Assembly: GCF_009834535.1 (NCBI RefSeq)
Contig: NC_045705.1
Coordinates: 55,614,001 to 55,678,000, forward strand
DNA length: 64,000 nt
Reading direction: 5' to 3'
Source of the DNA: Camelus ferus
Taxonomy: Eukaryota
The notes beneath the pieces were generated by a model. That model worked only from the letters and a program-made list of their open reading frames with translations. It had not been told where the DNA came from and did not search any database. This document shows, in pieces, positions 1 through 64,000 of the stretch. Each line of letters starts with the position of its first letter. Position 1 is the stretch's first letter. A program made the position numbers and the translations under genes.

Positions 1-206
1 GCTGTTAAGCTGAATATCATCTTTCAACATAATTCCTTGGAAAGTCTATTTACTTACTAAAAAAGGCTTTTGTTGCTGGTAACATTTTTAAGTATATGAA
101 CCACAAACAAACAAACAAAATACTACCTGTTCCTAAGGTGCTTGTATTCACATCTTCTTCCTTCTTGCCTAAGGGCCTTTACACATTCTTTTCTTTGTGA
201 CTGGAA

Positions 207-237
<31 letters not shown>

Positions 238-239
238 TT
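207..239 (+). repeat. (TC)n microsatellite followed by T-run
   Basis: About 11 TC units then about 11 T, read directly. Confidence 0.95.
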
Positions 240-599
240 AAGCCTGCTGGAGAGAATGTAGCATAATGTGAAGCAGAGTTAGCAATTCTTTACTTCACAG
301 CTGAACAATTTGGATTGACTTTCTATGCATCATTTGTCGTATCTGCAATATAGAAAAAATAAGGATATTATCAATTTGGAAGGAAGTAAGGACTAAATCC
401 AATAATGCTTCTGAAGGGTTTGGCTCTGTAATTGACAGATAGCAAGAGCCCAAGAAACATTTCTATTTGATTAGCTTTTAGTTAGAATTATCTTCATCTT
501 TCAAATATTTTCCTCAAGGAATCTTTTCCTGTCATCCCCAGGCCTGATCAGATACCTTTGTCATTTACTCTTAGAACACTCTACAGATTTTCATAACAG

Positions 600-1270
600 T
601 TATCAAAGGTAGTGATTATTTTTGCACTTATAGTCTGTTGAATATTTGAATAATGCATGCCTTCCTCAAAGGATTGAATATTCCACGAGGAAAGGCATTA
701 TGTCTGATTCACTTTTCACTATATTACTGGTGTCTGTCTTGGTGTTTTGTTCCTACTGAGTGTTCAGTGTATCTGTATTGAATGATTCAAGTCCTGCATG
801 CATGAATGCATGGTAGGTTGCCAGTCTACCTCAGCAATTTTGTTTCTCAGAACTTCACTAAATGTGCACATGGCTCTACTAAATGACACACATTTCCCAA
901 ACACATCATATCCTCTGATACCACTAAGCCTTTGCACATGCTGGTCTCTTGGCTCAAAATACTTTTCTGTGTTTTCCTTGAATCTTTATTCATCCTCAAG
1001 ACTCATAGTAAGTGAACCTAGTCCTCAAGATGGTCTCTGATCCCTAGGCTGTGGTATTAATACCCCTGCACTCAGTTTCCATGGACATCTTTGGATTACC
1101 TATGATTCTCATTCTGTATTGAAATTTTGTTCTACAAGTCTATTGACCTTAGAAATTTATGTCCGCAAGTAAATAGACTGTTATTTATCTCTGAATATTC
1201 AGGGTCCAGTCTGATGCCTAGTTTCCTGGGCCTGACATATTATTCCTAGTTTTAGTAAATATTTGTTGTG
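600..1270 (+). mobile_element. L2 LINE 3' fragments
   Basis: Degenerate L2 3'-end motifs (ttgaatattccacgaggaaaggc...tgtattgaatga; ...gtaaatatttgttg). Boundaries approximate. Confidence 0.55.
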
Positions 1271-1505
1271 AAAAAGAAGTGATCTTGAAGTCCTTTTATA
1301 GCTATTCATAGTGCTTCCCATATTTCACACATACAGGATAGGGGACCTCTTCTGCTGAAGTAAGTTTCAAAGGGGGTTATTCAAATAGAATTATAGCGGA
1401 TTGTCTTTAAGAAGCCTAAATGGCCAAGAACTGTATACCCTGCCTTGACCTTCACTTCCTTATCCATGGGTAGGGCTATGTAATGATAACCTGCATTCCT
1501 CTTCA

Positions 1506-2035
1506 TATTAGTTATCTATGCTGTGTAACAAATTGCCTCTAAAGTTAGCAGTTTCAAACAAACAAAAGCAATCATTTATTATCTAAAACAGTTTCTGCCT
1601 GACAGGAACTCAGGAGTGGCTACCTAGGTGGTTCTGTCTTGGGTCTCTCACTAGGTTGCAGTCAAGGTGTTACTGAGGTCACAAGCTTCAGAAGGGCTGG
1701 TGGGAGCTGCAGGGTCTACTTCCAAGGTGGTCACTTATGTAGTGCTGTTCGTTGGTGAGAGGCTTCAATCCCTCCTCACACAAGCTGCTTGTCCTCATGT
1801 CGTGGAGGCCAACTGCTTCCCGATGGGGCAATTCAAGAGAAACAGCAAGGAGGAAGCTTCGATGCCTCTTATGGGCTGGTCTCAGAAGGGACACCCTGCT
1901 ACACACACCACATGCTCTTTGTTAGAGGTGAATCACTAAGTCCAGCCCGTATGTACGAAAGGGGAGGGGAATTAAGCTCTACCTCTTGAAGATAACAGTA
2001 TCACAAAATTTGTGAACACTTTGTAAAACCACCAT
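1506..2035 (-). mobile_element. MLT1-family (ERVL-MaLR) solo LTR
   Basis: Begins tattagttatctatgctgtgtaacaaatt, the reverse complement of the MLT1 3' end; later aagtccagccc...ggggaggggaattaagctctacctcttg is typical of MLT1. Confidence 0.75.
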
Positions 2036-2689
2036 GCTTCATTGTTAATAATCACCCAGGTTCTTTATCTTTCTGATGTGTTAGGGTATCAGCATTAAAA
2101 TGCCCTGGGCTCTACATATGAACCACAGTGCTTATACTATATTTGTCACCATTGATTCTAATCAGAACAACAATTGTTTCCTCAAAAATTGTATCTGAAT
2201 ACATAAAGCATTTATAGAAAACATGAATAAACCCCTCCCCAAAGACAAAAGTAAATTGAGGGCAGCTATTAGAGTCCACAATTCCTTATTTTCTTCTCTA
2301 CTAATCATGCTTGTCATGGGATATAGGCTTTTCTGAAAACTAGGGTAGAGGTAAAAGTTTGAACTGGGAGAAGAGGACAAAAATGTTACAGTAAAAATGA
2401 GGTTCTAATGTAAGGTACGCTTTTGTCAAATGATTCTAATGTGATCTGAGTTTTTGCTATCACCATAAGCTAATAAAGTGTTTCTTAAGATTTAGCAATT
2501 CAGTGTTCTCTCTCCTTTTCTCTGTATTGTGCTGTAACTTCAGGAAGTTTTAGGCCTTTTTTAGATGCATCAAGTAATATAAAATTATTTTCTAATTGCC
2601 ATTAGTAACTTCAATATATAAAAATGTTATATAAATAAATGTGATATAGATACATGATGATATTTCTACTACTAATAATAATTGAGAAC

Positions 2690-3240
2690 ATAGATTGAAA
2701 GCATAGTTTGTGGACAATAGTGAGCATTAAGAATGAGGTCCTCAACTCCAAGGAATTTGCCTTCTGAAGGTAGAGACAGAGAGCTACACAGATCATTGAA
2801 ACATGGTGTGGTTAGTCCCCAGGCAAGGGGTAAACACAGGGGTGATTGAGGGATGACTTTCCAAATGAAGTGATGCTAGGTTCTAAGCTGAGTCAGACAG
2901 AAAAGAATAGGAAAGATGTTCTCTGAAAGAAGAAACAACATATGCAAATGTAAGATGCTTGCAAAATTACGTGTGTGTGAAAATCCAAAGAGACTAGTTG
3001 GAATGCAGGGTGTTTTGGAGATGAGTGGCAGGAGACAGAACTGAAGAGGAAGTTAAGGGCCTGAAATTGCTAGATCTTGTATGTTATGCTAATGGAGATT
3101 TATTTTATCCTAAAGACTCTGCAGAGATGACAATCATATATCTATTTTAGAAAGATTATTATGGCTTCGGAGGAGAGGGTAGATTGGTAGGGTGGAATTG
3201 AAATCTTTAGATCAGTAACAAGAATAGTTACTGATGGAGG
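2690..3240 (-). mobile_element. L2 LINE fragment
   Basis: Purine-rich L2 antisense pattern (ctcaaggaatttgccttctgaaggtagagacag...tctattttagaaagattattatggct). Confidence 0.6.
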
Positions 3241-3281
3241 AAATGATGCAGGAGAATGGATGTGGGGCGTGAGGAGGATCG

Positions 3282-3870
3282 TGTCCCAGGATCCGGTTGA
3301 GCCCCTGGGACGTGCCCCACCAAGTGTGGGTCCTTGGCTTCACACAGGGAAGAATTCAAGTGTGAGCCACCATTGAGTAAAGGTAGATTTATTTAGAGAG
3401 ACATAAAGAGTGTAAGGCAAGAGAAAGGCAAGGAAAGGGGTGTGGGAATTGGGTGCTCAGGTTAAAGTAAAAAGTAGGTACACACTCCATAGAGTGTGGG
3501 CCGTCTCCAAAGAGGAGGGAGTGAAAAGGGCCACTAGGTGCGGTGTTGCCAGCTTTTATGAGCTCAGTAGCTTTATACCTTGCAGGTGGGATCATTCCAA
3601 CTGCCCTGGCGAAGGGGTGGGATTCCCAGGGATCGGGCCATGGCCCATTCTTTGGCCTTTTGCAGCTAGCTTTGGGACTATCTGGCACCTGCAGGCATGT
3701 TATTTATCAGGCTGTTATAATGAGCATATAATGAAGCTCAAGATCTACTAGAAGTCAAACCTCTGAATCCTCAGGGCCAACTAGGAGGTGAATGAATCTT
3801 CCACCATTTTGGTGTTAAATTGCTGTCATTCCTTGAGTGGCTGTGCCCTGCCCCCTTCCATGCTGTCTCA
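3282..3870 (-). mobile_element. ERV1-class solo LTR
   Basis: TG...CA ends (tgtcccagg ... gctgtctca); gggtccttggcttcacacagggaagaattcaag resembles MER4/LTR8-type U5; AATAAA on the - strand at 3388-3393. No clear target-site duplication. Confidence 0.65.
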
Positions 3871-5899
3871 GAAAGTGGTTCTAAAGATATTTTGATGTCT
3901 ACATTGACAGAAATGACAACTGTATGTGTAAGGAGTTTCATATGAAAGTTCAAGCACTTGATCAATATGAATGATTTGTGATAACTAGGGTATTCCCTGT
4001 TTAAGCCTGAACCAGAAAAAAGATTCTGTATCTTTTCTTCTATAAATCTGTTTGCATTTTCCTACTAAAACAAACGTTACACATATTTACACAAATGATT
4101 GAAATTTATGACATAAACAAAATAACAGCAAAGACATGCAGGTTGCCTCAAACATAGACACACACACACATGTACATAACAAATACACAAAATACCACGT
4201 AAACAGCTTTAGCGGGAGTGGAGAGAACACTTGTCATTTTGAAAGCCCAGGACATTCTGTCTGCTCATATACTCCTGTCCCAGAAGACCTGAGCCTGCAG
4301 GGACTCAGTCCACCCCAGCCCGTGGGACCTCAGGACTGCAGGACCTAGACCTCTGGGAACAGCCTTACCGTGCAGCCCACAGCTCACTGATTGGATTCAT
4401 GTCTGGAGCCTCTTGAGGGCCCACCAGCTTGAGGGCCTTCTCCAAAGGCCCAGGAAGAGAAAGAACATTGGCACCTTGAGGGTGCCATTTCTGTCCACCC
4501 TCATCAAGGGCCCGGGGACTGGGGAGTCTCCAGGTGAGATCTACTTGGGAGGGCAGGTATGGTTGGAAAGCCAAGGGCATGGCTCAGGCCCAGATCCTGG
4601 GGCAGCTGACTGAAGGACAGACCTACAGAGGACGTCAGAGGAGGGACAAAGAGTCAGTAAGCAAAGACAAGGTGGTCTCAGTCCAGCTTTCCCCTGGATA
4701 TACTATGCAGACGTGAGGCTGGATTTTAAAATCTTAGCAGTTGGAGTGAGGATGGGTACTTAAAGCAAAAGGAAACAAGTAGGACTGGGGCCAGTCTAGA
4801 GGACACAGTTCAACAGCCAAAAACAAATGGTCTGAGAACTTGGATCTAAAGAATGGACTTGGGCTCTGTGATTTTCACGCGATTTGAAAGTTTCTGCCGT
4901 CCGTGTGTATTTGCCTTTGTTTGTGATTGCAATGTCATCACTAGTCATTATTTATTGAGAGCTTAACATTTCCACTCATTGAGTTAAGAACTTTTCTCCT
5001 GTAGAAAAATCTCCTTACAAAGCTTCCATTCACAAAAAATTCTACGAGGAAATAGACATTTTAGAGAAATCAAATAGTTTGTTTGGTATAATCAAAAAAG
5101 AGGCAGAGATTAAGTGCAAATTCCAGAGCCTCGACTCTAAGATCAGGGTTCTTAAGTGGGGGCTATAATATGATTTCATGTAAATTTACATGCCTGTGAT
5201 TCCACAATTTCTGGGTATATGTGTAAAAATGTGTCTTTGTGTGTTAGTTCATGAATTAATTCATTATTTTAGCCATTTGTTCATTGACCTGCACTTTAAT
5301 AGAATACGGAATAAATAGAAGGGAGACTAGAGGAGGGGTGGGAAGGGATGTGGCTGCAAAAGTGCAAAGGTCCCGTGTCACACAGGAGCTTGTGTCTGTG
5401 CATCATTCATTTATTTAATAAAACTTAAGTGTTTACAGAAATTAAATTAGGATAAGGAAATGAAAGTAGGAATATGAAAATGTCTTTACACTCAGGAAAG
5501 GTAGATGATAAGCAAATAAATGCAATAAATTATGACAAGTGCTTTCATAACTCCATGGTTCTGTGGGTGTAAATAAGAGGACAGTCTTGAGGGTTAAGGA
5601 AAGGTTTTCTGGAAGAAAACCTAAGCTGAGACAAAGGACATGGACAAAAGTAATCAGTCCTAAAAATGTCTGATTTGCCTGGATAGAACTTCTTGAGAAA
5701 CGTTAATAAAAAGGATAATGATGATTTTGTTTTTTCTTTAGTGGAAATGCCTGTAGCATTCTTCTGGTTTGGCATATTATGAGCTGGCAGTTTGCACAGG
5801 TTCATTTTCCTTTACTTACATAGTAATAGATATTTAATGATTGCAAATGCATTTTCAGAGACAATGAGAATATTCTTTTTGTCTTGACTCATTGGTGAT

Positions 5900-8400
5900 A
5901 TTCAATTCCAGAAATATTTAATAAGCACCTTTTAAGGGCTACCATTGTGCAAACATTGAAGATATTATTGAAACAAAAAAAATTTTAAAAACAAAATTGA
6001 CATGATCTTCGTCTTTGCAGAAATTGCAGTCTATCAGGAAAATAAATGACAATAAGCTATTAGTTACAAGTAAGATGAATTTCAGAAAAGAGGAAATAAA
6101 AGTACAAAATAAAAGTTTCTAAATATAGAGAGATCAGGAAGATGGTTCCCATGGAAGAGATGTTTAAACTGAATGAAAAAGGGGCTTAATTAAGACTTGA
6201 ATGATAAATAGAACTTAGCCTTGTTTGGGGAAAAGAGTAGGGATGAGAATACTTGTTCTGTCAAGCGAGAAGTATGTACATAGTCTCACTGTCAGGAGAC
6301 TTTGAAGGAACGGAAAGAACACGTTTTAGGTTACCTTTGTTTAGAATAGCACACGTTATCTGTTTAGACTTTCATTCATCCAAATGACCACTGTTCAGAG
6401 AAGTGCAGTATCAATGCATGACTACTCCATGCTTGGGTACTACTTTGAACACCTTGCACTGTGTTAGCTCAGCCTTAGGGAGTGGCTGTGGTCTCATTCT
6501 TCTTCAGCACATGGGTTTCCACCATCATTGGCCTCATTTCTGTTCATCTTCAGAGAAAAGATAGGAGTCTCAGTGGATACTGAAGTAAAAATATATGAGG
6601 AAATAATTAAATACTGTAGCTGGCACCCTGGAAATGAAGTGGTAGAGGAATTTACCATCATCTCTCACATGGACATTGCTTTTAACATGTGTATTTTTAG
6701 AAAATGCAGGATTTTTTTCTGGCAAGCATTCACAGAGTATAGCAAGAAGTCTGAAAAGGTTGTAAGTCTAGATTGTGGAGACTCTGTTAGTTATGTTAAG
6801 GATTTTTAATTTAGATTGAAAAAATAATTGAATCAATATTGTCTATGGTGGATTTAAAGAGAGAAGGTACAAATGAGGTATTTCAAATCTCTCTGTTGGC
6901 TCATTTAGTGCATGATATTAACATTCTCTGAAATATTAGACACAGTAGAAGGCATTAAGTTTGTGGAGAAATACGATGAATTTTAATTTTAATTTTTAAA
7001 ATGTTAAATATGAGGTACCCATGAGATATCCAAAAACAGTGCACATCCAGGGTGCAGATGGATATGTGTGTCTTGAAAGATCTAAATGGGAGCTAAAGAA
7101 TTGGGAGAGGCAATGTATAGCTATTAATTGGAGTCCGAAGAGTTGATGACATAGATCAGGAAAAGTATGGACAGAAAAAGGATGGCTTCAGGCAAAGCCT
7201 TGAGGAATAGCAGGATTTAAGAGCTACAGAGTAGGAGAAACAGTCAAGGATGAGGTACAATGTTAGTGATGTTGAATAAAAACTCAAAAAGTTTGTGATA
7301 AACATTAAGTGGATGTTTCCAGACTGAGGGGATGATCAGTAGTGTCAAAGGCTGCTGAGACGTCCATCAGGACTGAAAGATGGGTTGTGGACACCATGGG
7401 TGACCTTAGTGACAGCTGCTTCAGTGGAAAGGTGAGGACAGAAATGAGATTAACATGAGACAGAGGGTAAGTGGGAGCTGAGAATGGGGATGAGTAGTGT
7501 AGACAACTATGTATTTAGTTATAGAGGTGAGAATATAATACTTTATAATTTAGTTGGGAAGACATTTGAGCACATTTTAATTGTTTCAGTGCTGAAGGAG
7601 CAGAAGTTTTAAAGGACTAGGTTGAAGACAAAGGCAAGAAAGAGAATGGGTGATAATGAAAGGTACCTGATGATGGGGGAAGGTTGACATAGAGGGTATG
7701 AGTTTGTTTTTGGTCCCAGAAATGAAAGGGGCATTTTTTCCAACTATAACAAGGAAAAAGGGTAGAGAATAGGCAGATGTGATGGCTGTCTTACATGATT
7801 TCATAGCTAATGGATTCTAATTTCTCTCTGAAGTCAAATAAAAGATTATCTGTTGAGAAAGAGGGGTTTGGGGGTGGTGAATGTGCTTAGAGGAGAGGAG
7901 GGGAAAAGCCACAGAGGGAGACTGAGTTGAACAAGTTCAGGCTGTTGGATCACTGGACAGGGTGGAAGATTAAGTTAACCGTGCATGATCATGAAATTTG
8001 GGGAACACAAATGTGCCTAGTTAAGAAGTGATTTCCATTATGATCGAGAGTGCTTACTGGGTTTATTAATCTAGTAGTTGAGTTTAGACACATACATGAA
8101 ATGGAAGGTCAGTGGAGCAAGGGGAGCAAAATGTTTGTAAGAGAGTTGTTAAAATGATGACTCATAGAATTTACCTTATGTAACAAGGGATGCAAAGAAA
8201 CTTGGATCCTGAGTGAATCATAGTGAAAAGTCAACACCCTTCAGGGCTCAAGGTTGTTGAAGAGAGAATCAGTATTAACTGAACCACATAATTGAACAGA
8301 TACAATAAATACATTTGTGATGTGTGACATTAGTCAATTTTAGGTTACAGTACTTCAAAGGTATGGCCCTGGAGTTGTGTGGCTGACCCTCTGCAACAAA
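5900..8400 (-). mobile_element. Long degenerate L2 LINE tract
   Basis: Repeated L2 antisense motifs (atttaataagcacc..., gatcagtagtgtcaaaggctgctgagacgtcc, ggtgaccttagtgacagctgcttcagtgg, gtagacaact). Confidence 0.6.
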
Positions 8401-9099
8401 ATAAAGCCATCCAGGGTGATGCTACATACTTTGAGGGCAAGTTTTGGGTAGGTGAATGGCAAGGATGTTAAATTTATTGCAGGTAATAGCTGGGCTTGTG
8501 TCTTCAAAGAGTGAAGGGAATTACAAGGAAGTCTGTGAAGGCTAATAATTAGAAAAGAGAAGAAGTGTGTAAATGGATAGATTGATGCATTATTTATTTT
8601 TCATTTTAAATGAGGGTTTAGAAGAGCTGTCTGCAGGCAGTATGACATGCCTTCATTTAGAAGTGCTCCTTTTAATTGTACAAAGTATCTTTTGCTTCAC
8701 TTAATGCTTTTAAAATTAAATTTTACACTTTTTGATTTTCATTTTGTCAGGTTTGCTTCCTTTGTCTTTAATTTTTTCTGAAGTAGCCTTGTCTATCTGT
8801 CCCTTTTACCTTCTCCATTACTTTCTTTTAGAGCTTTCTCATGAGAGCAATGTGACATTGGATTTTATTTAAAGGACTTGATTCATGCCTATGTTTCTAA
8901 ATATAGGAATTCAACAATATACATTTATAATCATAAGTGATGTGCTTGATTTTAGGCTGTTAAGTTATTTTGTGCTTCTAGTTTTCTATATTTTTTATTT
9001 GAGTTATTTAATATCTTTTACTATACACATATCATGTGTATACCCTTTGCCACAGACTTTACAGAGAATTTTGGTCATATACATAGGAGTCTAGGAAAA

Positions 9100-9260
9100 T
9101 ACCCCTTGGATTTGATTCCCATTTCTACCATTTCTTCATTGGGTGGCTTTGGCAAGTTACTTAACTTCTCTGTTTCAGTTTTTACATCTTTAAAATGTGG
9201 ATAACGTTATTATTTATCTCACAATTTTTTAAAGATGATCATAGAAGTGATTACATGTAA
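9100..9260 (+). mobile_element. MIR SINE
   Basis: Core ggcaagttacttaacttctctgtttcagtttttacatctttaaaatgtggataac. Confidence 0.8.
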
Positions 9261-10317
9261 AAAGTTTTAGATTTGTGTAGAATAATGAAGATTCTAAAAA
9301 ATATTACCTTTTGTTCTGGAGGTTGCTTATTTCCTTTTATCTTGACCCAGAATTTAGAATACATAAATTCTATATTTCTTCCACTAGAGGTCACCTCGGT
9401 ATTTATCAAAAGCACACTTAAACTGATTTCCTCATTAAATCGTCCGAGTGGGCTAGAGACTGAGCTGTGTGTGAATCTTTTTCTCATATTATTCTCCATG
9501 GTAAGGCATCAAACAACACAGCCTTCGAAAACATTGTGATCTGCAAATCCCGAGACTGTCTAGTGTCAGGAAAATCCCTGCAGCCGCGATAGGGGTGATG
9601 TGACAAGTTATGGTTCCGTGTTAGGTCTTTCCTTACGCCTTCTCTACATCTCCCGCCTCTTCTCAATTCTTCACATTGAGCAGTGTGTTGAGAAAGTCAC
9701 CTGGTGTGAAGCAGCAGCAAAAACAGTGTTGTCTGCGGACCGTAATGATCTTGGCTCTGCCAGTTACAGAACGTGAGATCTTGGGTAGGATAGCTCTCAG
9801 AGTTTTCTTCTATTAAAAAAAAGGAAAGGAAAAAAAAGAGGAGGATAAAAATAAATATCTCACAAGATGGTTCTAAATGAGATCCTACTTTTATAAGAGT
9901 CTGGCCCATGGGAAGAGTCTGTAAAGATTAATTATCTCCTTATTTTCCCAATTATGCCCCACTTTTCTAATTTTTTTCTCTCTCAGCATGTGGTTAGATT
10001 GTTTTTCTCTATTCTTGTAATTATATGGCAACACATTACACAGAGCCAGGGAAAACTTGAGCATTAAAATGGAAATAGCATTTTATGCAGTTTGAAGAAG
10101 ACTTGAGGGAGCTCTGGGGATTAGTACCCGGAGTACTGGTCTGGGGAATCTTTCTAGAAGAAATGACCTTCACTATTAATAGCAAAGGGAGGCTCTCTCT
10201 TGGTAGATCAGAAAAAGGAGTGATGGTCCTAAGACAAGAGTTCAGGGAGAATTGCAATACAATTTTTTAACGTTCATTATATACAATTTATTTTAGGACA
10301 CAGAAGCTCTTCATCAG

Positions 10318-11271
10318 ATGTCAGTGGCCATGTACAACCTGACTGGCTACAACACAGGTGCCTTCACCCTTCTGGGCATCCCTGGACTTGAGCAGTACCA
10401 CATCTGGATCAGCATCCCCTTCTGTTTTATCTATCTTGTGGCCATTGTGGGTAATAGCATCCTTCTCTACCTCATTACAGTGGAGCGCAGTCTTCATGCA
10501 CCCATGTGCTTTTTCCTTTCTGTGCTGGCTATTACTGATCTCATATTGTCTACCACCTGTGTCCCCAAAACTCTCAGCGTCTTCTGATTTGGTCCCCAGA
10601 AAATCAGTTTCCCTGGCTGTCTCACTCAATTATTCTTCCTGCATTACAGCTTTGTTCTAGACTTAGCTATACTGATGGCCATGGCCTTTGACCGCTACGT
10701 GGCCATCTGCTTACCCTTGAGATACACCACTATCCTGACCACCAGAACCACTGTCAAAATTGCTCTGGGAATCACCTTCAGAAGTTTCTGTGTTTTTGTC
10801 CAGTGCGTTTTCCTTGTAAATCGTCTGCCCTTCTGCAAGACACACAACATTCCCCACACATACTGTGAGCACATAGGTGTTGCCCGGCTTGCCTGTGCTG
10901 ATATCTCCATCAATATCTGGTATGGGTTTTGTGTTCCAATCATGACGGTGATTATAGATGTGATTCTAATTGCTGTCTCGTACACTCTCATCCTCTGTGC
11001 TGTCTTTCGCCTCCCCTCCCGAGATGCTCGCCAGAAGGCCCTGGGCACCTGTGGGTCCCATGTCTGTGTCATCCTTATATTCTATATACCAGCTTTCTTT
11101 TCCATCCTTGCACATCGCTTTGGACATAATGTCCCTCGTACCTTTCACATTATGTTTGCCAACCTCTATGTTATCATCCCACCTGCACTCAACCCTATTG
11201 TCTATGGGGTCAAGACCAAGCAGATCCGAGACAAAATCATTCTTCTCCTGTTTCCTAAGGGGTCCCACTGA
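10318..11271 (+). pseudogene. OR52H2P: Olfactory receptor OR52H subfamily (OR52H2-like), single in-frame nonsense
   Basis: One reading frame with OR52 motifs [58 protein letters not shown]>TGA (Trp90) at 10585-10587 is the only frame lesion. Name from synteny. Confidence 0.85.
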
Positions 11272-13949
11272 TGTTTGCCTGAAGCCTAGGAGGCAGGGGC
11301 AAGTTCCTAGTGTACATTAGGTTAAAGACTGCACTTGTTGCTTTGGCCCCAGAGAAGAGCCTAATGAAAAAATTCCTTATTAGTCAGAAACATGGTTTTG
11401 CTTCCTTTGTTGCTTTAGGCAGAAGTCTTCTCATACATCCTAAAAAATTTTTTAGTCTAGGAGATAACATACATATTTTGTTTCTGGAACCTAAAAAAAT
11501 TTAATTTCTTTTAAATTCCCTAAGGTAATTGCAAAACTTTAAATGAAAACAAAGTGATCAGTATCTCTTTTTCTTTACAAAGATGCTTCTAAGGAATCTG
11601 ATTTTTTTTTCAGATTTATACATCAGAGTAGTTTATACATCATAGTAGTACAAGGAATTTCTACCATGATGATGCTGTGAGCTCCTAGAGTTTTAGTTTG
11701 GTTGCTTCAATCCGTTCCTGGACAGCTTGAAGCATAAGTCTTGGCATGTACTGTGTGCATAAGCATTGTTTAGCAAATAAATGAATGGCAAATACCCATG
11801 CAGTTATTAAATTGAGAGCGCAGGGGTTTATTTGAGACAAAGGAAGAAGGCAATGATGAAATCCAAAGCTCATTTTTTACTTAATTTTGAGAAACCCAAA
11901 TGCGATGTGGATGGGTAGAGTCCCCTAAGAAGGAATACACAGAGGAAGCCAAATTCTTATGGCCAATAAGATAGAAAAGCACGTACAGACTAAGATGTGG
12001 GTTTGAGACTTGACCAATTAGAAGCACTGCTGGTCCTAACTCTCTTGTTCATTCTTGTATCTCAAAAGAAGTGTGGTCTCATGCCAAAGTGTATCTCCAT
12101 TTATATTATTCATTATCTCTTCAAATTCAATATGCTTAACTTGGTCTAGTGAGTCCTTTAGTTTCTGAATCAGTTAAGAAATAACTATTTTTGGTATTTG
12201 GTGGGTGCCAATGGTAGCGGATGTCAGATTTCCTCCCATATCCACTATGACCTTAAAGCCTACTGCTTCTTTACAGATGACCTCTCAGATTCCCCAGTCC
12301 GGTGTAAACACCCCTTCTCTTATCACAGTGGTTCAAACACTCATCACTTTTCATCTGAATCAAACTACCAAGGTTCTACATGGTATCTCTCCTTCTAGAT
12401 GCTTTCCCATCTCCACACTACCACTCCATTCATGTCCCTAGATTTATATTTCTATAATAATTCTCAATATAAAATTTTAATAGGAAGCATATGGTCTTTG
12501 ACCTCAGGGAGTCAAATTTTAGTATATCATTTTATTGGGTGACAGCCACATACGTTGTTTTCAACATTATCTGTATAAATAAAGGTAGTCTGAAGTTTAA
12601 GGAGAAGAGAAAGTAGAGTCAAAAGATAAAACAATTAGAAACAAACCAACAGAATATCTTTCTCTGAGGCTAAGGAGTCCATGTGAAATAACTCTGAGTC
12701 CACGTTGTACGAAATCACTAAATGGGAGTTCAAGTAATTGATAGGGGTCAAAATGAATATGCACAAAATATTAAACCCGGCATATGGAAATTTCCACCTT
12801 CGTCATTTTAACCACTTAATCTCTTAATCATAAAAAAAAAGACTAACATGATTTCCAGTTAAAAAAATTGTTACATACATGATAGTAATTAAATTGTGGG
12901 GTCTTCCATTCTGCTGACATAGCTGATTTGTGCTCCAGATGACAATACCAGGTCGCAGGACCAGCTGTCTGCTAAGGCACCTCTCCTACATCGCGCTGAT
13001 AGAACCATAACATTTGTATGTAAAGTAATGGTTTGTTGTTTGCTGTTATTTAATTGGGGGTGAAGAGTGGGGGATGTGGTTTACATTTTTAGGGTGTGAA
13101 TTATAAATAGAGAAGGGACACCAGAATATGTTTCTATTTTAGTCCAATGAAAATCAGTAACTGATTTACTAGAAAAATATGTTTTTATTAAACCAGGTTA
13201 TGGAAACATTAAGCTCTAAGTAAGTTCTTCATAACCTTTTGTTTGGACCAGGTGTTCATATAAAATACATACAAGTTACCTATGGCCAGTTCTTTTCCAC
13301 TAAATCTAGTCAAAAAGGACAGATGTCTCCATAAATATCCATATCATCCCAGAGTACTCTGAAGGTAAGAACTGGGAATTTTCACTACTTAAATGTGCCT
13401 ACTTTTCCTTTAAAAATATTGGCCCAAGAAAACTCAATAGTACATCAAACTAAACACTGGTGTGCATTTGACTGATATTTTCAATAGTCTCAATGTTAGA
13501 TATAAAAAGATAGCCATTGGCAATGGAATTATTTGTGCTCAGTGTCCAACCAGAAGGAAAGCTGCCTGTGGACTAGATAAAGGCAAAAAAGGAGCACTTT
13601 TAAAGCCCAGTATTCAGGGTTATTGTTGAATATCTTTGTAGACATATAGATAGAAAGACTGGATTTACCACACTTACGGAAATTAACCTGGCTGTTAGAG
13701 TTGTAGGACAAAAGCCTCTTAGATACGAACTGAGATCTGGGACTCCTCACAGTACCAACAGGCAGATCTAAATGTATCCCCACAGGAATGTATTTCATTA
13801 ATTATTTGTTTTAACCAACGATACATTTATAGTGAAGTTTCATTTTGTGTTGAGTCTCAAATAATGAAAAGATGACAGCCTCCCAAAGACCAGGATGAAG
13901 ATAAATAGAAGTAGAAGATACAGCAAGTAAAGATTCCAATGAGAACAAA

Positions 13950-14470
13950 ATGAGATTTAAGCCAAGGAACAACATAGTCAGATGTACATTTTGGAAAGCT
14001 CAGTCCGTCCTCAGTGTGGAAATTGCGCTGAGGGAGACAAAACAGAAATAAAATGATACTTTAGGAGGCTATTAGAGTACCTTAGGGAAGAGGTGATGAT
14101 GGTAGCTGGGCACTGGAGACAGAGAAGAGAATGGATTCAAGAGATCTTTAGAGGGAAACAGCAGCATGATGTAGTTTTAAAAAATTCATCTAAGTAGTGA
14201 GGTGTGACATTTGCTGAACTTTGGAACACTGAAAGAACAGGTTTGGAGAGGGGGCAGTGAATGCAGTTTGGGACCAGATGATTTTGAAGCTGAAGTGGGA
14301 TATTTAGCCTAGGATGTTTCAAAGAGCCCTTTGGTGCCTGGCAGGACCATCCCATGTGGTCCTTCAGAGGAATCTGCATCCAGTTTTCGTTCCACTTCTG
14401 CCCCGATGTAGACAGTTCCAACTCACTTTCCTGTTTTCCAGTCTTTATGCTCTCATCCACATATATAACC
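13950..14470 (-). mobile_element. L2 LINE fragment
   Basis: ggaggctattagagtac...gaggtgatgatggtagctggg...agatctttagaggg...gcagtttggg L2 antisense pattern. Confidence 0.65.
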
Positions 14471-15957
14471 AGTCCTTCAGGAGAAAAGAAAAGGTGCACA
14501 AATGCATTGTAGAGCTTATGAATGAAGATCCTGGAGCCTTACTCTGAAAGGCAGTGTTAAGCTATCTTGAAATGGACCTATAATCATTTTAACAGGTGCA
14601 CGGTGAGTCCGCCACTGTGTTAAGCATTTTATAAGCACTGCCCTATTTAATTTGTCAATCCTTATATAATCTTGAGAAGTAGGGAAGACATCATCACCTT
14701 TTAATAGATATTAAGTACCATATTCAAAGTCCTTTACCTGGGGAGGGCATGAGCTCGAAACCTAGGTGATCAGACAGGTGGGCACACACGAGGCCACACA
14801 CCCACAGGCATATAGCTCACCTGTAAGTGCATAAGACAAACTCTGAGGTAGTGTTAACTCACAGGCATGGGCAGGGTTAATATAATCTTCTTTATACTCT
14901 TCCCTTGAGAGTGAGAAGAGAGGGTGTTAAGGTCCCTCAGGCCCTAACTATTTACCTCTTCCTTACATTGAACAATGGACAGAAAAAAATAAATAAATGA
15001 GCAGGGACTAAACCTTTGAGTCTTTTCCTTTCCCCTCCACTTATTTCTTTGGTTAGTGTGTCCCCGTCTCTTACAGATTTTCTGTGTGACTATCAGCACA
15101 ATCTTTCTTCTTTCTGTTTGACCCAAGCCCCAAGACTAGGTGAGTGCTGGCTTTTTGGCGGGGTTTGTTTGGGACTAGGATTTGGAGACAGAGTGAATGA
15201 AAAGCTCAGGGCTCCATTTTCTAGGGCATGGACTGAGCACTGTAACTTTCTGTCCCAAGCAACTCCCATTTATAAGCTGAAGTCATGGTCTCCTGTACTT
15301 GGATACATGCTCCATCAAATGAATGCCAATGATTGGAACAGATGATCATGTAAGGAAGGGGCTGGACTGTGGACCACCGTCTGAACTCTGGACTGTGTTC
15401 CCAGAACCCGGAACATATGAATGATGAGACACTGTTGAGGAATGTTTAAGTTGCTATAAAAAAATATGATTTTACTTATCAATAAGGGAAGGTCCGAAAG
15501 AAAAGAGTGCCTGATTTCTCTTTGGCAAAATCGGAAGAGTGGAGAAACTGAGCACTGGCCTGGGAGATGGCAGGTATGGTGGTCTGGGCCTAAGAATGTG
15601 ATAAAAGTGAGGGGAGGGAGAAGGTTGGACCTGAGTTTTGGCCTTGTCAGGTTAAGGATCTGAGGCATGTGGCCATCACAAACTCTTCCCTAGTGCTGAT
15701 CCTGGGAGTCCCTGGCCTTGTGATGTGGTTGGTTATTTATAAATTTTAAATCACTTTCTATGTAGATGCATTACTGGAGAAGGAAGAAAATTGAAGAACC
15801 TAGCCTTTTTTTGTGCATGATGTTATTTAATCATAACTTGGACAACTGAGTCACAAACATCCTTGTCCAGCAAACAACAGGAGTCTACAGCTGCCCCCTT
15901 TCCTTCTCTTCTAGCCTCGAGGGAACAGCTCACCTTTGTTCCCACTTGGAAAATGAA

Positions 15958-16310
15958 TCTTTTTTTTTCTTTTTCTTAATACAATTTTTAAAGGTTACAC
16001 TCCATTTGCAGTTATTACAAAATACTGGCTATATTCCCCGTGTTGTACACCACATCCTTGTAGCCTGTCACACCCTATAGCTTGTACCTCCCACCCCCCA
16101 CCCCCCATGTGTCCACTGGTAACCACTAGTTTGTTCTCTGTATCTGTGAGTCTGCTTCTTTTTTTATACTGACTAGTTTGTTGTATTTTTTTTTTTAGAT
16201 TCCCCATATTAGTGATATCATACAGCATTTGTCTTTCTCTGTCTGACTTATTTCATTTAGCATAATGCCCTCCAAGTCCATCCCTGTTGGAGCAAATGGT
16301 AAAATTTCAC
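15958..16310 (-). mobile_element. L1 3' end (5'-truncated)
   Basis: T-rich tail then ggctatattccccgtgttgtac...ggtaaccactagtttgttctctgtatctgtgagtc...tgtctgacttatttcatttagcataatgccctccaagtccatcc, a typical laurasiatherian L1 3' UTR. Confidence 0.9.
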
Positions 16311-17469
16311 GAATCTAGTCTTTAAAAGATTAACTCCCAGAGTAAAGGTTTTGGGAATTTACAAAGAAAATGGCAGTGTCAAAATTCAGGCATGAAATCT
16401 TTTGTTTATATTTTCCTTGGTGTGTGTGCTTGTGAGGCTATGGTATGTGCATGTGGGTATGTGTGCACATGCATGTGTGCACATGTGTATATCTGCGTAA
16501 GACAGAGGTGGGGGAAGGGAGTTTGCCTTGTGTAAGATTATGTGTGGGTTAATAAATTATGGTAAAATGCATGTGAGAATGTAAGTATAGGTCAAGGTAT
16601 GCTTGAGATTTTAAGTACTACTAAGTATGTTTGTATATCTAAGAGAGTATATGTCTTGGAGTTTATGTGTCTATCTAATAGAATATGTATTTAAAAAGAA
16701 AAAAATTCTTCTTTTGTACGGAAGTCTTGACCAATAATGTTATTAAATTCAAAATATTAAGATATTATGCAGCTGTATAGTGTTAGGGTGGCAGAAAACA
16801 GTGTTTTTGTAGGAGCAAGGGCTCATGAAGCTCAACTGTAAAGTACTTTAAAATTTAAATTTAAGTTACACCTGTTTTTCAGCATAGTGTAGGAACTTAG
16901 GTAGTGTTTGCTGAACTGAATTTTTGGATGACAGTAAAGTGGTATTGACTTCACATATCTAAAAGCCACAGTTATCAGGTGGCCTTGAAAAGAATGAGTA
17001 ATTGTCTTGGGGCAGAGATTGATAATCCACAGTGACAGATCTTAACTAATAATGTATGTAACATCATATAAACTATAATCCACCAACCTATGGGAAAGTA
17101 CACCCTGTCATTTGTTAGCTTGTATCAAGCGTATACAGTATAATGAAAAAAGTGATTATAGCCAATATGGGAAGCTGCCTGGAAAAGTTGTGTAAATCAA
17201 CAGAGGTGGCCAAAAGAAAGAAGATGTTCTCGATAGAATGACCATACATCCCAATACATCTGAGACAATCTGGTTTATGCGTGTTACCCACCATTGTTCT
17301 AACACCAACCTTTTATCACTTCAAAGGTGCCCTACTTTGAATGATAAATTAGCTGATCACCTTACCTTTAGGAGTCAGTAATGATGAGTGGTTGGAAGTG
17401 AGAGTGACTCTGACTGTCCTTTATCACCCACTGTCCTCAGGAGCTGGGACGTGTGTCACCTTGTCTGCC

Positions 17470-18411
17470 ATGGTCATTTTCAACCTAAGCAGTTACAACC
17501 CAGGACCCTTCATTCTGGTGGGGATCCCAGGCCTGGAGCAAGCCCATGTGTGGATTGGGATTCCCTTCTGTATCATCTATATTGTGGCTGTTATGGGAAA
17601 CTGCATCCTTCTCTACCTCATCATGGTGGAGCATAGCCTTCACGAACCCATGTTCTTCTTTCTTTCCATACTGGCCATGACTGACCTCATCACAGCAGGA
17701 GTTCCTTAAACACTTAGTATCTTTTGGCTTGGGGCTCGAGAAATCACATTGTCAGGGTGTCTTACACAAATGTTCTTCCTCCACTATAGCTTTGTCCTGG
17801 ACTCAGCGATCCTGATGGCCATGGCATTTGACCGCTATGTGGCCATCTGTTCTCCCTTGAGATACACCACTATCTTGACCCCCAAGACCATCATCAAGAT
17901 TGCTGTGGGCATCTCTTTTCGAAGCCTCTGCATCATCCTGCCAGATGTATTCTTGCTCACACGCTTGCCTTTCTGCAGAACACGCATCATACCCCACACG
18001 TACTGTGAACTTATCGGAGTTGCCCGGCTGGCCTGTGCTGATATCTCCATCAACATCTGGTATGGCTTTTGTGTTCCCATCATGACGGTCATCTCAGATG
18101 TGATCCTCATTGCTGTTTCTTATATGCTCGTCCTCTGTGCTGTCTTTCGCCTCCCCTCCCAAGAAGCCCACCAGAAGGCCCTGGGCACCTGTGGGTCCCA
18201 TGTCTGTGTCATCCTCATGTTTTATACACCTGCCTTCTTCTCCATTCTTGCCCATCGCTTTGGACACAATGTCTCCCTCACCTTCCACATCATGTTTGCC
18301 AACCTTTACATTGTCATCCCACCCACACTCAACCCCATTGTTTATGGAGTAAAGACCAAGCAGATCAGAGATAAGGTCATCATACTGTTTTCTACCAAAG
18401 GTAGAGAATGA
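17470..18411 (+). pseudogene. OR52H1: Olfactory receptor OR52H1 ortholog, disrupted
   Basis: Near-identical to recalled human OR52H1 (FNLSSYNPGPFILVGIPGLEQ...RTRIIPHTYCE...QIRDKVI). AAA>TAA at 17707-17709; 6-bp deletion just before it (TDLI--TAGVP); HTYCEH>HTYCEL. Splice acceptor ctgtcctcag ends at 17440. Confidence 0.9.
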
Positions 18412-18888
18412 TGTTCCACTGCCCAATGGAAAAGCTAAGATAAGTTTATAATATCTATTAATGTATCCAGAATTTAAAAAAAAAAGCAAATGGTATTTAA
18501 AGTAAGAACTGTCTACAAGTGATTTTGTGTACCAAGAAGGTGACACAATCTATATGAAAGAAATAGTTGTATGTATAAAAAAATCCTGGACTACCTGCTT
18601 GCTTGTGGAACATGAAGTTGCACAGGATACGCTCAGAAAGAAGGAGGGGAAGACAAAGAGCTAAATTACTCCATATAGAAAAAGCAGTAAGAATGTGGAA
18701 ATTGAGATTCGCACTTACGGAAAAAGGAAAATGTGTTAAATGGGACAGAGACACTGAAGAAGAGAGACTAAAACTGAAACTATTAAGAAGAAAGTTTTCA
18801 TTTAGGGGATTAGTTGATGGATTTAGGGCGTTTATGATAATATCAGTTCTAATTATTGTCCATGTTATGTTTCTGTAGTTCCCTTTAA

Positions 18889-19032
18889 TTTTTTCTATTT
18901 TTAAAGAAAGAAATGGAAAATTTCATTTGAGCCAAATTTGAGGATGATAAGCCAGGAAGAGCATCTCAGAAAGTTCTGAGAACTGTTCCTCTAGTTAGAA
19001 ATCAAGGCACAGTTTTGTAAGTTTTTTGAGAC
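18889..19032 (-). mobile_element. Retroposed ERV-LTR-like fragment with 16-bp target-site duplication
   Basis: Direct repeat ctgtagttccctttaa at 18873-18888 and 19033-19048; A-rich tail on the - strand; interior gagcatctcagaaagttctgagaactgttc resembles an ERV1 LTR. Confidence 0.65.
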
Positions 19033-22000
19033 CTGTAGTTCCCTTTAAATGTCACCCCCCACCCCACCCCCAAAAACCTTTCAGTACAAGTCTGTTATAA
19101 GCAGTAAGTTCTATCAGCAGTGCTATAATGGGAGCGGGAGAATATAGTTAAGAATGCCAGAATTGTTGGCACCTATGCTGGGAGGAGAGAGTAGCTTCCA
19201 GGCTCCAAGACATATTGAGAAAGTGAGCTTCAGAGACGGTGCCCAGGAGAGCATGACCCAAAGTAGTTGGAGATTGAGAAGAGGGCTGGACTGCCCACAA
19301 TACATAGATGAGACCTCAAGCCAGTTTGTTTGGACACTAAAGAAAAAAAAAATGGCCAGAGGACTTGTGGAGTTCTTATCTACAGAGTGCATTTCCTTGA
19401 TTAAAAGAGAAAATCAATTACAAAATACATTTCTGCAGTGAGGAGTGTGATGGGAAGGAGAAAACTACAGTAAAGCAATACATTCAACGTAAGATGCATT
19501 CAAATTCCATAAGCATTAGCGTGGAGAAAATATGTTGTAATCAAAGAGATATCAAGAGTTCTTCCAATTTTTTTTTGAAAATTATCTATTCATCTGGAAA
19601 TTGTTTATTGAGTATATACTATATTCCAAATTTTGTTCTAAGCATTCAGGATATGAAGATCAATAACAGGGAGAGACTCTGCCCTGCTTCTACGGAGCTT
19701 ATATTCCAGGGAGTGTGACAAAGAAGAAGCAAGAAAACAAATGTTTGTTACTTTCAAATAGTAATACAGTCAATAGAAAAATGAAGCCTAACAAAGTGAT
19801 GGATGAGGAAGACAACGGCAGGAGGACAGTAAGTACAAAGGCAGTGTGGCTGGAGCAGAGGGAGGTGGGATAGGAGTGAGGGATGAGGAGGGGCAGGGCC
19901 AGACCCCGGGGGTCAGGAATCATCCAGACCTCATTCTTGGAAGAGGAAATAAAGTGAAACTGAGTTTTCCAAAGCACATAGCCAAGAGTTACAAATGTGG
20001 AGCTAGAGTAGAATCTGCTGCCCTCCAATTCGGTGATATTCCCACTGAACACAGCCTCTCTTCTCTGAAAACAGACTCCAGAGGATCCGGGGCTGTCAGA
20101 GCCTGTCTTTATCGTCCTTGTGAACCCCACTAGTCATCAGTCAAACCACTGACTAAATGAGGACTCAGCTTTCTGTGTCAGCTTGCCAAAAATGCTGTAT
20201 CAGAAGAGGTTATCTTTTAAACTCTTCTTGTCATTTCCATTTTGCTGAGTACATGGATTGGCCAAGAGCTGATATTTTAAAAGTTTGCTGAAAGAATAAT
20301 AAATAAATAGAGTCTGAGCTGAGATCATTTAAAAGTACATACTCGTTTCATCCTGTTAGGAACTCAAACCCATGGTTATTCACTGACACGCACGAATGGC
20401 TCCCATGGAGGCTTAATGACCTAGAAAAACCAACAAAGGAAGGGACTGTCTCCTGCACGGTCTCCATTTTCTTCTCCCATCCTCTGTCTTTGGGCCAGTT
20501 ATCTGTTATTATTTTTCTACCCTTCTCGGCAGAGTTCCTTTATTACTGTGGCTTAATGGTGACTCTGCTGGTAGGTAATTCTATATCTTAGTTTTTAATA
20601 TGCGATATTCTTGATAAATTTCAGTACTAGTTTTAAAAGCAAAATGGAGATGAATGTGCATCACAGGCTGTAAAACACTGTTCTAATATTAGCTGTTATG
20701 TTAGGATTTTCACCAATTTTCACTGATATTCTAATCTCAGACTCATCATGTTCAAAGTAGAGATCATCATTGTCGTTTAAAATCCTCCCACACTTTTTCT
20801 GTTTATGGGAGGAGAAAACAAGTTAAGCCCGGTTTTGCTCTTCCCTCAAGTGTAAATTTACTGCCCTAGCTGCCGATGCCTCCTTCTGGCGAGACTGGTT
20901 GCAAATATTCTGTTCCATTGTCAAATCATGAATTAAATCACACATTCTGGTTTGGATTAAAGAGGATTATTATACAAAAATCAGCAGTTAACTTGCTCAC
21001 ACATAAATGGTCTTGCCCTACATCTGTTCCTTTCTGCAAATTCCCATCTCTCATGTTAGATATTAGATACTAAGACATTCTCAACAGGGGAATTGACTTA
21101 TTATCTTCCTAAACTCAGAACTTAGAACTTTATTCTACAAATAGTAGGGCTCCATAAATGTGTCCGAAACACCCTCTTTTCAAGATGTCCCATATATACC
21201 ATTCTTTAGGTCTTTGTGATTCCATTTTTGTTGCCTCTTAGATTTTTAGCCCTACTCACTCCACCATTCCACTTTCTGCAATCTTAGCCAGACCATGTGC
21301 CTAGACCCGGTATTGTTTATATGCTCTGTCATATGCCAATGGCAATTTCATGTAGTTACTGTATTCAGAAGAATAATGTAGGGCTTACCAAAGATGAGTT
21401 GTAGAATAGATTTACAGCATCTGCCTTGGAAGAAAGGGGGCAGTTGGAGGTTTCACGCCTTGTATCCGCTATTTTGAACTTAATATTACTAAATAAATTT
21501 ACAAAAGATTTATGTCATAATTTCAGTCCAATAGCACCCACGAAGTACCTGTTATTTGAAAGAAAATGCATACAAACTGGGAGTAGAGACAGAGCCAGTA
21601 CACCTGCTGCTTACGACCAAGAAGCTTGTAGCTTAGCAAAAGGGTAAATTACAGAAGTAGGTAATTTACTCAGGCAGTTTTATGTATTGCAATGATTGAG
21701 GTAGGATGTTAGGGAAGCACAAAGGAAGGATGCCCAACCATTCCTTGGAGTCCAAGAAAGCTTCCTGGAAGTGTTCATTTCAGAGATTGTCTTGAAGAAC
21801 ACGAAGTTGAGCCTCAAGAACAAGGGGAATGGGACCTGCCGGAGGGAGGGTATCGCTTAAGCCTAGGTGGGAAACCATGCATTTCAAAAATCTGAAAGCT
21901 TAGGTTAATGGAGGAGCCATCCATGGTGATGATACGTTGCTTAGGGGCTGCAGGTGTTGGGCAGTGACAAATATGGGTGCTCATTAGCCAGCCTGCAGTG

Positions 22001-22379
22001 GATGCAGGCAACTGAATGGAATATCAGTGGATGAGGTTTGTAAACAGTCCTGTAGCTTGATGCTATGATTTACATTTGAAAGTTAATAATTACTCACACA
22101 TTCTCTACTTCCTTTTGCAACCTAATTGTGAGATAAGTAGAAGAGTCAGACAGTGGATATAGAAGTATGAACTTTATTTCTGGTAGTATTGGATTCGAGA
22201 ATATGATATGACTATATATTCAGATTGACTTTTACTGTTTTATTTCTAAGTCTGAACTTGGGAGGACACACCCTAGAGTGAGTTGGAATCCACAGAACAG
22301 TAATACCAGCTCATTCAGCAGCAGAAGGAAATCACCGAATCACAAATGTAGATTACATATATGTGGACGTGTGTAAAGA

Positions 22380-24060
22380 ACGGTCTCTAGATCAGGTCTT
22401 CTCGAACTATTGATGAGGAACATAACAATTTTAACAATTTTAATGTCTAAAAACTGTAGATTAATACTTCTGTAAAGTACAAAAAATAAATTAGTAGAAA
22501 AAATAAAACTAAAAAATAAATGTCGAATACACAAGTCTTGCTTCTATTATTATATGCAAAAGACATAAAACATATTACAGTAACTATAACCAAAATAAAC
22601 ACAGGTGAAAAATAAAGGACTTACAGAAATCATACACACTTTTTTTGAGAGTATGCGTACAGGTGGTTAATGTAGAGAACATGCATTGCATCATGAGAGT
22701 TTGTCATTCTGCGATTAAAATTAAACAAAAGTTATAGTGAAAAGTGAAAGCCTTAAATACCTTTTGAAGCAACACCATGTGTATCAATACTTCACATTTT
22801 AAGGTATCAAATGAGCGCACATTGTTCTTGTTAATTTGTCTAACATAGGTTGGATTGATGACAGTGTTGCTTGTAGGCGATAATTCACGTCTAAACCAAA
22901 TTTGGTGTTTTGTTTATTTTTTTTCTAATGTGAAGAGTAAGGAAATCTATCTGACAAAGGTCTACTGAATAAAATGGAACAAGTGATTGTAAAGAAATTT
23001 AATCATTATAAGAACATTTTATATTTTATTCAAAATTATGCAAGCGATGCTGTATTTTCATTATTTTATCTTCAGAGCTCACTAGTAGCCAGTTTCAACA
23101 ATTTATTTTATGCTTTATAGTTAAATTCATATGACCTTTCAATAAAAGAAATTCTGAATCCTATGTGTGGATTTTGTTTTGTTGAAAAATAAAATTTGAA
23201 CATTCTATTAAATTTATAAGGTGTTCGGTGATAACTTTTGTAGATGGGCTACATGCAGCTCAATTTATTTACTGAAAATTATCGTTATTTTATGGAATGT
23301 GTCATAACATTCTGCAGAAAGACTGATCTTCCAAATTTCTAGCTTCTGTATTTGCCTCTAAAACTTATCCAATATTGAAAAATACTGTTGCATCAAAGTA
23401 TTAAGAATATTAGACTAACAAAGATCATCAAATAAGAAAATCTGTCTGTCCAATTTACATTCTTAAGAAGTGGAGCCAAGAAGGTTTCTTATTTTGCAGA
23501 AATACTGAAAGTTCATTCCATGGTTCAAACATCCCCATAGAACTTTTAGCCACAATAACCATCATTCCTCATCAGGCAGAAACTCTTGTTTTTGGCCAAC
23601 TTCCATGCTATCACACAATGAAGAGAGCCATCTTGAATGTAACACTTTGAGTTTTATACAATTCCCCATTCTTACTCTAGCACAAAATCCATTATTCACT
23701 TGAGCTTTTATTTTCCACAGCAAGCCTTTAGGTTTACCTTGTGATGTAAGCTCCTTATCATGCTAGCTACTGCAGAATGATCACCGACTAACTAACCTAC
23801 CACTGTTCCATCAGAATACACTTTTACACCAAACCTAAACCCTAAACTACAGCTGTTCATATTGTATCTTTCATAGTTTCGTATACGGTCCAGATTTAGT
23901 TGGGTTTGTCAACAAGAATGTTAAAAAAAATTTCCTTCACAGCACTTTCACGTTCAAGTCATACATCAGATAATTATTGTCCCAGCAACACTTGCACATT
24001 CAAGCTGCAATTTAAAAAAATTGCCGGCTTTATTTGTCTTGTGAGTCGGACTTCCATGTC
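22380..24060 (-). mobile_element. Charlie1 (hAT) DNA transposon remnant, ZBED5-related transposase
   Basis: Minus-strand translation gives LSSIQPMLDKLT (about 22830-22865; ZBED5 LSSIQPRLDKLT), NVNWTDRFSYL (ZBED5 DVNWTARLAYL) and LHSRWLSSLCDSMEVGQKQ...*WLLWLKVL (ZBED5 LNSRLFSLLCDNMEADHKQ...RWLSRGKVL), with stops and frameshifts. Outer ends approximate. Confidence 0.8.
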
Positions 24061-24689
24061 ATTAACTAGCTTCTAAATCTGTCAGATGATGTTGTGTTGG
24101 AAGATGGGCAGGTGAGCTCACAAGAAGTAGTGAAGGAAGGATTCCTCCCCCAGAACCCCTAGGAGTAAATCGTCTCATGTGCACAGTGAGCTTGTTGTTT
24201 ATGGTCTCTGGGCCGCATCTCAATAGCTCCTTCCAGACCCTCTAGGCTAGAATGTATACACACACACTCCACAAGGAAATGGTCCAGCACAGAAGGGGGT
24301 TGTTGGACGATTCCAGAACATCAAAAAACACAATTACAATAGTATATGGATTTTTTTTGTCTTTGGTAAGTTGTGAATTTGTTCTGTTGTGGTGTAAACA
24401 CAAAATAATTTTATTCAAACTAGGGACTAAAAACAAATATAAACTGTGGGTGACATATTGTGAAGTATCTGTCATTACTACATTCTCTTAGTTACCTCTA
24501 AATGGAAGGGAATGCATTTTTGGAGGAGAGAAAATGTTATGAAGCTAATAATGCCTATTATTAGGGTCCAAGAGCTACCCTATATGGGTCCAGCAATTAT
24601 CTCAGAAAGCCAGAATTTGTTCTCAGGCCGACTCTTTCCAAGTCACACGGGCTTGAGTGATGCTGTGCTCATTGTCCTGAGCTCAAAGC

Positions 24690-24870
24690 ACTCTGCTAGG
24701 TGATTTACACACGTTACTCAATTCTTCACACCCACCTTTTGGGGAAGATACACCAATCATCACTGTACGAAGGAGAAAACTAAGGTCAGAAGAGTTCAGA
24801 GACTTGTTGAAGGCTTCACAGCAGTGGAGCCTTATTCAAAACCAAGTCTGCTCGATTCAAGAGCCCAGAC
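24690..24870 (-). mobile_element. MIR SINE
   Basis: gaaggagaaaactaaggtcagaagagttcagagacttgttgaaggcttcacagc...attcaaaaccaagtctgctcgattcaagagccc. Confidence 0.7.
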
Positions 24871-25805
24871 TCTTTCCACGGAGCTGCTTTGTCTCTTTAT
24901 AGGGACTAAGGCAAAAACAACGCTAAATGATATGACTGTCCCTGTTTAGATGACAACTGGGTTTGTCACTTGCGTAGAGTGTAGTGCATCTGCATCTGAG
25001 TTTGCTGTGCCCCATCCAATGGTTCTTTGGGGTCCTGTCTCCTCTCTGCTCAGTCTCTACCTTTTACCAGGTCCTGAATGTGTCCAGGAAAGTCAGCAGA
25101 GATGACCACAGATCTCTGTTAATTTCTCATTAACTATTCCAAGCTGCGACTAGCAAGTTCTCGATCCCGCCAGGGGCTCAGGGCCCATGCCCTCCTGAGG
25201 GGTTCAGAGGAGAGAGCCATAAATCCTTCGTATCCCCACCTGCTCCCTCCCAGGCTCTCCACAAGAGCATCTTTGGAGTCTCCTGGATCCTGGGTGCACT
25301 GACAGCTGAATGGACAAGCTGGAGCAGCAGGGACTGAAGCAGATAGGGGCTGGATGCCCATTCCTCGTCTTTAATCCTTCCTCTTCAGCAGAGGTGAGAG
25401 GGTCCTGTCCCATCAGCAGCAGGAATTCATCAGGGGAGATCAGTCCCATCCTAACCAGGATCTGGGGGCTCCTGAAAACGCCTCCTTCTTATCCTCTACC
25501 TGGATTTATTCCAGACTGAGCCAAACACTGAAAGTCCCATTAAAAGTGCCAATCCTTAAAGAGATGCTCCAGGAAGCCTCTCTGTCCTGATGGAAATGAG
25601 TTGTTAAAGATTTTTTTTCGGAGAACTACTCTGGGATGCAAAGGCAAGTCCCATGCAGAGGAGGACCAGTGTGGCTGTTAAGTTTGAGAACTAGGAGTAA
25701 GGCACCACCACTCCCTTGCTCTCTCTCACCATTCCTGAGCCAGAATCGTGTGAAAAGGTGGACTCTGGGGACTGAGAATATGATTAGAAGACAATGCCGC
25801 CAAAT

Positions 25806-26146
25806 GTGCTTACACACATTCAAGAAATCAATCATCTTAGTTATAAATAATAAGTAGTTCATTTGTTCTTGAACACATGTAAGCACATTTGAGTGTCCTT
25901 TATGGTTGGATTACTGCATTCTGTTGATTCTTATTTTGTGGTTGGCTTTATTCCTTTGATAACTCTGTAAGTTTAAAAAGCTAAAGCTCTAAACTGTTCT
26001 TAGAAACAATGAACAGCAAATATATGTAAATTTTTTTTAAATGTGCAGTATATTGTATTTATGTATTTACATGCAATATATTGTATATGTGCTGTCAAAT
26101 TGTAACAGTTCTACCTAATAAAACTGAAAAATGAAGGGAAAAAAAA
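25806..26146 (+). pseudogene. Processed retrocopy of an unidentified AT-rich 3' end (probably an mRNA 3' UTR)
   Basis: 18-bp target-site duplication aagacaatgcc(g/a)ccaaat at 25788-25805 and 26147-26164; AATAAA at 26117-26122; A-tail from 26139. Confidence 0.7.
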
Positions 26147-26459
26147 AAGACAATGCCACCAAATTCCCCATTTTACGTAGAAACAGTCTGGTACTCAACT
26201 TCCTTTTCTTGAGCCTATTGGCAAAGGAAGTTCTTTCTTTAGTCTCATCAGATCCAATCTGAATCTTTCAGCCTCCTTTTAGCCTTTTTTTTTTTTTTTT
26301 TGAACTCAAGACCATGCTTTCAAATAACCTGAGTTCAGTCCCCAACTCATCTTATTCTTTTTAAGATTTAATAAAGGACTTTTTATCAGCTTGTAAAACA
26401 ACCAATGCAGTAGAAAAGACCACGAAAAGAATGGCTTCCCACAGAGCTAAGAGGGCCAA

Positions 26460-26720
26460 GGATAATAACAACAGTATTATTTCAAGTGCGCTGGGCAGTT
26501 ACTGTGCTTCAGGCACTGTTGTACCCTATGCAATTGCTTTACATAGGTCCTTTTTTTTATCCTTGCACTATTCCTGTAAAGTAGGTGCATTTATTTTTAT
26601 CCCTGATTTAAAGATAAGGAAATTGAAGCATAGAGAAGTTGAGTATCTTGTCCAAAGCCACACAGCTTACGTGTGGCAGTATGAGGATTTGAAACTAGGC
26701 AACCTGGCCACAGAGCCCAC
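26460..26720 (-). mobile_element. MIR SINE
   Basis: ttaaagataaggaaattgaagcatagagaagttgagtatcttgtccaaagccacacagc...ggatttgaaactaggc. Confidence 0.85.
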
Positions 26721-28635
26721 CCTAGACTTTGAGCACTGTGCTCAAGTGGGGATAAATAAAAATAAGAAAACGGTGATGCTGCGCCACGTCTCCTTCTCGC
26801 CGTTACCACTCCCAAAATCAGGCTGGGGAATCACACATCCCGTTTAAACCAAGATTCAAAGTGATTAATCGATTCACCCCAAATCATGCAATAAACCTGA
26901 GGCTACACACATGTTGCCCAAGTTCACTTCTTAAACTCTTCACTGTGCCTTCTTTTTCTGTTAAATCTCCCAGCCGTGTTCAGCATGTTCTTTCATGTTC
27001 TACTCTCCCCTGGAGGGAAAACCTGTCCCCCAAGCCCGGTAGGCAGGGCACAGGATGTGAGCCACCCTAAGGAGAAGGGCTCTGAGGAGCCAGAGGCACC
27101 CTGAGAAGGATCAACGGAAAAGAAGAGGGAGGGGATGCGCTGGCCTGGGTGCCTGCGAGGAGGAGGGAGCGGGCGGTGGGAGACAAGTCTGTCTGCAGCT
27201 CGTTCATGCAGTCTCGTCCCCTAGTGCCCCCAGTGACTCATGCCAGTGAAAAGGAGCGTGGGTGTGGATGGCGTCAGAATGGGGATTCCCTTAGAGTGGA
27301 GGTGGAAGCCAGGGTCACATAGAGCCACAGAAACTGTGTGCGTGGCAAAGAAAGCTTTCTCTACCAACAAGAATATTGCTGTCAAGTGAGGAGCAAGGCA
27401 AGAAATCCAGGGGTCAAAACAGTCCTGGACTGGGATCCAGGTCTCTCTGACTCTTTCTTTCCTGTACATCAGTTTCCTGATCTGAGCAAGGGGCACGAGA
27501 TCACACGGTACCTTTGCAGTGCATCACCACCCAGGAGATGTTCCAGGACTCCGAGGCACAGCTCAGAGACAGTCCTGCCCCTGGGAGCTCAGGGAGAGCA
27601 GGGAGTAGTAGATACTACGTCACTTCTCCCTCAATGTGTCCCTTGCTGAATTTCTGACTCACAGGGGAAGCTGAGCTGTGTGAGGCTGGACACGCATGTG
27701 TGGATGGAGTCAGAATAAGGAGACCCTCAGGGTGGGTGTGGAAACCCAGGCTCAAGTAGAGCTGAAGAATCTGAGTTCATTTCTTGAATTCTTGTCACTA
27801 TGCCTTCTTTTTCTCTGAATGCCTCCAGCAACACTTAATGTGTTCTTTGATGTTCTGCTCTTTTCTGGAGGGAACACCTTGTCATGTCTTGGTGATGAGG
27901 AGAGGGACTTGGCAGGCAGAGCAGGCAGGTGGAAGATGAGAAGGGTGCAGCTGGGCACAGAACCTGGACACAGGGCAGAGGCTGAGGCTGGAGGGTGGGA
28001 GGAAGGTCCCCAGCTCCCCCCTCTTTCCCTTCACTTGGCCTGTGGGAGGAAACAGAAGACGCAGCAGTGTGGGCTGTAGACACGAGAGAGATGGTGGCGT
28101 TGTCTTCGGAATTTTGCCAAAAGGAAGTAAGCTAGTAGGGCCCCCACACCCTGAGTGCAGGCCTTTCTGATGAGGCCCCTGGCTATGGGTTGTGCCTGCC
28201 CTGTGGTTTGGGGAGAGACAGTCCCAGGCCCTGAGGGAGCTGGCATGCTCTGCCTCCTGTCAAGTCTGGGCCTGCCCTCCGGGTCCTGGCACAAGTTTCC
28301 CAGGATCTAAAGGACCCCGCAGGGCCCCCATTGTGAGAGGCAGAAGGAGGCCCCGTGACTTGGCAAAGCCTCACCCTTCAGAAGGAAGCTCTGGGTTTGA
28401 AACCATCAAGCCTTCCACGTGGGAAATCCTCGCTGGTTCATTACCTGCCTCTACCCTGCAAGAGCCAAAGTGTGAGGGTCCCCGAGACCGTCCAAGAGGC
28501 AGTGCCACAAAGAAGACTGGAGCAGACAGCAAGTGTGAGGACCCTGAGAGCTTCATCCAGGGCCAGAAACCTTGTTTTCTGCTCACCTACCCCCGGCTCC
28601 TCAGTCTGCTGGACCAGGTTAAGATACCAGGTGCT

Positions 28636-28765
28636 GGGAGAGGAGGGTATAGCTCGCTGGTAGAGTGTGTGCTTAGCATGCACAAGGTCTTGGGTTCAAA
28701 CCCCAGGACATCCATTAAATAAATAAATAAATAAACCTCCCCCACCAAAAAAGAAAAGAAAAGAA
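28636..28765 (+). mobile_element. Camelid tRNA-derived SINE (Vic-1 type)
   Basis: ggagggtatagctc...gtagagtgtgtgcttagcatgcacaaggtcttgggttcaaacccc with Pol III A/B boxes and (AAAT)n tail; target-site duplication aagatac(c/t)aggtgct at 28621-28635 and 28766-28780. Confidence 0.9.
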
Positions 28766-29519
28766 AAGATACTAGGTGCTATATCTCATGAAGTTCAAGG
28801 ACGTAACTCTTGTCCTCAGGTGGAACATGCCAAGCCCAGGCTTATATCCTTCTTCCAGGCTGTCCTTTACCCACTTAAACCCAGGTAGGTAAAGCCCTCC
28901 CACCTCCAGCGTTTTAACCTGACCACCAGTTGCACTGCAGCCTCTGACCCCAGGCCCTCCCACTGAAACCCAACCTGGATGCTCTGCTGTGTCCTCAGTG
29001 GGATCAGAACTTCCCCAGACTGAATTTCCATAGAACCCAGGGGGTGTCCTTGTGGACAAAGGACAGAAGGAAAAAGAGCCACAAAGCTGAGTCAGGGGAT
29101 GGATGTCTGCACTGGTCAAAGAAGACATTAAGTCCCATGATTCAAGTATATAGAGGTATAGTGGAACAGAGCCAGAGGGAGGGACGCCAAAGGCCATGAG
29201 CAGCTGGGTAAAAGCACTGGACATGATGTTTGGGACAGTGTCTGAGCTAATAAAGTATCTTCTGGAAAAGGATCTTGGAAGAGGAGTTTTGTCTGAACAC
29301 TTGTCAGTGCATGGAGTAGAAACGGCAGTTTTATATCTTCTTCCTTCCCACTTACATCTCCCCTAGGCTGAAGGGAACACAGATGCCTAACTCCTGTAAC
29401 CTCAGTTAACTGAGGTTAGATTAGGGTTAGACAACAGGAATGACTTCCCCTGGGAAAGCACACCCCCATGTCCCCATGCCCCTGGGCTGAAGAAAAGACT
29501 TTGAAACTCCAGAAGATTG

Positions 29520-29720
29520 TCAGAAAAGCATGGGCTTTAGTCAGATGAGTGGATTCTAATCTTAGTTCTTCTGTGTACCAGATGTATGACTTGGAGTAAG
29601 TCTGTTAGCCTCTTAGAAACCAATTCCTTGATCTATCCTTTGGGAGGGAGCATCAACAGACTCACAGAGAATTAGGGAATTTGTAGGTCGGTGTATGTCA
29701 AGCCCCTAGAATAGTGCCTG
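29520..29720 (+). mobile_element. MIR SINE
   Basis: gggctttagtcagatgagtggattctaatcttagttcttctgtgtacc...gaatagtgcctgacaca. Confidence 0.7.
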
Positions 29721-29864
29721 ACACAAAGATGCTCCCAGCAAAGGCTGAGGCAACCCCGGCCCCGATCCTCACGCCCACCTATCTCAGATCTCTGTAGAAC
29801 TGGTGCTTGCCTCTCTCAGGCCCCTCTTATTCCCTGCAGGGACAGAGCTAGGTGGAGCCAGGAG

Positions 29865-30882
29865 ATGGGACCAGGCCCTGCACTGCCTGCTTTCAACCAG
29901 ACTGTGCTCATCCCTGGGCCTGGGCCTTTTGTCCTGCTCAGGGTACCGGGAATGGAGGCCTTGCATGCCTGGCTTTCTGTGCCCATGTGTCTGCTGTACG
30001 TGGCAGCTCTGGCAGGGAATGCCCTTCTCCTGGGGCTGGTAGCAGCTGACAAGGCACTTCAGGCCCCCATGTACCAATTGTTGGGGCTTCTGGCCACCGC
30101 TGACTGGGTTCTGGCCACAACCACAGTGCCCAAAGCCCTGGCTGTGCTCTGGGGCCTGTCGGGAGAGATCTCCTTCAGGGCCTGCCTAGCCCGGCTCTTT
30201 GTTGCCCACGTGGCCTTCATTGCCGAGTCTTCGGTGCTGCTGGCCATGGCCGTGGATCGCTACGTGGCCATCTGCCAGCCTCTGTGCTACGGTGCGTTAC
30301 TGACCCAGTGCGTGGCAGGCATTGTGGCTGCAGCTGCGGTGACCCATGGTGCCCGTGTCATGGCCCCCACTGTGGCCTTGCTCTGGAGACTGCCTTACTG
30401 TGGGCATCGGGCCCTGCCCCACACCTACTGTGAGCACATGGGCGTGGCTCGGTTGGCATGTGGCAACATGAGCCCCAGCGTCTGGTATGGACTGGCCACC
30501 ACACTGCTCTCTCCAGCCCTGGACCTAGGGCTCATAGGTGCTTCCTATGCCCTCATTCTCCGGGCTGTGTCGCCTGCCATCCTGTGGTGCCCGCCGCAAG
30601 GCCATGGGCACCTGTGGGGCCCATGCCAGCGTCATCACTCTCTTCTGCACACCTGCCCTCTTCTCCTTTTTGTCTCACCGTTTCAGCCACCACATGGTGC
30701 CCAGCCATATCCACATCCTGCTGGCCAACCTCTACGTGGTGGTGCCCCCAGCTCTCAATCCCGTGGTCTATGGAGTGCGGACCCAACAGATTGCTGAGAG
30801 GCTCAGACGCTGGCTTCAGCTCTGCTGGGCGGGAACCCTGAGGGATGTGGGCCCTGAGAGGGCCTCCCACAGGAATGAGTGA
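29865..30882 (+). pseudogene. OR52V1P: Olfactory receptor OR52V1-like, frameshifted
   Basis: MAVDRYVAIC and HTYCEHMGVARLAC in frame 1; KAMGTCGAH and [16 protein letters not shown] in the next frame; 2-bp loss at about 30570 (gct gtg t|cgc ctg). Acceptor ttccctgcag ends at 29839. Name from synteny between OR52H1 and OLFM5P. Confidence 0.8.
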
Positions 30883-31604
30883 GCCCCGATTTTCTTCAAC
30901 ACGTCCCCTCAGGGACCCATCTGGGCAGAGCTCTAACCAAGGCACCTCCATCGTCTGCCACTAGGTGGCTCTAGGCCGACTCCAGCCCTATTCCGGTCAT
31001 GGGGGCAAAGCGCACATTGAACTGACCACTCTCTACCTGGGTCTGCCGTGCTGACACGATTCCTCCCTCTTTCTAACTCAGTATTGATCTCCGTAGATGC
31101 ATCACACACATTGGGCCTGGACGGTGGCGGACAGGGAGGCCTAGGACACAGCCCGGGATCAGGACCTCGTCTTCATCACTCTGCACAACTAGAACCGGAC
31201 TGCTGAAAGGTGGCTCTGAATGGGGCCTCTCCTGCTGTGTGTGACACGGAGCAGGAGCTCCACGTTTGCTGAAGGGATGAAAACAGGAGGGGCTGGGGAA
31301 ATGCCACAACAGGAATAAAACAGAAAACAGCCCTGGAAACTGACTTGACTCCTGACCTGGGTGATTATTATCTAAATCTTGGGAGACCTTGGCCCTGGGA
31401 GGGAAGGGCGTGGACGACCCTGTGCTGCCTCCTGAAGGCACTTTGCTCACATGTTGAGCGTTCTCCTGTTTTTTCCACTAGAGCCGCTCACTAGCCTTAG
31501 TTGGCAAAATACAGGAAGGTGACCCCAGCACAAGCTGTCAGGCTTCAAGCTCTGTCTGTTCTCCTACCCTTCTCCCCTCCATCCCTCCCTCCCTAAAGTT
31601 CTAT

Positions 31605-32150
31605 TAACATTCCATAGAAACTCTGATCTTCCAAAGTTCTAACTTCTGTATTTGCCTGTAAAATTTATCCACTATTGGAAAATATGTTGCATAAAAGTAT
31701 TCAGAATATTAAGACTACCAAAGGTCATCAAATAAGAAAGCCTGCCCAATTTACATCCTTAAGAAGTGGGGACCCCCCCCCCAGTACCTCCTCTAAAAAT
31801 AAATAAATAAACTGAATTACCTGCCACCTCCAAAAAAAACTTCAAGAAAAAAGTGAGACCAAAAAGGTTTCTTATTTTGCAAAAACACTAAATTTTGTTC
31901 CACAGTTCAAACATCTCAGTAGAACTCTTCTTTACAATAACTATCATTCTTCATCAGGCAGAAACTTTTTTGATCAACTTCCATGCTATCACACAATAAA
32001 GAGAATTACCTTGAATTTAACACATTGATTTTTATACAATTTCTCATTCTTACTCTAGCACAAAACCCATTATTCATTTAGCTGTCATTTTCCACAGCAT
32101 GCCTTTAGGTTTACATTTTGATGTAAGCTCTGTAATCTTGCTGGCTACTG
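31605..32150 (-). mobile_element. Second Charlie1 fragment, near-copy of 23305-23770
   Basis: Collinear with 23305-23770 (ctgatcttccaaa...gatgtaagctc); about 85-90% identical by eye. Confidence 0.85.
31770..31860 (+). mobile_element. 5'-truncated Vic-1-type SINE inside the Charlie1 copy
   Basis: cccagtacctcc...aaataaataaactgaattac...ctccaaaaaaaa matches the 3' half of the other SINEs; absent from the 23470 paralogous site; flanked by aagtggggacc / aagtgagacc. Confidence 0.75.
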
Positions 32151-33531
32151 GCACTGATTCTGGATAGGATTCGCACTCCACAAAGCTTAGGTTTTTCAAC
32201 TCCTTCTTCTCCTACCTCCCCAACCTCTGTGATTCCTCTGGACCCCATGGTTACAGCAAGGCCAGACCAGGGGAGTTAATGGAGAATGGGCTCCTGGCCT
32301 TGGGCAGGGAGTCAGAGGGTGAAAATCTGCACAGCAAGATACAAAGGGATGCTCTTTCGCAGAGGCTTTCCCAGCAGAGCCCTGGGCACATCCTCCTGGA
32401 GTTATACTTTCACTTGATCCCTGAGATCCTTTCCTTAGAAGGGGAAGTAGAGGTATTATGTGCTGGATAAAGGATTCTAAAGGATGGGATGAGTCAGCAG
32501 AGGGCCCTTTTGCTAAGTGCTCACAGTACCTGAAGTTGAGGGTGCAGTGAGAAGTAGGGAAATGATAAAGGGTTTAGACAGCAGATCTCCAGAGCCCAAA
32601 CTCCTCAGTGGAAACATGGAGGCAACACACTCTTCATAGGAAATCTAACATCCTTCTAGGCATTTGGGTGGGTGTGAGACTTGTCACTGCCTGACAAGTA
32701 CTCAGAGAAGAGATAGAGCAGAAGAACACAGAGTAATCGAGGGTGGCCGGCACTGGGAACACGGCTGTGGCTCCTGGTCTGGACCTCAGGAACCAAACTC
32801 CTGGTCCTCTCGAGGTGTACCCCAGGCAAGAGCCTGGAAGTCCAAAGGCTTGACAGGCTCCTGTGGCTGATTAGAAAGTCCTGGGAGGGGCTTTCTTGGA
32901 GGACAGGCAGTGAAATCTGCTGGCATCAGGAGCTCCAATTAAGGGATACATTTGAATGGTGGGGTGGGATGGAGGTGCCTAGAATAGTGGCGGAGACAAG
33001 TTTCTAGGGGTAAAGAGGGCATATAACAGAGCAGGCCTGTACATGCTGCTAGAGTGACCCCACCCCACCCCCGATACACAGTTTGACCCTCATTCAAGGG
33101 TGCACGGTTAAGTAGATGGCTCTGTCCTCAAGACTGAGCATTTCCTCCTAGAGTAGTCCCTCCCTCAAAGTTGAGACCATAATCCTTCCTGAAAGGGACC
33201 CATCCCAAGGCCCCCACAGGATGTCTCAGGTTTGCCTTAATCTGTTTGGGCAGGAGGGCCCAGCAGGGCTGGACAGATCTCAGCTTGGGGATGGGTGAGA
33301 AAGACACGTCTGTAGTGAGAAGCTCACTCTCCCCCTATCTTTGGAGGCACCTGTCTTTTGCAACCCTTTTCTTCCATACCCTCCCCCCATGCACTCTCCA
33401 CACCCTCTCCCACTCTCAGTCCTTTCTGATGTCAAAATCTGCGCCCCTTCTGCTGAGATTGTTCACTTGGGCCAGTGATAAAAGCCTAGGGGAGCTCAAA
33501 GGTCTTACTCCACGTCTGCAGCTGATACAAG

Positions 33532-33600
33532 ATGCAGCCTGTCCCCGAACTCCTGACCACTCTGCTGCTGCTGCTCCTGGTGCTCCCAGGACAGCCTCAG
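33532..33600 (+). pseudogene. OLFM5P: OLFM5P putative exon 1 (signal peptide MQPVPELLTTLLLLLLVLPGQPQ)
   Basis: ATG at 33532, hydrophobic leucine core, phase-0 donor CAG|GTATAG at 33600/33601. Confidence 0.65.
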
Positions 33601-34216
33601 GTATAGAGGGAGGGGAGAGGGATCACAGGCAGGCAGGGAGAGGGTCCTGGGCTTTGGGATGGCTCTCCTCTTCTCTTTGATCCTTTTCAAGAAGCCCCAG
33701 GTTATGGGAGACAGTGAAAGTGGAAAGACCTAGAGACGACAGACGGAAGGAAGGTAAGGAAGATGGGATACCCTGCCTGCTCCGATTATCCCTTGTCGGG
33801 TACAGGCATAGGGTGAGAGAGGGGAACAAGGATGGACGCGGGAGTGGGAGGAGTCCTGGGTTGTACCCGTGCTCTTTTGTGAAGTCTTGTCCTTCCCAGA
33901 GGTCTGCCGCCCTCTTCCTGTGCTAAGGATGCGGGAGGTAAGGGAGGCCCACCTGGGCTGTTGTAGGCTATGTAACCTCTGCTTCGTTACCCACAAAGGC
34001 TAAACTACTGGGCTAAAGTTACAGGCTGAACACATAGCCAGACGAACTACCAGGGCTATAGAAGATTTGAGTGTGATTGTTCAGAGGACAGCGGCCACAC
34101 ATCTTATTTTTTGAAAATTATATAAGGAAGCCCCAGTTGGTGCTATAAGCTTAACCAACAACTTGAGAAGGGGTCTTTGATCCAATATTGGCTCACCCCG
34201 CTTCAAATGGGAGTGG

Positions 34217-34367
34217 AGGGGGCAGGGTATGGTTCAGTGGTAGAGTGCTCATGTAACATGCATGAGGTCCTGGGTTCAATTCCCAGTACCTCCATTTAAA
34301 CAAACAAACAAACAAACATAATTACTTCCCCTCCAAAAAATAAATAAATAAAAAATAAAACTTTTTT
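34217..34367 (+). mobile_element. Camelid tRNA-derived SINE (Vic-1 type)
   Basis: ggcagggtatggttcagtggtagagtg...gaggtcctgggttcaattcccagtacctcc with (AAAC)n tail; target-site duplication aatg(g/a)gagtgg at 34206-34216 and 34368-34378. Confidence 0.9.
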
Positions 34368-34502
34368 AATGAGAGTGGCGATATAGACATAGGGACACAT
34401 ATAAACACCCTTAGGTATGTAGACACTCACTCAAATGAGCACATGGTTATTACACTTTCACACTCTGCTTCCTGCGTGCTGCGTGCCTGCACTCTTCCCT
34501 CG

Positions 34503-34661
34503 GTTTCTGTGCCCTCGGAGGCCTCCAGGAAGTCACCAGACCCCCTGTGGCACAGCTCAATGGGAGAGGCTTCTCGTACAAGATGGTGCCCGGGGCTGAG
34601 ACTCGGCACCCAGTCCAGCCTCTGCCCTCAACTGGGTGGCCCCGCTGTGTGCGGATGGCAG
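34503..34661 (+). pseudogene. OLFM5P: OLFM5P exon encoding the start of the olfactomedin domain
   Basis: (G)FCALGGLQEVTRPPVAQLNGRGFSYK/-GARG*DSAPSPASALNWVAPLCADGR aligns to OLFM4 [55 protein letters not shown]. Acceptor reads CG (34501-34502); 1-nt deletion near 34583; TGA at 34597-34599; donor AG|GTGAG. Confidence 0.85.
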
Positions 34662-34999
34662 GTGAGCCCAGGATGATTTCTCTTCTGCAACCAGGTTTAT
34701 TCCAAATGTGCCATCCCCTGCCCTAACAAGTTTCCTTGTGGCCCCTGATCAGCTTCCTCTCTCTATTTTAGGATTCCCCCCAGATAAACAGCCTGGGCCC
34801 GACTGGTCACCTCCTAGTGTTCCTCTCATGGGTTAAGGATGGTCCAGACTGCCCTGAGCTACTGCCTGGAATCTCTAACCCGATCATAATCCAGAGCACT
34901 AGTACCCTTAGCCTGGTCTTATCTTAAAAACTAACTTCCATTCTTGGCCCTCAGACTCTTAACTTCTCAGAAGTTTAGAGGATAAACCTGACCAAGTTT

Positions 35000-35190
35000 C
35001 AGACTTGGAGTCAAGTAGATCCGAGTTTGAGTCTCAGTCCTGCCGCTTAAGCTCAGTGTCCTTGGAGAAATGAATGAACATCTCAGACCCATTCTTAGTT
35101 ATCTGTAAAATGAGGCTGATTCAATATATGAAAACATCACATGAGATTACATAGAAATGTGTGGACAACATAGCAGGTGCTGATAAATAT
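35000..35190 (+). mobile_element. MIR SINE
   Basis: gacttggagtcaagtagatccgagtttgagtctcagtcctgccgct...atctgtaaaatgaggctgat. Confidence 0.75.
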
Positions 35191-35490
35191 TGGTTCGATG
35201 AAAAAATTGCTAAATGGATCAATGAGTACACGGGTGAACCCTTCAATGAATTGGCAGCCTGGCCGGGGAGGTAGATACAACTCACAGACAGGGTGTTTAA
35301 AGTCAGTACATACAGGAATGTGATAAAGACCCAGCTGAGCAGGAAGGAGATCCCGGGCAGGAAGGATGACTCTAGTCACTGAAAAGCCACAGTGGAAGCT
35401 CATCTCAGGAAGATTATTGCCACTGATAAGAATGCTCTCTAATTTCTATAGACATTTTGTAGCATATGAAACACATTTACATGTCGTTGC

Positions 35491-35816
35491 TTTTTTTTTT
35501 TTTACTGGTAACTGTTTTATTATTAATTTGTTATTGAAGTACAATTGATTTACAATGCTATGTCAGTTTCAGTCAGTACAGCATAGTGATTCAGCTATAC
35601 ATACATACATATCTTCTTTTTCATATTCTTTTTCATTATAGGGTATTACAAGACATTGAATACAGTTCCTTGCGCCATACAGTAGGACCTTGTTATTTAT
35701 CTCTTTTACATATAGCAGTTTGTATCTGCTAATCCTGACTCTCAATTTATCCTTCCCCCTCTTTGGTAACCATAAGTTTGTTTTCTATGTTTTTGAGTCT
35801 GTTTCTGTTTAATAAA
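35491..35816 (-). mobile_element. L1 3' end (5'-truncated) in an OLFM5P intron
   Basis: T-tail, ttattgaagtacaattgatttacaatg...ttccttgcgccatacagtaggacc...ggtaaccataagtttg; diverged target-site duplication tacatg(tcg/gca)ttgc at 35478-35490 and 35817-35829. Confidence 0.9.
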
Positions 35817-36517
35817 TACATGGCATTGCTTTTTAAATCCTCTCAAAATTTGTGGGTAAGGCATGACTTACTGGCCAATGTTAAGCAAAGACAATACTTA
35901 TAAGTCAGGAATAATTTAAAGAATTTTCCAAAGTGACCTCATGAATATAAATCTCCTTATATCACTGTCCTGCTACAGGACACCTGTGTTTCAAGGGCAG
36001 GTGGAAGGCGCTGGAGTCTAGACACAGAAGAGTGTCCATAAAGAAGAAAAAAAACCAGTAGCTCACTTGTTGATTGCTTATTCTGAAATGAATACTTTAC
36101 ACTAGTTGTTTTGCTTGCATTATCTTGGTCAGTCCTGCCCATCAAGGAGATAGATCCTTTTGTTATTCTTTTCACAGAATTTAGTTATGACCTTCAGCAA
36201 ATTGTGTACCCTTTCTGAGACCCGGTCTCTTCATCTGTGGGAATAAACCTACCTTCCAGTGTTTTACTATAATTAACCGACATAATGCGTGCCCGGTGCC
36301 CATTAGGCCTTGTTGCGGTTAGTGTTAACGTTATTACTGTTGCTGTTTTTTGTTGTTGTTGCAATTACCTATTGTCATAATATACTGTAAGTAAGAGAGA
36401 GATTACAGATCAATTCTGTTTGATTCCAAAGCCCTCAGTATTAATCAGAACACTAGCCTGCTCATTTTTAAATAGCTTTTGGTTACCCTGATGATGCTGG
36501 TGGGGGGCTTGGTCTAG

Positions 36518-37264
36518 GTACTTTGACTACCACCGGCCGCACAAGTCCTGTGATGACCTGGCGCTGCTGAAGAACTACAAGGAGAGGAAGATGGCTATCG
36601 TGACAGCGGTGGCAGTGCTGTGGATGAGAACTTCATGTACTCGAACCGCTACGGCACAGGTGTCATGGCCAAGGTGGGCCTCTCCTCCAACACCCCAGTG
36701 CTGCAGTGCCCGCTGCCCGGTGCCGCCTACAACAACCGCTTCTCCTATGCTGGCGTGCCCTGGAAGGACTTGGACTTTGCTGGAGATGAGAAGGGGCTGT
36801 GAGTGCTCTACACCACTGAGGAGACCAAGGGCAACCTGGTTGTGAGTCGTCTCAATGCCAGCACTCTCGAGGCGGAGAAAACCTGGCGCACCAGCCAATA
36901 CAAGCCGGCCGTGTCAGGAGCCTTCATGGCCTGTGGGGCGCTCTATGCCTCACGCTCACTGAGCACCCGCCAAGAGGAGATCTTCCATGCTTTTGATACC
37001 ACCACTGGGCAGGAGCACCATCTCAGCATCCTGCTGGGTAAGATGCTGGAAATGCTGCAGGGCACCCATTACTGCCCCTCAGATCACAAGTTCTATGTCT
37101 ACAGTGGTGGCTACCTGGTTATTTATGACCTCAGCTTCCAGACACTGAAGCACAGCCTGCCAAGACCACCAGCCAAAAGACCCTCTGGGGCTTGGGTACA
37201 ACCAAAACCTGTCAAACCCCACAAACCTTCCAGGCCCCGAGACTGCAGGACACAGCATTGGTAG
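36518..37264 (+). pseudogene. OLFM5P: OLFM5P last exon (olfactomedin beta-propeller)
   Basis: YFDYHR...[44 protein letters not shown]...QYKPAVSGAFMACGALY...EEIF..FDTTTG matches the OLFM4 C-terminus. Acceptor ctag at 36514-36517; 1-nt deletion near 36594; TGG>TGA at 36800-36802. Confidence 0.92.
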
Positions 37265-37564
37265 AAGTGTGTCCTCCTTCTCCTCCAGATGGGCCACTCC
37301 CCAGAATGGCCATCAGCCCTCATGATTGGGAGACATTGATTATGTCCAGTTAGTTCTTCATAATTAATATCAAGGGACCCACACACAGCGCCACAGAGAA
37401 ACATACATCCCACATAAACAATCTGTTCTTTTATTTATTTTTTTTTAATAGTTCCATCCTGAGAACTTTGTCCCCAGTTTCCTGGAAAATTGTCTTATTT
37501 TATTTTGTTATGGAGACGTGGACTCCCAAAGTACACCTCCTTCCCCAGCTAGTTCAGGCAGAGA

Positions 37565-37587
37565 CTGTGAAGCTTGAGTTGACATCA
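37565..37587 (+). promoter_or_regulatory. Tandem CRE-like element upstream of UBQLNL
   Basis: ctg-TGAAGCTT-gagt-TGACATCA; same spacing as the elements at 43987 and 51405. Confidence 0.5.
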
Positions 37588-37927
37588 CAATATCCCTTTT
37601 CTGAAGAGGGTATGCTTTTGGTGGGTGGGGCAGGGGAGGGGAGACCCTGGGATGGGCCATCACCACTTAGCCTACCTTATATCAAGTATGAATCAGTAGC
37701 CACGCCAGGCCTCAGCTGGGCCACATCTGGAGAACTGGGGTGGGGGTACAACATCGTAAAATACCTGGCCTCAGTCTGGTCACTCATCCCTTTCGGGGCA
37801 ACAAGGAAACCAGCCTGTGGACCAAGAACACAACACCAGAGACGGAGGCCAGCAGAAGTATTTGTCTGCCCTCACCCCTCTGCCCCTGCTCCTGCTTCCA
37901 CCTGCTCCCCATCTGCCACGAAGGTCC

Positions 37928-39721
37928 ATGCCGCACATCATCTCTCGAACACCCAGGATGGCCCAGGGCGGGCGTCCTTCATGTCTGCCTGCAGGCAAGA
38001 ACACCGCTTCGAGTGTCACTCGAGTGATAGTGAAGACACCAGGCAAGCAGGAAGACTTTATGATAGCTGATGACACCTCGGTGAGGCAGTTCAAGGAGAA
38101 GCTATCGGCTCACTTTAAATGCCAAGTGGACCAACTCGTGCTGGTCTTCATGGGCCGCCTTCTCAAAGACCATGACATACTGAGCCAGAGGGGCATCCTG
38201 GATGGCCACACCATCCACTTGGTCATCAAGTCCAAACACAGCTCCAGATCCCTAGCCCATTCCTCCCGGAAACCGTCGACCGATGAGCCCTGCCACCAGG
38301 ACAAAAACACCAAAGGAAACAGCAGTGGGGTACACCAACCTGCCGGTGCGAATCACAGTCCAGTGGAATCAGCTGTATCCGCAGAGCCTGGTGTGCCCAG
38401 GATGCATACCCAGGGCCTGGAAGTGCTCAGTCTGGAGCGCATAGCACAGATACTGGAGAATCCTGGCATCCAGCAGCTTCTGTCTAACACAGACTTCATG
38501 AGACGGTTGATCTCAGAACACCCAGACATGCAACAGTTGATGCAGCAGAACCCAGAGGTCTCACACATCTTTGACGATTCTGATGTCCTATGGCAGACTC
38601 TGGAGCTGGCCAGGAATCTTGCCGTGATTCAGGAGATATTGCAGATCCAGCAACCTGCACAGAATCTCGAACATCCATCGGACCCACAGTCACATGTGGG
38701 CTCAGAGACCACCCGAGGTGAAGACAAGGCCCTGAGTCAGAACTCCGCTGATTTCAATGACCAAATGCTCAGTAGCTCACATGATCCATTTGGGGGCAAC
38801 CTTTTCACAGCTCTCCTGGGAGGACAAGTGCCAGAGCCGGTCCAGTCCTCACCCCCATCTCCACCACCACCGCAGGAGTGGCAGGAACAGCTCCCACAGC
38901 TCCCTACAGCCCGAGTCATCTACGCCAGCTCTCGTGATTTATCTTCAACCGCCTCAGCCAGTGCTACCCCCAGCAAGGCAAACCAGACTTCCAGGGCCAA
39001 TACTGCCGCCAGCTCCACCTACGGCTGGAGTCATACTTGTGACGTTGAGCAGCTAACTGGGTCACCAGCCCTACCCAGCATAGAGCTCACCCAGCAGCCC
39101 CAGGCAGAAGACAAAGATGCCACCACCTCTCTAGACAGCTCTGATCAGAAATTAGAGGATGACCTCCGGCTGCTGGATGAGCAGACTGGCTCCCAGATCG
39201 CCGGAAGCATGACGCAGGTGCTGTTGAACAACCCCTCCCTGGCCGCCCAGATGATGCTGTGCATGAGTATGCCCCAGCTGAGTGAGCAGTGGAGGCAGCA
39301 GCTGCCCGCCCTTCCGCAGCAGACACAGCTTTCTGATATGCTTACAGCCCTAGCCAACCCTAAAACGTCACAAGCGATCCTGCAGATCGAGCAGGGCCTG
39401 CAGCTGTTGGCCACCGAGGCTCCCGTTCTTCTACCTTGGGTTGCTCCCTACCTATGGGGCCTGGGCTGGCTTCCTGCACCCAGCTGCAGCTACCCTGACA
39501 CAGTGCCCGGGGCCTGGGATGTGCCAGATATGGAGGAGCCTAAAGGGCCCGAGTCCTGCCACAAGTCTGGAACGGTCCTGCAGAGTCTACAATCCCGAGA
39601 TGGAGACCCTTCCCACCTCCTGCAAGCCCCTGAGATTCGTTTCAGCAAGCAGATGGAATCTCTGCACGCCATGGGGTTCGGGAATCACCAAGCCAACTTA
39701 CAGGCCCTCATTGCCACCTGA
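37928..39721 (+). CDS. UBQLNL: Ubiquilin-like protein, 597 aa, C-terminal UBA truncated by a frameshift
   Basis: MPHIISRTPRMAQGG...RVIVKTPGKQEDF...QLVLVFMGRLLKDHD matches recalled human UBQLNL (MWHAISRTSRMSQSG...); UBL, STI1-like and M regions; UBA MGF motif, then TGA at 39719-39721. The ORF-track start at 37817 is GTG; the conserved ATG is at 37928. Confidence 0.92.
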   Translation: MPHIISRTPRMAQGGRPSCLPAGKNTASSVTRVIVKTPGKQEDFMIADDTSVRQFKEKLSAHFKCQVDQLVLVFMGRLLKDHDILSQRGILDGHTIHLVIKSKHSSRSLAHSSRKPSTDEPCHQDKNTKGNSSGVHQPAGANHSPVESAVSAEPGVPRMHTQGLEVLSLERIAQILENPGIQQLLSNTDFMRRLISEHPDMQQLMQQNPEVSHIFDDSDVLWQTLELARNLAVIQEILQIQQPAQNLEHPSDPQSHVGSETTRGEDKALSQNSADFNDQMLSSSHDPFGGNLFTALLGGQVPEPVQSSPPSPPPPQEWQEQLPQLPTARVIYASSRDLSSTASASATPSKANQTSRANTAASSTYGWSHTCDVEQLTGSPALPSIELTQQPQAEDKDATTSLDSSDQKLEDDLRLLDEQTGSQIAGSMTQVLLNNPSLAAQMMLCMSMPQLSEQWRQQLPALPQQTQLSDMLTALANPKTSQAILQIEQGLQLLATEAPVLLPWVAPYLWGLGWLPAPSCSYPDTVPGAWDVPDMEEPKGPESCHKSGTVLQSLQSRDGDPSHLLQAPEIRFSKQMESLHAMGFGNHQANLQALIAT

Positions 39722-39945
39722 GGGAGACACCAGCGCAGCCGTCCATAAGCTCAGGAGATCTCAGGGATCCTAACCACTGTGCCCACCCGTTTGCTGGTTA
39801 CCTGAATGCTGACCCATTTGACTTCCTCATCTCTGCCTTTTCCGTCTCTTCTGATGCTTCCAGCTAGGAGAAGTCCTGGAATAGGAGAAACCAAACAATG
39901 CTTTCTCTGCTGAAAAGACCACTGGCCATGGCTGAAAGATCTGTC

Positions 39946-39951
39946 AATAAA
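39946..39951 (+). terminator. Polyadenylation signal of UBQLNL
   Basis: AATAAA about 225 nt after the stop codon. Confidence 0.65.
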
Positions 39952-40019
39952 ATGGCTACATCAACTTACCTCCATCTGAGGTTTGGCTTACTTTTTTGCA
40001 AAAAAGGCAACTGTCTATG

Positions 40020-40400
40020 TGCGATAGACACCTACATCACCTGCCTCACCTATCATGCAGGCATACATACACATACATGTTCATACATGCATGCCGTACA
40101 TAGTACATGCATGAACACACACATAGCACATGCATGTATTCATAGAGAGATAGAGAATCATATCTGCACACATGGAAACACATGCACAGATATCATATGC
40201 TCACATACCCAAGAACACATGTATATAGCCTTGGACCGGTGTTCACATGTGGCTCACACAGCCAAAGATTCAAGTATATAGGCACATAAAGTCAACACAC
40301 CATACACACAGCCACGTACACACAGCCATGTACACACACGGCTGCACACAACTACGTAGAGACCCATAAACAGACCCACGTGTAGAGGAAGATAGTCAAA
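40020..40400. repeat. Degenerate (CA/TA/TG) alternating purine-pyrimidine low-complexity tract
   Basis: catacatacacatacatg...catgcatg...acacacagcc, read directly. Confidence 0.85.
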
Positions 40401-40849
40401 ACGTACCCATGAGACACTGCTACAGAGATAGACTCAGATATTTAGTCGTAAAGATTTCCTTGATTTCTCAAGTCCAGATTGTTCAGGTTTGAGTGTGGAA
40501 GAAGAATGAGCTGGTAGGCCAGAGTAGGAGGGATCCACATTCAGCCAGGTCTTGACAAGTATTTAACCACCAAGAGTCTCTTTATGAATTGTCGCTGTCA
40601 CGATCACAGGGCCCTGCGGGACTGCTGCTGTTCTGTCCAGCAGAGAAGGACGGAGCTGCTGCCACTCTCACTGCACAGCCCAGCCACGGCCACCCCGGGC
40701 CCCCACAGGGCACGGCGCCTTTCAAGAAGATCACATCCTTCCACACATCTGATGTTTGCAGCTTTGTTCCCTATAGTTAACCAAGGTCCTGTCACGCTAC
40801 CTCCTGCCTCACCAAAAGTATCTCAGCCGATTGGCAGGTAAACACTTTT

Positions 40850-41520
40850 AATTCAATGATTCAATGATTACTTAATAAGCTCTTGCCATAATAAGTCAAA
40901 TATTGTGTTAGGCTTTAAAAAATAGCAGTGACAAAACAAATATCCTTTATTTGTGGAGTTTATTCTCTTTCTTTTGTGGGAATACATCCAACTTAATGTA
41001 TAGCTACGTGATAGGTTACGTGATGATAAGTGATACAAAGACCGGTGAAGCAGGATAGACGATTCTAAGCAGGGAGTCATCAGGGAAGGCCTCTCTGAAA
41101 GGTGACAGCTGAGCAGAAGAGCTGCACATGCAATTCCCTGGGAGAAGTATGTTCCAGGCAGAGCAGGCTGCATGAGAGCAAAAGCCATGCGGTAAGAGTA
41201 GTCTTGTGTTTGAAGAGTAACAAGGGGGCTGTGCGGCTGGAGTAGGATGAATCAAAAGACAGAGGGAAAAGGAGGATTATCAGAAATCATGAAGAGCTTT
41301 GTAGGTCTGGTGAGGACTTTGGGTTTTATTATGAATGCAACAGAAAAATCACGGCTGGATTTTAGGCGAAGGGATGGAGTGATTCAATATATCAGTCTGG
41401 CTGCTGAGTGGGGAATAGACTGTGGTAGAAGGAAAAACTGGAATCAGGAAAACTAGTTAGAGCAGGTGGGAGGTGGCGGTGTCTGGGACTAGGGCAGGAG
41501 CAGCGGAGGTGAGGAAAAGC
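40850..41520 (-). mobile_element. L2 LINE 3' part
   Basis: attcaatgattacttaataagc...cagggaaggcctctctgaaaggtgacagctgagcagaag...tggattttaggcgaagggatggag. Confidence 0.8.
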
Positions 41521-42309
41521 ATTCAGATTCTGGACTGCGAAGAGAGCCCGCAGACATCCATGTGGTCCTGACAAGCCACCCATCCTCCAGCCCTGACATG
41601 AACATCGGCAAGACTGGAGGAGGCCCTGAGCTCCAAGTGCTTCAAGTAAACCTACTGCCAAAGACCCCTCACTCCGCTACCACCACCCACCAAAACAGTA
41701 CAGCTCCAGAAAGAAAATTATAGCTAAGAACAGAGTTTTCACCACCCGCCTCCATTAAGATGTCTCTCTGAATCCGATTAAGCCTTATATCCTCAGTTTA
41801 TATAAAAAGCCCAAATTCTTCGGATCATCATCCTGATTCTCCCTAGATGCTCTGAAAATCCCTCATCCGACTTATCAGTTCTCCAAACCATTGCGCCCCA
41901 CCATGTAGAGCTCAGTTTGGCAACAGTGAAACAAGCCCTTGTATCGGCAACCTTTCCCCTAAACGTCCCCTCGCCTTCCTGCTGTGACTGAAATGCGGCT
42001 GTCTGCCGAGGATGCCGCTTCTCCAGCAGTGCTGCCTGCTTCTTTCGTTCCCTGTGGACTCTGAAGTGGGGTGGGGGGGTCCTCCTGGGGCCTTCTATTG
42101 CTTCCTAACCGCAGTTTCCTAGCTTCAGTACTGCTCTGTCACAATTATTCTGGCGTAATATCCTCCTAGCAGACTCACCATGGTTCTCTCCGACTCTGCC
42201 TCTTCTCTGTGGAGGCAGAGGAAAGCAGACAACTGTGTTGACTAGTCTTATTTAACTTTATTACCAAAGCCTTCATTGTTCTGTTTGTGTTTCTTACTGC
42301 ATTTTCCTA

Positions 42310-42485
42310 TGCTAACTTTTTTCACCAAAAACCTGTGTTGAAACGCAGGTTTTTGAGCTTCATTCCAAAGGTTTCTGATTCTGCAGGTCTAGGGTAGGGC
42401 CCCTAAAATGTGCATTTCTACCAATTTCCAGGTGATCCTGATGCTGTCTGTCTAGAGACCACGCTTGGAGATCCAAGGCCCTGGT
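42310..42485. mobile_element. MER5A-like hAT MITE
   Basis: ttctgattctgcaggtctagggtagggcccc...tgtgcatttctaccaatttccaggtgatcctgatgctg...gaccacgcttggag. Confidence 0.8.
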
Positions 42486-42499
42486 CAATTCACTACCTT

Positions 42500-43500
42500 A
42501 CATTTTTGAGATGATCATTACATGTCTTCTCTGCTCTTCTCAAACCCTCAACATCCTTTTATCTATTCTGTCTCAGGTGATATTTTGCTTATTCCAACAA
42601 GATGGCAAAAAAGTGACTTTCACCCATGTCTGCCACTAAATCAACCACCTAACTTGCCTCTGTACCCATATACTCGGCCCCGCCTCCTGTTACAATGAAC
42701 ACACTGACCATGCTCCCAAATCAAGCTCTTCACTTGGGCACTTGATTCCAGTCCTTCTATCTTCTCAGCAGCTACTCTTGCCACTGTTTTGTGTTTTTCT
42801 CACATCACTGTGTTCTTCCTCCCTGGATTGTTCCCATCCGAATAAAACCACGTTGTAATGGTCTCATCTTAAGGAAAACAAAACAAAAACCCTTTATTCC
42901 GTATTTCCACACAGCCATCACTAACATTTCCAATACTCTTATTGGATCCACTTCTTCCTTTCCAACCCATTTACTTTTAAACCCACTCCAGTCAGGTTTT
43001 CTGCCCTCACCACCCGTCCAGCCTCAGTCTCATCGTGCTCTCCAGTCTAACTGGTCTCTCTCGTTCAAATCCAGTGGCCAATTCTCAGTGTTCATTTTAC
43101 TGACCTACCAGCACAATTTGCCACAGTTGGTTACTCTCTCCCCTTCTGAAATTCTTCTCCTTCTTCATTTGGATTCTTTCCCTCTCATTTATCTTCCTGA
43201 CAATGTTTTACTTGCTCTCAACTTCCTTTGCTGAATTCATCTGATGAACCTTCCAGACTTCTAAATATTGTACTGCCTATGGCTCAGTCTTCGTACCCCT
43301 ATCCTTTCACTGTACTCACTAATCTCACGATTCTAAATACTCTATCAATGCTGATGAAGTCTAGACTGACAATACTGGACTTCCTACATTTCCATTTGGA
43401 TATGAAATAGACATCTCAAATATATGTAAAACTGAACTCTTAATTTTATGTTTAACAACATTATTCCCCGGTGATTTTTACCTCAATAAATAGCCAATTC
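42500..43500 (+). mobile_element. L2 LINE fragment
   Basis: Pyrimidine-rich L2 sense pattern (ccactccagtcaggttttctgccc...aaatccagtggccaattctcagtg...atagacatctcaaat). Confidence 0.75.
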
Positions 43501-43784
43501 ATTCTTTGGCATTTTCTGGGAATAACAACAATGAAAATAAAAAGTAAAAGAAAAAGTTTATTCTATCCTTAACCTCTCTCTCATATCCTGGATCCCACCC
43601 ATCAGAAAATCAAGACGTTGAAATAGATATAAAGAATTCATGGCTGATGTTGAGTCAGAGAGAAGATAGAGGCATAAGATGCCAGGAAGAAGAAGCTCAA
43701 CCGAAGAGCAGCTGAGTTTGGGTCTTGATGGGGACACAAGGGATGAAGGACCCTTTCCTAGTTGTCCAGTCCCAATGTGAGTCT

Positions 43785-43812
43785 CCACATACCACATACC
43801 ACATACCACATA
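43785..43812 (+). repeat. (CCACATA)4 heptamer tandem repeat
   Basis: Four perfect units, read directly. Confidence 0.9.
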
Positions 43813-43986
43813 CCAGGTTGTGTGAAAACAGAACTCTCGGCTTGAGAAGGAATAGTCAGCCCAGACTCCTCACTATGAAGAAGGCAATTGAGATAAAGGA
43901 AGGAGAAGAGTTGCAGGGTCAGGGGAGATGAAGTCAGCAGGGATCCAGAGCACCTTGGAGAAGTCTCAGGAATCCATTGTGTGAGG

Positions 43987-44009
43987 CTGTGATGTCAATG
44001 CTGAGGTCA
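43987..44009 (+). promoter_or_regulatory. Tandem CRE-like element upstream of UBQLN3
   Basis: ctg-TGATGTCA-atgc-TGAGGTCA. Confidence 0.6.
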
Positions 44010-44125
44010 CAGGGGTGACCTGAAGGAGTGGGTTCTGGCTTAGAAGGCTTCAGGGGTGGCTGTTCAGCAAGATGAGGGCGGTTTGGAGCCCTGTATAAGA
44101 GGAAGGACGGGGCCACAGCTGACTG

Positions 44126-44422
44126 GTATGTATTCCCCAAACTGGGTCCTATTTGCTGCCCTTGCCCCTTCACTCATCAACTATAGACCTCTTTCCCAGG
44201 GCCTCAGGCCTCCCTCCCCTGGCCCTCAAACTCTCTCAAACCCAAAGTCCTCCCAAAGCATCCTATCCCAGGGACCTCATAGCCCCTTCCATGTGGACCC
44301 TCCAGTTCCCCCACCCTGAGGCCCCAGATCCTCTTCCTGTCCACCTTTCTTACTTTCACCACTGCCCAAAAGGATGATCGAGGTCTCTCATTCCCACCCC
44401 ACCCCCAGCTGTGTCCCCATAG
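44126..44422 (+). other. UBQLN3: Predicted UBQLN3 5'-UTR intron
   Basis: Donor CTG|GTATGT at 44126; pyrimidine-rich run ending ccccatag at 44422, 23 nt before the ATG; human UBQLN3 has two exons as I recall. Confidence 0.65.
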
Positions 44423-44445
44423 ACTTGGACCTCCTGCTGCCCACC

Positions 44446-46410
44446 ATGGCCAAAAGTGGAGAGGCCCTGCCTCAGGGCAGCCCAGCGCCGGTCCAGGACC
44501 CCCACCTCATCAAGGTGACAGTGAAGACGCCAAAGGACAAGGAGGATTTCTCAGTTACAGACACTTGCACCATCCAGCAGCTGAAGGAAGAGATATCACA
44601 GCGCTTTAAGGCCCACCCTGATCAGCTGATCCTAATCTTTGCTGGCAAAATCCTCAAGGACCCTGACTCACTGGCCCAGTGTGGGGTCCGAGATGGCCTC
44701 ACTGTTCACCTGGTCATCAAAATGCAGCGACGCACCATGGGCACGGAAAGCCCAGCTGCTTCAGTCCCTACCCCAGCCCCAAGCTCTGGATCACTCCCTC
44801 AGCCAAACTCCATTTACCCAACAGATGGGCCACCCACCTTTAGCTTAGGTGTCCTCACTGGCCTCAGTGGGCTAGGCCTGACCTCTGGTAGCTTTCCTGA
44901 CCAGCCAAGCTCACTGCTGTGGCAGCACGTGTCTGTGTCTGAATTTGTGGCTCAGATCATCGACGACCCCTTCATCCAGGGTCTGCTGTCCAACACAGGC
45001 CTGGTGCGCCAGCTGGTTCTTGACAACCCCCATATGCAGCAGCTGATCCAGCACAACCCTGAGATTGGGCATATTCTCAACAACCCTGAAATCATGCGGC
45101 AGACCTTGGAGTTTCTACGCAACCCTGCCATGATGCAAGAAATGATGCGGAGCCAGGACCGGGCACTCAGCAACCTGGAGAGCATCCCTGGTGGCTACAA
45201 TGTGCTCCGTACCATGTACACAGATATCATGGACCCTATGTTTAATGCAGTACAGGAGCAGTTTGGGGGCAATCCCTTTGCTACCTCCGTGGCTGCTAAT
45301 GCCAGCAGCAGCAGCCGCCAACCTTCAAGGACAGAGAACTGTGACCCTCTCCCCAACCCCTGGGCTTCCACATACACAGGGTCAGGCAGCAGGCGAGGCA
45401 GAAGGCCTGGGGACCTGAATGTATCTGAAATTAGAAATAGGTTTCCCAACATTCTAGGTAATATAGGGCTCAATGACTATTTCCAGCAATTACCCCAGGA
45501 CCCCCAGTCCCTGGGAACCTATCTGCAGGGGATTGCATCTACTTTCAGCCCAAGCCAAGATCTACCACCACCACCACCACCACCACCAGGAAGCCAAGTT
45601 CCTCCAACTTCCCCCTTAGGCCAGCCTCTCCCCAGGGAGTCAGTAGCAATCAAGGGAAAGTCGTCCTGCCCAGCATTCCTGAGATACCCCACAGAGAGCA
45701 GTACGAGAAAAGATGGAGGCCAAGGTGGCACAGGGAATGGCTCCACTGGCCACAGCACCAACATATCTGATCTTGTCTCTGGGCTGGGGAATGCTGCCAG
45801 CAGGGCCCCGTTGGTTCCTTCACCCCCTTCTCCCACAGCAGCTATGGCAGAATTCCCTGAGCACGCCTGGTTGCCGCCACCAGGTTATCCGAGATCTCTG
45901 AGGCCAGCCAGCATGAATCAGACCCCCCAGCTGCAAGACGAGATGTGCTGGCAGCTGCCGCTGCTGCTACACCTTCAGGCAGCCATGGCCAACCCTCGTG
46001 CCGTGCATGCCCTGCTGCAGATTGAGCAGGGTCTGCAGATCCTGGCTACTGAAGCACCTTGCCTCCTGCTCTGGTTCATGCCTTGCATCACAGGTCTGGG
46101 AAGCATGGCAGCAGGTACCGAGCCCAGAGAGGGTGCCCTCGTGCCTGAAGATTGCCCTCCAGCCCCAGCTCCTGAGGTTCCCTCAGCTCCAGGCTCTGTG
46201 GAGCTGGGCCTCCATTCCAGTCCCTTCCTCCAGATGTTGCAAGCCCTCACTGGCTCCCATCCCCAGCAGCGGCAGCCCGAGACTCACTTCCGGGTACAGC
46301 TTGAGCAACTGCGGGCCATGGGCTTTCTGAATCCTGAAGCCAATCTCCAGGCCCTCATTGCCACAGAGGGTGACGTGGATGCTGCTGTGGAGAAGCTGAG
46401 GCATTTGTAG
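44446..46410 (+). CDS. UBQLN3: Ubiquilin-3, 654 aa, intact
   Basis: Kozak ccaccATGg; [35 protein letters not shown] matches recalled human UBQLN3; ends in a complete UBA ([27 protein letters not shown]). The ORF-track ATG at 44374 lies in the predicted intron. Confidence 0.97.
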
Positions 46411-47259
46411 GAGGCCCTGGTCGTTCGGACCGTATCTTCTCCTCTGTGCACCTCTCCCCCCGTGTCCCGCTCCCTTACCTCCCCGACTCTTGAATGCAGC
46501 TGCACTATGAACCAAATTTACTATGATGCTCTTTGCTGTGGAGACAATGTTGTTCCAGAGTCAGTGAGGAGGAATGAGAGCCCGAACAGGGTGGGGGTGC
46601 CAGGAGAGACCCAACCGCCCCTGCCGCTGTACCATCGTGGGGCCCCAGTCTGAGCTCTGCTAATGCCTATCCTGAGATGCAATTACATCCAACCTCCAGC
46701 GTCATTTGCTGCCTGAGTCTGATTCTTTGTGGGTTATGAGAAAAAGGGAGGACACAGGAGAAGAGGCGGTGGTAAGAGCTGCCACTGCGTGGATACGAGG
46801 GCTTGGAGGGAAAACTGAAAGATTTGAAGTTAGAAGATTCAGAAGCACGGAGAACAGAGGAGGGTGAGCCGAGGTCTGCAGCTTTCCTGGTGTCCTTCCA
46901 AAGGTCCTCCAGATTTCATGTCCTGTAGGAGTTGTCACCAGCTACTCTGTGTTCTTTGGGGCTCTCTACCACTAGCCTGAGTAAAAAGTGGTAAAAATGA
47001 AGTAGGTAAAGATTTGAGAGGGGAGGGAAGAGAGTTCCAGCAGAAGAGCCCTTATGTACAAAGGCACGGAGGGAGGGTGTGCATGCCACACGGTACGTGC
47101 TCTCCACATCTCAGATGAACTTCTCATTTGCACTCAGGGATGCTTCCCAAAAGGTTTGAAAGATACTCCTCTAATATCTCTGCCATAAATACCTGCATGC
47201 ACTTTTTCCTGGATATTTTAGGGTTTCATTACTTATATTTACTTTTAAATAATAGTTAA

Positions 47260-47490
47260 CGTTATTAAAGGTTTCCTCTAGCCAGGCCCTGTTTTAAGCC
47301 CTTTACATCTGAATCCACATCAGTCCTTTAATGCGGGTAAGTATTATTATCCCTACTTTCACATGAGGAACACTGAGGCATAGGGAGAGAGGCAGTATGT
47401 CACTTAAAGTTATACAGCTCTTGTATATTGCAGGCAGGATTTAAAATTAGACAGTCAACTTCCAGAGTCTAGACTCTTAACCACCACACC
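47260..47490 (-). mobile_element. MIR SINE
   Basis: tattattatccctactttcacatgaggaacactgaggcatagggagag...cttccagagtctagactcttaaccacc. Confidence 0.85.
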
Positions 47491-48379
47491 AAATCAAGTT
47501 AACTAATGTTTTCATCCTTACCAATAGAAAGTGAACCCAGAAGAGTAAAGGAATTTTTCTTCCTCCCAGACCATCCTATTGCTGGACATTTAGGTAAGCG
47601 AAACATCTTAAACGCTGATGACAATAAATCATTGTCCAGGTGTTTCATTGAATCTTCTTTTCTCTTTGTTTCCACCTCCCTCCTTCCCACCTCCTTTTCC
47701 TCCTTCCTACATTTATTTTATTTAGTAACCTGCCGACAGTGGGGTTCTAGCAGCAAATAAGATAAGGTTCCTGTTCTCATGGAGCTTACAGTCTAGTGAA
47801 GGGAGACAGAAAAATAAAATGAGTGACTGGAGAAGAACTATGACAGAAAGATAAGTTCTATGCAGATAATGAAAACAGACCGATAAGAGAGTGAATGGTT
47901 GGGAAGACCTCTGGGAAGAGCTGGTTTGAATGGTTAAGAAGAGTGACCCTTGTAAAGACTAGGTGGTCAAGCGTTAAAGACTTAGGCCACAGTTAATGCG
48001 ATGACCTTAGGTGTGGGAAGGCGCCTGGCTGTTCCAGATACAGCAGGGGAGCCAGTGTGGCCAACTTTTGTAAGAAAGGGGAAACTCAACATCAGGAAGT
48101 CAAGGAGACTGGCGGGAATGTGACCATGGGAGGCTTTGTAGCTAGATACCGAGCTTGAATTTTATTCTAATGCTGATATTCCAAACATAGCCTTTGCTAC
48201 TCCCATCAGCAGCTCTTCTTAGGCTTAATTAAACAGACTCATTATTACAAGCCACCCTTAACACAAATCTACTCAGAGTATACAGGAAGGAAACTGCAGC
48301 TCACCAACTGGGCAGAATCAGGCATTTCTCATTGTCTGGGAGTCCTTGCAGCATAGCCACCCAAGAGTCATCTTCTCCC

Positions 48380-48507
48380 NNNNNNNNNNNNNNNNNNNNN
48401 NNNNNNNNNNNNNNNNNNNNNNNNNNNNNNNNNNNNNNNNNNNNNNNNNNNNNNNNNNNNNNNNNNNNNNNNNNNNNNNNNNNNNNNNNNNNNNNNNNNN
48501 NNNNNNN
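48380..48507. other. Assembly gap (128 N)
   Basis: N-run. Confidence 1.
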
Positions 48508-50906
48508 AGGAAAATTCTGACAAAAAACACTGAAACTGCACATGACAGCGATCGCTTCACACCGTTTGATGCATCTAGTGAAAGTGCAGCTAAGATGGAC
48601 AAACTTTAACCAGTCTCTGTGCAAAAGATGGAAATGCAATATATTTTCTAGAAATTAGATCTTAAATATAGTGAACTTCAGTTCAAACACATAAAGTCAG
48701 TGTTCTACTGCGTCTGGTTGGAGCCCTTAGCCTGACGGTGAGTTTCTGGATATGATGCTTTCTTCACCAGTGTGCTTGGAGCTGTCTTTGCTGTCTGCTG
48801 CTGAATATGTCCCTGGGGATTCAGTCAGCCCTGACAGACATGTCTGTTCTTCGCACCTCCCCATCCCGTTATGGACCTGACCACAGAATTTGTCAAAGAT
48901 TGGCCTTGCCTATGGTATGAACACAATCCTCAGTGGTTTAACAGATGTCTGCTCTGTGCCAGGTACCATGGGTGTCACTTTATAAACAAATTCTTCAGAA
49001 CAAATCTGTGAAGAACCACCATATTATAGATGATAAAGACCAGGCTTAAAAAGGGTAAGTGCTTGTCAAAGTTATGAAGTGGTGGCTGTGAGACTTAAAC
49101 CAGGGCTATTGGACCCTAGAGATGCCAAGCTCCCCTTTTTCTTTGTTAATAGTAAAGTTTAATTAAATAAATAGTAAGTTAATTATTTTACTTTACTTTA
49201 CAGTTATAAAAGGAGTATATGTACAGTATAAAATATTCAAATGATGCTAGCCCTTCAGGAGGGATGAAGTGTGGTTCTTGTAATGAAGAACTCGGTGGAC
49301 TGTGTGGACCGGACTCCCGCCTTGAGACACAAGTGTAGAAATGGTCTGGGAAGACTATCAGCTCGGGCAGCAGACGTTTAGACACCAATTGTAGAGCCTG
49401 TAGGGGAGGTGGTGAAGGGGTGGGTCACCTCAAAGACTATGAGGGGGAAAAAAATACCTGGAACCATGAGATATTCAAAGGTGATCACAGACAATCATTA
49501 TCTGGAATGTTCTTCAGTGCCTGCTACACATTAATGCACCAGCTAAGGAAAATTCAGAAACATTCATTTGGATATCTGATTCTGCTGAGGGCAACCCAAA
49601 TGGAATGCCCAATGGGAACTGATTCTGGCACTGATATCTGTGTAACAGAAGTTGTCCTGAGGCCCGGACATTACTAGGAAAGTCCCACTAGGCTGCTGGT
49701 TGCAACCAGCCACGAGGCTCACTCTGGGACATTTACTGGGACTGAAAATGTCTTTTGAACTCAGAAATTACAACTTATCAAGGTCTTGATACTGATTGGA
49801 CGTGGAAGAGAGTCAATTCAAACTAACTGAAATCAGGAATACATATTAATATCTAATCGACGAAGTAGTGTAGAAAGATCTAGATGTTCATGTTGCCCAC
49901 ATCTACCAGAATCCCCTAGAGGTGGCATTTTAGGCAACTGGATTCTAATTTTACAGTCTTTTGAAATCGTAGAATCAGAAAAAGGGGTCAGGTATATAAA
50001 TGGCAAAAGCCTAAACAACCCCATGTATCCATCTTCACAATAAAAAATATAATTGTTGGAGGGATTAGACAGACCTTACTCTTAGGCCTAACCTGCCTGG
50101 AGCAGTCAGCACCTTAGGGAGTCACTAGTAATCTGCTTTACATCAGAATATGTCCCCTCCCAGGTGATAATTCTCCTCCTCAAATATACCTTGTATCTAG
50201 TAATTGTTAAAGTCGTGAAGACCTAAGGTCAGCCTATTGCTTTCTCATTAATTTCTTTTGTCTCATCTTTGATCCTGTGGAAGCTGAGAGAGCACCTTTC
50301 CCCCCAAGTTCTTGGAGGACATGCTGCTGCTTTCATAGACTGTATGGATGGGTCACCCACCTGGTGGGTGTTAGAGATGCAAGCGGCCTCAAGATCCCAG
50401 TGATGCTGGATGGGCTAATTATACATATCTTTATTCCATTCATATAGAAACAACAACTTGAGACCTTGAACGAGGCATGGTTGGTATTCAGTAATTTAGT
50501 AGAAGACAGGTGACTAGAATTAGCACTTCCTAAGCTAGTTCTTAGACTAATACGTTTTCTCCTGAGCTATATTCATTTATCAAACTCAAGTGGTATGATT
50601 TTCAACCATGCAAGGGGCTAATGCAAAACATGGTTTTAGACAGGAACATTTAAATGTTTTGTTATTCAAATAAAATACTTTTTTCACTTTCAAAATTTAA
50701 TGCTCTTGAAATATATACATATCAACACTTTCAGAAAGCTAACTTTCCAATAGTAATCTTGGCTAAGGGTAATTGAACTATTTATTTTCCTATATAAACA
50801 GTGAAGTTTGTTTGAACATTTGAAGTCCAGTTAAAATGTCTCAGCTATTCTGACTGTAAATCAACAACTGTAATTGCTCTAGGTCCCATGATAATATCTC
50901 TTTGTT

Positions 50907-51040
50907 GGGGGGAGGGTACAGCTCAGTGGTAGAGTGCATGCTTAGCATGCATGAGGTCCTGGGTTCAATCCCTGGTACCTCCATTAAATAAATAGATAAA
51001 TAAATAAACCTAACTACCCCCCCCCAAATTGTAGAAACTA
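50907..51040 (+). mobile_element. Camelid tRNA-derived SINE (Vic-1 type)
   Basis: gggggagggtacagctcagtggtagagtgcatgcttagcatgcatgaggtcctgggttcaatccctggtacctcc with (AAAT)n tail. Confidence 0.92.
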
Positions 51041-51189
51041 TGTATATATATACCTTTGTGAATCAGAATGGTATATTGTAAACTGAACCCTAATATAAAC
51101 AAACTACATTATACAAGATATGCTTTCTTCTTAGGTTTTGTTAAAGTATCAGTTCTGTAGATGAATGGTTCCAACTTCACTAGTAAGGT

Positions 51190-51380
51190 AGGGCATCACT
51201 TCTCAAACTGTACTGGGCACGGGGACAATCTGAGGGTGCGCTAAAATGAAAATAACGATTCTGTACATCTGGGTTCCAGCCTGAGAGTCTACATTTGTAA
51301 CAAGCTCCCAGCTGAGGCATTACTAAAATCAAATCTCAAAGAAAGCCAACCTCTGGCAGGCGGTAGAGACCACTGCCCTT
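51190..51380. mobile_element. MER5-like hAT MITE remnant directly upstream of UBQLN5
   Basis: cttctcaaactgt...gattctgtacatctggg...ctacatttgtaacaagctccc...gagaccactgccct. Confidence 0.6.
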
Positions 51381-51404
51381 CCCCTAACCAGGTCTGCTTC
51401 TCAA

Positions 51405-51427
51405 CTGTGACTTCATTGCTGACATCA
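51405..51427 (+). promoter_or_regulatory. Tandem CRE-like element upstream of UBQLN5
   Basis: ctg-TGACTTCA-ttgc-TGACATCA. Confidence 0.6.
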
Positions 51428-51625
51428 TCTCCCCTAAGGCTGGCTCTAGAGAAGGGCAGTTGCCACCTCATGGGAGCCAGGTGGTGGCAGGGCTACACTG
51501 GAAGGCAGTGTCCACAGGACGTGGGTGAGAGGACATCATTGTACACCTACTGGTCCCTGCGTCCAGGTGTACTCGGTACTACATCTAGACTTCTTCAGAC
51601 TCCTGCATTCTGCTCTCGAGGAAAT

Positions 51626-53188
51626 ATGGCACAGGCTAGGGAAGAAGCAGGGGACAGTCAGCTGGTGTCTGGTCGGGAGCCACCATCACGCATCATCAGA
51701 GTGTCTCTCAAGACCCCACAGGACTGCCAGGAATTTATGCTGGCAGAGAACAGCAGCATCCACCACTTTAAGAAGCAGATCTCCAAACGCCTTCACTGTG
51801 ACACTGACAGACTGGTGCTCATCTTCACAGGAAAAATCCTCCGGGATCAAGACATACTGAGCCAGCGAGGCATCCTTGATGGCACTACGGTCCACTTGGT
51901 AGTGAGGACTCGTGTGAAAGGAACTCAGCCCGGTCCCGGTGCTCTGCCAGGCCCCACTGGACACTGTGCCCATCGTTCTGAACCATCCACCTCGGAGAGT
52001 GCTGGGGTGCTAGCCAGGCTGGGCCGGCTGGCCCAGGGCTCTCCTGATCTGGCAGACCTCCTCGGCCAGCTAGCTCAACTCCTGATGGTTGCGCCCGAGG
52101 CCGTGGTGCAGCTCTCGGAAGACCCTATGGTTCAAGGCCTGGTAAGTGAGAAACTAGCCAATGCCAGCCATGTTTCTGAATCCTCAAAGCCAGTACACAA
52201 ACCCGAGCTGGCTCTTAAGGTTCTGGAAAACTTGCAGAACCTGGCCCAGTCACCGGAACTCCTGCAGGCAGACAAGTGGGGACTGGAGGCCTTGAAGGCA
52301 GTGCCAGGTGGTGACAATGCCACGCATCCGGTCTGCTCTGATATCCAGCACCTCATGCTCTCCACTCTGGCCTCACTGGCTGCTTCCAAAGGCCATGGCC
52401 CAAGTTCAGAGCCCAGCAGAGGGGGCGCCAATCCTCACAGCAGTACTAACACAACCACCACCATCGTCCCCACAGCCGCTGCACCTGCCAGGCCACTGGC
52501 ACAGGAGGTCAGAGCAGGAGTCATTGCTCAAGTCAGGGGCATGGTCTCAAACCAGGCCAATTCAGGCTGCAGGACTGGGACGTCGGACTTAAATTCGGGC
52601 CAGGATCTTTCCTCCCAGGAGAGCCAACAGCCCATAGGGAAAGCCACACCAGCCAGTCAGCTGAGAACTTCACCTTCTGCCTTGTGCAGAGCTCTGCATG
52701 TCCTGCAGCAGAATCCAGCTCTGCTGCGCCAGCTGGTGACCGACAGCCCCCTGCGACACCATATGCCACTGCTTCCCATACTCACCAACCCACAGGCACT
52801 TCAGGCATTGATCCAGATAGAAAAGGGCCTGCAGATACTGTCCAGGGAGGTGCCTGGGTTGGGACCTTGTTTATGGGGTCCAGGTAGACCACATGGGGCT
52901 AGAGGAGCTCCTGAAACTAGGGGTGGAGGACAAGGTCACAGAGCAGACCCTGTGCAACCCACACTGGCCGTTCTTCAGCTCCTCCGTGCACTGGCCCATG
53001 CTTGCCCCCAGTCTACCCAGTCCTCCCTGCCCTCGTGCCCCCTCGCTGACAGCTGCTACCAGCAAGAACTGGAGCATCTGAAGGCCATGGGCTTTGCTAA
53101 TCGTGATGCCAATCTTCAGGCCCTGGTGGCCACAGGTGGAGACATCCATGCTGCCATTGAGAGGCTGCTGGGGGTATCAGAGGCCTAG
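51626..53188 (+). CDS. UBQLN5: Ubiquilin-5, 520 aa, intact
   Basis: Kozak aatATGg; UBL ([10 protein letters not shown]...[12 protein letters not shown]...GTTVHLVVR), M-domain [20 protein letters not shown], complete UBA ([31 protein letters not shown]). Third intronless ubiquilin, in the position of rodent Ubqln5. Confidence 0.85.
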
Positions 53189-53333
53189 GTCCCTCCAGCT
53201 GGTGCCCACAAAGCACCACCCGCAGAGAGGAGAGAGGGAAGGGGAGGGGAAGAAGTAGTTTATTCTGGGACTTCCTCCTGCTCTTATTGTGCACACTGGT
53301 ACAGCCTCCCCTCACTGCGCAAGCCTGTTCTAC

Positions 53334-53339
53334 ATTAAA
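53334..53339 (+). terminator. Polyadenylation signal of UBQLN5 (ATTAAA)
   Basis: ATTAAA about 145 nt after the stop codon. Confidence 0.55.
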
Positions 53340-53849
53340 AGAAAAAAAGATTGCTTGGACCTCAAATGTGGTGTCGATCTGGGGGCTGGGTGGGCAAAGA
53401 GAACGTTGTTTGGGGGAGGGGTTGATCATGTTATGTGATCTTGAGTCTGGGCTTCACCTATTCTCATACCCCTGATCTCAGAGGATTTTCTAAATTTGAA
53501 CATGAGGTAGGGAAATACTGAGCTTTCTTTTCCTTATCTCTACTCCTGCTCAGTTAGCAACCAAGTTCCCCCATCAACACTACTATCACCACCCCTATTA
53601 CAACTCTGCAGTGACTCGGAAAAAATCCTGGCTTTTGCTCCCCCGGGAAGTCGTGAATTTCTTCACGGCCTCTGAAAGCCACTCAGTCTTTGACCATGTT
53701 TCTCGGTCTTTAGATCCAGCCTCTCGATGTTGTAGGAAATATGTTTAACTTCCCTCCCAGTTAGGGCTCTTCCAATATCTGCTTGTGCCAGGATCCTGCT
53801 CTTACATGAGGTCCACCTCCACTAATTTGGAAGCTCCATCCTCTCCTCC

Positions 53850-54400
53850 TCTGCAGGTTTCTTTCCTTTATCTACAAAATGTTCGACTCTGCTGCCTATT
53901 CAGCTACAGAATTTGATCTTTCTTTTATCTCTGAATTTCTTGAAAGTGCCTCCCCTTCCATTGGTCACCATCCTCTGCAGTCAGGGACTTGTCCCCAGGA
54001 CAGAGCAGAAGCTTTCTCAAAACTGTTGCCCATTCCTAATCTTCCTAAATGTTTCTACCATACCTGATACACTGACCCTTCTTTAAGCTGCTTAGTTTTA
54101 TATATTTTCTTATCCATTCTCTTATAAAGTGGTGCTTCCTGAGAGTATGTTACACCATTTCTTTCTCTAGTCATCCTTCAAAGAGTTTGACCATTTCCTT
54201 GGCTCTGGCTTTTAGTCTTATGTTCGCAGTTCCCAAATCTCTGAGTCTATGTGTACTGCTAACCTGTCTGGGTGTCCCAAAGGAAGCTCTGGCTCAGCAT
54301 AGCCAAGTATAGATTAGCATCTTTCCACTGGCCCCCCATTTCTTTCCTAAATTCTGTGGTTTCTTTGTCTTAGTAAAAGCCATTAATCCATTCTTAATCT
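53850..54400 (+). mobile_element. L2 LINE fragment
   Basis: Pyrimidine-rich L2 pattern (ttcccaaatctctgagtc...ctaacctgtctgggtgtcccaaagg...ctcagcatagccaag). Confidence 0.55.
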
Positions 54401-57316
54401 ATCCATTCTCTTCTGTAAACCTCTAATATCAGTGAGGAGACACGTGGTGTAGGTGGATGGAACATTCTTCAGAGGACCAGTGGCTACATGTAACTATGTA
54501 GCAGGATAAAAAGTGATGAGAAAGGAGAGAGCATGTTGATGGAGTTGCTTTAGGGGAAACCAGGGATTAAAATTCAGAGCCAGACTTGGGTCAATTGAGG
54601 TTGGGCTGAGAAATAGCTGAATCTCATGCTTCCTGGGGGCTGGAGAGGACTGATGTCTCTAAGATAGACACTGTGACTTAACTGTGTTGTGATGCCCATG
54701 AGCCAAGAGACCTGAAGGTTGTGGAGGTCAAGGGCTGTGTATAAAACATCTTTTGGACTCCACTTCCCAGCAGGGAGCCTGGTACACAGTTTACTCTTCA
54801 TTTGCCTGTAGCCACCAGAATATTGGTCTGTATTTCTAAGATCAGTGATGCATGCTTGGTCTCTGTGATGAGGGAGATTCCTGGGGATGGAGTTGGGGCG
54901 ATGGGCAGGGCAGTATTCTGGGATCCTAGAAGAAAGCTTCACCCTCCTCCATCATGCTGGCTCCAGATACCTCAGTGGGGTAACACACCTTGACAATAAT
55001 GTTAGTAGTCTTCCTGGGGGCTGGACCCTGCTACCTCCAATCTGATAGCAGTTACTGGCTTCTACAAATTGCTTTCCCCCTCTTGGAACTATTGTATTCT
55101 AGCTTTAGGATTACAAAAGAGTCAAAAAAAAAACAAAAAAACAAACAAAAAAAAAACCGAAGGAGCTCTCAGGAGTGGAGTAGGAGTAAGCTGCAGAATC
55201 CTCTGTCTGTCTGTTACCTGTGGTATACGAAAGCTGAACTTTGGTCAGCAAGAGGAAACTATGGAGAAGAACAGTCCTGTGCTAGATCCCTATAGGGCAT
55301 CAGCCCAGTGCATAGGGCACAGCTCAATCCCTGTGCCAAAGTGTCTGCAACTGTGTGGTCCCTGCATCTCATATTATCTCTTTAGGCAGAACAAAGGGAG
55401 GTGAGATGCTCTTGGAAAATCCAAAATTGGAAAAGAGGGTTGTCTGTGGGAGATCTCTGCTAAAATGTTTTTTCTATAATACCAGTGTTGAAGTGAGATT
55501 AAAGTTTAGGGAAGGAGGAAGGATGCTGGGCAGAATGGATGGACTGAATCCCACAATGCTCTCTTATACATGCATCAATTTGCAGAATAATATACAATGA
55601 AAAATGTGGTTAATGAGACATATGGTAGAATTATAACCTAAAGGTAGGCTAGTTCACATGGAGGATATCACACAGTCCTACAGCAATTGTACTGTAGAAA
55701 ATAGAATGTGATAGCCTTATGCCTGAATTTTCAGTCTTTCATAATGAGAGAAACACAAAGATGAATTATCTCTACTCAATAGCAACTATTAATCGGATGC
55801 CTGCCGGTTGTAGATGTATATCACAAAATCATACACAGTTTCAATCGCAGGCATCTAGTCAGCTCACAGACATTTATTCACACACAGAAATATAAAGAAA
55901 AATGAAAATATAAATTGTGATAAAATGACTTCAGTTCTTCTTATAGGTAATGTAACTAAAATTCTTGACTGTTTTGCTTAATATAATATATTTAAGATCT
56001 TAAATGTCAGTGTTAGTTTTCACTGGGAGTAAAAAAAAAAATGAGAAATTCAGAAAGTGACTCCTTGAAATTTCTTCCATGTTGGAGAACCTGAGAGAAA
56101 CCCAGGGAGCTGGGGAATAATAACAAAGCTAGCAACCATTCTGTAAGCACTAGAAGCCTTTCTCTTTTGAGAGAGTATACAGCTATTCCTTAGAAATTCC
56201 TGAAATATATGGAGTGTTATTTTCATTTTACAGCTAAAGAAACAGGCTCAGAGGGGTTAAGTGACTTCCCACACACGTGTGGTAGAAATTCTAAGCTGGT
56301 TTTCACGATACTAGCACCCTCATTCTGTGCACCACACAGAGAATCAGATGATGAGAGTGCGGGATTCAAAATGACCATTAAGGAAACAGAATGTGGTCAG
56401 ATTACGAAGGCTTGAATTCAGATAAGGGTGATGGAAAGGCTTAAAGGTCTGCCCAGAGTGTGGAATCTTATGGAGGGTGGAACCAACGGATCAGAGTTGG
56501 TGGTCTGTGGAATAACTTCTTCAGAAGGGGCAATGGGAACAAGACCTAGGGTTGAGCAAAGATGGACAGATATATCAAAGGGATGATGCAGAAGTCTGGA
56601 GTTTGTCAGCTATACAAGGGAGCAGAGGAACAAGAAAAAGATATCTGTTGAATTCATTTAAAAATATATGAAAGAATATAGTCCAAGAATAAAAGTATAG
56701 TCACTAAAGCACTGAGATGTGTCCATCTCCCTGAAGTCTACCTCTGTCTGCCCTGTGTGGAGAATAACGTCTAGTCAGGTATTTTCCAACTTGACTCTTT
56801 ATATTAAAAAAGTGTCTAAGGGTTATGCAATGCTGGACAAGGGAAGTGGACAGGGATGAGTCACCAAGATCACTGACATTGGAGAGGATATACCTTGTAC
56901 AGGTAACTCAATTTCTTGGACTGGAGTAAAGTCAAAAGCATCCAGTTCCTCTCACACTGGGCTGCTGATTTTGGTCTTGTGGGATGATGATTTTATGCCC
57001 TAGCCTCTGTCTAAGTGATAGTAGAGAGAAAGGAGGAAAGAGAAAAGAAAAAAAGGGGAGAAAGGAGAAAGAGAAAAGAAATAGCAAACATCATCCCCAA
57101 AAGAAGATGTTGGGAGAGAAGTTAGACTCTCAGACACACGATATGGTGAAGAGAGGTGAAGGGAGCAGAAGTATTCTTTACTGGATAATGTCTGAGAGGT
57201 GCCTGTGAGGCATCTTCAGCCATGTAGAAAGAACAGGTCCTTTAACAATGGGGTTTTGTGCTAGTTATTCTTCCCCTTGAAGTAGTAGCTGCAGTGCCTG
57301 CTGACATCAAATAAGG

Positions 57317-57730
57317 ATGCTGACAGCCTCCAACGTCACGGTTGACAGCCTCCCTGAAACTTTCATCCTGATGGGATCCCAGGACTGGAGGCTGCCCACA
57401 CGTGCAGTACTGCCCCCTTTTGTGCCATGCATCTGGTGAGACTGGCTGGGAGTGCTCCTCTGACCCTAGTCATCGTGATGGGCAGTGCTCTTTATATATC
57501 CATGTATCTATTCCTTTGTCTTCTCTCACTCATGCCTCCTGGCTCTCACCTTCATCACTGTGCCCAAGACACTGGCCATTATTGTGGCTCCAGGCTGCTG
57601 GGTTTCCCTTTGGTGGGTGCTTGGCTCAGAAACCTTATGTCCATTTTATCTATGCTCTAGAGTCCTTGGTTCTTCCTTTCATGGTCTTTGATTAATACGT
57701 GGCTATCCACAATCTACTGAGATATACAAC
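57317..57730 (+). pseudogene. 5'-half OR52D-like olfactory receptor remnant
   Basis: MLTASNVTVDSLPETFILM/PGLEAAH...PFCAMHLV..AG...MYLFLCLLSL/...TVPKTLA/...FGGCLAQ...IYALESLVL..M.FD*YVAI.N.LRYTT with several frameshifts; homology stops just after TM3. Confidence 0.8.
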
Positions 57731-59079
57731 ACAGGGAAGGATTTGGTCTGATCCATCAATTGGAGATAGAAGATGAAGACAGTATAGAGCTACAGCGGTT
57801 GGTTAAGAAATTTGTGGGTAGAATTGGGGAGCACAAAACTATGAGAATTGGGTCCTAACTGTTGGACACATCATTTGGCCGCTTGTGAACCTAAATTTCC
57901 TTACCAGTATCTCAAGCTCCTTATAGCTCTATGATCCTGTAAATCGAATCCATAGGTGGGTGCATTTTAAATATCACTGAGAGAGTCCAGAGTCCTGAAT
58001 CCTGGCCCTGCCTCTGACACCAATTTTACTTTATTCCAGTGTAATACAAACAAAAATCAAATTAACGAGTATCTACTCTGTGCCAGACACTGTGCTAGGT
58101 ACTCTACATACACTGTCCATTGTTGTTACTTATCACAATAGCACAATGAAGACATCATTCATTTATTCATTAATTCAACAAAGGACACGATATATACCAG
58201 TATGACCCACGCATTTGTTCCATAATATTTTTGTAATACTTAGTAACTATATGTAAGTCACAGACAAGATGCCTGCTGTGATGAAGTTTTAGAATGGCAA
58301 TGAATCATGCAAGAAGCAAATAGACAAACACTATAGATTGTTTTAGGTCATGCAAATAAAATAAAACAGAGCACACTTTTATATACTTAGGGTTTATTAG
58401 CCAAATGCCATCAATAACCACCAGCTTTATTGAATACTTGATTTTATGTCATGTACCATGATAAACATTTTTACTAAGGCTGAGGATGGTGAAGTGGAAT
58501 GCCCTAGTTGATGCAGCTCAAGTAGATAAGAAAGCCAAGTTTTAAGGCCAAGGTTATATGGGTCCAGGTCTCACTTTTTTTTCTATTATAAAATATTAGG
58601 TAATGTGTAAGACATTGTTCATATAAATGCATAACCTTAGGACTATTACCATCTTTAAATCACAGGCTCTTAATTTAAAATGCAGATACCAGTAACAATC
58701 TTTTTGAACCTTTGGGAGGAATATCTGCTAACCTATTTGTGTATTTTAAAACTGAGGTTACTAAGTCAATGAAGGGATATTAAAGACGACACTTGGATTC
58801 TGCGCAGTCTCCCTAAGTCCTCAACAAGGGATAATTTTATGGCTGAAAGGAAGAAAACCTCAAAGTGGAGGACCAGAGGAAAAGTGGAGAAAATACAGTT
58901 TTAATAAGCACTATTCATATCCAAAACACTATCTAAATATTTTTAAGTTGTTATATAATATAGTTATCACAGTAACCCTGTAAGGTGATATAATTTGAAA
59001 CAGTACTAAACATGTAACAACTTGGCTAATAATATTTAGAGAGGTTACATGACTTTCCCACATTTATTTATTGAGCATT

Positions 59080-59320
59080 TTACCTGTTATGTACTGTCTT
59101 AACTTTTCTACATTCACTGATTTATTTATTCCTCACCACAACATTAAGAGTTACATGTTAACATTATCCTCCATTTAACTGTTGGCCAAGCTGAGGCTTA
59201 AAGAGATTTAGCAACATGCTCGAAGGCCACAAAACTAGTAAGCAGAGAAACCAGGATTCAAACCCAGGTACTCTTATTTCAGACCTCCTGCTCATAATCA
59301 CTGCCCAAAGACTTGGATTC
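59080..59320 (-). mobile_element. MIR SINE
   Basis: cattatcctccattt...gctgaggcttaaagagatttagcaacatgctcgaaggccacaaaactagtaagcagagaaaccaggattcaaaccc. Confidence 0.85.
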
Positions 59321-59746
59321 AGAGGAATTTCAAATGTTCTTTTCATTTTCTACTTGGACTCACAGAACACTCCCACCATGACACCCAGACTGCTTTCAAG
59401 CACAGGAAGTGACTTGATTTTTAGTACGCCATGGACACTTCTGAGTCAAGAGGAAAAATATTATCATAGCTAATGAGGTTTACCAAGGCATGGTTATTGT
59501 TAACTGAAAACTTTTTCCAAAAGTGAAAGTATTATCATCTTTCTGGGCTATTCAGAATTGCTCAAGGAGCCTTAGGGATATGATACACTCAGTGTGATTG
59601 TTGATACCTCCAGCTCATCTGACCTTTTCTTATCCTTCCTCCCATACAACACATTCCTCTTGTATCAGAGATCTCCATCCGTGAAAATGCATCCAGATAG
59701 CCATCATACACATTTACTTTTCTTATCTCCAATCTCTGCTCAGAAT

Positions 59747-60703
59747 TCATATTGAAATTTTCCCCAAGTGAAGCAGTCTTGAAAGTCGATTCCAAATCTC
59801 CTTGGTCCTCGCCCCATAGATGATGGGGTTGAGCACAGGAGGCACCAGCACATAGAGGTTAGCCAGAAAGATGTGCACATGCCTGGGGACTCGGTGTTGC
59901 CCAAAACGGTGGGTGAGGAAGGAGAAGAAGGCAGGAATGTAGAAGACCAGGATGACCCCGAGGTGTGAGCCACAGGTGCTCAGAGCCTTGCGCTGGGCAT
60001 CTTGGGATGGAAGACGAAAAACAGCATGGAGGATAAAGCCATAGGAGAGAGCAATGAGAATAGAATCTAAACCCATGGCCAGAAGGGCCACAGTCAGCCC
60101 ATAGACAATATTGACAGTGATGTTGGCACAGGCCAGTCGAGCAATGCCCATGTGCTCACAGTACGTGTGTGCCATGACACGGTGCTGACAGTAGGGCAGT
60201 CGCCTCAACAAGAAGATGAAGGGAGAGACAATGGCCACACTACGGAACATCCCAACAAGGCCAATTCTGCCTATGACGGTATGGTTGAGGATGGTTGTGT
60301 ATCTCAGGGGGTTGCAGATAGCCACATAGCGATCAAAGGCCATGGCAAGAAGAACCAAGGACTCTAGAGCATAGATAGAATGGACACAAAACATCTGGGC
60401 CAGGCATCTTCCAAAGGAAATCTCACCAGCTTGGAGCCACAAAATGGCCAACGTCTTGGGCACAGTGGTGGAGCTGAGAGCAAGGTCGGTGAGTGAGAGA
60501 AGGCAAAGGAAGAGGTACATGGGTGCGTGAAGGGCACTGTCTGTCACTATGACCAGGGTGAGGGCGGCATTCCCAGCCAGCGCTACCAGATACATGGCAC
60601 AGAAGGGGATGGAGATCCAGACGTGTGCCCACTCCAGCCCCGGGATCCCCGTCAGGAAGAGAGTGTCTGGGAGACTGCCATCACTGCTGTTGGAAACTGG
60701 CAT
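59747..60703 (-). CDS. OR52D1: Olfactory receptor 52D1, 318 aa, intact
   Basis: MPVSNSSDGSLPDTLFLTGIPG...[15 protein letters not shown]...HTYCEHMGIARLAC...KALSTCGSH...LLHLGKISI, near-identical to recalled human OR52D1. Acceptor ctcctgttacag on the - strand puts the exon start at 60753, so the ORF-track GTG at 60781 is intronic. Confidence 0.95.
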   Translation of the reverse strand: MPVSNSSDGSLPDTLFLTGIPGLEWAHVWISIPFCAMYLVALAGNAALTLVIVTDSALHAPMYLFLCLLSLTDLALSSTTVPKTLAILWLQAGEISFGRCLAQMFCVHSIYALESLVLLAMAFDRYVAICNPLRYTTILNHTVIGRIGLVGMFRSVAIVSPFIFLLRRLPYCQHRVMAHTYCEHMGIARLACANITVNIVYGLTVALLAMGLDSILIALSYGFILHAVFRLPSQDAQRKALSTCGSHLGVILVFYIPAFFSFLTHRFGQHRVPRHVHIFLANLYVLVPPVLNPIIYGARTKEIWNRLSRLLHLGKISI

Positions 60704-63369
60704 TCTGGATGGCAAATAGAGGGCCCTGTCTGAGGGGTGATGGTACTCCTGTCCTGTAACAGGAGAGATTGGTTCATTCACATAGCATGTCCTTTCCTTG
60801 AAATCATCTTCTGAGAAAGATTTTTATTGTTATTAACTTAATAATCTTAAAAGATCTCAAGGATGTATTGTACAACACTGACAATATTTTGTAATAACCA
60901 TTAAGTGGAAAGTAACCTTTAAAAATTGTCTAAGTATCTTTAATTTAAAAAATAAAATTCAAAAACAGAAATTTAAAAGATTACCACATATGATCCGTTT
61001 TTCCATCTGCCGTTTCCTTTACTCAGAATTCGTGTTTTGAGTTCTGTGTTTCAAGCACCAAGCTAAGAACTGAAGCATTTGCCCAGTCTAACTCTTCCAG
61101 GCTCATCTCCCACCACACTCTGCACCTCATTCACGTGTCTTTTGTCTGCATACAGCTAATGAAATTTTGTGACTCTTTTTTTAGTTTATGCTATTCCATT
61201 TGCCCAAGGAGCCACTTTTCACTTATTTTTTTCTCTCTAGTTTTTAAACATCTGAACAAGTGTCTCTGCCTTTCCTCTCTAATTTAGTTCTTAGTAGTCT
61301 TTATATTTTTCATTCATCCACTGTTTTTCAAAATCCTATTAAGCTGTCTTTATACAATTGCAATCTCCACACAACATGACTGTGGCTGTACCTAGAAAGT
61401 TTGACCAATATTCTCTGAAAGACTCAATCCTGATAACCCTTAGTAACATAGCACTGCCTTATGCCTTAATGCTGCAATGTTTTATTTACTTAGTCTATAT
61501 TTGTAAGGTTACTGCCTAAATGTACACCACATGGTTCGTTTCTGTATCTCACCTGGAGTGCCTGTAAGGAGGCTAGGCAGCCTGAGCACACTCAAATACC
61601 CCGTCACTGAGTATCTGCAGTATTTAGAGCACACCTGTGGGTACAGTGGAAGAACGCAAGAGAGACATTAGACATGCTAGTTGGGGAGCTGGGGAGGCAG
61701 CACTCCCAGCTATGGCAAAGCCAGCTCAAAGTCCTACATTCCCACTGGTATAACGGTTGCATGTAATGGCCAGATCAGAATGTCAAGTGCAGATAGAGGC
61801 AGATTGAGGAGGGAGTGGAATGTCTTAGAGTTCGCCAACAGTAGCCATCCTGGAAGAGAGAAGACTTTTTTCTGTTGCAGAGTGCTAGTATTATATACTT
61901 CTTCTCTCAGTAGCATTGTTTACCTAAAAGAGTCCTTTGTAGGAACACTGGGACCCTGAATGTTACTTCTGAGTCTGTCTCAAGAGTGTTGTACGACCTT
62001 GAGAATATCCCTTCCCTTCTCTGGGAAGTCTCAATTTATAAAAAAAAAAAAATCCTGAAATACTCATCTCAGATTTTCTACCTATTCACTATTTAGCATT
62101 GGATATGTCTCACGACCTTTTCTTTTTTATAAATTGAAAATGGAAACACCTGGCTTACTCTTTTTGTGGGTGAGAAAGAGTAAAGTATGTGGGATTAAAA
62201 AGTTTGGACACCAAAAATAATGTTCTCCCCATTTTTACAAGCTCTTGGTCCCATAGTACATATTGGAGTGATACAGGGTAGAGCAATTATTCTACCTCTG
62301 TCTTAGCAAAAGGAGATCCAAGTTCGTAGAAATAAACTGTTGTCATCTACATCACAAAGCATGTTAATGTCAGAACTGAAATTAGGTCTCAGAGCTCCTA
62401 ATTTAAAGTTCGGTGTTCTCCTCTCATTTAACCGTCCATTTATATGGGCAATACTTTAGTTCCTATCTTTCTTTTTCGAGGCACTCTAATACTAATACGT
62501 ACTGCTTCAATACCATTACTGATTACCTGGACTCCAAAGAGCCAGATAAAGTGGAAAGCCCTTCTTATCTGCTCAGAGACTTTCACAGACGGCCCCAGTG
62601 GCTAAAGGAAAGCAGCTGTGTGGTGGAGACCTTGGGGTTACTCCCATCTTCTCTTCCCCTCTTTATCCACAAAGAACAATTTCAAAAGGCCATTGTAAGG
62701 AAGCTGCTACTCTGTGAGCATCTGTGGATGTGAGGACCAGAAGGATTATGTATAAGCAGGACTGCTCTCCAAGGGAAATCACAGGAAAGAAGACATTGTA
62801 CAGCAGCCCCAGTCTGGGTGGTATAGGGGAATCTTCCCAAATTTGTCTCACTCAGCCTTGTTTCTCGGTCACTATGATGGTTAAGTTTTTGAGGTCTCCC
62901 TCTAAGATCTAGACTTCAATAATTCAACTTCGAGTTCTTTCTCTGAACAGGTATTTTTGGGAAATACAATTTCAAGGACATACCTGTGTGATTCACATCC
63001 ATCCACAAGTTGAGTGCACCGAGGTTGGGGCTCTGTGATGAGTGTCACATACCAGTGCAAGGCTCTACGGGAGAGTGTGTGGTGGAACAGCAGGTTGTGC
63101 AGGTGATGTGTACCTGAATGTAATGGTTGTTCAGAGATATGGAAGTCTTTTTTGTGCAGATTGTATGGTTGTGATTTAAAGGATAGTAAGGTCTGAGTGT
63201 GTAATCTGAGATGTCTGATGTAGTCTCACTTTTGTGTGCTCATTGAGTGTCTTCAGCTTAGCTCCAGCTCCAGCATCCTCAGGTAGAGGGCTAGGTAAAT
63301 GTAGTTATTAATTCTCTGTGACACTCAGGTATGAAAACCCAGGGGGCCTGCTCTAGGGATGTCATAGAA

Positions 63370-64000
63370 GCAGAGATAATTGGATATCCACATGCAAAAG
63401 ACTGATGTTGGACCCTTCTCTCAAACTACATAACAAAATTAACTCAAAATGTATCAAACATCTAAAATGTAAGACGAATCTATAACATCTTAAAAAAAAC
63501 TTAAATATAAATCTTTGTGTCTCTGTATTAGACAATGGTTTTATGATATGACACACCAAAAGCACAAGTGACCAAAGAAAAAAATAGGTAAATTGGACTT
63601 GACAAAAAATATACTTTTGCCCTTCCAAGGACAGTGTCAANNNNNNNNNNNNNNNNNNNNNNNNNNNNNNNNNNNNNNNNNNNNNNNNNNNNNNNNNNNN
63701 NNNNNNNNNNNNNNNNNNNNNNNNNNNNNNNNNNNNNNNNNNNNNNNNNNNNNNNNNNNNNNNNNNNNGGACAAATGGTTTGAGCAGAAATTCCTACAAA
63801 AAAGATATACAAGTAGCCAATAAACACACACAAAAAAAGATGTTCAACGTCACTAGTCATTTGGGAAATGCAAATCCAAATTCCTATGAGATACCACTCC
63901 ATCCACTCTCACCACTTCTATTCAACATAGTATTGGAAGTCCTAGCCATAGTAATCAGACAAGAAGAAGAAATAAAAGAGATCCATGTCCCAGGAATCCC
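63370..64000 (+). mobile_element. L1 ORF2 fragments spanning a gap
   Basis: aattggatatccacatgcaaaag...aaaattaactcaaaatg; gatgttcaacgtcactagtcatttgggaaatgcaaatc; ccactctcaccacttctattcaacatagtattggaagtcctagcc. Confidence 0.88.
63641..63768. other. Assembly gap (128 N)
   Basis: N-run. Confidence 1.

Follow-up and report, generated by a model that had tools for sequence, protein, structure and literature searches.

Few elements have been defined in spermatid-specific promoters, which are short and show little conservation. The closest described system is the CRE/NR site of the spermatid-specific mGPDH (GPD2) gene (Rajkovic et al., NAR 2010, PMC2853129). Its CpG-free octamer, TGAGGTCA, has TG just 5', binds both CREM-tau and GCNF, and lies in a 26-nt fragment that directs spermatid-specific expression; in electrophoretic mobility shift assays with CREM-tau, positions 5G, 7C, and 8A were critical and position 4 was tolerant (PMC2853129). 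The TG/CA-variant CRE, TGATGTCA/TGACATCA, is functional but of lower affinity, is found mostly outside CpG islands, and is conserved between mammals (Smith et al., BMC Evol Biol 2007, PMC1796609). According to the papers citing the work (PMC2853129, PMC3091680), Yamashita et al. (Gene 2008) found mouse testis-specific promoters to be enriched in CpG-free CRE-like 8-mers, among them TGAGGTCA and the same word extended at its 5' end, TGTGAGGT.

The tandem genes UBQLNL, UBQLN3, and UBQLN5 of the UBQLNL group of ubiquilins are spermatid-specific and are said to come from tandem duplication (Marin, BMC Evol Biol 2014, PMC4230246). The word 'promoter' is absent from that paper, and our literature search found no paper on a promoter element of any of the three. 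Here, we compare the sequences upstream of these genes in Camelus ferus and other mammals with the systems above.

The camel ubiquilin genes and their upstream octamers

The window analyzed, 64 kb of the C. ferus genome, holds the three ubiquilin genes surrounded by olfactory receptor genes. All lie on the forward strand: UBQLNL (37928..39721, 597 aa from the first ATG), UBQLN3 (44446..46410, 654 aa, 100% identical to Camelus bactrianus ubiquilin-3), and UBQLN5 (51626..53188, 520 aa). Ubiquilin identity was established for each open reading frame, with likely start codons at 37928, 44446, and 51626, and UBQLN3 is present in camel reproductive-tissue RNA runs. An assembly gap (48380..48507) falls in intergenic DNA between the UBQLN3 stop codon (46410) and the start of the UBQLN5 element (51405). 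It touches neither an open reading frame nor an element, the genes on both sides have the same order and strand in mouse, and the uncertainty it brings is limited to the distance between UBQLN3 and UBQLN5.

The original prediction held that all three genes share a 23-base tandem CRE-like element. The letters and coordinates of the three strings, which lie on the forward strand approximately 340 (UBQLNL), 440 (UBQLN3), and 200 nt (UBQLN5) 5' of the likely ATG, were confirmed. The UBQLN3 element (43987..44012), ctg-TGATGTCA-atgc-TGAGGTCA-cag, forms an imperfect palindrome of 26 nt whose octamers occupy 43990-43997 and 44002-44009. The UBQLN5 element (51405..51427) reads ctg-TGACTTCA-ttgc-TGACATCA, and its octamers span 51408-51415 and 51420-51427. 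The octamers of both genes are CpG-free, and each has the form TGA-N-GTCA on one or the other strand. The UBQLNL string (37565..37587), ctg-TGAAGCTT-gagt-TGACATCA, is CRE-like only at 37580-37587, and a tandem of CRE-like octamers was thus found for UBQLN3 and UBQLN5 but not for UBQLNL. TG precedes every first octamer of the three genes. Assignment of the octamers to the CRE type was borne out, both types being published CRE variants (PMC2853129, PMC1796609): four of the six camel octamers are proven functional variants (TGATGTCA/TGACATCA or TGAGGTCA/TGACCTCA), TGACTTCA of UBQLN5 is one base off TGACCTCA, and TGAAGCTT of UBQLNL is no CRE variant.

A search of the 64 kb for the exact pair TGANNTCA-N4-TGANNTCA returned two matches against 0.01 expected from shuffles, a 200-fold excess, and both are upstream of ubiquilin genes (UBQLN3 and UBQLN5). 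With ctg prefixed and two mismatches allowed, the pattern still matched only these two copies and missed UBQLNL. Of the five TGACATCA/TGATGTCA sites in the 64 kb, three are located upstream of the three ubiquilin genes. The 18/23 identity of the camel UBQLN3 and UBQLN5 strings in direct orientation was counted correctly, but it had been offered as notable and is within chance, since at least 18/23 is reached by 15% of random 600-nt pairs from the window. The 8-mer shared among three 400-nt upstream stretches was likewise not significant (P ~0.19).

Conservation, orientation, and origin of the pair

Examination of 12 orthologous 22-kb loci revealed the exact pair once per locus in nine, including marsupial UBQLN3, UBQLN5, and UBQLNL, and always at the promoter, 200-540 nt 5' of the ubiquilin ATG. 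With one mismatch allowed, only three stray pair matches appeared in approximately 260 kb. For UBQLN3, camel, pig, rhino, mouse, and brushtail possum have the pair intact and sea lion has it with one change; TGAGGTCA is exact in all six species. The possum UBQLN3 element is identical to that of rhino or mouse at 27 of 29 positions (E 2e-7) and to that of camel at 25 of 28, and was in each comparison the top local match within 1 kb upstream. Intact UBQLN5 pairs occur in rhino, monk seal, armadillo, and possum, and that of mouse has one change. The eutherian consensus of the UBQLN5 pair is TGACCTCA-tcac-TGACATCA, from which the camel form departs at three places, and its possum form is TGACCTCA-ttac-TGAGGTCA. 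The reverse complement of TGAGGTCA is found in UBQLN5 of rhino, seal, armadillo, mouse, and possum, and has been lost in camel (TGACTTCA).

Every intact copy has a spacer of four bases whose letters vary. The positions critical for CREM-tau (5G, 7C, 8A) are kept in five of the six camel octamers and in all conserved UBQLN3 and UBQLN5 octamers, in which position 4 varies; they are not kept in TGAAGCTT of UBQLNL or in TGATTTCA of Antechinus. When the 20-mers of the 650 nt upstream were ranked by conservation, the UBQLN5 element was placed 3rd of 634, the UBQLN3 element 11th of 634, and the UBQLNL element 95th of 634. Conservation in orthologous promoters, a check named beforehand, was therefore observed from eutherians to a marsupial for UBQLN3 and UBQLN5 and only in part for UBQLNL. 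Judged by these alignments, the UBQLN3/UBQLN5 pair is a real conserved promoter-proximal cis-regulatory element reaching from marsupials to placentals.

The best match between the UBQLN3 and UBQLN5 elements is inverted, at 22/23 in rhino and 21/23 in mouse, scores of at least 21/23 being attained by 3 of 300 random pairs. As read from these sequences, the UBQLN5 pair was ancestrally the UBQLN3 pair in reverse complement. No extended paralogous similarity was found among the three upstream regions, whose local alignments were no better than those of shuffles, and a match to GGGCCACA(G/T)CTG before the splice donors had P ~0.12. Simple duplication of the module along with the genes, as first proposed, is not supported, the best match being inverted and without flanking homology, and descent is therefore not separable from convergence.

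The proposal of an ancestral double module fared better in marsupials than in eutherian UBQLNL, which has one octamer; each paralogue shows the exact double pattern in a marsupial, UBQLN3 and UBQLN5 in possum and UBQLNL in Antechinus. TGAAGCTT is not of the TGANNTCA type, nor is its counterpart in any of the four other eutherians examined. Camel, sea lion, and mouse have retained the second UBQLNL octamer, TGACATCA, which in mouse lies 333 nt 5' of the ATG. In pig and rhino a single base breaks this octamer, and its conservation is no better than that of its flanks. At the aligned place, Antechinus UBQLNL has a full pair, TGAGGTCA-agga-TGATTTCA. The alignment thus identifies 37568-37575 (TGAAGCTT) as a decayed remnant of a first octamer, derived from the TGAGGTCA still present in a marsupial. 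Since a marsupial UBQLNL has the full pair, it is plausible that all three genes of the therian ancestor carried the double element; eutherians, including camel, would then have retained only the second octamer of UBQLNL.

In echidna, the canonical TGACGTCA occurs at a similar place in one gene, which would lend only indirect support to an origin of the octamers by CpG deamination. No such pair was found within the upstream sequence of the echidna UBQLN3-like gene, and the match at the UBQLN5-like gene is positional only, BLAST finding nothing there. Two echidna genes group with UBQLN3 and UBQLN5, subject to a long-branch caveat, and this grouping differs from the published dating, which puts the UBQLN3 and UBQLN5 duplications later than the split of monotremes (Marin 2014, PMC4230246).

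Candidate factors and alternative readings

The joint best explanation, to which we assign a probability of roughly 0.55, is a conserved double CRE-type element bound by CREM-tau at both octamers and by GCNF at the CRE/NR octamer, indifferent to methylation. The sequence, its statistics and conservation, the independence of orientation, and the fixed spacing were observed directly, and we infer the binding factors, the activity, and its timing. The spacer is fixed at four bases and the octamer centers are 12 bp apart, and two dimeric factors would therefore be bound to almost the same side of the helix. CREM-tau, an activator in spermatids, would occupy both octamers in round spermatids, and the TGAGGTCA octamer would double as a CRE/NR site for which the repressor GCNF competes later in spermiogenesis. 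In a CpG-poor promoter surrounded by an olfactory receptor cluster, octamers with no CpG of their own would be bound whether or not the DNA is methylated. The element would function in either orientation, the UBQLN5 copy being the inverse of the UBQLN3 copy.

Counting against the CREM reading, the TG/CA octamers are low-affinity CREs. The complete Table S4 of Kosir 2012, which gives the genes both changed in the Crem knockout and bound by CREM, has no entry for Ubqln3, Ubqlnl, or Ubqln5, and the three genes were not found among the rows examined of the Martianov 2010 ChIP-seq tables. The RFX2 target tables examined do not list them either.

The absence of the three genes from the list of CREM-bound, Crem-dependent genes is one point in favor of a possible but distinctly less probable reading, in which the element is real and conserved but is read by another factor. 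Nuclear receptors (GCNF, TR2/TR4) could use AGGTCA and ATGTCA half-sites; AGGTCA is a nuclear-receptor half-site, GCNF binds TGAGGTCA, and an ATGTCA-N6-AGGTCA arrangement can be read in UBQLN3 and eutherian UBQLN5. Further candidate readers are a TALE homeodomain protein bound to TGTCA, the core of the TG-variant octamer, and another bZIP of ATF or CREB3L4 type. Against these half-sites, possum UBQLN5 has TGACCT...AGGTCA, an inverted arrangement, in place of the eutherian direct repeat, camel UBQLN5 has AAGTCA instead of AGGTCA, and pig and rhino have lost the downstream TGACCT of UBQLN3, whereas the frame of palindromic octamers and the spacer of 4 nt are maintained throughout. Because the half-sites do not keep their orientation, the reading as a direct repeat was rejected.

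It is unlikely, though worth stating, that the TG-variant octamer and the CRE/NR octamer form a distinct composite, heterotypic in either orientation and with a fixed 12-bp phase, that would by itself constitute a CREM-tau-on/GCNF-off switch sufficient for expression in round spermatids. The marsupial-eutherian split is estimated at 160 million years ago or more, which would be the retention time of the heterotypic pair. If true, such a composite would be a general piece of spermatid promoter grammar, for the mGPDH probe has the same two-part layout.

For UBQLN3 only, the element could instead act in RNA, as a hairpin in the 5' untranslated region that, together with a conserved 8-codon upstream open reading frame, delays translation in spermatids, the likeness to the other two genes being secondary. 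The stretch from the element to a conserved GT donor (44126-44127) is conserved and was taken from its sequence as a putative non-coding UBQLN3 exon 1 (44010..44125, forward strand); it contains the upstream open reading frame at 44072-44098, and its donor block is conserved as far as possum. All the elements lie approximately 90-155 nt 5' of conserved GT donor-like sites of putative first exons. TATAAG at 44094 was considered as a TATA box and rejected; neither pig nor mouse conserves it, and the resulting exon would be a few bases long. All 20 words sampled from 43880-44127 are present in contigs of six camel RNA runs, a measure of presence only; the UBQLN3 element is therefore transcribed in some RNAs at least. 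The element may then lie downstream of a start site, which would count against its reading as a promoter CRE.

The UBQLN3 element has a predicted fold of -13.8 kcal/mol in camel (z -3.05) and -14.3 kcal/mol in possum, with the variable spacer in the loop. We nevertheless consider action through RNA improbable. The hairpin offers no covariation as evidence, and the UBQLN5 copy, as the reverse complement of the UBQLN3 copy, preserves the DNA site and not the RNA sequence. Folding is weak for the elements of UBQLN5 and UBQLNL (-2.8 to -4.1 kcal/mol), and a hairpin common to all three genes was rejected since it is strong in UBQLN3 only. Because any tandem of palindromic octamers can fold, the hairpin would be a by-product of the motif.

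Chance, or the picking by eye of short CRE-like words after the fact, is very improbable for the three-gene pattern in spite of the insignificant direct match and shared 8-mer and the non-CRE first octamer of UBQLNL, given the 200-fold excess of the exact pair, its orthology to marsupials in UBQLN3 and UBQLN5, and the top ranking of these upstream stretches; from the alignments it is already refuted by conservation for those two genes and is a fair reading only for the 'tandem' of camel UBQLNL.

Comparison with known spermatid promoters

The double CRE-type element leaves the known picture of CRE-like control in testis unchanged. It adds a 23-29-base element defined by conservation from marsupials to placentals, in two paralogues and as a relic in a third, and with it a small and precise target for the post-meiotic switching on of genes, for the sharing of sites by CREM-tau and GCNF beyond the one promoter studied, and for the activity of a testis cluster inside an olfactory receptor cluster. 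It also presents site turnover under a fixed architecture, in which the identity and orientation of the octamers change and their number and spacing are constant.

Among known systems, the single CRE variants described genome-wide by Smith et al. in connection with CREB (PMC1796609) share an octamer with the ubiquilin elements, but that work includes neither a fixed-spacing pair with the CRE/NR octamer nor testis promoters. The enrichment reported by Yamashita et al. concerns single words, and the texts citing it mention no tandem arrangement and no ubiquilin genes. The mGPDH site is nearer, with the identical octamer TGAGGTCA and, in the probe used for mobility shift assays, a second part, TGACATTA, four bases after it, the same two-part layout as found here; the 26-nt fragment sufficient for spermatid-specific expression ends inside that second part. 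The relative orientation of the octamers differs between the two systems, and what the ubiquilin paralogues conserve, read from sequence alone, is a pair of full octamers that occurs in either orientation. By these comparisons, the element belongs to a known type of spermatid promoter, and its occurrence as a conserved pair in ubiquilin genes is new.

Recurrence and conservation of the paired octamers

The original prediction placed a 23-base tandem CRE-like element, two octamers with a 4-base spacer, upstream of UBQLNL (37565-37587), UBQLN3 (43987-44009) and UBQLN5 (51405-51427), and the letters it gave for all three strings are exact in the window. The grounds first offered for the element do not exceed chance. 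The 18/23 likeness of the UBQLN3 and UBQLN5 copies was counted correctly in camel but is not unusual, since this score between two 600-nt stretches is attained in 15% of random window pairs. One 8-mer common to three 400-nt stretches has P of about 0.19, and the supposed tandem pair in UBQLNL fails at its first octamer, TGAAGCTT (37568-37575), which is not of the TGANNTCA type. It is the count of the double pattern and the placement of related sites that put the element clearly beyond chance: exact TGANNTCA-N4-TGANNTCA has 2 matches in 64 kb versus 0.01 expected from shuffles, both upstream of ubiquilin genes, and three of the five TGACATCA/TGATGTCA sites in the whole window lie upstream of UBQLNL, UBQLN3 and UBQLN5.

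Conservation in orthologous promoters, a check the original prediction had proposed, held for UBQLN3 and UBQLN5 from eutherians to possum. Among 12 orthologous loci of ~22 kb each, the exact double pattern occurs as a single copy in 9, is absent from the rest of those loci, and invariably lies 200-540 nt upstream of a ubiquilin ATG; sea lion UBQLN3 and mouse UBQLN5 depart from it by one base. Pig, rhino and mouse share an intact UBQLN3 element, ctg-TGATGTCA-gtgc-TGAGGTCA-cag, the camel pair having the spacer atgc instead, and brushtail possum has the same octamers and flanks around gcac. Possum matches rhino or mouse at 27/29 positions, the top local match in the 1 kb upstream (E 2e-7). Rhino, monk seal and armadillo give the eutherian UBQLN5 consensus ctg-TGACCTCA-tcac-TGACATCA; the possum sequence reads TGACCTCA-ttac-TGAGGTCA, and the camel element carries three lineage-specific changes. 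The spacer is 4 bases in every case, with variable letters. Scored in sliding 20-nt windows across 650 nt upstream, the element ranks 3rd of 634 windows for UBQLN5 and 11th for UBQLN3.

A camel-specific string upstream of UBQLN3, AGGGGAGATGAAGTCAGCAGGGA (43921-43943), agrees at 20/23 positions with the second octamer and flank of camel UBQLN5 read on the opposite strand. It showed no conservation in other species, and the likeness is likely due to chance.

Orientation and origin of the copies

Relative to UBQLN3, the consensus UBQLN5 element is inverted: its reverse complement matches the UBQLN3 element at 22/23 positions in rhino and 21/23 in mouse; at least 21 matches were reached by 3 of 300 random pairs. 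In camel the direct and inverted orientations tie at 18/23, so this inverse relation was not visible to the original prediction. Read on the proper strand, all conserved octamers are TGA-N-GTCA, where N is T, G, A or, in echidna, C. Across the sequences compared, the number and spacing of octamers are constant while their identity and orientation drift.

In UBQLNL the sole CRE-like part of the string is TGACATCA (37580-37587), retained in camel, sea lion and mouse; pig has CGACATCA instead and rhino TGACATGA, and the string ranks only 95/634 on the same score. In the marsupial Antechinus the aligned place reads TGAGGTCA-agga-TGATTTCA, then CAAT as in eutherians, and the eutherian TGA(A/G)GCTT thus looks like a decayed TGAGGTCA. 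BLAST did not recover this octamer region between Antechinus and eutherians. CAAT (within 37588-37593) follows the octamer in 6/6 species, including Antechinus (TCACAAT). ACAAT corresponds to the SOX-type core; SOX30 acts as a regulator in spermatids. The best-kept UBQLNL blocks, CAAGTATGA(A/G)(T/C)CAGTAGCCA... and GGCCACATCTGGAGA(A/G)CTGGGGTGGG, lie 100-150 nt downstream (37683-37745), exceed the CRE-like octamer in conservation and reach the marsupial at up to 35/39 and 25/26; they contain an AP-1-like TGA(A/G)TCA and a CAGCTG box, with a GT donor-like site at the end.

The proposal that the module was duplicated with the genes agrees with the paired octamers in possum UBQLN3, possum UBQLN5 and Antechinus UBQLNL, but direct orientation and flanking similarity between paralogues did not bear it out. 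When the upstream regions of the paralogues were aligned locally, nothing significant appeared outside the element, which leaves common descent and convergence indistinguishable. Echidna has two tandem ubiquilin genes (L012:3567-5090 and L012:10001-11419 of its locus) that group in the protein tree with UBQLN3 (100/100) and UBQLN5 (100/99), on long branches that make placement unsure; this suggests that the duplications predate the monotreme split, contrary to the published scenario. At 185 nt upstream of its ATG, the UBQLN5-like gene carries a canonical TGACGTCA, then ATGTCA.

Genes, transcripts and exon layout

The UBQLNL (37928-39721), UBQLN3 (44446-46410) and UBQLN5 (51626-53188) ORFs are all on the forward strand, and the UBQLN3 product and ubiquilin-3 of Camelus bactrianus share 100% identity. 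The UBQLNL ORF, ending ...LQALIAT-stop (39700-39721), lacks a Pfam UBA match, whereas UBQLN3 and UBQLN5 have one. Olfactory receptor ORFs flank the trio: one is full length (59747-60781), and two are probably pseudogenes or fragments, as they match the receptor profile only in part (10675-11271, profile positions 86-278 of 280; 29865-30797, positions 1-195). A 128-N assembly gap (48380-48507), 1.97 kb after the UBQLN3 stop and 2.9 kb ahead of the UBQLN5 element, overlaps no ORF or element; gene order and strand are mouse-like on both sides, and the gap leaves only the UBQLN3-UBQLN5 intergenic distance uncertain. In camel that interval (46411-51625) measures 5.2 kb plus the gap; its mouse counterpart is ~11 kb, and those of pig, sea lion and rhino exceed 10 kb. 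Missing sequence may lie in the gap.

All 20 sampled words of 43880-44127, which spans the UBQLN3 element, were found in 6 camel RNA runs, and part of them in 2 more; some camel transcripts, at least, therefore contain the element. Four runs with 31-71% of the UBQLN3 gene stretch are not among the runs matching 43880-44127. Upstream conservation of UBQLN3 begins ~45 nt upstream of the element in the comparison with mouse and at the element itself in that with possum, which argues against a main start far upstream. Conserved GT donor-like sites ~90-155 nt downstream of all three elements (GAC/GTGGGTGAG within 51515-51625 for UBQLN5; CTGGG/GTGGGG within 37737-37925 for UBQLNL) and conserved AG acceptors shortly ahead of each ATG, pyrimidine-rich and 4-5 nt away in UBQLN5 and UBQLNL, suggest a common layout of non-coding exon 1, short 5' UTR intron and coding exon. 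The putative UBQLN3 exon 1 holds an 8-codon upstream ORF, MRAVWSPV-stop (44072-44098). Pig, sea lion, rhino and mouse retain it, and all differences that can be seen in the alignment are synonymous or conservative; possum has its ATG too.

Candidate factors

TGAGGTCA is the CRE/NR site bound by the activator CREM-tau and the repressor GCNF, and a 26-nt fragment containing it gives spermatid-specific transgene expression; for CREM binding 5G, 7C and 8A are critical and a change at position 4 is tolerated (PMC2853129). TGATGTCA is a functional CRE variant of lower affinity found mainly outside CpG islands (PMC1796609), TGAGGTCA and TGTGAGGT are among the CpG-free CRE-like words enriched in testis-specific promoters according to work cited in PMC2853129, and UBQLNL, UBQLN3 and UBQLN5 are spermatid-specific (PMC4230246). 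On these grounds the element is likely a pair of CpG-free CRE-type sites; its probable activator is CREM-tau, and GCNF might compete at the TGAGGTCA octamer.

A predicted RNA hairpin, relevant only if the UBQLN3 element is transcribed, is stable for that gene only: its element is a 26-nt imperfect palindrome (43987-44012) with a fold of -13.8 kcal/mol (z -3.05), the possum counterpart (L009:9462-9490 of its locus) folds at -14.3, and the variable spacer falls in the loop, but the UBQLN5 and UBQLNL elements fold weakly and the inverse relation of the UBQLN3 and UBQLN5 copies argues for recognition of double-stranded DNA. A nuclear-receptor repeat fits less well, as half-site orientation varies whereas the octamer frames are conserved. 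For the CRE-type site, the regulation by CREM put forward in the original prediction found no backing in the complete table of genes both changed in the Crem knockout and CREM-bound, from which Ubqln3, Ubqlnl and Ubqln5 are all absent. Our literature search found no paper describing a promoter element of these three genes. This kind of element is already known from other promoters; the novelty lies in this particular example and in the conservation of its two octamers as a pair in either orientation.

What the first reader, a model, noticed from the sequence alone, without database searches (positions are those of the whole stretch)
39713..39773. UBQLNL: a one-base insertion removes helix 3 of the UBA domain
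Seen: att gcc acc tga ends the ORF at ALIAT*. The +1 frame continues gag gga gac acc agc gca gcc gtc cat aag ctc (EGDTSAAVHKLRRSQGS*, stop 39771-39773), which matches UBQLN3 [13 protein letters not shown]. Removing one C at about 39717-39718 restores a 614-aa protein with a full UBA. Known: the UBA is a three-helix bundle whose ubiquitin-binding surface uses the MGF loop and helix 3; human UBQLNL (475 aa as I recall) lacks the UBA through a different, earlier stop. Inference: either convergent loss of ubiquitin binding in UBQLNL (a UBL-only shuttle or decoy) or an assembly indel.
Basis: partly seen in the sequence, partly recalled or inferred. Interest (0 to 1): 0.7.

Follow-up and report, generated by a model that had tools for sequence, protein, structure and literature searches.

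The report
Camel UBQLNL frameshift is assembly error
The one-base frameshift that seems to cut the last helix off the ubiquitin-binding domain of a testis ubiquilin gene is seen only in this wild Bactrian camel assembly and sits exactly on a C/T polymorphism, so it is almost certainly an assembly error, not a gene change.

Summary
The single-exon UBQLNL ORF (37928-39721) ends at ALIAT*, and the +1 frame continues with EGDTSAAVHKLRRSQGS* (stop 39771-39773). The lost tail holds all of helix 3 of a genuine UBA domain.

The frameshift was found in nothing but this assembly, BCGSAC_Cfer_1.0 (GCA_009834535.1).
- At the DNA level, four other camelid assemblies read GCC ACC GAG. These are the 2013 assembly of the same species, a 2025 HiFi Bactrian assembly, a dromedary and an alpaca.
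- Three Logan contigs read GCC ACT GAG.
- Two further Camelus proteins are 614 aa with an intact tail.

The site is therefore a synonymous C/T polymorphism, and the window carries both alleles in tandem (ACC-T-GAG). That pattern fits a consensus or polishing error at a heterozygous site.

Twenty public runs hold the flanking sequence. No run was listed for the 31-mers specific to the insertion.

Direct read laying failed: a filter blocked both calls, so a private real allele in the sequenced animal is not formally excluded (about 10%). Convergent UBA loss in camelids is refuted.

An earlier follow-up in this scan judged another frameshift in the same genome (OR51E2, s1-149040) to be an assembly error. 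Several more single-base frameshift notes in this genome have not been followed up.

Interest is low.

The parts
37928..39721 (+). UBQLNL coding sequence as written in this assembly (597 aa plus a premature TGA); single exon
   Evidence: Searches give the ORF and its translation. One search finds Pfam ubiquitin (1.7e-14) and the UBQLN1 domain (2.8e-30); 96% identity to alpaca ubiquilin-like protein; this exact 597-aa product is in NCBI, on one contig; that contig is CM020777.1 of GCA_009834535.1.
39717..39719 (+). The spurious base. The window has C-C-T where the other genome assemblies have C-C and the Logan contigs have C-T (Thr codon ACC or ACT followed by GAG).
   Evidence: this is the only 1-bp insertion private to the window in the compared stretch, and it falls exactly on a segregating synonymous C/T site.
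39700..39700 (+). Linked SNP (A in the window and the Logan contigs; G in the four other assemblies). It marks the derived A...T haplotype.
   Evidence: table of variable sites.
39720..39773 (+). Displaced last 17 codons plus the true stop codon (EGDTSAAVHKLRRSQGS*), which encode the turn and helix 3 of the UBA
   Evidence: The residues are identical to the tails of P0122-P0128. The DNA is identical to the Bactrian 2025 and C. ferus 2013 assemblies from 39720 to the stop at 39773. Helix 3 is residues 47-58 of the model.
39641..39770 (+). UBA domain region (PEIRF... to ...RSQGS) when read across the extra base
   Evidence: PDB hits 2DNA, 2JY5, 2KNZ, 7F7X and 2DAH; alignment with nearly invariant G45, D46, A49, A50 and L54 in the lost part.
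44374..46410 (+). Neighbouring UBQLN3 ORF with an intact UBA (context)
   Evidence: UBL, UBQLN1 domain and UBA PF00627 at residues 642-675; tail alignment.
51407..53188 (+). Third tandem ubiquilin ORF (UBQLN5-like) with an intact UBA (context)
   Evidence: ubiquitin domain and UBA (1.5e-07). The tandem order matches the UBQLNL-UBQLN3-UBQLN5 group described in PMC4230246.

Best explanation
The gene is the ordinary, intact, testis-type single-exon ubiquilin-like gene UBQLNL of the wild Bactrian camel. The premature stop is an error of the BCGSAC_Cfer_1.0 consensus sequence. At a synonymous C/T polymorphism in the Thr597 codon (ACC/ACT), the assembly wrote both alleles one after the other (ACC-T), which adds one base and creates TGA. 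The most likely cause (inferred, not shown) is that the sequenced animal, or the pooled data, was heterozygous G...C / A...T here. Long-read consensus or short-read polishing then merged the two alleles into an insertion. The real protein is 614 aa: a UBL domain, a central ubiquilin/STI1 region and a complete three-helix UBA.
For: (1) At the DNA level, four other assemblies read GCCACC-GAG: C. ferus 2013 (GCA_000311805.2, the same species), C. bactrianus 2025 (GCA_048773025.1, PacBio HiFi/hifiasm per PMC12905343), C. dromedarius (GCA_036321535.1) and alpaca. (2) Three Logan contigs from runs SRR33069689, SRR33069688 and SRR33129662 read GCCAC-TGAG. They share the window's A at 39700, so the same haplotype exists without the extra base. 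(3) Two further database proteins, a second dromedary assembly and the older Bactrian RefSeq model, are 614 aa with the intact tail. The truncated product occurs on one contig only, the window's own. (4) The 801-bp surroundings are held by 20 public runs, with shares from 0.67 to 0.94; the 14 genomic-type runs are at 0.93-0.94 and none reaches 1.0. For the 60-bp stretch whose 31-mers all span the insertion (3 sampled words), no run was listed. (5) The displaced tail and its stop codon match the intact Bactrian and C. ferus 2013 alleles base for base, so there is no decay after the 'frameshift'. (6) The gene is under purifying selection in camelids, with dN/dS of 0.33-0.37 for camel against alpaca. 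The tail is nearly invariant from marsupials to placentals. (7) Context: this assembly has a contig N50 of 5.4 Mb (Table 1). That it was built from early, error-prone long reads is my recollection and was not checked here. Uncorrected PacBio indels that truncate predicted proteins are a concern raised for camel assemblies (PMC7468183). Other notes of this scan list many single-base frameshifts in conserved genes of this genome, and one (OR51E2) was judged false on follow-up (not tested here).
Against: No raw reads of the assembled animal were inspected. Both read-laying runs returned nothing because of a filter. The k-mer search rests on only 3 sampled words and on the runs that are served. 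A genuine C duplication on the A...T haplotype, private to the sequenced animal, would look the same in the assembly. The mechanism (merging of two alleles) is inferred from the pattern, not shown.
Confidence: 0.88

Rival explanations
1. A real but rare or private frameshift allele. A one-base C duplication arose on the derived A...T haplotype in the sequenced wild camel or its population. It would give a UBQLNL protein that keeps the UBL and the first two UBA helices but lacks helix 3, and so probably cannot bind ubiquitin.
For: The window carries the A at 39700 that marks the derived haplotype. ACT to ACCT is a simple duplication of the preceding C. The reads of the assembled animal could not be examined. 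Annotated UBQLNL proteins without a UBA exist in other mammals, so loss may be tolerated.
Against: It is absent from every other sequence found. That includes three contigs of the same haplotype and the 2013 assembly of the same species. No listed run holds the allele-specific words. The inserted base coincides exactly with the alternative allele of a SNP, which is expected for an artefact and only by chance for a real mutation. On prior odds, an uncorrected indel in an assembly of this kind is far more likely than a private frameshift in the last 17 codons of one gene (inference).
Confidence: 0.1
2. Lineage-wide convergent loss of the UBA in camelid, or in C. ferus, UBQLNL. This would turn it into a UBL-only shuttle or decoy, in parallel with the human truncation.
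For: Only the window sequence itself, plus the fact that shorter UBQLNL proteins are annotated in primates, horse, hippopotamus, some bats and some rodents.
Against: Dromedary (two assemblies), domestic Bactrian (two assemblies), C. ferus 2013 and alpaca all encode the full 614-aa protein. The Logan contigs are intact. The tail shows no decay.
Confidence: 0.02

Closest known systems
UBQLNL (ubiquilin-like protein) of Camelus bactrianus, C. dromedarius and Vicugna pacos, 614 aa
   Same: It has the same single-exon gene and the same position next to UBQLN3 and a UBQLN5-like gene. Protein identity is 96% to alpaca over the 597 aa and higher to the Camelus proteins, which differ at only a few residues. 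The displaced tail matches the Camelus tails exactly.
   Different: The window has one extra base at 39717-39719, which splits the last 17 codons into another frame.
Human UBQLNL, annotated without a UBA (465-aa form in the database; 475 aa by recollection)
   Same: Orthologous gene; the annotated product lacks the UBA.
   Different: The human stop lies about 130 codons further upstream, at ...ISDLLSA. It is carried by 112 member sequences on 43 contigs, so it is a real, widespread state. The camel stop is seen in one assembly only.
Solved ubiquilin UBA domains (mouse UBQLNL-type 2DNA; UBQLN1 2JY5/2JY6; UBQLN4 2KNZ; UBQLN2 7F7X; UBQLN3 2DAH)
   Same: The camel C-terminus read across the extra base aligns end to end, with E-values from 5.6e-22 to 4.4e-11. 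It is predicted to form the same helical bundle, with a pLDDT of about 93-95 over the core.
   Different: The Pfam UBA model PF00627 scores below its cut-off for UBQLNL proteins in general (16.8 bits against 22.4). This is a property of the subfamily, not of this camel.
Uncorrected long-read indels in camel genome assemblies (discussed in PMC7468183)
   Same: A single-base indel truncates a predicted protein in a long-read-era assembly, while other assemblies, including an Illumina-era one and a HiFi one, are intact.
   Different: Here the error is not in a long homopolymer. It sits at a SNP, with both alleles written in tandem.

Membership tests
Ubiquilin family, UBQLNL orthologue | N-terminal ubiquitin-like (UBL) domain | tested here: met
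   Pfam PF00240 at residues 34-102, E 1.7e-14, above the cut-off.
Ubiquilin family, UBQLNL orthologue | Central ubiquilin/STI1-type domain | tested here: met
   Pfam PF23195 at residues 172-239, E 2.8e-30.
Ubiquilin family, UBQLNL orthologue | C-terminal UBA domain (three helices, MGF loop) | tested here: inconclusive
   In the window as written, the domain is cut after helix 2. Read across the extra base, it is complete and matches solved UBAs. All other camelid copies have it.
Ubiquilin family, UBQLNL orthologue | Closest relatives are proteins named UBQLNL, not UBQLN1-4 | tested here: met
   The top ~90 hits that carry a name are mostly 'ubiquilin-like protein' of mammals at 55-96% identity. 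UBQLN1, UBQLN4 and UBQLN3 proteins appear only below that, at 29-44%.
Ubiquilin family, UBQLNL orthologue | Intronless gene in tandem with UBQLN3 and UBQLN5 (PMC4230246) | tested here: met
   Three ubiquilin ORFs lie on the + strand at 37928, 44374 and 51407. The Logan contigs are colinear with the genome over 1.8-2.9 kb.
Assembly (consensus) artefact | Absent from independent assemblies of the same and sister species | tested here: met
   C. ferus 2013, C. bactrianus 2025 (HiFi), C. dromedarius and alpaca lack the base.
Assembly (consensus) artefact | Absent from sequencing reads | tested here: inconclusive
   Allele-specific 31-mers: no run listed, against 20 holders of the flanks. Three Logan contigs lack the base. 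The reads of the assembled animal were not seen, because read laying gave nothing.
Assembly (consensus) artefact | No secondary decay downstream of the frameshift | tested here: met
   The tail codons and the stop are identical to the intact Bactrian and C. ferus 2013 alleles.

The most novel reading that the evidence does not exclude
The extra C is a real, rare allele segregating in wild Bactrian camels. It would be a natural UBQLNL variant that keeps the UBL and the first two UBA helices but lacks helix 3, and so a natural test of whether ubiquitin binding by this testis-specific ubiquilin matters for fertility.
Probability: 0.08. Interest if true: 0.3.

Novelty: not a real feature. Interest (0 to 1): 0.07.

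Why it matters
The main value is as a correction. The public C. ferus annotation carries a 597-aa UBQLNL without a complete UBA. That entry could be mistaken for lineage-specific loss in comparative screens of gene loss or of ubiquilin evolution.

The case also shows a recognisable error signature: both alleles of a SNP written in tandem. This signature could be used to flag other false frameshifts in this assembly, where the scan has noted many.

If the allele were real, it would be a modest curiosity in a gene whose precise testis role is still unknown (PMC4230246).

Tried and rejected
- **Read laying.** (39650-39880, four runs) laid nothing, and the tool itself says this can be a false negative.
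- **Exact look-up of the GTG-start truncated ORF.** The 634-aa sequence is not in the protein collection. This is weak negative evidence only.
- **Pfam UBA on the tail.** It scores below the cut-off even for intact orthologues. Pfam therefore cannot show presence or absence of the UBA here, and I used solved structures and a model instead.
- **Homopolymer slip as the explanation.** The run is only CC, and the SNP coincidence explains the base better, so I did not favour it.
- **RNA editing or programmed frameshifting.** Rejected, because the Logan contigs simply lack the base.
- **Earlier scan notes on a 'heterozygous' error pattern.** The search found nothing.
- **Literature on how this assembly was built.** The accession was confirmed as C. 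ferus BCGSAC_Cfer_1.0 with a contig N50 of 5.4 Mb. The original assembly paper (Ming et al. 2020, Mol Ecol Resour) is not in the library.

Full report
**What is there**

The + strand reads gcc acc tga at 39713-39721. The ORF that starts at the ATG at 37928 encodes 597 aa and ends ...NLQALIAT*. From 39720 the +1 frame reads EGDTSAAVHKLRRSQGS, with a stop at 39771-39773.

The protein has a UBL domain (PF00240, 1.7e-14) and the central ubiquilin domain (PF23195, 2.8e-30). Its best database relatives are mammalian 'ubiquilin-like protein' (UBQLNL) sequences, led by alpaca at 96% identity. Most of these are about 600-620 aa long.

The gene lies upstream of two further ubiquilin ORFs, both with intact UBA domains: UBQLN3 at 44374-46410 and a UBQLN5-like ORF at 51407-53188. 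Olfactory receptor genes surround them. This is the tandem 'UBQLNL group' described by Marín 2014 (PMC4230246).

**Is the lost piece really helix 3 of a UBA?**

Yes. The last 60 residues of the intact Bactrian orthologue match solved UBA domains:
- 2DNA, a mouse UBQLNL-type domain, at 5.6e-22
- the UBQLN1 UBA 2JY5/2JY6 at 8.1e-13
- UBQLN4, UBQLN2 and UBQLN3 at 1e-12 to 4e-11

An AlphaFold model built on a 25-sequence alignment has a mean pLDDT of 83, and about 93-95 over the core. Its helices fall at residues 19-28, 33-42 and 47-58. The window's stop falls after residue 43, so helix 3 is removed entirely. So are the nearly invariant G45, D46, A49, A50 and L54.

Pfam's UBA model is below its cut-off for UBQLNL proteins in general, so Pfam is not informative here.

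**Where the window comes from**

The exact 597-aa product is in NCBI on one contig only. That contig is CM020777.1 of GCA_009834535.1. [quoted passage not shown] Its contig N50 is 5.4 Mb (PMC12905343 Table 1).

**Other camelids**

The 90%-identity cluster that holds the window's protein contains eight other sequences:
- two dromedary proteins from different assemblies
- two Bactrian proteins from different assemblies
- the C. ferus 2013 model, a chimeric 1009-aa prediction
- the alpaca protein
- two products of Logan contigs

All eight read ...[13 protein letters not shown](H/R)KLRRS(Q/H)GS.

I fetched the DNA for these and compared it with the window. The four genome assemblies read GCCACC-GAG. 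They are C. ferus 2013, the C. bactrianus 2025 HiFi/hifiasm assembly (PMC12905343), C. dromedarius and alpaca. The three Logan contigs read GCCAC-TGAG. Only the window reads GCCACCTGAG.

**The telling detail**

The Thr597 codon is polymorphic: ACC is ancestral and ACT is derived. It is linked to a G/A SNP at 39700. The window has the derived A at 39700 and then both the C and the T. It carries the two alleles of one SNP in tandem.

A random real insertion would land on a SNP, and equal its other allele, only by chance. A consensus or polishing step working on a heterozygous site produces this pattern readily. That mechanism is my inference; it was not shown here.

Downstream, the displaced 17 codons and the true stop match the intact Bactrian and C. 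ferus 2013 alleles base for base.

**Reads**

Both read-laying runs failed for technical reasons and say nothing either way. The k-mer index gives an indirect test.

Twenty runs from two organism labels and several studies hold the 801-bp surroundings, with shares from 0.67 to 0.94. The 14 genomic-type runs sit at 0.93-0.94 and none reaches 1.0. The shortfall is about what the loss of the insertion-spanning words would give: 3 of 72 sampled words, plus one or two others. For the 60-bp stretch 39688-39747, every 31-mer spans the insertion, and no run was listed. This rests on 3 sampled words and on the runs that are served, so it is supportive rather than decisive.

**Constraint**

UBQLNL is under moderate purifying selection in camelids, with dN/dS of 0.33-0.37 for camel against alpaca. 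There are too few substitutions to test the UBA alone. The tail is conserved from marsupials to placentals in roughly three quarters of the 100 best hits.

**Assembly context**

- In the 7.8 kb compared, the window also has a private 3-bp deletion and a private 8-bp deletion.
- A camel genomics paper explicitly discusses uncorrected PacBio indels that truncate predicted proteins (PMC7468183).
- This scan's notes list many single-base frameshifts in conserved genes of the same genome: CD19, SLC4A2, SERINC4 and CCDC89. An OR51E2 frameshift 0.8 Mb away was judged false on follow-up. I did not test these notes and use them only as context.

**Verdict**

The frameshift is almost certainly an assembly error at a heterozygous or polymorphic C/T site (0.88). 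A real private allele in the sequenced animal remains possible (0.10), because its reads were not seen. Lineage-wide convergent UBA loss in camels is refuted (0.02 or less).

The broader idea that UBQLNL loses its UBA repeatedly in mammals is not addressed by this locus. Shorter annotated proteins in primates, horse, hippopotamus, some bats and some rodents would each need the same kind of check.

Noticed in passing
proteins P0040, P0044, P0049, P0053, P0056, P0057, P0072, P0073, P0083, P0086, P0087, P0089, P0091, P0092: Annotated or ORF-called UBQLNL products without the UBA tail occur in several lineages: anthropoid primates and some lemurs (human 465, Rhinopithecus 457, Cebus 426, Propithecus 456), horse 536, hippopotamus 452, phyllostomid/mormoopid bats 549/536/539, and some rodents (Mastomys 534, Lemmus 505, Microtus oregoni 570). 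Microcebus and Otolemur are intact. This may be recurrent real UBA loss or more assembly/annotation errors. Each case is untested.
   Followed up: no
window 34962 and 35761: A 3-bp (CTT) deletion and an 8-bp deletion are private to this assembly. The comparison was against C. ferus 2013, C. bactrianus 2025, dromedary and alpaca. They are either private variants or further consensus errors. Both are non-coding.
   Followed up: partly
window 37967, 38178, 39600: Non-synonymous polymorphisms in UBQLNL within the Bactrian/wild Bactrian group: Ser/Gly at residue 14, Thr/Ile at residue 84 and Ala/Asp at residue 558. The window combines alleles seen separately in the 2025 Bactrian assembly and in the Logan contigs. 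That pattern is either recombination or a mosaic of two haplotypes in the consensus.
   Followed up: partly
window 10675-11271, 17749-18411, 29865-30797: Three olfactory-receptor ORFs match only part of the 7tm_4 profile: positions 86-278, 66-279 and 1-195 of 280. They may be OR pseudogenes or further frameshift errors of this assembly.
   Followed up: no
window 36803-37264; P0125 (EPY80493.1): An olfactomedin-like ORF lies just upstream of UBQLNL. The 2013 C. ferus gene model fuses an olfactory receptor, this OLF piece and UBQLNL into one 1009-aa chimeric protein.
   Followed up: no
L001-L003 against window 37451-40380: Logan contigs of 1.8-2.9 kb from three 2025 runs are colinear with the genome and roughly bounded by the gene. 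RNA-seq runs labelled 'reproductive system' hold 0.67-0.89 of the locus words. This is consistent with an intronless transcript expressed in testis. That the three contigs are transcripts is my inference.
   Followed up: partly
P0004 (alpaca, 497 aa): An older alpaca UBQLNL entry lacks about 117 internal residues but keeps the UBA tail. It is probably an assembly-gap or annotation artefact of an earlier alpaca assembly.
   Followed up: no
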